This document shows positions 1-64,000 of a stretch of DNA of 64,000 nucleotides, in pieces (position 1 is the stretch's first letter; each line of letters begins with the position of its first letter). The stretch covers positions 1,426,001 to 1,490,000 of the forward strand of contig NC_091482.1 of the NCBI RefSeq assembly GCF_036971445.1. Direction: 5' to 3'. A program made the translations under genes and the position numbers. The stretch comes from Narcine bancroftii. Its lineage: Eukaryota. A model generated the notes under the pieces. That model saw only the letters and a list, made by a program, of their open reading frames with translations, did not search any database and was not told where the DNA came from.

Positions 1-3000
1 AGGGGGGGCTGTGGGGAGAAGGGGGGGCTGTGGGGAGAAGGGGGGGCTGTGGGGAGAAGGGGGGGCTGTGGGGAGAAGGGGGGGCTGTGGGGAGAAGGGG
101 GGGGCTGTGGGGAGAAGGGGGGCTGTGGGGAGAAGGGGGGGCTGTGGGGAGAAGGGGGGGCTGTGGGGAGAAGGGGGGGCTGTTGGGGAGAAGGGGGGGC
201 TGTGGGGAGAAGGGGGGGCTGTGGGGAGAAGGGGGGGCTGTGGGAGAAGGGGGGCTGTGGGGAGAAGGGGGGGCTGTGGGGACAAGGGGGGGCTGTGGGG
301 ACAAAGGGGGGCTGTGGGGACAAAGGGGGGCTGTGGGGACAAAGGGGGGCTGTGGGGACAAAGGGGGGCTGTGGGGACAAAGGGGGGCTGTGGGGACAAA
401 GGGGGCTGTGGGGACAAAGGGGGGCTGTGGGGACAAAGGGGGGCTGTTGGGGACAAAGGGGGGCTGTGGGGACAAAGGGGGGGCTGTGGGGACAAAGGGG
501 GGCTGTGGGGACAAAGGGGGGCTGTGGGACAAAGGGGGGCTGTGGGACAAAGGGGGCTGTGGGGACAAAGGGGGGCTGTGGGGACAAAGGGGGGCTGTGG
601 GGACAAAGGGGGGCTGTGGGGACAAAGGGGGGCTGTGGGGACAAAGGGGGGCTGTGGGGACAAAGGGGGGCTGTGGGGACAAAGGGGGGCTGTGGGACAA
701 AGGGGGGCTGTGGGGACAAAGGGGGGCTGTGGGGACAAAGGGGGGCTGTGGGGACAAAGGGGGGCTGTGGGGACAAAGGGGGGCTGTGGGGACAAAGGGG
801 GGCTGTGGGGACAAAGGGGGGGCTGTGGGGACAAGGGGGGCTGTGGGGACAAAGGGGGGCTGTGGGGACAAAGGGGGGCTGTGGGGACAAAGGGGGGCTG
901 TGGGGACAAAGGGGGGCTGTGGGGACAAAGGGGGGCTGTGGGGACAAAGGGGGGCTGTGGGGGACAAAGGGGGGCTGTGGGGACAAAGGGGGGCTGTGGG
1001 GACAAAGGGGGGCTGTGGGGACAAAGGGGGGCTGTGGGGACAAAGGGGGGCTGTGGGGACAAAGGGGGCTGTGGGGACAAAGGGGGGGCTGTGGGGACAA
1101 AGGGGGGCTGTGGGACAAAGGGGGGCTGTGGGGACAAAGGGGGGCTGTGGGGACAAAGGGGGGCTGTGGGGACAAAGGGGGGCTGTGGGGACAAAGGGGG
1201 GCTGTGGGGACAAAGGGGGGCTGTGGGGACAAAGGGGGGCTGTGGGGGACAAAGGGGGGCTGTGGGGACAAAGGGGGGCTGTGGGGACAAAGGGGGGCTG
1301 TGGGGACAAAGGGGGGCTGTGGGGACAAAGGGGGGCTGTGGGGACAAAGGGGGGCTGTGGGGACAAAGGGGGGCTGTGGGGACAAAGGGGGGCTGTGGGG
1401 ACAAAGGGGGGCTGTGGGGACAAAGGGGGCTGTGGGGACAAAGGGGGGCTGTGGGGACAAAGGGGGGCTGTGGGGACAAAGGGGGGCTGTGGGACAAAGG
1501 GGGGCTGTGGGGACAAAGGGGGGCTGTGGGACAAAGGGGGGCTGTGGGGACAAAGGGGGGCTGTGGGACAAAGGGGGGCTGTGGGGACAAAGGGGGGGCT
1601 GTGGGGACAAAGGGGGGCTGTGGGACAAAGGGGGGCTGTGGGGACAAAGGGGGGCTGTGGGGACAAAGGGGGGCTGTGGGGACAAAGGGGGGCTGTGGGA
1701 CAAAGGGGGGCTGTGGGGACAAAGGGGGGCTGTGGGACAAAGGGGGGGCTGTGGGGACAAAGGGGGGCTGTGGGACAAAGGGGGCTGTGGGGACAAAGGG
1801 GGCTGTGGGGACAAAGGGGGGCTGTGGGGACAAAGGGGGGGCTGTGGGGACAAAGGGGGGCTGTGGGGACAAAGGGGGGCTGTGGGGACAAAGGGGGGCT
1901 GTGGGGACAAAGGGGGGCTGTGGGGACAAAGGGGGGCTGTGGGGAGAAAGGGGGGCTGTGGGGAGAAGGGGGGGCTGTGGGGAGAAGGGGGGGCTGTGGG
2001 GAGAAGGGGGGGCTGTGGGGAGAAGGGGGGGCTGTGGGGAGAAGGGGGGGCTGTGGGAGAAGGGGGGGCTGTGGGGAGAAGGGGGGGCTGTGGGGAGAAG
2101 GGGGGGCTGTGGGGAGAAGGGGGGGCTGTGGGGAGAAGGGGGGCTGTGGGGAGAAGGGGGGGCTGTGGGGAGAAGGGGGGGGCTGTGGGGAGAAGGGGGG
2201 GCTGTGGGGAGAAGGGGGGGCTGTGGGGAGAAGGGGGGGGCTGTGGGGACAAGGGGGGGCTGTGGGGACAAAGGGGGGCTGTGGGGACAAAGGGGGGCTG
2301 TGGGGACAAAGGGGGGCTGTGGGGACAAAGGGGGGCTGTGGGGACAAAGGGGGGCTGTGGGGACAAAGGGGGGCTGTGGGGACAAAGGGGGGCTGTGGGG
2401 ACAAAGGGGGGCTGTGGGACAAAGGGGGGCTGTGGGACAAAGGGGGGCTGTGGGGACAAAGGGGGGCTGTGGGGACAAAGGGGGGCTGTGGGACAAAGGG
2501 GGGCTGTGGGGACAAAGGGGGGCTGTGGGGACAAAGGGGGGGCTGTGGGGACAAAGGGGGGCTGTGGGGACAAAGGGGGGCTGTGGGGACAAAGGGGGGC
2601 TGTGGGGACAAAGGGGGCTGTGGGGACAAAGGGGGGCTGTGGGGACAAAGGGGGGCTGTGGGGACAAAGGGGGGCTGTGGGGACAAAGGGGGGCTGTGGG
2701 GACAAAGGGGGGCTGTGGGGACAAAGGGGGGCTGTGGGACAAAGGGGGGCTGTGGGGACAAAGGGGGGCTGTGGGGACAAAGGGGGGCTGTGGGGACAAA
2801 GGGGGGCTGTGGGGACAAAGGGGGGCTGTGGGGACAAAGGGGGGCTGTGGGGACAAAGGGGGGCTGTGGGGACAAAGGGGGGCTGTGGGGACAAAGGGGG
2901 GCTGTGGGACAAAGGGGGGCTGTGGGGACAAAGGGGGGCTGTGGGGACAAAGGGGGGCTGTGGGGACAAAGGGGGGCTGTGGGGACAAAGGGGGGCTGTG

Positions 3001-3830
3001 GGACAAAGGGGGGCTGTGGGGACAAAGGGGGGCTGTGGGGACAAAGGGGGGCTGTGGGGACAAAGGGGGGCTGTGGGGACAAAGGGGGGCTGTGGGGACA
3101 AAGGGGGGCTGTGGGGACAAAGGGGGGCTGTGGGGACAAAGGGGGGCTGTGGGGACAAAGGGGGGCTGTGGGGACAAAGGGGGGCTGTGGGGACAAAGGG
3201 GGGCTGTGGGGACAAAGGGGGCTGTGGGGACAAAGGGGGGCTGTGGGGACAAAGGGGGGCTGTGGGACAAAGGGGGGCTGTGGGGACAAAGGGGGGCTGT
3301 GGGGACAAAGGGGGGCTGTGGGGACACAAAGGGGGGCTGTGGGGACAAAGGGGGGCTGTGGGGACAAAGGGGGGCTGTGGGGACAAAGGGGGGCTGTGGG
3401 GACAAAGGGGGGCTGTGGGGACAAAGGGGGGCTGTGGGGACAAAGGGGGGCTGTGGGGACAAAGGGGGGCTGTGGGGACAAAGGGGGGCTGTGGGGACAA
3501 AGGGGGGCTGTGGGGACAAAGGGGGGCTGTGGGGACAAAGGGGGGCTGTGGGGACAAAGGGGGGCTGTGGGGACAAAGGGGGGCTGTGGGGACAAAGGGG
3601 GGCTGTGGGGACAAAGGGGGGCTGTGGGGACAAAGGGGGGCTGTGGGGACAAAGGGGGGCTGTGGGGACAAAGGGGGGCTGTGGGGACAAAGGGGGGCTG
3701 TGGGGACAAAGGGGGGCTGTGGGGACAAAGGGGGGCTGTGGGGAGAAAGGGGGGCTGTGGGGAGAAAGGGGGGCTGTGGGGAGAAAGGGGGGCTGTGGGG
3801 AGAAAGGGGGGCTGTGGGGAGCCAGGGGGC
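1..3830. repeat. G-rich 19-bp minisatellite (GGGGGCTGTGGGGACAAAG / ...GAGAAG), ~200 units, runs off window start
   Basis: Direct tandem periodicity; explains the three stop-free 1267-1310 aa ORFs. Confidence 0.97.
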
Positions 3831-4061
3831 TGAGGCTGGCGAATGGGTGTCAGGGATAGGTGTTGGGAGAGCAAGGGATCAGGACAGCCAGGGTTTAGAA
3901 GTTTTGGGTGGAGGGGGAGCAACTGGGGTATCCGGGAGGAGCTGGTTGAGGGGTGGAGAACCTCGCCAGGGCAGGAGGTGAATCGTGGGACCGGGATGGG
4001 GGTGTAAACCAGGGGACTGGGGAGGGAGCCAGGGTTGTGGGGAAGCCGGAGGTGGAGGGGA

Positions 4062-4762
4062 GGGGAGGGGACCGGGGGCGGAGGGGAGGGGGTCGGGGCC
4101 CCGGGGGCGGAGGGGAGGGGGGTCGGGGCCCCGGGGCGGAGGGGAGGGGGTCGGGGGGCCCCGGGGGCGGAGGGAGGGGGGGTCGGGGCCCCGGGGGCGG
4201 AGGGAGGGGGTCGGGGCCCGGGGGCGGAGGGGAGGGGGTCGGGGCCCCGGGGGCGGAGGGGAGGGGGTCGGGGCCCCGGGGGCGGAGGGGAGGGGGGTCG
4301 GGGCTCCGGGGGCGGAGGGGAGGGGGTCGGGGCCCCGGGGGCGGAGGGAGGGGGGGTCGGGGCCCCGGGGGCGGAGGGGAGGGGGTCGGGGCCCCGGGGG
4401 CGGAGGGGGAGGGGGGTCGGGGCCCCGGGGGCGGAGGGGAGGGGGTCGGGGCCCCGGGGGCGGAGGGGAGGGGGGTCGGGGCCCCGGGGGCGGAGGGGAG
4501 GGGGGGTCGGGGCCCCGGGGGCGGAGGGGAGGGGGTCGGGGGCCCCGGGGTGGCGGAGGGGAGGGGGTCGGGGCCCCGGGGGCGGAGGGGAGGGGGTCGG
4601 GGCCCCGGGGGCGGAGGGGAGGGGGTCGGGGCCCCGGGGGCGGAGGGGAGGGGGTCGGGGCCCCGGGGGCGGAGGGGGAGGGGGTCGGGGCCCCGGGGCG
4701 GAGGGGAGGGGGTCGGGGCCCCGGGGGCGGAGGGGAGGGGGTCGGGGCCCCGGGGGAGGGGA
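4062..4762. repeat. CpG-rich ~32-33-bp minisatellite (GGGGCGGAGGGGAGGGGGTCGGGGCCCC), ~21 units
   Basis: Direct tandem periodicity; each unit has a GC-box-like GGGGCGGAG. Confidence 0.93.
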
Positions 4763-5030
4763 GAGGGTCGAGGCCCGGCCCGCCTCCCCACCTCTGCTCG
4801 CGCGCTCCACGGCGCCTTTGCTGCGGTGCCGCCCGGCCTTGTGCGTCTTCCTGGGCTGTTTAAAAGGCGCCGGGCCTGTGCGGCTCCTGCCTCGCCATCC
4901 CTCAGCAGCAGCCCGAGTGCTCTGCGCCGCGTGGGTGCTTGGGATAGCGGAGGACCGGATGCTTGGGATAGCGGAGGACCGGATGCTTGGGATAGCGGAG
5001 GACCGGGCGGTTTCTCCCGTCCACACCCTC
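4760..5030. promoter_or_regulatory. CpG-island-like putative promoter / first exon region
   Basis: High CpG density, TTTAAAAG at ~4859, adjacent GC-box array, minus-strand donor-like CAGAG|GTGGGG at ~4790, 3x24-bp repeat GCTTGGGATAGCGGAGGACCGGAT at ~4937-5005. Confidence 0.4.
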
Positions 5031-5511
5031 TGGGGGCTTTGCTCAGACAGATTGCTCCTTGCCTGGCGATATGGGGCATGATGCCCGTCCCCACCTCCCC
5101 CAGTGCAGGACCCTTGGTCTGCAGCTCCCTCCCTCCCGAGGATCATTGCCACGTTGCCTGGGTCATTTGCTGTGTTGTCCGGGTCTTTTTCCATGTTCCC
5201 CGGGGGCATTGCCGTGTTCCCGGGGCCGTGACATTTTGTCGGGGCATGGCACAACCTGACCTGCTGGCAGTTTCCAGCATTTCCCAAGTTTATGGGAACC
5301 TCAAATGGGCCAGGAGGTGTGTTAGTGGGTGGGTTGGGAGAGAATGCTGGGGGCAAGGGGCCCCTGTGTGATCCCAATGCATGGACATGAGTCCATCATC
5401 CCCTGTAGGAAGATGGAGTGGTTTCTCCTGAGTAGGAGGGACCTGCTATAGCAATTACAGCCTAGTTCAGGCCCTTCAGCCCACAATGATGTGCCAGCCC
5501 ATGTAAACCTA

Positions 5512-6516
5512 TTCTTCTTCAATCTTCTTTCTTTCTTTGGCTTGGCTTCGCGGACGAAGATTTATGGAGGGGGTAAAAAGTCCACGTCAGCTGCAGGCTC
5601 GTTTGTGGCTGACAAGTCCGATGCAGGACAGGCAGACACGATTGCAGCGGTTGCAAGGGAAAATTGGTTGGTTGGGGTTGGGTGTTGGGTTTTTCCTCCT
5701 TTGCCTTTTGTCAGTGAGGTGGGCTCTGCGGTCTTTCTTCAAAGGAGGCTGCTGCCCGCCAAACTGTGAGGCGCCAAGATGCACGGTTTGAGGCGTTATC
5801 AGCCCACTGGCGGTGGTCAATGTGGCAGGCACCAAGAGATTTCTTTAGGCAGTCCTTGTACCTTTTCTTTGGTGCACCTCTGTCACGGTGGCCAGTGGAG
5901 AGCTCGCCATATAATACGATCTTGGGAAGGCGATGGTCCTCCATTCTGGAGACGTGACCCATCCAGCGCAGCTGGATCTTCAGCAGCGTGGACTCGATGC
6001 TGTCGACCTCTGCCATCTCGAGTACCTCGACGTTAGGGGTGTGAGCGCTCCAATGGATGTTGAGGATGGAGCGGAGACAACGCTGGTGGAAGCGTTCTAG
6101 GAGCCGTAGGTGGTGCCGGTAGAGGACCCATGATTCGGAGCCGAACAGGAGTGTGGGTATGACAACGGCTCTGTATACGCTTATCTTTGTGAGGTTTTTC
6201 AGTTGGTTGTTTTTCCAGACTCTTTTGTGTAGTCTTCCAAAGGCGCTATTTGCCTTGGCGAGTCTGTTGTCTATCTCATTGTCGATCCTTGCATCTGATG
6301 AAATGGTGCAGCCGAGATAGGTAAACTGGTTGACCGTTTTGAGTTTTGTGTGCCCGATGGAGATGTGGGGGGGCTGGTAGTCATGGTGGGGAGCTGGCTG
6401 ATGGAGGACCTCAGTTTTCTTCAGCTGACTTCCAGGCCAAACATTTTGGCAGTTTCCGCAAAACAGGACGTCAAGCGCTGAAGAGCTGCTCTGAATGGGC
6501 AACTAAAGCGGCATCG
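5512..6516 (-). mobile_element. 5'-truncated RTE-clade LINE (3' RT/C-terminal region plus tail)
   Basis: KTEVLHQP...FTYLGCTISSDARIDNEIDNRLAKANSAFGRL, C-terminal CxxC...HxxxC, simple-repeat tail; near-identical to 62010-62990. Confidence 0.9.
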
Positions 6517-6547
6517 ACCCCATCTCACACCCATCACCCTCCAATTT

Positions 6548-6962
6548 GCATTCTTCTACAGGTGAACTGTGGAGAGCATTCTGTCTGGTTGCATCACTGC
6601 CCTGGTATGGAGGTGTCAACACACAGGTCAGGAACTCGACCACTCTTTACTCCATTGAGGACATCTACAAGAGATGGTTCCTCAAGTAAGCAGCTTCTAT
6701 CCTCAAGGACCCCCCACCACCCATGCCATGCCCCCTTCACTCTGCTACCATCAGCAAAAAAGGTACAGGAGCCTAAAGATGAGCACCAGTGGTGCTTCCC
6801 CACTGCCATCAGATTCCTGAATAATCAATGAACCAGTCTTTGACTTTTTTACACTATTTATTTTTAAATTTTGTATATACAGAATTGTTATTTATAGTAA
6901 TTTTGCACCTTGTTCTGCCACAGAACAGCATGTTTCATGACAATAAACCTGATTTTGATTGC
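6548..6962 (+). mobile_element. Rex1/Babar-like LINE 3' fragment
   Basis: VESILSGCI..WYG / FTLLPS..R / FPTAIRFLN remnants; same family as 50856-51607. Confidence 0.7.
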
Positions 6963-7129
6963 AGTAAAAACAGAGATGTTGGAGAAACTTGGCCGGTCTC
7001 GCAGTACCACAGGAGGGAAAGATAATGTTTCTAACCATGTTTCAGGCCTGAGCCCTGCAGGTAGTCACCTGCCTTCCCTGTACAGTTGGGCATCAGTGGA
7101 CAACAACCAACAATTTGAGGAATGCAGAG

Positions 7130-8155
7130 GCCACTTGGCCCATCATGTTGAGGCCAACTGTGCATGAGCATTTGATGGCTCAGAATTTGGATGAATGAGG
7201 GGTAACCTCATGGAAGCATTTTTAATGGCTAGAGTAGACGTGATATAAAGTTGTTTCCCATGGTTGGGGGGGGGGGGTCCAGGACAAGAAGGCACAAGTT
7301 CAGGATTTAAAACAGAGATGCGGAGGAATTTCTTCAGCCAGAGAGCAGTCAACTGCTGTATAGGAGCTGGGAAGTAATGCTGTGACTTTTTAAGGCATTG
7401 GTGAGGCCAGGTTTGGAGTATTGTGTTCAGTTCTGGTCTCCAAATTATAGGAAGGATATAAAGGTGGAGAGGGTCCAGAGAAGATTTACAAGGTTGTTGC
7501 CTGGCTTAAAATACCTAGAGTACTGAGAAAAATTGAAGAAGTTAGGACTTTATTCACTGGAACATAGACAGTTGAGAGGGGATTTGATAAAGGTGTTTAA
7601 AATTATGAAGGGAATAGATAGACTAGATGCAAGTAGACTCTTCCCCTTGAGAGAAGGGGAGGTTGAAACAAGAGGACACAAGTTGAGGGTAAGGGGGAAA
7701 ATTTTAGGAGAAACATGAGAGGATGCTTCTTCACTCAGAGAGTGGTGGCTGAATGGAATAATCTTCCGGAGGAAATAGTTGAGGGAGAGTCAATTCTTTC
7801 ATTTAAGAAGAGGCTGGATTCTGTACATGGATAGGAGGGGGTTGGAGGGTTATGGGCAGAGAATAGGTGGGGGGATCTAGCAGAGTTGTTTGAGTGAACC
7901 GGCGTGGACTTGAAGGGCCGAGATGACCTGCTTCCGTGCCATAAACTGTTATATGGTTATATGGAATTTACTGCGGTTGTGGAGGCCAGGTCGATGGGTG
8001 TATTTAAGGCAGAGATGTAGGTATTTGAATAGTCAGGGTATCAAAGGTTATGGGGAGAAGGCAGGGCATTGGGGCTGAGTGGGAGAATGGATCAGCTCAG
8101 CATGGGATGTCAGGGCAGACTCGATGAGCTGAATGGCCTATATCATATGGTCTTA
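7130..8155 (+). mobile_element. CR1 LINE 3' fragment interrupted by a second CR1 (~7356-7965, tail TTATATGG x2)
   Basis: LGLYSLEHRQLRGDLIKVFKIMKG; the outer element resumes in register with the CR1 at 58620-58855. Confidence 0.8.
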
Positions 8156-8968
8156 TGCCTGATCCCTTCTTGCAGCACTGCACCCACAAGCCACAGCTCA
8201 AAGCTTTGCAACAGGTCAAGAGCCTCGCAGTCGGTAACATAGGTTCAATCTTGACCTCGTGCCCTGTCTGTGTGGATTCTTCATGCTCTCCCAGAGACCA
8301 CTTGAGTTCTTCTGACATGTGTGGGATGGGCAGGGCAACCTGTCCATTAGGCCATGGAGGTGTAAGTGGCTGAGGAAAGGGTAGGAAGGGAAGTTGGGGG
8401 TCATATAAAGGACCATTGCAGGAGTGGGTAATGGTTTCAATGGCATTTGAAACCAGAATGGGCCAAGAGGTCTCCTTCTATGCTGGAATAAGTAAAGAAG
8501 AGAGTCTGATCACATCACTGTCAAAAACATTTGTTGAGAAGTGTCACTATGCAAATGAAGGTCCTTTTGACAACAGTCACATCAACATCAGCAAGGCATG
8601 AAGATAAAGGGGTCAGATTCAGGATTAATTCCATATTGTTGCCAACCTTCGACACTCAGCCCATTCAGAACCAATGGTGTCGGCTGCTACCCCCACAGCT
8701 CAATGTCCAACCATGTCACCACTCCCTCTGACCTGCCCAGCTACATCAGTGACTGCGTTTCAGCACAGGATCATTCATAGCCAGCCACCTCCCACTGCAA
8801 GCCTCCCTGTCCATGGATGCTGCCAAACCCAGGGTCACAGTTCAAAGTCATGGTCACTCACAGGGTCACAATTCGCCTGGAGCAGGCAAAGGCCATCATG
8901 TAGCAGTTTGTGGTTCAATGCAGTCCCTTCCAGCACAGTGTCCCCACCACAGGCAGAGGATATGCACG

Positions 8969-9145
8969 TCAGAGCAGGGATGTCAAAGAGCCACCCACTC
9001 TAGGAGCATCACCCCTGGGGCAATTCACACGGACCATCCAGTCCCGCATGTAGGTCTCCTCCTGACAGGGAATGGATTGGCTCCATGGAGGCGAGCATCC
9101 CAGCGGCACGTTGGGCTCAAAGCAATCCTCAATCTTCACGTAATC
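8969..9145 (-). CDS. RTK-like last exon (DYVKIEDCFEP...TSLL*)
   Basis: ctctaccttcag acceptor, phase 0 matching the upstream exon, TGA stop. Confidence 0.6.
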   Translation of the reverse strand, partial: DYVKIEDCFEPNVPLGCSPPWSQSIPCQEETYMRDWMVRVNCPRGDAPRVGGSLTSLL

Positions 9146-9479
9146 CTGAAGGTAGAGGCATTGCAATATCAGTAAGGGCACTCCGAGGGCTGTCGCCAAG
9201 ATTGAGATCGAGGACCATGGCAAAGGGCCGTCACCATGGTCTGTTACTAAAGGCAAATGCCAAATACGTAATCTCTCAGGGGTTGAGGGGACGACTCAAC
9301 CAGGATACAGACCCTGAGGGGGTGACTCTCCCTGGGGTATAGACCCTGAAGGGGTGACTCTCCCTGGGGTACAGACCCTGAGGGGCCCATCAAGCATATA
9401 CAGTCCATCAACCGAGTGGGAACATTGACCATCCAAGGTCCGTGCCCCTCATGGTCTCGTCCACCTCTCACCCACTCAC

Positions 9480-9579
9480 CGCATCATTTTCCACCACATC
9501 CTCCAGATACCTGGCGATGTCACTGAACACTGGCCGCTCCTCGCTCCTGCTTGTCCAGCAGAACTCCATCACCTCGTAC
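9480..9579 (-). CDS. RTK-like exon, subdomain XI (YEVMEFCWTSRSEERPVFSDIARYLEDVVENDA)
   Basis: cag/gtgagt boundaries; CW....RP.F motif. Confidence 0.9.
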
Positions 9580-10135
9580 CTGGACACAGAGGGAAACCTT
9601 TGCTGACTCATGTTGTGGTTCTGGCCCTACCTTGCCTCGCCATCCCAGGGCACCAGGCTGCAGGCGAGTGGATGCAGAACCCTCCTTCCAAAAGGGAGAG
9701 GCTGGTCCTCGCCTTCCCGAGGCTTGTCACCCCCTGTATGGGGGGGAGGAGGGGCTTGACAGGGTGATGAGGGAAGTGGAAGGGGGAGAGAGGAGGACAG
9801 AGGGAAGAGAGAGGTGAGGGAGAGAAGAGAGAGTGAAGGGGAGAAGCAAGGAAGAGGGAGGGAGGGAATGGAGGGAGGGAGGAGGAGTAAGCGGGGATGA
9901 AAGGGGATGAGGGGGAGATGAGGAGGAAGGGGAAGGTGAGGAGGGGGATGAGGGAGGAGGGGGATGAGGGAGGGGATTGAGGGAGGAGGGGGATGAGGGA
10001 GGGGATTGAGGGAGGAGGGGGATGAGGGAGGGGAAGATGGAGGAAAGGGAGGAGGAGGGAGGGGGATGAGGAGGGGAGATGAAGAGGGAGGGGGATGAGG
10101 AGGGGGAGAGAAGGTCATCGAGGGAGGGTACGTAC

Positions 10136-10235
10136 ATCTCCCGTCGGCACATCAGTGGTGCCGCCATTTTGTATCCAGAGCAGATGTTGATCACCACCTC
10201 CTTTGCTGTTTCAAATCCGGGGTAAGGGGAAGTCC
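10136..10235 (-). CDS. RTK-like exon, subdomain X (GTSPYPGFETAKEVVINICSGYKMAAPLMCRREM)
   Basis: G..PYPG...GY.M..P..C motif; phases 1->2. Confidence 0.9.
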
Positions 10236-10725
10236 CTGTGAGATGAAGGCCCTAGGTCAGTGTGTCAGCAGGAAACTGGCAGAGCATGGGAAGAGGGGCT
10301 CAACTGCTCGAGGGGGTCTTCCTCTGGACCAGACGCAGGGGGCAGGGGGGGGACACTGCCCATGGACCGGTAACAGGCCTGGGGGAGGCGGGGGGTAACA
10401 TTCCTTCTGGACTGGACACAGGGCCTGAGGTAATGCAAGGGAACACTGTTCCTGCATCGGGGACAGATTCTGGCACAGAGTAACGGTCCTCTCTTAATCC
10501 CCAGCCATCTCGACTCCATTCCCGGCAGCCCATGGCGAGGGTTGGTGAGGCTGCAGAATCTGTATTTGGGAGTGTGGTGGGTCAGGACGTAGAACTGTAT
10601 CGACACGGAGAGAAGTTGGCGTTAGCGTTGTGGAGGGGAAGAGTTAGAGTAAAGGAGATGTGAGCAGTGGAGGAGGGGGCAAGTTCGATATCCAGGAACT
10701 GATGAGGAGTAAGCTTATCTCTTAC

Positions 10726-10840
10726 CCAAACTATGCAACTCCCACAACAGAATGCCAAATGCCCAGACGTCTCCCTGAAGATCATAAATCCCGTCGGTGA
10801 AGTACTCTGGGGGATACCAGCGGAACGGGATGCAGGAATT
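10726..10840 (-). CDS. RTK-like exon, subdomains VIII-IX (NSCIPFRWYPPEYFTDGIYDLQGDVWAFGILLWELHSLG)
   Basis: P.RW..PE and DVW.FGILLWE tyrosine-kinase motifs; tag/gtaag; not in the ORF track in this frame. Confidence 0.92.
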
Positions 10841-10877
10841 CTAAACAAAAATCCAACATTCAAAACCGTAGAATTCA

Positions 10878-11446
10878 TGTCTGTCCCTGTGTAACACCGG
10901 GGTACAGTACTGGTGGGGGACAGGTCTGTCCCTGTGTAACACCAGGGTACAGTACTGGTGGGGACAGGTCTGTCCCTGTGTAACACCGGGGTACAGTACT
11001 GGTGGGGACAGGTCTGTCCCTGTGTAACACCGGGGTACAGAACTGGTGGGGAGGGGTCTGTCCCTGTGTAACACCACGGTACAGTACTGGTGGGGACAGG
11101 TCTGTCCCTGTGTAACACCGGGGTACAGTACTGGTGGGGAGGGGTCTGTCCCTGTGTAACACCAGGGTACAGTACTGGTGGGGACAGGTCTGTCACTGTG
11201 TAACACCAGGGTACAGTACTGGTGGGGACAGGTCTGTCACTGTGTAACACCGGGGTACAGTCCTGGTGGGGAGGGGTCTGTCCCTGTGTAACTCCGGGGT
11301 ACAGTACTGGTGGGGAGGGGTCTGTCACTGTGTAACACCAGGGTACAGTACTGGTGGGGACAGGTCTGTCCCTGTGTAACACCAGGGTACAGTACTGGTG
11401 GGGACAGGTCTGTCCCTGTGTAACACCGGGGTACAGTACTGGTGGG
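10878..11446. repeat. 44-bp minisatellite (GTCTGTCCCTGTGTAACACCGGGGTACAGTACTGGTGGGGACAG), ~13 units, intronic
   Basis: Direct periodicity. Confidence 0.93.
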
Positions 11447-11509
11447 GTGGGATCTCTGTGGGGGCCCTTTGCTTTGTCCCCAGCAGACTGATGTTGCCGT
11501 GTTACTCAC

Positions 11510-11641
11510 CCTACTCCCTCTCATCTGTTTCTTTGCCCCAGAAACAGAGATGTCGACGGCCATGCTGAATTCGGCAATTTTACACTCCTGGGGAAAGCGG
11601 CCAACCAGGATATTCCGTGCGGCCAGGTCCCGGTGAACAAT
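11510..11641 (-). CDS. RTK-like exon, subdomains VIb-VII (IVHRDLAARNILVGRFPQECKIAEFSMAVDISVSGAKKQMRGSR)
   Basis: HRDLAARN catalytic loop; 132 bp, phase 0-0; cag/gtgagt. Confidence 0.93.
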
Positions 11642-12120
11642 CTGAAAACAAAGGCAGAATCAATTATCTGACTCCTCCCCACCGAAGCCGCATTAGGTCC
11701 ATCCAAGCCAATCCATGCTGAGCCGGGCCACCCTGGGCCAATCTTTGCCGAGCCAAGCTAAACTGGACAAGTTAAGCTCTACCAGGCCAATGGTTGCACA
11801 TATTCAGCCATGGCCACGAGGCTGTGTCCACAACTCACCCCAGCGCCATGCTGTACCCTGCCATGCCATTCTGAGCTATACCATACTGTTCCTTCCGTCC
11901 CATTCCCAGCCATACTGCACTGTACTACTCTGAGCTATAACATGCTGTACCTGCCCCTTGGGTGCAGTACCATTCCAAGCCATATCGTGCCATTCTATTC
12001 TGAACTGTTCCATGCTATTTTCAGCCCTACCCTGCCGTACCATTTTGACCCATCCCATGCTGTTTCCTGTCGTGCTATACCCTGCTGTGTCACATCTAGC
12101 CCCTCTGCGCTATCCATTAC

Positions 12121-12281
12121 CTTCCTGGAGGCAATGTGTTCCATGCCCAGGGAGATGAAGTATCCAGCCGATGTCAACTTTGATTGCAGTTCCCTGCAGC
12201 CCGACAGCTGAGACCTGTTGCTCTGCAGAAAGCTCTTCAGGTTGTGCCTTCCAACGTGCTCCATGATCAGGATGTAGGGCT
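12121..12281 (-). CDS. RTK-like exon, subdomains V-VIa (EPYILIMEHVGRHNLKSFLQ...GMEHIASRK)
   Basis: P...IME / GM.H.AS.K motifs; phases 1->0. Confidence 0.92.
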
Positions 12282-12564
12282 CTGCAGAACAGCCCAAGGA
12301 CAGGGTCACCAGGTCAGCCACTGATGGACAATCAACTCCTCAGCCTGGCCGATCATTCAGGGAGATCCTGGCTGACCAGTCCAGCCCCACTGCTCTCTCC
12401 TCCCTCCCCATCCCCCATCACCCATGAGGATTCCGTGACACCTTCTTCTCTGCCCCCCCCCCCCCCAACCCGGGATGTGTGGAAACCAGACACAAGACAT
12501 GAGTGTGTGGACGTTGTCCAGATCTGCCTGCAGTATTTGGTTCATGCAGTCTGCAGAGAACAGG

Positions 12565-13255
12565 TGTATTGTCAAGTACAACTTGACGAAACAGCGTTCT
12601 CCAGTCCTCAGTCCAAAACACACAGACACACAACCAGACATCACACACATATGGAGAGACAATACATACTGAGGACAAGTCTTCATTTATACAAATAAAT
12701 AAATGTTTCATGAATATGAAAGTCTCGGAGGATCAATGTGAGCGGTTCCTTTGGTCATTCACCATTCTCACTGCCCATGAGAAGAAGCTGTTCCTCAGCC
12801 TGGTGGTACTGGCTCTGATCCTCCTGGATCTCTTCCCTGAAGGGAGCAGCGAGAAGATGTATGGAAGGGGTCCTCAATGATTTGGCGCACCCTCTTTTGA
12901 CCTCCATTTTTCTGCAGCTACTGTACTGCATGTGATGCAGCCGACCAGGACACTCTTGATGAGCTCCTATAGAAAGTTGACATGATGGTGGGTGGTCACC
13001 TTGCCCACTTCAGTCTTCTCAGGAAGTGCAGTCTTTGTCGCACCTTCCTGACAAGTGAGGAGATGTGTGTTCACGATAGGTCACTAGTTAAGTGAACCTC
13101 AAGGAACTTGGTGTCTCCACTCTCTCCATAACAGGGTTGTTGATGTGTACTGGAGGGTGGTCGTTCCTGGTCCTCCTGAAGTCCACGATCATCTCCTTTG
13201 TCTTGTCCACGTTGAGACTCTCACACCATTTCACGGGATTTTCCACCTCTTCTCC
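12565..13255 (-). mobile_element. Rex1/Babar-like LINE 3' portion
   Basis: Same 3' end as 38965-39395; RT C-terminal remnants on the minus strand. Confidence 0.65.
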
Positions 13256-14011
13256 TTAGTGTGACTCACCAGTGTTACTGATGACCATCCAACCTCCTGC
13301 TTCCCAACATCCAGTCCAACCAGCTGTGGTCAATGTCCTGCCAGAGCAGAGACTGGTGTCACCCTCCAGACACCGGTTACCAGTGACAATGTCTCCATCA
13401 TCTGCCAGCCTATCCACTGTGAACAGGCTGGGTGACCGGTACTCTCCGTGGAAACTATCCCCTCCACTGAGCCCTGCAATCTCTCCCAGGATATATCTGC
13501 ATGGAGGCAGTACAGGGATGATTCATTGGGGTGATATGTGGACAGGTTGCAGCTCGTTGAGGTTATAAATGTGACTGTCATCGAAACATCAGATTGTGAG
13601 GGTGAGAATGAACGAACTTAGTTTTCTGCAGTGGGGAGAGGGGTCTGGGGATGTGATTTGGGTCGGAAGGCAGAGGTATCTGCTTCCCTGCCAACAAGCA
13701 CAGGGTCCCAGACACTGATCACCCTCCCCACATCTGTCCCTGACAGTGACCACTGTGTCCCGGACACTGATCGTCCTCCCCACATCTGTCCCTGCTGGTG
13801 ACCACGGGGTCCCAGACATAGACTGCCCTCACTACATCTGTCCCTGCCAGTAACCACAGGGTCCCGGAGACAGATTGCCCTTCCCACATCTGTCACTGTA
13901 GCCCTAATGGTGTGCAGGGTCCCTGCACAGTAATCTCTACCCTTGCAGTCCAGGAAGGGTTTAAAATGGAGGGGTTACATTGGGGGGATTTACAGTGGAG
14001 AGGGGTCTCAC

Positions 14012-14110
14012 CTTCTAGAACATTCCACTCCAGCAGCTGGACCACATTTCTGTGGTATCCAAGTTTCTTCATAATTTTGATTTCTGACTGTAATATCTTC
14101 TGGGGCATGG
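14012..14110 (-). CDS. RTK-like exon, alphaC-IV (MPQKILQSEIKIMKKLGYHRNVVQLLEWNVLE)
   Basis: E..IMK.LG.H.NVV.LL motif; phases 1->1. Confidence 0.92.
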
Positions 14111-14136
14111 CTGTAGAAACAACTGGAAAGGTCACT

Positions 14137-14495
14137 GTGGGAGGGGCAGTGAGGGAGCTCCACCCTGTGGGAGGGGCGGCAAGGGAGCTCCACGCTGTGG
14201 GAGGGGCGGCAATGAGGGGGCTCCACCCTGTGGGAGAGAAGGTGAGGGAGCTCCACGCCGTGGGAGAGGAGGTGAGGGAGCTCCGCAGCGTTGGGAGGGG
14301 TGGTGAGGAACCTCCATGCCATGGAAGGGGCAAGTGAGGGGGCTCTGCGCCGTGGGAGGGGCGGTGAGGGGGGCTCTGCGCCGTGGGAGGGGCGGTGAGG
14401 GGATCCGTGCCGTGGGAGGGGCGGTGAGGGGGCTCCACCCTGTGAGAGAGGAGGTGAGCGGGCTCCACTCTGTGGGAGGGGTGGTGAGGGGGCTC
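14137..14495. repeat. Degenerate ~30-bp minisatellite (GTGGGAGGGGCGGTGAGGGAGCTCCACGCC)
   Basis: Periodicity; related arrays at 24660-24780, 25840-26035 and inverted at 31950-32880. Confidence 0.8.
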
Positions 14496-14612
14496 TCTAT
14501 CATGGAAAAATCATGAGATGAACTGCAGTATGTGGGCAGGTGATGTGGACAAGAAACAGGCACAGATGAGACGCAAACACAGACAAGATGGTACTGGACA
14601 GGCTTCACTCAC

Positions 14613-14730
14613 TCTTCATGGTGAGCTTGCAGGTGACCAGCCGATAGCCTTTGCAATGACCCCTGGTGACCTTTGCAATGTAGAAGCAGCCATGTTGTCC
14701 AATCTTCAGCACATCAACCAGAGACAGGTC
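14613..14730 (-). CDS. RTK-like exon, subdomains I-II (DLSLVDVLKIGQHGCFYIAKVTRGHCKGYRLVTCKLTMK)
   Basis: cag/gtgagt; VTCK at the VAVK position; phase 0->1 joins the next exon. Confidence 0.85.
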
Positions 14731-14849
14731 CTGGATGGTGGAGCATGTCAGCCGTGGGAACACGGATGGAGAGGCAGGGTCATCCCGAACACATGTGTGC
14801 ACATACACGTGTGCACAGACACACCCGCCCTGTGTACTCAGTAACTCCC

Positions 14850-15642
14850 CAATATCCACAACATTGTGTACACAATTCCCCCCCGATATCCACAACCCTG
14901 TGTACACATTCCCCCCCGATATCCGCAACCCTGTGTACACATTCCCCTCGTATCCACAGCCCTGTGTACACATTCCCCCCCGATATCCACAACCCTGTGT
15001 ACACATTCCCCCCGATATCCGCACCCTGTGTACACATTCCTCCCCGATATCCGCAACCCTGTGTACACATTCCCCCTCGTATCCACAGCCCTGTGTACAC
15101 ATTCCCCCCCGATATCCACAACCCTGTGTACACATTCCCCCTCGTATCCACAGCCCTGTGTACACATTCCCCCCCGATATCCACAGCCCTGTGTACACAT
15201 TCCCCCCCGATATCCACAGCCCTGTGTACAACATTCCCCCCCGATATCCACAACCCTGTGTACACATTCCCCCCCGATATCCACAACCCTGTGTACACAT
15301 TCCCCCCCCGATATCCACAACCCTGTGTACACATTCCCCCCGATATCCACAACCCTGTGTACACATTCCCCCTCGTATCCACAGCCCTGTGTACACATTC
15401 CCCCCCGATATCCACAACCCTGTGTACACATTCCCCCCGATATCCACAACCCTGTGTACACATTCCCCCTCGTATCCACAGCCCTGTGTACACATTCCCC
15501 CCCGATATCCACAACCATGTGTACACATTCCCCCCCGATATCCACAACCCTGTGTACACATTCCCCCCCCGATATCCACAACCCTGTGTACACATTCCCC
15601 CTCACATCCACAACCCTGTGTACACAGTCCCCCTGATATCCA
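14850..15642. repeat. ~33-bp minisatellite (GATATCCACAACCCTGTGTACACATTCCCCCCC), ~24 units
   Basis: Direct periodicity. Confidence 0.93.
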
Positions 15643-15710
15643 CTGCTCTGTGTTTGCAGGGCCCCAGTAACCATAGGCCTCCTGAAATGTCCCTCAGGAT
15701 GTGTGAGTAC

Positions 15711-15880
15711 CTGCATGCTGGGCATCCTCGCTGGTAACTGTGTGCCCGGTAACTTGCTGGTGTGTCCGTGTTGTCGAACCGACTGGTGTAGTGATGGCAG
15801 CACCCTCACCATCGTTGGTCTGCGGGCTCCCCCCAGACACCTACAATCCGTTCACATTTCTCTGCTTCTTCCTCCACTTC
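15711..15880 (-). CDS. RTK-like juxtamembrane exon (KWRKKQRNVNG...); donor uncertain (15810 or 15711); in-frame TAG at 15841-15843
   Basis: gtccag acceptor; basic stop-transfer cluster follows the TM exon. Confidence 0.5.
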
Positions 15881-16431
15881 CTGGACATGGACAGCAAGTG
15901 GGGGTAGTGGTGAATCTGTTCCCGCACCCCCCCTCCTACCCTCCCTGTGGCCACAGCACACTGATGTGGAGATAAGGAGGGGGTACTGGTGATTCCACAC
16001 TCCCTCTATCACCTGGGCACTACCCCTGTGGTCACTAACCCCCAATTTTCACTCTCTACACCCCTTGCGGTCCATTAACCCCCCATCATTCTCTACCCCC
16101 CCCCCCCCTGTGGTCACATGGCAGTGAGGGGAAGCCACATCAGGACCATCACTGCTGGTTGGTCCACATGTGGACCCAACTGCCAGTGGGGGAGAGGAGT
16201 GGTCAGAAAGTGAGCGAGGACCATTCGCTGGCCTTTAGAACAATGATCCTGAGGGCGGGCTTACTCAAGGTGAGGAGATGGGACAGAGTGAACAGGAAGG
16301 GCAGGGACAGGCATTCAGGAACTGCATCCCCTCTCCACCTACTTGAGCAGAGGTGGATGGAACTGACAGCCAGCAATGGGCTGAATGGTCACCCTGTGCT
16401 GTAAACGTCTGTGAATATGGGAGGAACTCAC

Positions 16432-16530
16432 CTCAGGAAGCAGATGGTGAGGCGGCCAGAGTCCCAGCAAGCAAGAGCACAGACAGGACCAGCCAAGGGT
16501 AGTGGTTTGGCTCAGCGAGCCCTGGATCAG
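16432..16530 (-). CDS. RTK-like transmembrane exon (ADPGLAEPNHYPWLVLSVLLLAGTLAA/LTICFLR), apparent 1-bp deletion at ~16451
   Basis: ttttgcag/gtgagt; the hydrophobic helix continues in a shifted frame. Confidence 0.7.
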
Positions 16531-16710
16531 CTGCAAAACAGGGCAGAGTGGGACAGCAAGGAGGGTTGGGAGAGAGGTCCATGGAGACAAGAGGGAGGGA
16601 GGTGTGTGTATGGGATGGGGAGGGGAAGAATGGGGAGGGGAGAGGGAATTGGGGGAGGAAGGGGAGAATGGGGGCAGTTTGATCACTCGGGCAGTAGAGA
16701 TATTTCCCAC

Positions 16711-16735
16711 CGCGGTTACTCTGTAGTGAAAACAT
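16711..16735 (-). CDS. RTK-like 25-bp microexon (MFSLQSNR)
   Basis: gtttcag/gtggga; converts phase 0 to phase 1 as the flanking exons require. Confidence 0.5.
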
Positions 16736-16940
16736 CTGAAACCTCAAAAATATCAGCAGCTTTTGAGATTGTCCACAGTGATTCTGTCTCTCCCTCCCCT
16801 CTCCCCCTTCCCACCATCTTTCCTCCCCTTCCCTCCCCCACTCTGTCCCCTCCTTCCCTCCCCACCATCCTTCCTTCCCCTTCCTTGCCACTGCCTCCCC
16901 TCCATCTTTCCTTCCCCTCCCTCCCCCACCACTCCCTCAC

Positions 16941-17030
16941 CGCCGGTGGAGTGGTGGCTTCCTGCGTCAGGAAAGTGAAGTTGGTGGTGGTCATTCTGTT
17001 GGTCTCCTGGGTTGATGGAGATCTCTCCCA
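16941..17030 (-). CDS. RTK-like Ser/Thr/Pro-rich stalk exon (WERSPSTQETNRMTTTNFTFLTQEATTPPA)
   Basis: CAGTAG tandem acceptor, gtgagg donor, phase 0-0, NFT sequon. Confidence 0.6.
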
Positions 17031-17284
17031 CTACTGGAACAAACAGACACAGTGATTACAGCCCCCACCCAGCCTGCAATGGACCCAGCTCCACATTCCA
17101 CAAACACACCCTCTGAGGGCATCACTCACACATGGTGCAAGCTCCCTGCTCCTGAATCTTCCTTTCCCTCCCTCTCACGCCCATTCCCTCTCTTATCTTT
17201 CTCTTCCTCTTTCTATCCTCTTTACCTCCCTCCCTTTCAACCTCTCATTTTCTTTTTCTCCCACAATCTCAGAACTTTTTGAAT

Positions 17285-18170
17285 AATTTATATTTTTTCA
17301 AGTTATACAGTGGCATTTTAAATATACGATATATTAAACTTTTTCTCATCAACACAACAAACAAAAAACACCCCGTCCCTCCCTCACATTCCCGTTTACT
17401 GTCAGAACCGTGCTTATGTTTGAAGAAGATCGATCGAGGACAGTTGGGAAACCACATTTAAATATATATAATAGTTGCATTATAGTCCTTTTTCCTTTTT
17501 ATTTCTGTATCTGGGCCCCTATGTGGTCCAGTAATGGCTGCCAGGACCTTTTCAAAAGGGTCCTATTTATTCTTTTATGTTGTATGTGATTTTTTTTTCC
17601 ATAGGTATACAGCTGTTCATCACGCTATAATTAGAGGGGAATCGACGTCCAAGTGATCGCGATACATTTTTTCGCTACGACCAGTGCTATTTTTATGATG
17701 TTTGATATTTATTCTTATTTCCTAGAAATTAACTAAGATATTGCACTGGATCGGCCGTGGACGCCACTCCTGTGATCAGGGTTAATTTTTCTGCGATTTC
17801 TTGCCAAAATGGCCTCAATTCCACACATGACCATGTGGCTCGTAGAGAAGTTCCTGCCTCAGTCCTACATCTGAAACACATCTCTGAAATTTCAGCTTTT
17901 GATTTGTGCAACTTTTGGTGGGGTAAGATAGAATTGGTGTAAAAAAAACACTGAACCAGTCCCTATAATTGATGTCGTGCTGTCCTCACACCAATCTGAC
18001 CAGATTCTCTGAAACCACCACCCCAAGTCTGACTCCCAACTTTCCACCGACTTCTGCAACCCTGGTTTTGCACTTTTGCTCTGGAGAGCAGAGTACATTT
18101 TTGTTATAAATTTGGTGTATTTTCCATCCAGACTGTTCGTTCAGTTTCACTAATTTCAGGTGGGGTCCTC
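17285..18170 (-). mobile_element. L1/Tx1-clade LINE 3' end
   Basis: CFRC...W.C..L..FW C-terminal zinc-knuckle remnant; T-rich tail on +. Confidence 0.75.
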
Positions 18171-18344
18171 AATCTCAGAACTTGCTCACAGTCCAACAGT
18201 TCAGTCCTGATTTCCTACATTCCTGCTGGCTCCTGGCTCCTAACCCAACCTCCACATTATATCTGTGCTGGAGTCCATGGGGTAACCAACCAACCACTCA
18301 ACTCTCTCTGACTGTTCTCTGCCACCTCCCACCCCCCCTCCCCC

Positions 18345-19062
18345 ACCACACACTGATCCTCACTATGGGGACAGTTCCACACACAATGACCCTCACTGGG
18401 GGGGGAAGGGTCCACACACACACACTGACCATCACTGGGGGGAACGGGTCCCACACATACTGACCATCAATGGGGGAAGGGTCCCCCACACACTGACCCT
18501 CACTGGGGTTGGGTCTCACACACTGACCATCACTGGGGGGATGGGTCCCATACACACTGACCCTCACTGGGGGGGGAAGGGTCCCCCACACACTGACCCT
18601 CACTGGGAGGACAGGTTCCACACACACTGACCTTCACTGGGGGACCGGGACCACACACACTGATCCTCACCGGGGGGGGGGGGGGGGCGGTCATACACAC
18701 TGAACCTCACTGGGGGACGAGTCCCACACAAACTGACCTCACTGGGGATGGGTCCCACACACCCTGACCCTCACTTGGGGTTGGGTCTCACACACTGACC
18801 TCACTGGGGGGATGGGTCCCATACACACTGACCCTCACTGGGGGGGGGGATGGGTCCCCCACACACTGACCCTCACTGGGAGGACGGGTTCCACACACAC
18901 TGACCTTCACTGGGGGACCGGTCCCACACACACTGATCCTCACCAGGTGGGGGGGGCGGTCCTACACACTGACCCTCACTGGGGGACGAGTCCCACACAA
19001 ACTGACCCTCACTGGGGGATGAGTCCCACACAAACTGACCCTCAATGGGGGATGGGTCCCAT
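18345..19062. repeat. ~33-bp minisatellite (CACACACTGACCCTCACTGGGGGACGGGTCC)
   Basis: Periodicity; same family at 43355-43525, relative at 21790-22405. Confidence 0.88.
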
Positions 19063-19190
19063 GCATCCTTCAGAAGTTTATTGCTTGTTAAGGTGCTGTG
19101 ATGTGAACTGTTGGCTGTGGTCTCCTAGGGTGGGTCAAATCAAAGTGTCACCCCCCCCCCCTTCCCCATCATCATACACACTGAACCTAC

Positions 19191-19290
19191 CTGATTCAGG
19201 GCTGGGCCCCCCTCCTCGAATACCAGACCAAAGCCGGGGAGATTCCTGTCGGGAATGCCACTGGCTGACCTGCTCTCTGAGGTGTGAGAG
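19191..19290 (-). CDS. RTK-like putative ectodomain exon (SHTSESRSASGIPDRNLPGFGLVFEEGGPALNQ)
   Basis: attcag/gtaggt; phase 2->0 compatible; no homology support. Confidence 0.45.
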
Positions 19291-19417
19291 CTGAATTGAT
19301 ATTATGAAGATACTGGTTTCAAACCAAGTCCTTGCTGTCAATTCCCTGCCTCACAGTGGAATCCAGACATTTCCCAGGGAGGGGCACAAGAGGAGATTTA
19401 AAAGCGAATCTTTTTAC

Positions 19418-19472
19418 CTTTGAATGTGTGAGATCCTCCTCTTGATCCTGTCAGTCTTCAGACAGTATGTTG
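19418..19472 (-). CDS. RTK-like putative ectodomain exon (TYCLKTDRIKRRISHIQ)
   Basis: cacag/gtaaaa; phase 1->2 compatible; no homology support. Confidence 0.4.
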
Positions 19473-20744
19473 CTGTGTTGGAAGGAGCTGCCCAGCCCAC
19501 TCACCTCACTGTCCCTCCGCTGCCCTCTCCTCTCTCTCTGCCACCTTCCTATCCTTCCTCTCTTTTCTGCTTGCTGTCCAGCTCTCTGCACCCCACCCAC
19601 CAAACCTCTCTTGCTCACCCACTCCTTCCTCTCTCTGATGCAGCGACAGAAAGTCTCTGACCACTTCCAGCAGTCAGGGCTGCCTCACTCCAGGAGCCTG
19701 TGGTTTCCGCTGCGAGGTGTGTGACCCGACTCTCAGCACCGTAAAGATGGCAATGCTTCATCTCTCAACCACGGATAACATCCTCCAAGGGAAAGATGTT
19801 ACTCAACTGATCTGGGGACAGGTTACTCATATATAACCATATAACCATTTACGGAGGAGAAACAGGCCTCTGGGTCTATCTTGAGAAATCAGTGGATGAG
19901 GAGGGTACCGATCACAGTGGGGGGCAGGCACCTTGATTGCCACCCCCCTTTCTTATAGCCCAGATCACAGTGGGTTTCGGGCAAGTTGTGGGGAGATGGG
20001 AATCCCAGACCAACTGGTCCTGGTGAGTCCAAACCTCATGCGGTGGGATGTGAGGCCAGAGGACTCTTGTGAGGGGAAGGGGGGGGGGGGGGCGCTGAGA
20101 TGACCTGATCTGAGGGTTCCCAGAAGTCAGGACCACTGATGAAAAGGCTGGACCGGTACTGAGGGAGCACAGACCCTCGGAGGTGCCACCTGCTCTCTCA
20201 GGCACTGTGACCACTCCTCTATCACTCTGCCCGAGCTCATCCCACTCTTGTCCTTGAGCCCTTATGTCTGAACCTCTGGGACCAATCCAAATGTCTTTTC
20301 AATATTTTGTCCCTGCCTCTGCCACTTCCTGCTCCACACACCCACTGCCCTCTGTGTGAGGGACCCTCAGACCCCGGTAGATGACAAGGGGGGGACCCAG
20401 CACCGATCCTTGTGGCTCACCACAGGTTACAAGCCTCCACTGGATAGGGTTAGGGATCCACCTGCAGCAGCAGTGGGCATCACCCTGTCAGGAGACAGCG
20501 TTAATCCTCAACCAACATCATGGAACCAGTTGGGTCTGGTCCTTTACAGGTCTGGGATCATTGCTGAGCACGTTTCTTCAGAGACTGCAGAATATTCATG
20601 TGCTACTGAATGTTTGGAAAGCCCAGCAGCGTAGAAAGATTGTAAACCTCTGATTGGGATGCTGGCCACATGATGACCTGAACTGACATCAACCGTGAGA
20701 CAGGGAATGATTAAATCTGTGTGCAAGGAGCAGCCAGATCCTCA

Positions 20745-21350
20745 TGAGATCAGATCGGATAGTATTTATCATCAGTAATATTACACAAATTTGCCTCTTG
20801 TCTGTCACAAGGCAGATGTTTGCCAGTAGCATTGCCCGATGCCCCTTACAGTCAGAGAAAGGGAAGCAAAAGAGAATCCCCCCTAGAGTCACCGAGTGTC
20901 TGTGGATTCCTCCAAAGATTCCCACAGACGCACAGACTCCAGTTCAGTTCAAACCATCAGCAGCCCGAGCTCCAGATCCAAACCGACGCAATGAGGAAGC
21001 CTTTAGCATCCGAGGCCCATTGGCAGCTCCTCCTTGCCCCCAGCACCCTCTTGAATTCTGTTCCGCTAGCTGGTTCTCGTGAACCAGTCTCCAGTGGCCC
21101 ACAGCCAGTGTGTGTCCTTCAGCTGCAGACCCCCTTGCTGCTCCACCACCATGGACACCATCCTTGGGGTTGTCTCCTCTGCTTCTTCTCAGTCGGGGAT
21201 GGTTTCCCTGATACTGGTGCCCTGCACCAGTCCACTGCTCCCCTGGAGTGTACAACCCCTCGAGGCCCACTGCTGACCACCATCTTCAGCCCAGACCCCG
21301 TAGTGATAGGATTTTAAATAAAACACTGTTGGCTCCTTTAACAGGTGTTT
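20745..21350. mobile_element. Unclassified interspersed repeat (second copy at 39865-40270)
   Basis: Shared AGTCAGAGAAAG(G/A)GAAGCAAAAG...AGAGTCACC...GTGGATTC blocks. Confidence 0.55.
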
Positions 21351-21789
21351 AAAGCCTGTAAAGAGCCATCAGCATCAGGTCCGGACAGGAAGAACCTTCG
21401 GAGGGTGCCATGGCTCCCTTCCCTTCTCTCCCTGGGTCTGCACCAGCAGCAACTTGGTCATAACAACAATGTCACTGTTTTGTTTACAGCCCCATGAAGG
21501 AGATAAAGGCCACATCCATCACAATGAATTGATGGGCACACAGGCCACAGGATAAGGACACACATGAGAGATTGTGCAGCAGTGGGCATGAAACAGAAGA
21601 ATGGTCACTGGTTTGTGAAGAAGACGAGTACCGGACCAATCTCCAACATCACATGCACACGCTCATGTTAACTTCGACAGCCAGACGCCCCAGCACAGGA
21701 TGTGGGTTCTGGCTGTCAAGAATTTACCGGATTTAATGTTGCTGCACTGACACACCTCACGGCTCATACCCCAAACTCAGCTGCAGCCT

Positions 21790-22405
21790 GACCCAGTCTG
21801 GGCGAGGGTCATATACACTGACCAAGTCTGGGACAAGGTCTCACACACTGACCCGGTCTGGGATGGGGTCACACATACACTGACCTGGTCTGGGATGGGG
21901 TCACACACACACTGACCCGGTCTGGGATGGGGTCACACACACACTGACCCAGTCTGGGATGGGGTCACACACACACTGACCCAGTCTGGGATGGGGTCAC
22001 ACTGACCCGGTCTGGGATGGGGTCACACACACACTGACCCAGTCTGGGACAGGGTCTCACACACACACTGACCTGGTCTGAGACAGGGTCTCACACACAC
22101 ACTGACCCGGTCTGGGATGGGGTCTCACACACTGACCCAGTGTGGGACAGGGGCACACACACACTGACCCAGTCTGGGATGGGGTCACACTGACCCGGTC
22201 TGGGATGGGGTCACACATACACTGACCTGGTCTGAGACAGGGTCTCACACACACACTGACCCGGTCTGGGATGGGGTCTCACACACTGACCCAGTGTGGG
22301 ACAGGGGCACACACACACTGACCCAGTCTGGGTCAGGGTCTCACACACACACTGATCCAGTCTGGGACAAGGTCTCACACATACACTGACCTGGTCTGGG
22401 ATGGG
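21790..22405. repeat. ~30-bp minisatellite (CACACACTGACCCGGTCTGGGATGGGGT)
   Basis: Direct periodicity. Confidence 0.9.
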
Positions 22406-23158
22406 GTTACCCTCTTTGAGGATGTCACAAAGAGGGTGAATGAAGGGGAACCAGTCAATCTGATGTACCTGGGTTTCCAGAGGACATTCCATTAGGTCTT
22501 CACGCAGAGATAACAGCCAGGCTAGAGAGAAATGCATTGCTCAAATCAGGAACTGCTGACCATTTGAAAATAGAAAGTCAGTTCACATGACTTTCTGATC
22601 AGCAATCTGTAATCCAAGAGCTACCACAGGATTGGTGTCTACATTAACAAGGATGTGACTGTAAGTTCCGTGGTCCAGGGACGGGGCAGGTTGGTCAGTT
22701 GCGATGGCGCAGAGACTGCAGAGGGAGAGAGATAGATTCAGTGGGTGGGCAAGACATTGGCCAGTGGGGAATGATGTGGGAAATGTGAGGGTCTACACTT
22801 TGGAAGGAAGAACATGATGTCATTGTGCAGAGAGATTGGGGTCCCAGTGCCTGAAACACAAGAGCTGGGGTGGGGGGGGGGGGGGGGTTGATTGTAGAAG
22901 CAACAGCTTTTATTACAGGGGACATGGAGTTTAAACGTAGTGGTCTTCAGAAGACACATTGAAGGGTGCTGGGGAGCGTGAAGTCAGAGCATGGCAGACA
23001 GTGTTAGTCCCTGTACAGAGTTCGACTCCAGATTCCAGTCTCGATCCGGGGTCCCGACCCAAAATTTGGGTGACCGGTACTCTCCGTGGAAACTATCCCC
23101 TCCACTGAGCCCTGCAATCTCTCCCAGGATATATCTGCATGGAGGCAGTACAGGGATA

Positions 23159-23358
23159 NNNNNNNNNNNNNNNNNNNNNNNNNNNNNNNNNNNNNNNNNN
23201 NNNNNNNNNNNNNNNNNNNNNNNNNNNNNNNNNNNNNNNNNNNNNNNNNNNNNNNNNNNNNNNNNNNNNNNNNNNNNNNNNNNNNNNNNNNNNNNNNNNN
23301 NNNNNNNNNNNNNNNNNNNNNNNNNNNNNNNNNNNNNNNNNNNNNNNNNNNNNNNNNN
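23159..23358. other. Assembly gap, exactly 200 N
   Basis: N run. Confidence 1.
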
Positions 23359-24632
23359 TGGGATTGCTGAATCTATGGTGATCATCATCATCTTTGAATC
23401 ATCAATGGGGACGGGAGAGGCTCCGGAAGATTGGAGGATTGTGCATGTTTTTCCTTTATTCAAGAAAGGGAGTAGAGAGAGGCCAGGAAACTGTAGACCA
23501 GTGAGTCTTACTTCAGTGGTTGGTAAGTTGATGGAGAAGATCCTGAGAGGCAGGATCTATGAGCATTTGGAGAGGTTTAATATGATTAGGAATTGTAAAC
23601 ATGGCTTTGTCAAGGGCAGGTTCTTGCTCAGTTCTGGTTGTCTCACTACTGGAAGGATGTGGAAGCCGTAGAAAGGGTGCAGAGGAGATTTACAAGGATG
23701 TTGCCTGGATTAGGGAGCAGGCCTTATGAAAACAGGTTGAGTGAACTCAACTTTCTCTCCTTGGAGCGGCAGAGGATGAGAGGTGACCTGATGGAATATT
23801 TAAGATGATGAGAGGTATAGACAGAGGCTTTTTCCCAAGGCTGAAATGGTGGCCACAAGAGGACACAGATTTAAGGTGCTGGGGAGTGGGTACAGAGGAG
23901 ATGCCAGGGGTACATTTTTTATTCATAGTGTGAAATATAAAGTGTTCACTATCATTACTGTGGAGACAAAGTCTTGGAGAACAGGTTTAGCTTTATTTAA
24001 AGTCTGCAGAGTCGGGAGCCTCTGGTCTGGAGACACACCGGAGGTTCAGAATCATCACTCTTTTGTACAGTCCTGGGCTCAACATCACCCCACCTTCATT
24101 TACATTCTTCCAATCAGAATTTTAGTATATTACAACATTCTCCTTCTCCCTTCCATCAGTCCAAGTATCACTCAGTTCCTCCCTCTTCATACATCGCATG
24201 TTATGTTAATTAGTTCATTCCCTCCTTAAGGGAGTCTAAGTTAATATTCATGTCTCTATTAAGCAAGCGCAGTACTAGCTATAAACTACCTTAGGTCACT
24301 GTACCAGCTTGAACAAGATCCTTGCATCTTTGGTGCTCCTGAGAAGGGGCCCACTAGCCAGTACTGTTGTCTACTCTCAAGCTTTTATCTACATACTTTG
24401 CATTCCATTACTTTTCACAGAATGGTGCAAGTTTAATCATTTTCACATTTCACAATAGAGTCGTGGGTGCATGGAATGGGCAGCTGGCGATGGAGTGGAG
24501 GCAAATATGATAGGGTCTTGGAGCTTAGAAAAATGGAGGGCTATGGGTAAGCCTAGTCACTTCTAAGGTAGGGATGTGTTCAGCACAACTTAGTGGGCTG
24601 AAGGGCCTGTACTGTGTTGCAAGTTTTCTATA
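23359..24632 (+). mobile_element. CR1 LINE remnant (internally deleted), split by a solo LTR
   Basis: PEDWRI..V.PLFKKG.R..PGN.RPVSLTSVVGKLME; CR1 3' end resumes at 24459. Confidence 0.85.
23929..24454 (-). mobile_element. Solo LTR (Gypsy/ERV-type), 526 bp
   Basis: TGTGAAAT...ATTTCACA termini, ATAG TSD (23925-28 / 24455-58), minus-strand AATAAA at ~23992. Confidence 0.85.
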
Positions 24633-24891
24633 TTTAAATCTGAACCACCCTGACCGGGAGAGAGTGATGGGGAGGGAGCCCCACGCCGCAGGAGAGGTGG
24701 GGAGGGAGCCCCGTGCCGCGGGAGGGGCGGTGAGAGAGTCCCGCATGCAGGAGGGGCGGTGAAGGGGCCCCGTGGGAGGGGCATCTGTGAAGTGGGTGCT
24801 GCCATGGAAACACAGTCACCATTAACCAGTGGGGTGCCCAGCTGGGGAAATGTGTCTGGAATGCTCGTTGACCTTGTGTTGGGTCCCACAG

Positions 24892-25074
24892 GTTGCCCCT
24901 GGCCACAGTCGAAGACTCAACAGTCGGAAGGAGGCTAGTTTATTGGCCGCTGTGGTGCTGATGCAGAAAGTCATTGTCCACTTGTCGGATACCACTCTGA
25001 TGGACATCTTGCCCAAGGTCACCCAGGACCTGCTGCTGCCCGTTGCTGGAGGTTCTTACCTCCCCCCTTGCCAG
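24892..25074 (+). CDS. WDR81: WDR81 exon ([41 protein letters not shown]...), +1 frameshift at ~25043
   Basis: Matches recalled human WDR81 [14 protein letters not shown]...[11 protein letters not shown]; cag/gtaggc. Confidence 0.9.
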
Positions 25075-25598
25075 GTAGGCCCAGTCCCCTCTCATTCTGT
25101 GTGCACACAGAATGCAGCCCCTGCACCTCCCACCTTGTGTGTACACAGAGTGTACGCAGACCCTTGAGGCAGTCAAACATCTGTGATACATGTGATAGGG
25201 CTTGAGTTCAGCATTGTACCTTCCAACCACACACCCCAATGGAAGGGAAGGGGATGTGGCTGTGGGCGAGAGTGAGGGAGTGGATGGCAGTTGAAGGAGG
25301 GGGCTCTACAGGAACCCTACGCAGGACAGATCCCACGGGTGTGGGGTTGGGGAATGCGGGCAGATCCCACGGGTGTGGGGTTGGGGAATGCGGGCAGATC
25401 CCAGGGGTGTGGGGTTGGAGAATGCAGGCAACCCCAAGGGGAGTGGGATTGGGGAATGTGGGTAGAGCCCAGGGGTGTGAGGTTGGGGAACACCGACAGA
25501 TCCCAGGGGTTTGGGGTTGCTGTTGCAATACTGTCCAGTTAGGGGTGACATCTCAGATTGGGGAGGCAACTCAGTGGGTGACGACATATCTCTCTCAG

Positions 25599-25764
25599 CT
25601 TCCCAGGGGGTGCGCAGGGACGCTCTGTACTCGGAATGAAGACCCTCAGCCTTATCGCGCTGCTGTGCCTGAGGATAGGCCAGGAGATGGTGGTGCTCCA
25701 CATGAGTGAGACCCTGCAGCGGTTCTTCGAGGGATTCTCTATCGTTCCAGAGCAGTGGGAGAAG
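25599..25764 (+). CDS. WDR81: WDR81 exon (FPGGAQGRSVLGMKTLSLIALLCLRIGQEMV...WEK)
   Basis: Conserved FP.GAQ.R...KT.SLIAL.CLRIGQEMV; cag/gtgagt. Confidence 0.92.
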
Positions 25765-26159
25765 GTGAGTCCCATTGCACATGGCCATGGGAAGACCCCA
25801 TCCACAGGCTCATCTTTGACGTGTGCTGGAGAAGGAGGTCCGCGCTGTGGGAGGGACGGCGAGGGGGCTCAGCGCAGTCAGAGGGGCGGAAAAGGGGCTC
25901 CACGCTGCAGGAGGGACGGCGAGGGGGATCCGTGCTGAGGGAGGGGTGACGAGGGCGGTCCTTGTCGTGGGTGGGGCGGTGAGGGGGTTCTGTGCCACGG
26001 GAGGGGCAGTGATGGAGCCCTGCACCATGGGAGGGGTGTGGTTTTGCTGACAGTGAGATCCTGCTGTGCTGACAGGCTGCCTGACTGTGGGGTGGGAAGG
26101 TGGGTATGGAGGGGACCCAGGGCTGCTCCCCACTCACCCCCTGGTGCTGGTTCCTACAG

Positions 26160-26298
26160 ATGGGGTTGGGAGAAGGTTCCGGATGGTGGGGAACGGCTGT
26201 GGCGGATGGCTGGGACCCGGCTGCTGTTGAAGAGCTGTGGGAGGTGTTCAACATGGAGATGGCCTTCTCTGCTTACATCCCCTTCAACTGCCTCATCG
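26160..26298 (+). CDS. WDR81: WDR81 exon (...EELWEVFNMEMAFSAYIPFNCLIG)
   Basis: Conserved VF..EMA...Y.PF.CL.G; phases 0->1. Confidence 0.9.
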
Positions 26299-26586
26299 GT
26301 AGGTGCGGGGTGGGCAGGAGGATGGGGGGATCAGAAGGAGAGGGGAGGGGATGGAATGAGAGTGTGTGGATTGTGGAGGAGGCTGGAGGAGGGGCTGGGG
26401 TGGGAATGGGGGGCCCAGTTGTGTGCTTGACTGTGATTTGGTTGGGGGGGGGGGGGTGTCTGTGTCTGTCTGTCTCTCTGTGTGTGTCTCTCTCGCTCTC
26501 CCCCTCCCTCCACATCTCCTCTTCAGCTGACCCCATTCTTTCCCCTTACCTCTATCCCCTGCCCCCGGCTGATCCCTCCCCCACAG

Positions 26587-27285
26587 GTGATGCCACCATC
26601 AAGCAGTTGCTGATGAACCATGAGCTGGTGTGGACGATGGCTGCCCGTTACCAGGAGAGTGTCAGTGGCCAGGCCTCCCAGCCCCCGCTGCCCCCCTCCC
26701 CCACCCTGTCGACCCCCACCCCCTCTCAGCCCCCGCCCGGTGTCACCGGCACCGGCCTGGGTCCCGAGGACGGAGGGAGCAGCACGTTTGGCAGCCCTAT
26801 GGTGGGGAACCGGATCGGGATGGTGCCAGGGACGGAGAGGTCTGCCTCTGGCCCAGGAGTGACCCAGCCCACGGGGATACCAGTGGCAGGGGCACCAGAG
26901 CCCGGCTCCCTGAAGCAGGAGCTGGCACGCAGCAGCCGGCGACTGGACGGCAACTGGCTGGCACACTGGCGGTATCAGGTAGGCCGAGGCCTTCCCGACG
27001 GACACTTCCACTTCCACCAGATCCGGCTGCAGTCCTACACTGGCCACACCGGTACCGTGCGCACCATCACACCGCTGCCCGCCGAGGACTTTTTCCTGAG
27101 CGCCAGCCGGGACAAGACGGTCAAGCTGTGGCCACTGTACAACCACGGGGATGGCTCGGGCAGCGTGGAACCTCGCCTCACCTACGCCCAGCACCGACGT
27201 GCTGTCTTCTCTGCTCAGCCGCTCGGCACTCTGCAGCAAGTGGCCAGCTGTGATGGCAATGTGCACCTCTGGGACCCCTACACTG
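26587..27285 (+). CDS. WDR81: WDR81 exon (LDGNWLAHWRY, HFHFHQIRLQSYTGHTGTVR, first WD40 repeats)
   Basis: 699 bp, phase 1-1; GH...LSASRDKTVKLW WD40. Confidence 0.95.
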
Positions 27286-27524
27286 GTGAGCTGGGGTGGG
27301 AGTGGCAGGTCATTCAGCCCCCTTTCATTACCTCTGCCTTATCTACTCTCATCCCACTGTACCCCTGCCCCAACGTATATTCGTGCCCTCGCGTTCAGAT
27401 CCATTGTGACTGCAGCTCTCGCCCCTCTCCCCGCCCCACGCTCCCCCTGCCCTGCACTCCTCATGTACCCCTGCCCCACGCTTCCCCTCCCCACCCCCAC
27501 CCATCTCCCTGTGCTGTTTTTCAG

Positions 27525-27670
27525 GGAGCACCGTGCGGGTGTTTGACGGTTTCGATTCCCGCACCCCAGTCACTGCTCTGGTGGCCTTGCCAGCTCCACA
27601 CTGCAGCCTCCTGGCTGGGACCTCCGACTCTGTGCTGCACTTCATGGACCCCCGCAAGCCCGGCCTGCAG
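27525..27670 (+). CDS. WDR81: WDR81 exon (STVRVFDG...MDPRKPGLQ)
   Basis: ttcag/gtattc; D.RKPGLQ motif. Confidence 0.93.
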
Positions 27671-28158
27671 GTATTCCTCCTCATCGTCTGCCCCATTCCC
27701 ACCATGTATTCCCCTCCTCAACACCCCTTCCCCCCCCAATCTGACCCCACCTCTCAATGATGGCCTGTCCCAAGGGATGGGGGAAATGTGAGACGGTGAA
27801 TGGGGAGGAGGGGTGGGGGAGGGGGATGTGAGACGGTTGTGGGGGGGTGGGGTGGTTGAGGGAGGTGGTGAGGAGGTTTGGGGCTCCAGGGGAAGAGGTT
27901 TGTGGAGTGTGGAGAGGGCTGCAAGGGGGTCTGGGAGAAGAGGTACCACATGGGTTTGAGGTCCATAGGATGTGGAGGTTCTGTGGGAAGGAGGCACGTG
28001 GTTTGGGGGGTCTGGGGGAAGGGGACCAGGTGGTTTGGGGGGGTCCAGGTGAAGGGGTCTGCGTGGTTTGGGTGATTCGGGTGAAGGAGACAATGGATTT
28101 GGGGAGGGGACCGTGGGTTCAGGCAACCCATAGTGACCCCAATGCCCTTTCCCTGCAG

Positions 28159-28338
28159 CACGCGTTCCGTCTGGGGGTGGGGGCCAGCGCAGGGTTAATC
28201 CGCTCCATGGCCGTCAGTCCCAGTGGCCGCTCTGTTGCCGTGGGCTTCTCCTCGGGGTTCATCTATCTGCTGGACACCCGCACTGGCCTCATCCTCAAGG
28301 TGTGGCCCGCACACGAGAGCGACATCCTCCAGCTGAAG
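28159..28338 (+). CDS. WDR81: WDR81 exon (HAFRLG...[24 protein letters not shown])
   Basis: cag/gtaagc; WD40. Confidence 0.95.
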
Positions 28339-29129
28339 GTAAGCCGGTGAACCCTCCCTCCCTCCCTCCTCCAGGAAGGGGGCGAGGGGGGTGATGGGAG
28401 GAGGGTGCAGTAAGGTGTGAGGGCATTGAGGGTGTTGAGTGGAGGGGGGAATGAGGGGCTGGGAGGGGGATTTGATGGGGGAGGGGAGTGCCTACGAATG
28501 ATGCCAGCTGGCTCCCTCCCTGACCCTCGTCCACCCCTCTGACTTGACCACCACCTTCCCAGGGCCTTTGCCTCCTGCTCCACCATCCCCACAGTGACCT
28601 CCTCTCTCCAGACCCAATTGGAGCAGGGGTGACCACCTGGCCCATCAGCTGTCTGCTCTGACCATTCGTGTCAGCCTCCTCTGGCTGTGCCAAAGCCCCC
28701 TCCCCTCGGAGTGTCCTGAGCTGGAGGTCTCTGCAGCTGGGTTCAACCAGCTTGTCCGGGTGGGATTCCTCTTGCCTCCCCTCACAGCCTCCCCACTGGT
28801 CCATACCCTCCCCTGCAGCCTTCTCTCCCACCCCCCTTCCATCCCTGCCCTTCCCAATACCCTGTGCAGAACTAGAGTACCCAGGGAGCATGCAAACTCC
28901 ACAGCGACAGTGCTGAGACAGGGATCAAACTGGGCTCTCTGGAGCTGGGATCTGGCTGAGCCCCGAAGGGTTGTGGACTGTGAGGGTTAATCGATTGGAG
29001 TTTGAGTTCGAAGGCCCACGTGTGCGTGGGCAAGGACTGTTGTTCCTTTGGTAAAGTTTCACAACAAAGTAAACATGTAGTGGGTGGGTGAGGGGCTCCC
29101 TCAGCAGCCAATGTCCCACTGCATGTCCC

Positions 29130-30232
29130 TCACCCACCTGTACACAACCACCACAATCCCTCACCCACCTATACACAACCACCACCACCCCTGTCCCTCA
29201 CCCATCTATACACAACCACCACAATCCCTCACCCACCTATACACAACCACCACCACCCCTGTCCCTCACCCATCTATACACAACCACCACCACCCCTGTC
29301 CCTCACCCATCTATACACAACCACCACCACCTCTGTCCCTCACCCATCTGTACACAACCACCACCACCCCTGTTACCCCCTCCAGTCCCCTACACCCGCC
29401 CTGTCTCTGTTACCCCCTCCAATCCCCTACACCCTCCCTGTCTCTGTTACCCCCTCCGGTCCCCTATACCCCTCCCTGTCTCTGTAACCCACCCCCCCTC
29501 CGGTCCCCTATACCCCTCCCTGTCTCTGTTACCCTCTCCAGTCCCCTATACCCCTCCCTGTCTCTGTAACCCCCTCCAGTCCCCTATACACCTTTCTGTC
29601 TCTGTAACCCCCTCCAGTCCCCTTTACCCCTCCCTGTCTCTGTTACCTCCATCCCGTCCCCTATACCCCTCCCTGTCTCTGTAACCCACCTCCAGTCCCC
29701 TATACCCCTCCCTGTCTCTGTAACCCCCCCTCTGGTCCCCTGTACCCCTCCCTGTCTCTGTTACCCCCTCCGGTCCCCTACACCCTCCATGTCTCTGTAA
29801 TCCCCTCCGGTCCCCTATACCCTCCCCCTGTCTCTGTAAACCCCTCCAGTCCCCTACACCCTCCCTGTCTCTGTAACCCCCTCTGGTCCCCTACACCCTA
29901 CCTGTCTCTGTTACACCCTCCGGTCCCCTATACCCCTCCCTGTCTCTGTTACCCCCTCCAGTCCCCTATACCCCTCCCTGTCTCTGTTACCCCTTCCAGT
30001 CCCCTACACCCTCCCTGTCTCTGTTACCCCTCCAGTCCCCTATACCCTGCCCCTCCCCCTGTCTCTGTAACCATCTCCAGTCCCCTGCACCCCTCTCTGT
30101 CTCTGTAACATCCTCGGTCCCCTACACCCCTCCCTGTCTCTGTTACCCCCTCCGATCCTCTATACCCCTCCCTTTCTCTGTAACTCCCTCCAGTCCTCTA
30201 CACCCCACCCTATCTCTGTAAACCCCACCCTG
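29130..30232. repeat. Two adjacent C-rich minisatellites (~30-37-bp and ~38-bp units) in the last WDR81 intron
   Basis: CACCCATCTATACACAACCACC... then CCCTCCAGTCCCCTATACCCCTCCCTGTCTCTGTTAC. Confidence 0.88.
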
Positions 30233-30473
30233 CTGGAGGCCGTCCCCTCCCTTCCTCTCCTTTGACTTCATGGGGGGGGGTCTGTGGACAAGTCCTCTCC
30301 CTTCCATGTAATGACAGCTTGTTGGTACCAACCATCTCTATGGCTGATGGGATGAGGAATTTTTTGTTCTGCCTCTCACTGTCCTCTTCCCCCTCACCCT
30401 CCCCTTCCCCACCCCACCTCACCCCTCTTCTCCCTCTCCCCTTTCTCTCCCCCTTCTCTCTCCCTCTCCCCAG

Positions 30474-30794
30474 TCGGTGGAGGGTAATGTGTTGGTCAGC
30501 TCGTCCACGGACCACTCGCTGAGCATCTGGAAGGAGTCTGATCCCCAGCCTCTGCATCACTACAAGTCGCTCCCTGACCCCGTACATGCGTTCGATCTCC
30601 ACGGCAGTGAAATCGTGGCAGGCACCGTGGCCAACCGGATCGGTATCTACTCGCTGGATGGTTCTGCGGCGGTGGCCACCAGTAAGCTGAGCTGGGAGAA
30701 CTTCCGTGGAGTACTGACCAGCCTGGGGGTGCTCCCCACCAAGGGTCTGTTACTGCTGGGATCGGACAATGGCATGATCCGCCTCCTGGCCTAG
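30474..30794 (+). CDS. WDR81: WDR81 last coding exon ([16 protein letters not shown]...[15 protein letters not shown])
   Basis: C-terminus matches WDR81 [14 protein letters not shown]. Confidence 0.96.
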
Positions 30795-31754
30795 CCCGTG
30801 GCCCAGACCACCGCTCGGGGCAGCCTTTCCGTCAACAGTAACCCTACTGTTACTGGCAGGGAACTGGAGAGTGCTGCCCCATTACCAGGCGCTGATCCTA
30901 GGTTCCTGACGGGAGACAGAATTGCTTTGGCTGCAATCTGCCAGGACACAGGAGCCCACCTCAGGGGCTGGGTCAAACTCTTCCTCCATCTGTCAGTGCT
31001 GTCATGCCATAGACTCCACAAATGGGAGGGGACCCCGCAGAGGCGAGGCAGTGTGCTGTCTGAGAGGGTCCACGAGGGGAGGTGGGCTTTGCTATTGTGG
31101 TGGACTGTTGGCCCTGTGGGGTGAGGCTGGGGCTGGGTCCCAGTGCCTGACTGTGGCCCAAGGTGTCGAGACCATTAACTGCCTTAATCTGTTGCCTGAG
31201 GAGGGAATTATGAGAGAGATTCCAGGGAAGGTGTTGCCAGACATGGGGTCGGGATGGGGGCACTACCTGCTTAGGAGCTGGGTGTCTCAGCCTGCACCCT
31301 GTTACCATCCCAAGCTGGAGCAACGAGGATGTGTTCCTTAGCTCAAATGATGTGAGCCTTGCACACCCACACCGATGTGTCTTCTGTGTACACTCGCCCC
31401 TTGCACACTCACCACTCTCCCACATGGACACTGTGCAGGCTCCCTGACACAAACACTCCTCGTATACAATACGGTCACACTCTGTCTGAACGGTGTGCAC
31501 TGACACCCTCCCAACGTGTCCTCGGCGCTGGGGGAGGGGCCCAGGTGCAATAATGAGGGGGCATGGGAGTGTTTGTTTCCAGCACTGAGAGCCCACTTCC
31601 CTCAAGGTCTTCCAGGTAATAGACCCCCTCCAGGCCTGCTGTAGCTCTGGTCCCTCCTTGAATGTTGGAAGTGCTGACCAGGTTCCCTCCAACTCTGCGT
31701 GGCCTTCAAGAACATTCCAGAAATGGGGCAAGAATTCATCTGTGAATATTTATA

Positions 31755-31760
31755 AATAAA
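31755..31760 (+). terminator. Probable WDR81 polyadenylation signal
   Basis: AATAAA ~960 bp after the stop, GT-rich element downstream. Confidence 0.65.
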
Positions 31761-31947
31761 ATATCTGAAAATCCCAGGAATGCCTCTGTCTGTGGGGTGT
31801 GTGGAGGGCGAGAAGTCGTGTAACCATCACAACCTGGTCCAAGTGCCCGAGCGCTGGCACAGTGTCGTCCTCAGCACCCGTGTTGGACACTCCGCACCCG
31901 TAGTCATGTCAGCGGGAGTGGGCATGAAGGATGGATGAGGAGCTCAC

Positions 31948-32885
31948 TTACGCAGGGAGCGGGGGCGTGGAGCTCCCTCACGCAGAGAGCAGGGGCGTGG
32001 AGCTCCCTCACGCAGGGAGCGCGGGTGTGGAGCTCCCTCACGCAGGGAGCGGGGGCGTGGAGCTCCCTCACGCAGGGAGCGGGGGCGTGGAGCTCCCTCA
32101 CGCAGGGAGCGGGGGCGTGGAGCTCCCTCACGCAGGGAGCGGGGGCATCGTGGAGCTCCCTCACGCAGGGAGCGGGGGCATCGTGGAGCTCCCTCACGCA
32201 GGGAGCGGGAGCATCGTGGAGCTCCCTCACGCAGGGAGCGGGGGCATCGTGGAGCTCCCTCACGCAGGGAGCGGGGGGCGTGGAGCTCCCTCACGCAGGG
32301 AGCGGGGGGGGCGTGGAGCTCCCTCACGCAGGGAGCGGGGGGCGTGGAGCTCCCTCACGCAGGGAGCGGGGGGGCGTGGAGCTCCCTCACGCAGGGAGCG
32401 GGGGGGCGTGGAGCTCCCTCACGCAGGGAGCGGGGGGGCGTGGAGCTCCCTCACGCAGGGAGCGGGGGGGCGTGGAGCTCCCTCACGCAGGGGGCGTGGA
32501 GCTCCCTCACGCAGGGAGCGGGGGGGCGTGGAGCTCCCTCACGCAGGGAGCGGGGGGGCGTGGAGCTCCGTCACGCAGGGAGCGGGAGGGGCGTGGAGCT
32601 CCCTCACGCAGGGAGCGGGGGGGCGTGGAGCTCCCTCACGCAGGGAGCGGGGGGGCGTGGAGCTCCCTCACGCAGGGAGCGGGGGGGCGTGGAGCTCCCT
32701 CACGCAGGGAGCGGGGGGGCGTGGAGCTCCCTCACGCAGGGAGCGGGGGGCGTGGAGCTCCCTCACGCAGGGAGCGGGGGGGCGTGGAGCTCCCTCACGC
32801 AGGGAGCGGGGGGGCGTGGAGCTCCCTCACGCAGGGAGCGGGGGGGCGTGGAGCTCCCTCACGCAGGGAGTGGGAGGGGCCGTGG
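31948..32885. repeat. 31-33-bp minisatellite (GTGGAGCTCCCTCACGCAGGGAGCGGGGGGC), ~29 units
   Basis: Direct periodicity; internal inverted repeat GCTCCCT/AGGGAGC. Confidence 0.95.
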
Positions 32886-35499
32886 AGCACCCTCATTCCA
32901 CACGCTGGGGGTCGACTCAACATGTTGGCTTCTTCTGAAGCAGCAGGAGTTCCAGATGGAGTCGATGGAGGGCCGGAGGTGGGGGTGAGATTCTGAACCA
33001 TAGTCTCAACTCCATTCCCATCCATCCTGGTGATGCCCCCTGACAGGACAGTTTCTGTTCAGCCTTGGTGGGACGCAGGGGTTATGCTGAAACTTCTCTG
33101 GAGGGGGTAGGTGCTGGCCGAAAACCCAACCTCTCCTCCAGGTAGTGTCGGACTCACTGCAAGGGGGCAGGGGTTGGGGGAATGTGACCCTGACTGGGGG
33201 TGAGGAGTGGTTTGAGAGACTGTTCCCCAGCATGGGGGGAGGGGGATTGTAGAGTGTTTGCTGAAGGACATGTTTACCAGGCTGTGACTGTGTTTGTTGA
33301 TGAGAGGCAGTGATAAGTGTGTGTCTGGGCAGTTACTGGTTGCTGGCCTCCCACCCAGCACACTGCTGACCTCAGATTTTGCCCATATTGTCTGCCCTGC
33401 TGTTCGGGTTGGGACTCGTGGACGAGGTATCGAGTGGGTACAGAGGTAAGACCCCTGCTTTGTCCCCTCTGGCAGCTGGGGGCTTCACTCCTGAGAACTG
33501 AGGGAGGGGGAATGGGGGGTGGGTGGAGTGGTTCAAGGGGCTGATGGTAACACCTTGTCCCACTGCCTCCTGAGTGAGGGATGTCCAGTGGAGGTGAGGT
33601 GGTTGAGGGCAATGGAGTGGAGTGATGGAGGAGGAGGGAGTGATTACATGGAGCAGGGGAAGAGAGGATGATGGTAGTGAGGGGGTTTGAGTTGAGTTCA
33701 TTGTGAATCGAGGGAGGGAGAGGGATGACGGTGAGCAGGGGAGGGTACAAAGAGAATATTTATTTAGTGCTGTGTTTGGATTACCTGGACCTTGGATGTA
33801 GTTTGGGACTGGGTTAATGCAGAAAACACGTAGTCAGGGATGGCTCCGTCTGCGACTGTGGGCAGTGGCAAAGATTGTTGCTGGGGTCTGAGATGTTCAC
33901 AATCTAAAACGAAACCAACAACTGCTGGATCCTTCAGCAGGACCCACAGAATCTGTGGGCAGAGAGGGTCCACGTTTCACGCCCAGAGAAAGTAGTGAAA
34001 AAAATTGAAAAAAAACAGCTCGTTTCACTCTATTTGATGATGATTCAGCAGGGCTGGAGCTGATTGGGTAACAGACATGGTGTCATGAATCCTAAGAAAC
34101 ATGTTTGTATGGAAAAGTCTGGAAATTTGTATAAATAAGCCACCTGTGAGTCTTGCAGCAGACTCCCTGGTAGTGAGATTAGCTGCATATGGCAGTACCT
34201 CTTGTTGTAACAGAGTTCTCATACTTTGCAAAGCAACAGTGAAGCACTTGGCAGCTGTATCTGCACTTGGCAGAGGCAGGGAGAGTAGACCAAAGGGAAT
34301 AGCTCTGCTAGGGTGAGACCACTGAACGTGGCAGTGCAGGTCAGTTTAAACTTGGTGACCACACAAACAAAACTGCCACAATGAGGGAAGATGGGAATGT
34401 CCATTGTGAGACAGACAGATTGAGTGAGTTACAGAGAATTTGGCAGAGAATTGGACAGGCTGGAACTATGCAGGGAGTGTTGGAACAGCACAACTTTGCA
34501 GAGCTGAGACATTTCACTCACCATAGACGCTGACTGGCCCGATGAGAGTTTTCAGGTTTATACCAGCATCGATGAGGCTGGGAGGGGCATGCTGTCATCC
34601 AGCTGTGCAGACAGGTGGTGGTGTGGGTTGGGTGTAGGGCAGGGTGTAAAAGGGATTTGTGGGGAGGGGTATGGACAAGCTGAGTGAGTGGGTGAGGACA
34701 GGCCAGGAGGAATCGTATGGAACATGTGAATTTGTTCACTTTGATTCACAGAACAGAAACACCAGGTAATTTTTAGACTGTGAGAGATCGGGTGGTGATA
34801 ATGATCAAAAAGATCTGGTGCCTTTTTATACAGGGCCTGAAATCCAACGTCAAGTTGTGATGGAGGCGACAGTCCCTTAGAGTTAAGCAGGGTTGTAGTG
34901 CAATACCCAAGGGTGTTTCCCCTGGCTGGAACCAAGGAACAGGAATATCATTTGACAATAAGGGGTCAGTCCTCGGCGGGGGTGGGGGGGGGAAGATGAG
35001 AAGAGAGCCCTTCACTTGGAGGGGGCAGATACTGTTGTTCCTCCCTCATTAATTTCCAATAGATACTGGTGGTCTACTGAGCTCGAGATGGAGGGATGCA
35101 GACAGAGTGTGCTCGAGCCATGGAGATGAGCTGGGGATGGGAATCATTACACTTAGCATGAGTGAACATTCAGGAGAGCAGATGGGAGAATCTCATTGAA
35201 TGTGATGGTCATCAAAGTTTATTGAAGACCAAAGATAAGAGGAGGTGATTGAATGCGCTCAGTGATTTAGGATAGAATGGTGGAGAAGGTCTTCCGACTT
35301 TGGGTCTGTGAGGCCAAGTTAGATTCAACACTTGCTGCCTGCATACAACCCAAGCCCCTCTATTCCCTGCTTGTCAACATAAGACCCTCTTTCCCCCCTT
35401 CCCCCCCAGTGCTTCCACCACCACCACCTTGGCATCCACTACTCTGTGTAAACAACTCCCTTAATTACCCCCACAACCTTAACTGCATCTCTCAAGGTT

Positions 35500-36135
35500 G
35501 CCACACAAGTTGATAGGATAGTTAAGAAGGCCTGTGGGAGTCTGGGCTTCTTTAAGGGGGGGGAGGGGTGAGTTCAAGAGTTGAGAGGTCATATTCCAAC
35601 TCGACAAATCTCTGGTGAGACCACACTTGGAGTATTGTGTTCAGTTCTGGTCACCTCATTATAAGAAGGATGTGGAAGCTGTGGAGAGATTGACCAGGAT
35701 GTTGCCTGGATTGGGAAACAAGCCTTATGAGGCAAGATTGGCAGAGCTGGGACCTTTCTCTTTGGAGCAAAGAAGGATGAGAGGAGATGTGATAGAGATC
35801 GACAAGATTCTGAGGGTGGACAGGCAACACCTGTTTCCCAAGGCAGGATCAGCAAACACCAGGGGACGTGTGTACAAAATGAGGGGAGGGAAGTTTAGGG
35901 GAGACATCAGGTGTAAGTGTTTTTACACAGAGTTGTGGGGGCCTGGAATGCCTTGCCAGGGATGGTGATGGAGGCTGGAACATTAAGGGCATTTAAGAGA
36001 CTCTTAGACAGACACGTGGATGGAAGGGAAATAGAGGGTAGAGAGGATTTTGTACTTTTTTAAGGAATACATGGGTCAGCACAACATTGAAGGCCAAAGG
36101 GCCTGTCCTGGGCTGTACTGTTCTATGTTCTCTGT
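35500..36135 (+). mobile_element. CR1 LINE 3' fragment
   Basis: [18 protein letters not shown]; (GTTCTAT)-type tail. Confidence 0.88.
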
Positions 36136-36625
36136 TCTGCAGTGTGTGACATTTTCACCCTAAGGAAAAGACCCTGTCCCACTGAGTGCAAGCAAGTGGT
36201 TTCATCTAATTATGGTGGGAGCATATGGTCACTCTGAGTATTCAAATACCTTTGGGTCTAAGGAATCACACAGATGGTTGAAAAGCTTCTGAGGACAGAA
36301 ATCCCGGACTCTCCAAATGAGTGTCATGGTGTCTGAGTCTTTGGACTTCCTTTTTGACCATATGTCACCTTCCCTGGATGGCACATCTCCATTTCCCAGT
36401 CACATCCAACTGTCCCACCGTCCTGTGGCTGCTGGTGACAAAGTGTGCACAGCAGGATCCCACATTTCCACACTGGGTAGGGAGGAGGGAGGGCTGGGGC
36501 AGAGAGTCCTGGAGTGCATTGGTCTACTGGAGTGTATTCCTGACAATGCCAGCTCTGTCGAACGGCAGTTGGTGCCTGAGGTCTAACCTGTGTTTTCTCT
36601 TGCAGAGCCCTGTTCAGCAGGCAAC

Positions 36626-36688
36626 ATGAAGACCTGGACCTTTGTGGCCATTCTCTTGTGTTTATTCAAGCCTACACTCACCACTCAT
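36626..36688 (+). CDS. SERPINF2: SERPINF2 first coding exon, signal peptide MKTWTFVAILLCLFKPTLTTH
   Basis: Acceptor at 36605, CAACATGA context, hydrophobic leader, gtaaac donor. Confidence 0.75.
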
Positions 36689-37502
36689 GTAAACTGTAAC
36701 CTCTGCTCCCTCACCTGAGACCCTCTCTGTCCCTCCCTCTTCCTTTCCTCAGTCACTGCACCTCTCTGAGTTCTCGCTGGAAATCCCACCAGCAGGTCCT
36801 GGAAGGGCTGGATGGCTTCTCCCCAGTGCTGGGACCGTTACCTAGGGATCAGAACTCCCATGGTACTGGGTGGTCACCTAGGCATCGGGGTTCCCCAGGG
36901 TGCTGGGCAGAATCACGTAGAGATCAGGACTCCCTCGGGTGCTGGGTGGTCACTTAGGCATCAGGACTCCTCAGGGTGCTGGGTAGAATCACCCAGGGAT
37001 CAGAACTCCCCCGGGTGCTGGGCAGAGTCACCTAGAGATCAGAACACCCCAACCCCAGATGCTGGGTAGTCGCCCAGGGATCGGGTTCCTGACATGCTCT
37101 ACCCTGTGCTGCCCCTCAGACAGCCATCCCACACCAGTCTCAGAACCACCCCAACCAGCCTAGCCCTCTCATACTGAGACCCTCCTGACTGAGGACAGCG
37201 GCTGACCTGCTGAGTCCCATCACCGGGCAATCTTAAACCCAAGCAGCCCCCTCCTGCTCATTCTGGGGATGTCCTGAATCAGTGATGCATTATTCTGGGC
37301 GCTGGTCAGTGAGATGGTCACTTCGGGTACTGGTCACTGAAACATCTCAAGACCCCCCTTCGTCCCTCTCTCGTGCCTAGTGTATCTCCTGAGCTGAGAT
37401 GTGTAATCACTCACAGCTCACACTGTGTCTTGCCCAGTGCAACTCAACTTTGCCCTCTCTCTCTCTCTCTCCTCCTCTCCCCCCCACCCCCCCCCCCCAC
37501 AG

Positions 37503-37553
37503 GGAAAGGATGCCTTGGTTTGCCAAAACACTGCCGATTCCGCAAATCCTGAG
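37503..37553 (+). CDS. SERPINF2: SERPINF2 small N-terminal exon (GKDALVCQNTADSANPE)
   Basis: Long pyrimidine tract + cag, gtcaga donor, phase 0-0. Confidence 0.55.
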
Positions 37554-38964
37554 GTCAGAACCGTGTAACACAGCGTGCAGCTGTAGGAAGTGTGCATGGG
37601 ATTGTGTGAGGAACCAGCGGTGCGCACATGGCTATGGGGAGGGTGTGCAGAACCTGCGATGCACATGTGGCTGTGGGGAGCATGCATGGGATTGTGTGTG
37701 GAACCAGTGGTGCGCGTATAGCTGTGGGCAGAGTGCATGGGAATGTATGTGGAACCAATAGTGTGCACATAGCTGTAGGGAGTATGCGCAGGAATGACCA
37801 AGGAACCAGCATAGATGATCAACTGTTGTATATTCCTGGACCTGTCTGGACAGTCTGTGCCAGCAGCACTGGCTGTTGCTCTGGATTGGGAAGGAGAGGT
37901 AGGATGGTTACCTGTCAGATGGGCAGAGTTCCCCAGAACCCAGGCAGCAGAGGCTGATCAGAACACTCCTGACTGGGAGTGGGATCACCACCTCTGCTCC
38001 TGGAGGCCGAGTTCCAGCAGTGAAATTTGGAAATGGTGCAACCTCAAGTGGGAGAGTGTTACAACATGACCAGCAGCAATAGAAATTCCCCAAGACAATG
38101 GTGGTTTTTAATTATTAACTATTAATAATATTAAGTCTTACTTAACCCCACTATGCGCAAATGTGTGTATGTGTGTGTGTGGCCATTTCCAAAACTATTA
38201 AAGTTTAGGTATATTTGTGAAAAGTCCATTTTAAAGTTTAGTTTCAGAAATCTTTTGTATTTAAACTGAAAATCTTTACTGTTGTTCTCAAAACTCACGA
38301 CTTGTAGAGTTGTTTTCAGAGAATTGTTTCTTCACATGAATTATTTCACTCTCTTGCATGGTGGTCACAGAACTTGTTTTACACATTGAGTTCACACCCA
38401 GGCAAAGTTACATGAAGTGTCCATTTAAAAATGGATAGGATAGACCTGCCCTCTTTTGACAAAAAGACCTTAAAATAGTTCTTTCTCTTTGAAACCACGG
38501 ATTCTGTGTATTTCCCATGACAAGGAAAACACAGCACAACACTACCTCTCTCACTGAAGGCTACTGCATTTCTCCCTTCAGATGATGACTGGTGCAATAT
38601 TAAAAATGCCTTCTTGGAGGTGCAATCACATGACATGACATCACTCCTGATTCTGTTTGAAGTCTCATCTCTTCCAAACATAGGAGTTGATAGTTACGAT
38701 TTATCTGCTCAGGTCACAAGCAAATGGCTTTGTGTGGAGACAAATCATTGAAGCAAAGGTCAGCTTGTTTGAACAGATGCATCTCTCAGCAACTCCATTG
38801 CCTTTAGTTTCAATGAAGAATCACTTCTGACTTTAATGGTTGTTTATACAACTTCAGCTGTATATAATGTTGCGTCTCTCAAAATGGTTTCTTAACATAG
38901 GCTCAGTAATATATCTTTATCTCCTATGGACCCTGTGAAACTGGCTGAGTCCCTCCAGCAGATT

Positions 38965-39395
38965 GTCAAGGCAAGTTTAATGTTATCTGATTGTACAAGT
39001 ACAACCCAACGAAACAGCATTCTCTGGTCCTTGGTGCAAAACACACAGACACACACCCAGACAAATAATACATATCATTTATATAAATAAATAGATGTTG
39101 TTTCAGGGGTATGAGAGTCTCATAGGGTCAGTGTGAGCAGCTCCTTTGGTCGATCAGCATTCTCACTGACCGTGGGAGAAAGCTGTTCACCTCAGCCTGG
39201 AGGTGCTGGCTCTGATCCTCCTGGATCTCACCCCCAACAGGAGCAGCTGGAAGATGCTGTGAGTGGGGTGGAAGGGGTCCTCGATGATTTTGCGCACCCT
39301 CTTCAGACAATGATCCCAGTAGATCATGTCGATGGGGGGAAGAGGGAGACTCCAGTGATCCTCTCTGCTGCTCTTGTGGTCCTGTGGATTGACCC
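38965..39395 (-). mobile_element. Rex1/Babar-like LINE 3' fragment
   Basis: KIIEDPFHPTHSIFQLL...R.RRIRASTSRLR remnant. Confidence 0.75.
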
Positions 39396-39468
39396 CTGAT
39401 CCATCCGATCTGTGTTTATACTTTGACTCTTGGGCCTGCCTGATCTGATCTGTGTCCAATTTCCACAG

Positions 39469-39775
39469 GCCAAGAAAGGAGCGGTGGTGGATGAGCCCAG
39501 GGTGACCTCAGCTCCCAACACCAGCCAGGGTCCGGGAGGGACCTACCAACCAGACGTTGCCCCATCGGATTCCAAAGTGATGTTGGTGGAACCAGAAGGG
39601 GGGCAAGAGGAGCAGTGTTCGGGGCCTACGCCACCAGCGAGTCTACAGCTTCTGGGAAAGGCCATTGCTAACTTTGGCATAGACACGTTCAAGAAGGTTT
39701 TGACAGAAACCAAGAGGCCGAATGTGGTCATCTCCCCTCTCAGCATCGTGCTGGGTCTAGCTCAGCTTGCACTGG
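39469..39775 (+). CDS. SERPINF2: SERPINF2 exon (helix A; NVVISPLSIVLGLAQLALG)
   Basis: Serpin N-terminal motif; phases 0->1. Confidence 0.92.
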
Positions 39776-40806
39776 GTAACATGCTTGCTCTGTCTGGGGA
39801 AGTGGGGATGGGAGATGGAGGGGAGGAAATGGACAAGGGAAGCTCCTTGGCAGCCCCACATGATCAATTCAAGATTCAGTTTATTGTCATGTAATAAAAA
39901 GTGTCAATATTACATGAAATTGCCTTTTGCCGGCTGTAAGGCAGATTCACCATCGGCAGATATTACCTGAAGTGTCTCTTAGAGTCAGAGAAAGAGAAGC
40001 AAAAGTGAGTTCCACCCAGAGTCACCTGGTGTCCGTGGATTCACCTCCAGTGCTTTCACATTCCCTGCAGCCTCAGCTCCAGATCTGAGCTTCTAACACG
40101 GTCAGGAACCCGTCAGCACCCTCTTGCATCTCAGTTCCGAGACCTGGTACCCCTTCAGCCAGCTTCGAGCCAGTCTTCAACTGTTGGTGGCCCTCACTTC
40201 AATTATCCAACATCCTGCTGCCTGTGTGTTCTTCAGCCTCCGAACCTTTCACTGGTCCACTGCTGTGTTCACTGTCCCATGGGTCGTCTCCTCTCCTCAA
40301 ATGGAGTGGGGGTTGGTCTCCATGTTTTCTTGTGCCTTGTACTGGTGCTCCGCTTTCCCAGAGTCTGCCACCCTTCAAGACATTTGCCGAACACAAGCAC
40401 CATCATCTTGGGCGCAGACCCCATGGCTGTGGGATTAAATGAGAGGGGATGGGTAGAGGTTGTAGGTGAGATGACAGAACAGGCTGAAAGGCTGAATGGC
40501 CTTCTGCTCCAATGACTGCAATGTCAAGAGTAGTTGAGGATGAGCCTCCCAGCTCCAGAGAGCCTGATTCGATCCCCACCTCTGCTGCTCTCCCGCTGGG
40601 AACTCTGGTTCCCCATGTCCTGGAGACCTGTGGGTTACTTGCCCCCAGTGTGAGGGTGAAGGGAAGAGTATGGGGAATTTGATGGAATGGGTTATGGAGA
40701 AAAGTAATGGGAAATGGGACAGCAGATTTGATGGGCAAAATAGCCTCTGAAGTGAGCCTGTTATGGCTGCGTGAACCAGCTCTGATCTTCACACCCTGTG
40801 CTTCAG

Positions 40807-40950
40807 GTTCGGCAAACAGAACGGAAAGGGAATTGCTGAGAGCTCTCCACTTTGACCCTCTGCACTGCTCGCACGATGCCCTGCATACAGCCGTCAATTC
40901 GTTCAGCCACACCGTGCTCTGTGTTGCATCCACACTCTACATCCAGCAGG
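40807..40950 (+). CDS. SERPINF2: SERPINF2 exon (SANRTERELLRALHFDPLHCSH...YIQQ)
   Basis: cag/gtgagg; 144 bp, phase 1-1. Confidence 0.92.
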
Positions 40951-41676
40951 GTGAGGCACCAAAACCCCACCAGGCAGGGGACGGACTGGCTGGGGCAGGG
41001 GGACAGTTGGGCCGGACGTTGTTATTTTAAACACTGGGTAGGATCCATGGTGGTGGTGGAGAGTATGAAATGGGCAGGGTGTGTGTGTGTGGTGGGGGGG
41101 GGGGGGGGGCTGGTGGTGGTGGTGTATCTGCATGAAGGTGTGTGTCGGTGTGAAGGTGTGCGCAGTGACCAGGCATGTGGGGATGCACGCCCGGTGACCA
41201 GGTGTGGGTTCACTTACTTGGGTGAGTGGATGGTCCCCGACCCAGCGATGTGTGTGATGCCCTGATGGTACCAAGAAATAGGAGCAGGAGTCGGCCATCC
41301 AGCCCATCGAGCCTGTTCCACTATTCAACGGCTGATCCAATCACTGACTCAACTCCACCAACCTGCCTTTTCCCCCATATCCCTAAATTCCTTTTTTATG
41401 TAAAAATCTATCCAACTGAACCTTAAATATGTTTAATGAAGTTGCTTCAACCCCTTCTCTGGGCAGAGAATTCCACAGATTTACAAATGGGAAAAACAGC
41501 TTTTCCTCATCTCCATCTTAAATCTGCTCCCCTGAATCTTGAGGCTGTGTCCCCTAGCTCTGGTCTCACCTCCCAGTGAAAACAATTTTCCTGTTTCTTT
41601 CTTATCTATCCCTTTCATAATTTTATAATTCTATTTTTCTTTTTCTCTGTCCTAACTCTAGCTTTGGTCCTCAGTG

Positions 41677-42750
41677 GCCCGCACCTCACTGGCCCGCACC
41701 TCACTGGCCCGCACCTCACTGGCCCCCTCCTCACTGGCCCGCTCCTCACTGGCCCGCTCCTCACTGGCCCGCTCCTCACTGGCCCGCTCCTCACTGGCCC
41801 GCTCCTCACTGGCCCGCTCCTCACTGGCCCGCTCCTCACTGGCCCGCTCCTCACTGGCCCGCTCCTCACTGGCCCGCTCCTCACTGGCCCGCTCCTCACT
41901 GGCCCGCTCCTCACTGGCCCGCTCCTCACTGGCCCGCTCCTCACTGGCCCGCTCCTCACTGGCCCGCTCCTCACTGGCCCGCTCCTCACTGGCCCGCTCC
42001 TCACTGGCCCGCTCCTCACTGGCCCGCTCCTCACTGGCCCGCTCCTCACTGGCCCGCTCCTCACTGGCCCGCTCCTCACTGGCCCGCTCCTCACTGGCCC
42101 GCTCCTCACTGGCCCGCTCCTCACTGGCCCGCTCCTCACTGGCCCGCTCCTCACTGGCCCGCTCCTCACTGGCCCGCTCCTCACTGGCCCGCTCCTCACT
42201 GGCCCGCTCCTCACTGGCCCGCTCCTCACTGGCCCGCTCCTCACTGGCCCGCTCCTCACTGGCCCGCTCCTCACTGGCCCGCTCCTCACTGGCCCGCTCC
42301 TCACTGGCCCGCTCCTCACTGGCCCGCTCCTCACTGGCCCGCTCCTCACTGGCCCGCTCCTCACTGGCCCGCTCCTCACTGGCCCGCTCCTCACTGGCCC
42401 GCTCCTCACTGGCCCGCTCCTCACTGGCCCGCTCCTCACTGGCCCGCTCCTCACTGGCCCGCTCCTCACTGGCCCGCTCCTCACTGGCCCGCTCCTCACT
42501 GGCCCGCTCCTCACTGGCCCGCTCCTCACTGGCCCGCTCCTCACTGGCCCGCTCCTCACTGGCCCGCTCCTCACTGGCCCGCTCCTCACTGGCCCGCTCC
42601 TCACTGGCCCGCTCCTCACTGGCCCGCTCCTCACTGGCCCGCTCCTCACTGGCCCGCTCCTCACTGGCCCGCTCCTCACTGGCCCGCTCCTCACTGGCCC
42701 GCTCCTCACTGGCCCGCTCCTCACTGGCCCGCTCCTCACTGGCCCGCTCC
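41677..42750. repeat. Near-perfect 15-bp minisatellite (CACTGGCCCGCTCCT), ~71 units
   Basis: Direct periodicity; explains the SEERA/RSGPV/LTGPL/SSLAR ORFs. Confidence 0.98.
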
Positions 42751-43095
42751 TTGACCTTCTCCTTTTTATTGGCCCCCACCAATTAACCCTGTTGCCCTGT
42801 CACTCACCCCTTGCTCCCCCTCCTCACTGCTCCTTTGCCTCTCGCTTCGTGCTCGAACTAGGTCCGAGACCAGTAAGTGTGCCCTTTTACCTAGTGGCCC
42901 TGCCACTCGCTCCTCCTCCTCACTGCTCCTTTGCCTCTCGCCCGAGGCAGTGAGGGAGATACCCCGTGGAGGTGCTTGATGCCTGGTGTGTTTGATGGCA
43001 GCGTGTGCGCTGCCTGGATGAGTTTGCGATGGCCGGTTTGTGTGGCAGTCCCCGTCTGTGCTGGCATTAATTCCAGGGTGTCTTGGATCCTGCAG

Positions 43096-43299
43096 GTTTC
43101 CACTTGAAGCCTGGCTTCCTGAAGGAGATGGAACAGTTTTACAAATCCATTCCACAGACTCTGAGTGGTGTGAGTGCCAATGACACCAGGAAGGTCAACT
43201 CCTGGGTGGAGAAAATGACCGGTGGCAAAATCAAAACCTTCCTGAAGAATGTTCCAGGAAACATTGACCTGCTTCTGGTCAATGCCGTCAACTTTAAAG
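43096..43299 (+). CDS. SERPINF2: SERPINF2 exon (FHLKPGF...VNSWVEKMTGGKIK...NAVNFKG)
   Basis: Serpin N.WV...T.GKI and NA..FKG motifs. Confidence 0.95.
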
Positions 43300-43583
43300 G
43301 TGTGTGTTACAGCCCAAAAGGTGGGAGGTGGACATCACTGGGGGCATAGACTGGATCCCACATACGGTCCCTCACTAGGGGATGGGTCCCACACACACAC
43401 GGACCCTCACTGGGGGACAGGTCCCACACACACTGACCCTTACTGGTGGACAGGTCTCACGCATTGACCCTCACTGGGGGATGGGTCCCACACACTGACC
43501 CTCACTGGGGGACGGGTCCCACACACTGGGCAGCATGTGGGGAGAGCAGGCGTGAATACTGTGTTTGTATCCTGCCCACACAG

Positions 43584-43726
43584 GCTTGTGGCAAGTTCAG
43601 TTTGACCCTCGGGCCACCATCTCTGAGCCCTTCTACCTACAGGATGGCAGCTTGGTGCATATCCCAATGATGCAGCATCCCAAGTACCCCGTCAGCATCT
43701 TCCACCATGAGGAGCTCCAGAGTGAG
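43584..43726 (+). CDS. SERPINF2: SERPINF2 exon (LWQVQFDPRAT...HIPMMQHPKYP...QSE)
   Basis: W...FD...T...F / PMM motifs; phases 1->0. Confidence 0.95.
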
Positions 43727-44164
43727 GTGAGGAACATTGGAGACCAGGGCTGCACCCAGTCACACACCTTGGCTCAGAACAGACACCCTTCTTCATGGGG
43801 ATGGTTCCTGAATGAGGGGGTCCTGTGCAGAGACCCCTGTCCATGGGTCTGGTCTCTGTGAGGGTCCTATGCAGAGACCCCTGTCCATGGGGACAGTTCT
43901 TGGTTGTGAGGGTCCTGTGCAGAGACCCCTGTCCATGGGGATGGTTCCTGGTTGTGACGTCATGTGCAGAAACCTTTGTCCAGGGGGCCAGTCTCCATGA
44001 GGGCAGGAGAGATGGCGGGGCAGTGGGAGGAGACAATCCCACAGGCAGAAGGTAACAGGTGGATAAAGGAAGGAGGGCACAGCAGCAAACAGGGGGAGGG
44101 GGAAGGGGGTGAAGAGCTGGAGGGAAGGAGACAGAGGGTTGGGGAAGGGAGAGAGAACGGGGAG

Positions 44165-44420
44165 AGGGCCAGCAGGAACCAGAGAAGTCGATGTTAATGC
44201 CTTCTGGTTGAAAAGTGTCCAGATGGAAAATTAGATGTTGCCCCTCCATTATAAGGGTGGTCTTGGTTGGACAGTACACAAGGCCAAGGACAGACATGTG
44301 AGTATGGGGGTGGGGCGTGGAATTGAAGTGGTCGGACACTGGGAGATCCCTGTCACTGATGCGGACAGAGAAGGTGCTCAGTGAAGTGATCGTCCCGTCT
44401 GTGTCCAGTCTCCCCGATGT
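44165..44420 (-). mobile_element. Penelope-like element GIY-YIG endonuclease remnant
   Basis: DLPVSDHFNSTPH.H..MSVLGL...EGQHLIFHL.T.QP.GIN.DFS. Confidence 0.75.
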
Positions 44421-44479
44421 CACAACAGGAGCACCGGAGGCAGTAGATCTTCATCTCCTCCGAAGCTGCTCGGCCTGCT

Positions 44480-44640
44480 GAGTCCCCCCGGAGGCCGAGT
44501 CCCCCCGGAGGCCGAGTCCCCCCGGAGGCCGAGTCCCCCCGGAGGCCGAGTCCCCCCGGAGGCCGAGTCCCCCCGGAGGCCGAGTCCCCCCGGAGGCCGA
44601 GTCCCCCCGGAGGCCGAGTCCCCCCGGAGGCCGAGTTCCC
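44480..44640. repeat. 17-bp tandem repeat (GAGTCCCCCCGGAGGCC), ~9 units
   Basis: Direct periodicity. Confidence 0.95.
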
Positions 44641-45153
44641 CAGATGAAGGCTGGTCTGTGGGCAGCTTGTTGGAGCTGGTTGGGTCCTGGGACCTGCTAA
44701 ATCTGGATTGATGGTGATTGATGTTCACTGACTCTGGCTGTTACCACACACCCAGTCTGTGCTAAATGGGGGTGGGATGGAGGGGCTGTTGACGAGAATC
44801 CAGGGAGTAATCCGCTCAGGACGGAATGTAGGAAACGGCACTCGGTGATGCCAAAACTTTGGAATTTCCAAGCATTTGGGCATTAGGCTTTCAGATGGGC
44901 TGAACAGCCCATGGGTTGGAGAACTTCCATCAAAACCAGTTCCACCACCTGTGTCCAGGAGGGACCTCAGAGTGAGGCATGATCTTGACCGCACAGTGTT
45001 GGGTCAAGGTCAAGTGCTGAGGACGGGCAGTGGGGACAGGCAACAGGGATGGGAGATGGAGATGGGTGGTGGGGATGGGGCTGGGCAGTGATGGATGTTC
45101 TCAGGACTTATGTCCTTTGTAACCAGCATGGGTTTGATGTGTCACCTCGTTAG

Positions 45154-45352
45154 GTTATCAAGATGACCTTCAAACAAAACATCAGCTTCATTGTGGTGAA
45201 GCCCATGGTGAACCAGAAACTTGATGCCGTTGTCAGCCGCGTCAACATCTCTGATATCCTGCGATATGTCAAGGCCCGGCCGATGATGGTCAAGCTGCCC
45301 AAACTCAACTTCAACTTCGGTTTGGACCTGAAGGTTGCTTTACGGAGTCTTG
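45154..45352 (+). CDS. SERPINF2: SERPINF2 exon (VIKMTFKQNISFIVVKP...VKLPKLNF...LRSL)
   Basis: tag/gtgggt; V.LPK motif; phases 0->1. Confidence 0.93.
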
Positions 45353-45986
45353 GTGGGTTCTGGTGCTCCCCCCCGTCCTGGTGTTTTCCCCGTCCCATCC
45401 CGTTATTTCATATCCCCCTGTCCAAGTGTTTTTCCGTTTCTCCCCCCATCCCAGTGTTTATCCTCCCGTCCCAGTATTCCCCCCCCCCCCCCGTCCCAGT
45501 GTTTCATGCCCCATCCCAGTATTCTCCCCCGCTCCGTCCCGGTGTTTCACCCCCCCATCTTGGTGTTTCTCCCCCGTTCCAGTGTCTTACCCCCCCCCAG
45601 TTCCGGTGTTCCCCCCCCGTTCCGATGTTCCCCCCCGCTTCTGTCTTGGTGTTTCTCACCCTTCCCTGTGTTTTCCCATCCTGATGTTCCCCATCCCGGT
45701 GTTTCCCTGCTCCCCTGTCCCAGTGTTCCCTCTGCCTGTTCCGGTGTTTCCTCCTGTCCTGGTATGTCTCCCCTCCCCCCCCCCCCATTCCGGTGTTCCC
45801 CCTGCCCGTTCTGGTGTTTCCTCCTGCCCCGGTATTTCCCTCTGTCCTGGTGTTTCCCCCACTCCGTTCCAGTGTTTCCTCCTAACCCAATGTCCCTTCT
45901 CCCCGTGAGCTTTGCATCTCCCCACTGACCTCTCTCACCCCACCTCTGACCTCTTACCTCTTCTTCTACCTGTCCCAACACTACAG

Positions 45987-46309
45987 GCCTCGACAGCCTC
46001 TTCATGAGCCCTGACCTGAGCCGTATGTCAAGTAGGCCGCTGGCCGTGTCTGCCGTGTACCACAAGGCCACCATGGAGGTGACGGAGGAGGGCGTGGAGG
46101 CTGCAGCCAGTACCGGGGTCGTCATCAACCGCTCCCTGTTGCAGTGCATCATCAACCGTCCGTTCTTCTTCCTCATCCAGGATGACAGACTGGGCATCCC
46201 CCTCTTCCTTGGCACAGTCAAGGACCCCCAGCCCGGGCTGCGGAAGGAGTGGAAGGAGAAGATGACTTTGGACCAGATGATGGAGGTGGGGAAGCCCAGC
46301 CCCAAGTGA
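45987..46309 (+). CDS. SERPINF2: SERPINF2 last exon (RCL EEGVEAAASTGVVINR-SLL, NRPFFF, tail ...GKPSPK*)
   Basis: Inhibitory hinge, putative P1 Arg, C-terminal extension ending in Lys; synteny. Confidence 0.95.
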
Positions 46310-46459
46310 GAGGTGGGCTTGGATCACCGTCGCACCGTGCTTCGTGTCATACAAATTACCGATTCCCAGTTCCCTCTCAGCTCCTGCTCCTGCCCTGCTA
46401 ATTTGGCCGCAGCCTGAACACCACTGTCTCCGCTGAAGCATCAGGGGGCTTTTGTCTTT

Positions 46460-49400
46460 TGAATATTTTATTTAAAATTTTTTCCATGCATGTAATTAGT
46501 AAATGTTTAAATAAAGCAGTAATGATTAAATTTATGAAATTACAATGGTTATATGATGGGGTTTTTACCCTGCCCTTACCCTCCCTCCCTATATACCCCC
46601 CCACACAAAAAATATAAATGAGATATAAAGTGTAGAAAAGGAAGAAGAAAATAGTTTCCTGGATTGCTCGAAGGGTCAGTTCGCCCATTGGGATCCCACA
46701 GTGTTTGTACAGCCATTTTGGGGAAGAAGATTATCACAGGCCTCAAGAGGCCAGATGTACATTTTTACATATTTACCCTGAAACTTTGCATAAACACGTT
46801 CAAAATTTTCAAAAAAGTGGCATATTTATCTCTTAAATTGTTTGTGATTTCATCCAAAGGAATGTAATTATTGGTTCCTTCTCCCCCGACCTGAACATGC
46901 ATCTGATTTCCAGCTCACTGTGATACACTTCTTTGCCATTGCTAAAGCTATTTTAATAAATTTTACTTGATAAAATTATAATTTTAACTTTGGTCTTGTT
47001 CCTTCTATATTCCCCAATAAAAATAAGTCTAGGTTTTCAATACGATCCCAGGAATTTGTTCTAAAGAATTTCCCAAGTCCACCCAAAAAGGCCTTACTTT
47101 AGAACTAGTGGAGTGTAAAAAGGTTTCTGTCTCTTCACCACATCTAAAATTTTGATGAATCCTATTTCATTCTATTCAATTTTTGCAGTGTTAAATGTAA
47201 TTGCTGCAGATAATAAAATTGAACTCATCTCTTCCTTACATTTATAATGTTTGTCATAAAGTCCCGACAAAGATTTGACCATCTTTTCTCACGTTAATGG
47301 ACTCCCTGTGCCTGCTTATAATAAAAATACATTGAAGAAATAAATTTCTAGGTGTTACCTCTCCTGATGAGAGTTTCCAGCTCTCTACCAGCCGGTAAGA
47401 ATATTGTTGGACCTAACTTTTCCCACAGAAATCCTCTCATTGAAGATCGCAAAGAAGTGAGTTATTCCATATTTATTCCTTAATTGTTGACATGACATCA
47501 ATTGACCTTGTTCATAAAAATCTTTGATATTTTTAATACCTTTGTGAAACTAAATATTAAAAAATTGATTATCTTTAGTGAAAGGTAAAAGATTATTTTG
47601 AATGCAAGTTGTGTTAGGTGATGGACTTCCTTTTGTTCCAATTTTGTTATTTATCTTGTTCCAAAGAGTGATCAAGTATTTCAGCAAAGATGTTTCTTCA
47701 ACACCAGACATTAATTTTGAATCCCAGTTATATATAAATTCCTCTGCGAATCTCCCTCCTATTTTATTCAACTCTATTTTAACCCAGCTGGTTTTTCTGA
47801 TCCTTCAAAAAAAAGTGAGAAATCTCATCTGAGCTGCTTGATAATAATTCTTCAAGTTAGGAAGCTGTAGGTCTCCCGATTCCTATTTCCATGTTAATCT
47901 TTCTATAGAAACTCTTGACATTTTACCTTTCCAAAGAAATGTCCTTACACATTATTTAATTTTTGAAAAAGAACTTTTGTGGTCATAGTATTGGTAAGGT
48001 TTGAAAAAGATATTGTATTTGTGGAAAAACATTAATCTTAATAGAGTTAATGCTTCCTACTAACGTTATTGGCAGGGTCGGCCATTTTTAAATATCTTCA
48101 ACTTTTTTTAAGTAGTGGTGAATAATTCAGTTTATATAGATTATTTAAATCATTATCTATCCAAATCCATAAATATTTAATTGCCTCTTTTGGACATTTC
48201 TTTGACAAAGGCTATAATCTCGTGTAAGGAGCATAATTTCATTTATGTCCCAATTTATTTTATAACCTGAAATCTTACCACATTCTATCAGATATATTAA
48301 AACATCATCTGAATATAAACTAACTTTATGCTCTTTCTGACCAACCTTAAACCCCTTAATTTCTAAGTCTTTATTAATTCCTTCCACTAGTGGCTCTATA
48401 GCTAAAATGAACAGAGCTAGGGATAAGGGACAACCTTGTTTTCTGGATCGCGCCAATTGAAATGGAGAGGTCATTTGTCCTTTGAGTTACTGCTTTTGCT
48501 TTAGGGGTATTATATAGTGCAGTTTATAAAAGTTTAACCACACCTGAATTTATCTAGGACTTTATACAAGGAGTCCCACTCCAGTCTATCAAACATTTTT
48601 TCTGCATCTAGAGTCACTGCTATACTCACATCTTTCCTCCTTTGTGCTGATTGTCTCTTTTTCACAAATCCTGTCTGATTCATGTTTATTAATTTAGGCA
48701 ATAATTCAGCAACTCTATTCGCCAGTATTTTAGCAAGAATTTTTAAGTCTGCATTTAATAATGAGATAGATCTATATGAAGGCAAAGGAGGAAAAACCCA
48801 ACACCCAACCCCAACCAACCAATTTTCCCCTGCAACCGCTGCAACCGTGTCTGCCTGTCCCGCATCGGACTTGTCAGCCACAAACGAGCCTGCAGCTGAC
48901 GTGGACTTTTTACCCCCTCCATAAATCTTTGTCCACGAAGCCAAGCCAAAGAGATCTATATGATGAGGATTTTAAAGGATCTCTCTTTTTTGGATTCACA
49001 ATAATTATTGCTGTTGAAAATGAATCTGGGAGAGTATCAGTTGTTGATGCTTGATCTAACATTTCCATAAAAAAAGGAATCAATATGTCTTTAAATTTTT
49101 TTATAAAATTCAGGTGGGAAGCCATCTTCCCCCAGGGACTTGTTACTTTGTAATGAACTCATTACCTCCTTCACCTCTAATTGTATAAAGTTTGTACTCA
49201 ATTCCATTTGTTCTTCCATATTCAATCTAGGTAAATTTATCCTGGATAAATATCTGTCTATTTTATTATAATCTTTTAAGGACTCTGAACTATATAATTT
49301 GGAATAAAAGTTCTTAAAAGATTCATTTATTTCTTGAGGTTTATAACTAACCACATTCAAGTCATTTTTAAGTGCATTAATTGTTTTACAAGCCTGTTCC

Positions 49401-49530
49401 GGTTTCAATTGGCACGCAAGTACTTTGTGCGCTGATCACCTAATTCATAGCACCTCTGTTTAGTTCTTGTCATCACCTTTTCTGTTCTACAGGTCTGTAG
49501 TGTATTATTGAAGTTTTTTTGTTAATTAGT
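46460..49530 (-). mobile_element. Degenerate L1/Tx1-clade LINE ORF2 and 3' end
   Basis: GEDGFPPEFYK, YRSISLLNADLKILAKILANR, LDAEK.FDRLEW, QGCPLS..LF.LAIEPL, SLYSDD fragments. Confidence 0.9.
48780..48951 (+). mobile_element. Very short 5'-truncated RTE insertion inside L1
   Basis: RTE 3' end; 12-bp TSD AGATCTATATGA at 48768-79 / 48952-63. Confidence 0.92.
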
Positions 49531-62992: not shown

Positions 62993-63288
62993 AATGTGTG
63001 TGTTAGTGTGTCTATGTGAGTGTGTGTGACAGGATGTGTGTGAGTGTGTGTGAGTGAGTGTATGAGTGTGTGTGTGTATATGTGTGTGAGAGAGTGTGTA
63101 TGTGTGAGACTGCGTGAGAGTGTTTGTGTGAGAATCTGTGAGATTGTGTGTATGTGAGGGTGTGTGTGAGAGAGTGTCTGGGTGTGTGATTGAGAGTGTG
63201 CGTATGTGAGTGAGTGATTGAGAGTGTGTGTTAGTGTGTGTATGTGAGAGTGTTTGTGTGTAAGTGTGTGTATGTTAGGGTGTGTGAT

Positions 63289-63427
63289 NNNNNNNNNNNN
63301 NNNNNNNNNNNNNNNNNNNNNNNNNNNNNNNNNNNNNNNNNNNNNNNNNNNNNNNNNNNNNNNNNNNNNNNNNNNNNNNNNNNNNNNNNNNNNNNNNNNN
63401 NNNNNNNNNNNNNNNNNNNNNNNNNNN
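63289..63427. other. Assembly gap (139 N) within a (TG)-rich tract
   Basis: N run. Confidence 1.
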
Positions 63428-63720
63428 GGGTGTGTGTGAGTGTGTAAGTGTGTGTGTCAGCATGTGTGAGTGTGCGTGGGTGCACAATTGCACGTGTGGC
63501 TGTGAGATCCAGTGAGGTGCAGCCCCTGCTTTCAGCTGTATTTTCCTTGGGAATGAATGTAGCTGAGGTCCCTGTGACCAGTGGCCTGCTCCCTGCGCCT
63601 CTAACGTGGGGCCCGTGAATGACTCCAGTCAGACCCCAGAGATGGGGTTCCAGAGCTGAGCCCACCTGTCATTGTGTTCAAACGCACACACACTCACCAG
63701 CTGTGTTCTCCTTGCTGCAG

Positions 63721-63924
63721 GACTGAGAATGAAGCAAGCGTTCCTGAGTCAGGTCAGTCAGTACTACGGTGCCAGGCCTCGGGCTGTGGGGACCAACACA
63801 CAGCGGGAGGTGCAGGTCATCAACAGATGGATGAGAGGCCAAAGGGGAGACAAGATGAGCCAATTCATCAGGAAGATCCCAGCTAATCTCAGCCTGCTTT
63901 TGCTCAGTGCTGCCCAGCACCAAG
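63721..63924 (+). CDS. SERPINF1: SERPINF1 exon (LRMKQAFLSQVSQYYGARPR...INRWMRGQ...LLLLSAAQHQG); gene continues past the window
   Basis: cag/gtgagt; 204 bp; PEDF-like YG.RPR. Confidence 0.92.
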
Positions 63925-64000
63925 GTGAGTGTAGGGGCCAGGCGCAGGGTGGCATAGAGGAAGCGAACTGGACAACGCCTGTGGACAATCCCTGCAGGGG

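What the first reader, a model, noticed from the sequence alone, without database searches (positions are those of the whole stretch)
8969..19472. Orphan single-pass receptor tyrosine pseudokinase hidden across ~14 small exons
Seen: phase-consistent exons give a Ser/Thr-rich stalk, TM, KWRKKQR and a full TK fold. The catalytic loop HRDLAARN, beta3 Lys (VTCK) and alphaC Glu (QSEIKIM) are kept. DFG reads EFS (KIAEFSMAVD), the Gly-loop reads KIGQHGCFY, APE reads PPE, and the activation segment has no Tyr. Established: the DFG Asp binds Mg2+, and DFG alteration typifies pseudokinases such as PTK7 and STYK1. Inference: a scaffold or decoy receptor with no clear human ortholog I recognise, perhaps related to STYK1/RET/Cad96Ca-like fish genes. 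This is the best candidate for novel biology in the window.
Basis: partly seen in the sequence, partly recalled or inferred. Interest (0 to 1): 0.75.

Follow-up and report, generated by a model that had tools for sequence, protein, structure and literature searches.

The report
Ancient self-plugged receptor tyrosine pseudokinase
This electric-ray gene encodes a spliced membrane protein with almost no outside domain and a tyrosine-kinase fold that is predicted to be catalytically dead and to plug its own ATP pocket; the same changes are kept from sharks to crocodilians, so it is likely an overlooked vertebrate signalling scaffold and not a decaying gene.

Summary
The gene is real. It lies on the minus strand and has 12 exons (11 coding), not ~14. 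Spliced contigs confirm it. Three one-base assembly errors break its 5' frame; corrected, it encodes 441 aa with a short sequon-bearing stalk, no signal peptide, one TM helix and a TK fold. The database model (P0001, 367 aa) lacks the TM.

It is not an orphan. It is the ray member of one clade (si:ch211-167j9.5, auto-labelled 'Cad96Ca') spanning cartilaginous fish, ray-finned fish, coelacanth, lungfish, salamanders, caecilians and crocodilians. DFG Asp is Glu in 156 of 158 aligned members, so this is not local decay.

The beta2 adenine-cap Val is Phe (144 of 156), the change engineered to make ATP-blocked kinases. The beta3 Ala is Thr and the first Gly-loop Gly is Lys. The Lys-Glu pair, the R-spine residues and a tail Tyr aligning with FGFR1's are kept.

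Best reading: an ATP-occluded pseudokinase held in an active-like shape, likely acting with an active RTK. The partner is untested, and identity with Brunet's Styk1-like is unresolved.

The parts
19418..19856 (-). Exon 1, 5' UTR; its 5' end is not defined (contigs run on to at least 20500)
   Evidence: joint 17033/19418 in X5, X6, X8; contig extent; in-frame stop upstream of the ATG
16941..17033 (-). Exon 2: ATG at 16994, Thr-rich stalk with N-glycosylation sequons at N5 and N15; the assembly lacks one base near 16951
16432..16530 (-). Exon 3: transmembrane helix (best 19-residue hydropathy 2.39, residues 33-51); the assembly lacks one base at 16452
   Evidence: (RNA-type and DNA runs)
15711..15880 (-). 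Exon 4: basic stop-transfer RKWRKKQR and juxtamembrane segment; the assembly has one extra base at 15851; holds Met75, where database model P0001 starts
14613..14730 (-). Exon 5: beta1-beta3. Gly-loop K117 (14706), beta2 F124 (14685, adenine-cap Val site), beta3 T141 and K143
14012..14110 (-). Exon 6: alphaC with E157, beta4
12121..12281 (-). Exon 7: beta5, hinge, alphaD-alphaE
11510..11641 (-). Exon 8: catalytic loop HRDLAARN, family-specific FP insertion, EFS (E258 at 11572), Tyr-free activation segment
   Evidence: (100% identical to P0001)
10726..10840 (-). Exon 9: RWYPPE, alphaF
10136..10235 (-). Exon 10: alphaG region
9480..9579 (-). Exon 11: alphaH-alphaI
8969..9145 (-). Exon 12, coding part: conserved tail Y385 (9142), lineage-specific frame change near 9034, stop at 8971-8969; 3' UTR continues below 8500

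Best explanation
It is a spliced single-pass membrane protein with a roughly 30-residue outer stalk and a tyrosine-kinase fold that is predicted to be catalytically dead and ATP-occluded, and it likely works as a ligand-independent scaffold or allosteric partner of an active receptor tyrosine kinase.

Shown: the gene model, the TM helix, the short stalk across the family, and family-wide fixation of Phe at the beta2 adenine-cap site, Thr at the beta3 Ala site, Lys at the first Gly-loop Gly and Glu at the DFG Asp, with the beta3 Lys, alphaC Glu, R-spine residues, catalytic Asp/Asn and tail Tyr retained.

Inferred, step by step: (1) Insertion is N-out without a signal peptide (sequons before the TM, basic residues after it). 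(2) Phe124 stands in for the adenine ring and closes the C-spine, so the domain sits in an active-like shape without ATP (about 0.75). (3) There is no useful phosphotransfer (about 0.9). (4) Having no ligand-binding domain, it pairs in the membrane with an active RTK, supports it and is phosphorylated by it on Tyr385, which then docks an SH2 protein of the PLC-gamma type (about 0.5).
For: Gene and topology. Among 126 family proteins with a detectable TM, the median stalk is 23 aa (range 4-146), 101 carry a sequon before the TM, and 6 have a second hydrophobic stretch.

Census of 165 family proteins (isoforms, fragments and many teleosts included; gaps excluded from n): DFG Asp site Glu 156/158 (the other 2 are misaligned truncated models); first Gly site Lys 153/154; beta3 Lys 157/158; alphaC Glu 160/161; catalytic Asp 154/159; Asn 159/159. 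Ala site Thr 156/158. Val site Phe 144/156, plus Tyr 4, Leu 6, Ile 1, Arg 1; R-spine sites Met/Leu 161/161 and Leu 158/161. Lineage-balanced panel of 30 against 64 related control RTKs: Phe 28/30 vs Val 95%; Thr 30/30 vs Ala 97%; Lys 30/30 vs Gly 95%; Glu 30/30 vs Asp 98%. The model (pLDDT 82.6) puts the Phe in beta2, two residues after the third Gly.

Precedent: Val-to-Phe at this site abolished activity in PKC and Akt1 and is modelled as an adenine surrogate; the same passages report that Ala-to-Phe in KSR1 kept scaffolding (PMC12721161). Asp-to-Glu alone removed measurable activity from twitchin kinase (PMC4042850). No active human kinase breaks the small-hydrophobic rule at the beta3 Ala site, while 10 pseudokinases have Ser/Thr there (PMC2639636).

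Tail Tyr: present in 135 of 142 aligned members, mostly followed by [VI]-x-[VIL], and aligned with the Tyr of FGFR1 SNQEYLDL. STYK1, which has the same architecture, interacts with mutant EGFR (PMC9287553, abstract).
Against: No binding, activity or partner was measured. Strict conservation of an acidic Glu together with Lys, Glu, Asp and Asn could mean residual catalysis; the same point is raised for titin kinase (PMC12862963). Six catfish-paralogue proteins have Leu and a skate has Ile at the Phe site, so Phe is not absolutely required. Leu/Val/Ile/Met at the beta3 Ala site are tolerated by active kinases. In PKC the Phe mutants were less autoinhibited, so 'active-like' is not guaranteed in every fold. 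That the FGFR1 Tyr binds PLC-gamma is recalled; only a PDB title for FGFR2 (5eg3) touches it.
Confidence: 0.55

Rival explanations
1. Inhibitory decoy: it is dead and ATP-occluded as above, but it pairs with an active RTK to block trans-phosphorylation or to sequester SH2 proteins, and so damps signalling.
For: Same anatomy. The activation-loop Tyr found in 97% of controls is absent from the family column, and 138 of 152 complete activation segments have no Tyr at all, as expected of a non-reciprocating partner.
Against: A pure decoy would not need the Lys-Glu pair and R-spine residues held this strictly; inference.
Confidence: 0.2
2. Membrane adaptor that acts without an RTK partner, for example in trafficking or as a platform for Ser/Thr kinases or cytoplasmic tyrosine kinases; the basic, Ser-rich activation segment would be the regulated surface.
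For: Activation segments are basic and Ser/Thr-rich (median 8 Lys/Arg and 4 Ser/Thr). New invariant surface motifs (FP insertion, RWYPPE, TC) suggest a new binding face. Other elasmobranchs end in a conserved W[LF]DSV tail (10 of 10 full-length records), which looks like a PDZ-type ligand (recalled).
Against: The tail Tyr at the FGFR1 position is kept family-wide. The DSV end is lost in this ray and absent outside elasmobranchs in the sequences seen.
Confidence: 0.13
3. Atypical active kinase: Glu replaces Asp for metal binding, and the new Gly-loop lysines compensate, giving low or conditional activity.
For: Catalytic Asp/Asn and the Lys-Glu pair are nearly invariant. Gly-loop position 4 is Lys or Arg in 147 of 156. 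Titin authors speculate the same for their fixed Glu.
Against: Asp-to-Glu and Val-to-Phe each inactivated other kinases on their own, and two more ATP-site changes are stacked on them. The HRD Arg is lost in most members (Cys 122, Arg 26 of 160). Four catfish-paralogue proteins have Asn for the catalytic Asp.
Confidence: 0.1
4. Decaying gene or pseudogene in this ray, with frameshifts in the 5' exons.
For: As assembled, the frame stops after 75 codons. The tail frame change and a 7-residue juxtamembrane loss are real and lineage-specific. The ray's branch is longer than its relatives' (0.18 vs 0.06-0.08).
Against: Reads correct all three 5' breaks, two of them in DNA runs too, and the transcript is fully spliced. 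The kinase domain is 71-76% identical to a shark and a skate orthologue.
Confidence: 0.02

Closest known systems
si:ch211-167j9.5 orthogroup (NCBI automatic labels 'tyrosine kinase receptor Cad96Ca', 'FGFR homolog 1')
   Same: This is its ray member: P0001 is identical to exon 8 and is the last 367 residues of the corrected protein. UniRef rows named Si:ch211-167j9.5 fall in the family. One clade, 100/100.
   Different: The database model lacks the TM and stalk because of assembly errors. This species has EFS instead of EFG, a 7-residue shorter juxtamembrane segment and a frame-shifted tail. No paper on the family was found.
STYK1/NOK, and the 'Styk1-like' gene of Brunet et al. 2016 (PMC4898815)
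   Same: Single-pass pseudokinase of similar length with a very short ectodomain (22 aa in STYK1; PMC13259870). A STYK1 cluster ranks third by language-model features for the coelacanth orthologue (a lead only). Styk1-like is reported in non-amniote jawed vertebrates and missing from human.
   Different: The inactivating changes differ: STYK1 has GLG, Arg at the alphaC Glu, Ile at the beta2 Val and beta3 Ala sites, and an APE motif. By eye, human STYK1 shares 2 of about 17 comparable family-signature residues (alignment row). Styk1-like is said to be lost in all amniotes, whereas this family is in four crocodilians. No displayed source name or 47 says STYK1.
FGFR / RET / Tie / arthropod Cad96Ca group of RTKs
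   Same: Best solved-sequence and fold matches are FGFR1-3, then KIT and PDGFRA (about 30-33% identity in the fold matches). The tail Tyr aligns with that of FGFR1.
   Different: No Ig, cadherin or other ectodomain, no activation-loop Tyr pair, altered ATP site. Grouping with Cad96Ca or FGFR-like rows is rejected only narrowly.
Titin kinase (EFG pseudokinase)
   Same: Fixed Glu at DFG, together with a changed beta3 Ala site, across vertebrates.
   Different: It is a cytoplasmic sarcomere domain of another kinase group, with an intact Gly loop in mammals and Met rather than Thr at beta3; the resemblance is convergent (inference).
Engineered and cancer C-spine pseudokinases (PKC V356F, Akt1 V164F, BRAF V471F, KSR1 A587F) and VRK3
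   Same: Phe at the beta2 Val site; a self-completed C-spine with the Lys-Glu pair kept.
   Different: Here the substitution is the natural, conserved state of a receptor family. ATP exclusion has not been measured.

Membership tests
Receptor tyrosine kinase superfamily | TK domain behind a single TM helix | tested here: met
   PF07714 E 4e-58; TM in the corrected frame and in orthologues; fold matches FGFR/KIT
Pseudokinase (sequence definition) | loss of the beta3 Lys, HRD Asp or DFG Asp | tested here: met
   DFG Asp replaced by Glu, 156/158
Pseudokinase (functional) | no phosphotransfer; no ATP binding | not testable with these tools
   inferred
si:ch211-167j9.5 orthogroup | one clade with shared K-x-G, TCK, FP, EF[GS] and RWYPPE signature | tested here: met
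STYK1/NOK | very short ectodomain plus TM | tested here: met
STYK1/NOK | GLG motif and Arg at the alphaC Glu | tested here: not met
   EF[GS] and Glu kept; STYK1 motifs
STYK1/NOK (including Styk1-like) | groups with STYK1 in a kinase-domain tree; paralogon synteny | not tested
   no STYK1 row in my trees; Brunet supplement not readable
Styk1-like (Brunet 2016) | absent from all amniotes | tested here: not met
   Crocodylus, Gavialis and two Alligator species carry it; crocodilians may not have been in their sample
Cad96Ca/Stitcher | cadherin-type ectodomain and canonical DFG (cadherin feature recalled; cluster name) | tested here: not met
   only kinase Pfam families; median stalk 23 aa
Cad96Ca/Stitcher | one clade with arthropod Cad96Ca-type kinases | tested here: inconclusive
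   not joined in the free tree; AU p 0.046 with a long stem; the six rows were picked after an earlier tree
FGFR | Ig ectodomain, activation-loop Tyr pair | tested here: not met
   AU p 0.037 against invertebrate FGFR-like rows only

The most novel reading that the evidence does not exclude
This is a 64th jawed-vertebrate RTK and a subfamily of its own, missed by the published census and lost in humans. It would be a natural receptor whose kinase domain is fixed by evolution in the 'C-spine-fused' state that biochemists engineer, acting as a constitutive, ligand-free allosteric activator and PLC-gamma-type docking module for FGFR/VEGFR-class receptors in fish, amphibians and crocodilians.
Probability: 0.3. 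Interest if true: 0.72.

Novelty: new variant of a known kind. Interest (0 to 1): 0.52.

Why it matters
Vertebrate RTK inventories are human-centred. A receptor pseudokinase kept since the origin of jawed vertebrates, present in teleost models and misnamed in databases, is a missing piece of fish and amphibian signalling that can be knocked out directly. Its fixed Phe at the adenine cap, plus Glu at DFG with an intact Lys-Glu pair, make it a natural test of whether a self-filled C-spine supports scaffolding, and a second vertebrate case of the unexplained conserved EFG Glu. The case also shows three single-base assembly errors turning a receptor into an apparent cytoplasmic kinase in the annotation.

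Tried and rejected
No whole genome is held for this window. No RNA holder is on record; X5-X8 are guessed RNA, from one study, and I treat them as transcripts only because they carry exon joints that the DNA runs lack. They say nothing on tissue or level.

Single-sequence fold: pLDDT 33, discarded. A search of solved structures with the tail alone did not reach the Tyr; the profile search did. Rfam: 0 matches in the window. Candidate mini-exons near 16735 are skipped by the contigs and were rejected. My first idea, that Gly-loop lysines allow metal-free ATP binding, was demoted after finding Phe124 and Thr141.

Literature: 'ch211-167j9.5' 0 papers; 'Cad96Ca'+'fish' 25 papers, 23 listed, none on a vertebrate gene by title; 'styk1-like' and NOK/amphioxus searches return only Brunet 2016; searches gave no description of the family by title or abstract start. 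The electric-eel TK census has 0 hits for '167j9' or 'cad96' in 5 supplements, although that species has family proteins (P0287, P0203); I read part 2 of 2 of its Table S1 only. Challa and Chatti 2013 is not held. Earlier scan findings: none.

No frog, turtle, squamate, bird or mammal member was returned, but these searches are word-limited (Danio rerio itself was not listed) and one search shows only 50% representatives, so loss in those groups is not shown. The sister grouping with five invertebrate RTKs (four named as molluscan, one unnamed; 96 in the quick tree, 93/84 unstarred in the careful tree) is not trusted because of the long stem. No complex prediction was run: no vertebrate candidate partner was among the sequences retrieved.


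Full report
Observation. Exon 8 is identical to P0001, labelled 'tyrosine kinase receptor Cad96Ca [Narcine bancroftii]', 367 aa. Contigs of runs X5-X8 (guessed RNA, one study) show joints at 10 of 11 introns, at depth 0 in the DNA run laid beside them; the last intron fits by contig arithmetic. The gene has 12 exons, 11 coding. The assembly differs from the reads by one base at 15851, at 16452 and near 16951. The first two are in DNA runs as well; the third is shown only in the RNA-type joints. Only all three together open the frame, giving 441 aa against 50-75 aa for the other 7 combinations, and P0001 is the last 367 residues of it. So the 5' exons are not phase-consistent in the assembly, and the database model has lost its TM.

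Anatomy. The protein has a stalk of about 30 residues with two sequons and no signal peptide, a TM helix, a basic stop-transfer run, a juxtamembrane segment, a TK domain and a 57-residue tail. Pfam finds only kinase families. A model from a 134-row alignment has pLDDT 82.6 and matches FGFR, KIT and PDGFRA kinase domains. Short stalks are family-wide: median 23 aa in the 126 proteins with a detectable TM out of 163 screened, 101 with a sequon.

Family. Three protein searches and one full HMMER search returned members from sharks, rays, chimaera, bichir, sturgeons, bowfin, gar, many teleosts (some with two paralogues), coelacanth, lungfish, three salamanders, three caecilians and four crocodilians. 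Two UniRef rows are named Si:ch211-167j9.5. The family is one clade in a 70-row quick tree and a 36-row careful tree (100/100, stem 1.11), with cartilaginous fish apart from bony vertebrates. Kinase-domain identity to the ray is 76% for skate, 54% for coelacanth and 49% for crocodile. No frog, turtle, squamate, bird or mammal row appeared, which these searches cannot turn into proof of loss. For human, PMC4042850 states that titin kinase is the only human kinase with Glu at DFG.

Catalytic site. In 165 family proteins the DFG Asp site is Glu in 156 of 158 aligned; EFG is the common form (142) and EFS the minority (15), mostly elasmobranchs. Comparing 30 lineage-balanced members with 64 related RTKs exposed three more fixed changes: first Gly-loop Gly to Lys (30/30), beta2 Val to Phe (28/30) and beta3 Ala to Thr (30/30). 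The Val and Ala cap the adenine ring. Val-to-Phe abolished activity in PKC and Akt1 and is modelled as an adenine surrogate. Asp-to-Glu alone silenced twitchin kinase. Ser/Thr at the Ala site marks human pseudokinases. Meanwhile the beta3 Lys, alphaC Glu, catalytic Asp and Asn, and the R-spine residues are nearly invariant. Against the reading: Leu or Ile replaces the Phe in 7 proteins, and strict conservation of the Glu could hide weak catalysis.

Mechanism (inferred). A self-filled pocket with the Lys-Glu pair intact points to a stable, active-like, ATP-free domain. With no ligand-binding ectodomain, it must act in the membrane with another protein. The Tyr after alphaI is kept in 135 of 142 aligned members and aligns with the FGFR1 tail Tyr, recalled as the PLC-gamma site. 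I therefore favour a scaffold or allosteric partner that an active RTK phosphorylates (0.55), over an inhibitory decoy (0.2), an RTK-independent adaptor (0.13), an atypical active kinase (0.1) and decay (0.02). No partner or activity was tested.

Comparison with what is known. It probably works like STYK1, a short-ectodomain receptor pseudokinase reported to bind mutant EGFR, but it fails the STYK1 motif test and shares about 2 of 17 signature residues by eye. Brunet et al. list 63 jawed-vertebrate RTKs, including a Styk1-like gene lost in amniotes. Their supplement was not readable and would settle whether this is that gene. Crocodilian members and the lack of any STYK1 label argue against; I put identity at about 0.3. 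It is not Cad96Ca or FGFR by ectodomain or motifs, and tree tests reject those groupings only narrowly. No STYK1, RET, TIE or named vertebrate FGFR row was in the trees, so its nearest vertebrate relative is open.

Lineage-specific points. Ten of ten other full-length elasmobranch records end in W[LF]DSV. In this ray a frame change near 9034 bypasses the old stop at 9027-9025 and extends the tail; four runs match the assembly there without gaps. Seven juxtamembrane residues are also missing, and similar codons sit just upstream of the exon 5 acceptor, suggesting a shifted splice site.

Context. A WD40 gene and two serpin genes follow on the plus strand; the names WDR81, SERPINF2 and SERPINF1 are my recall from their sequences. 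A 200-N gap at 23159-23358 separates them from the kinase gene, so adjacency is not shown by continuous sequence. A bichir model fuses the kinase to POLDIP2 and a remora model carries the name 'sigma intracellular receptor 2', which hints at a conserved neighbourhood (human positions recalled, not tested).

Papers seen. Passages plus one section: PMC4042850, PMC2639636, PMC4898815. Passages only: PMC12721161, PMC12862963, PMC13259870, PMC4718504. Passages plus supplement hits: PMC8662651, and PMC7249569 (also part 2 of Table S1). Abstract and outline: PMC9287553. The claim 'not described in print' rests in an open-access library only.

Verdict. A real, conserved, spliced and apparently uncharacterised vertebrate receptor pseudokinase with a distinctive self-plugging signature: a new variant of a known kind, interest 0.52.

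Noticed in passing
window 24893-30794 (+): Exons of a WD40 protein (Pfam WD40 E 2e-10), recalled as the 3' part of WDR81; I saw no 5' BEACH exons before the 200-N gap at 23159-23358, so part of the gene may be missing or misplaced in the assembly.
   Followed up: partly
window 39427-46471 (+) and 60506-60901 (+): Two serpin genes (Pfam Serpin), recalled as SERPINF2-like and SERPINF1-like.
   Followed up: partly
window 9025-9040 (-): Lineage-specific frame change removes the W[LF]DSV end conserved in other elasmobranchs; four runs agree with the assembly here.
   Followed up: partly
window 14731-14751 (-): Seven codons resembling the orthologous juxtamembrane residues lie just upstream of the used acceptor, suggesting a splice-site shift in this lineage.
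   Followed up: partly
window 4770-4940 (+): End of a CpG-rich stretch with a TATA-like TTTAAAA and a possible splice donor near 4932; perhaps the first exon of an unrecognised plus-strand gene.
   Followed up: no
window 19418-19856 (-): Further one-base differences between reads and assembly at 19546, 19666 and 19765 show that this region is error-rich; neighbouring gene models may be affected too.
   Followed up: no
window 5711-6502 (-) and 61666-63006 (-): Two near-identical reverse-transcriptase-like LINE fragments; identity as LINE is recalled.
   Followed up: no
P0071, P0074, P0078, P0086 (catfish): A teleost paralogue has degraded further: Asn for the catalytic Asp and Leu at the Phe site.
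   Followed up: partly
window 8992: A one-base variant in the last coding exon in runs X5 and X6 but not X7 or X1; probably an allele.
   Followed up: no
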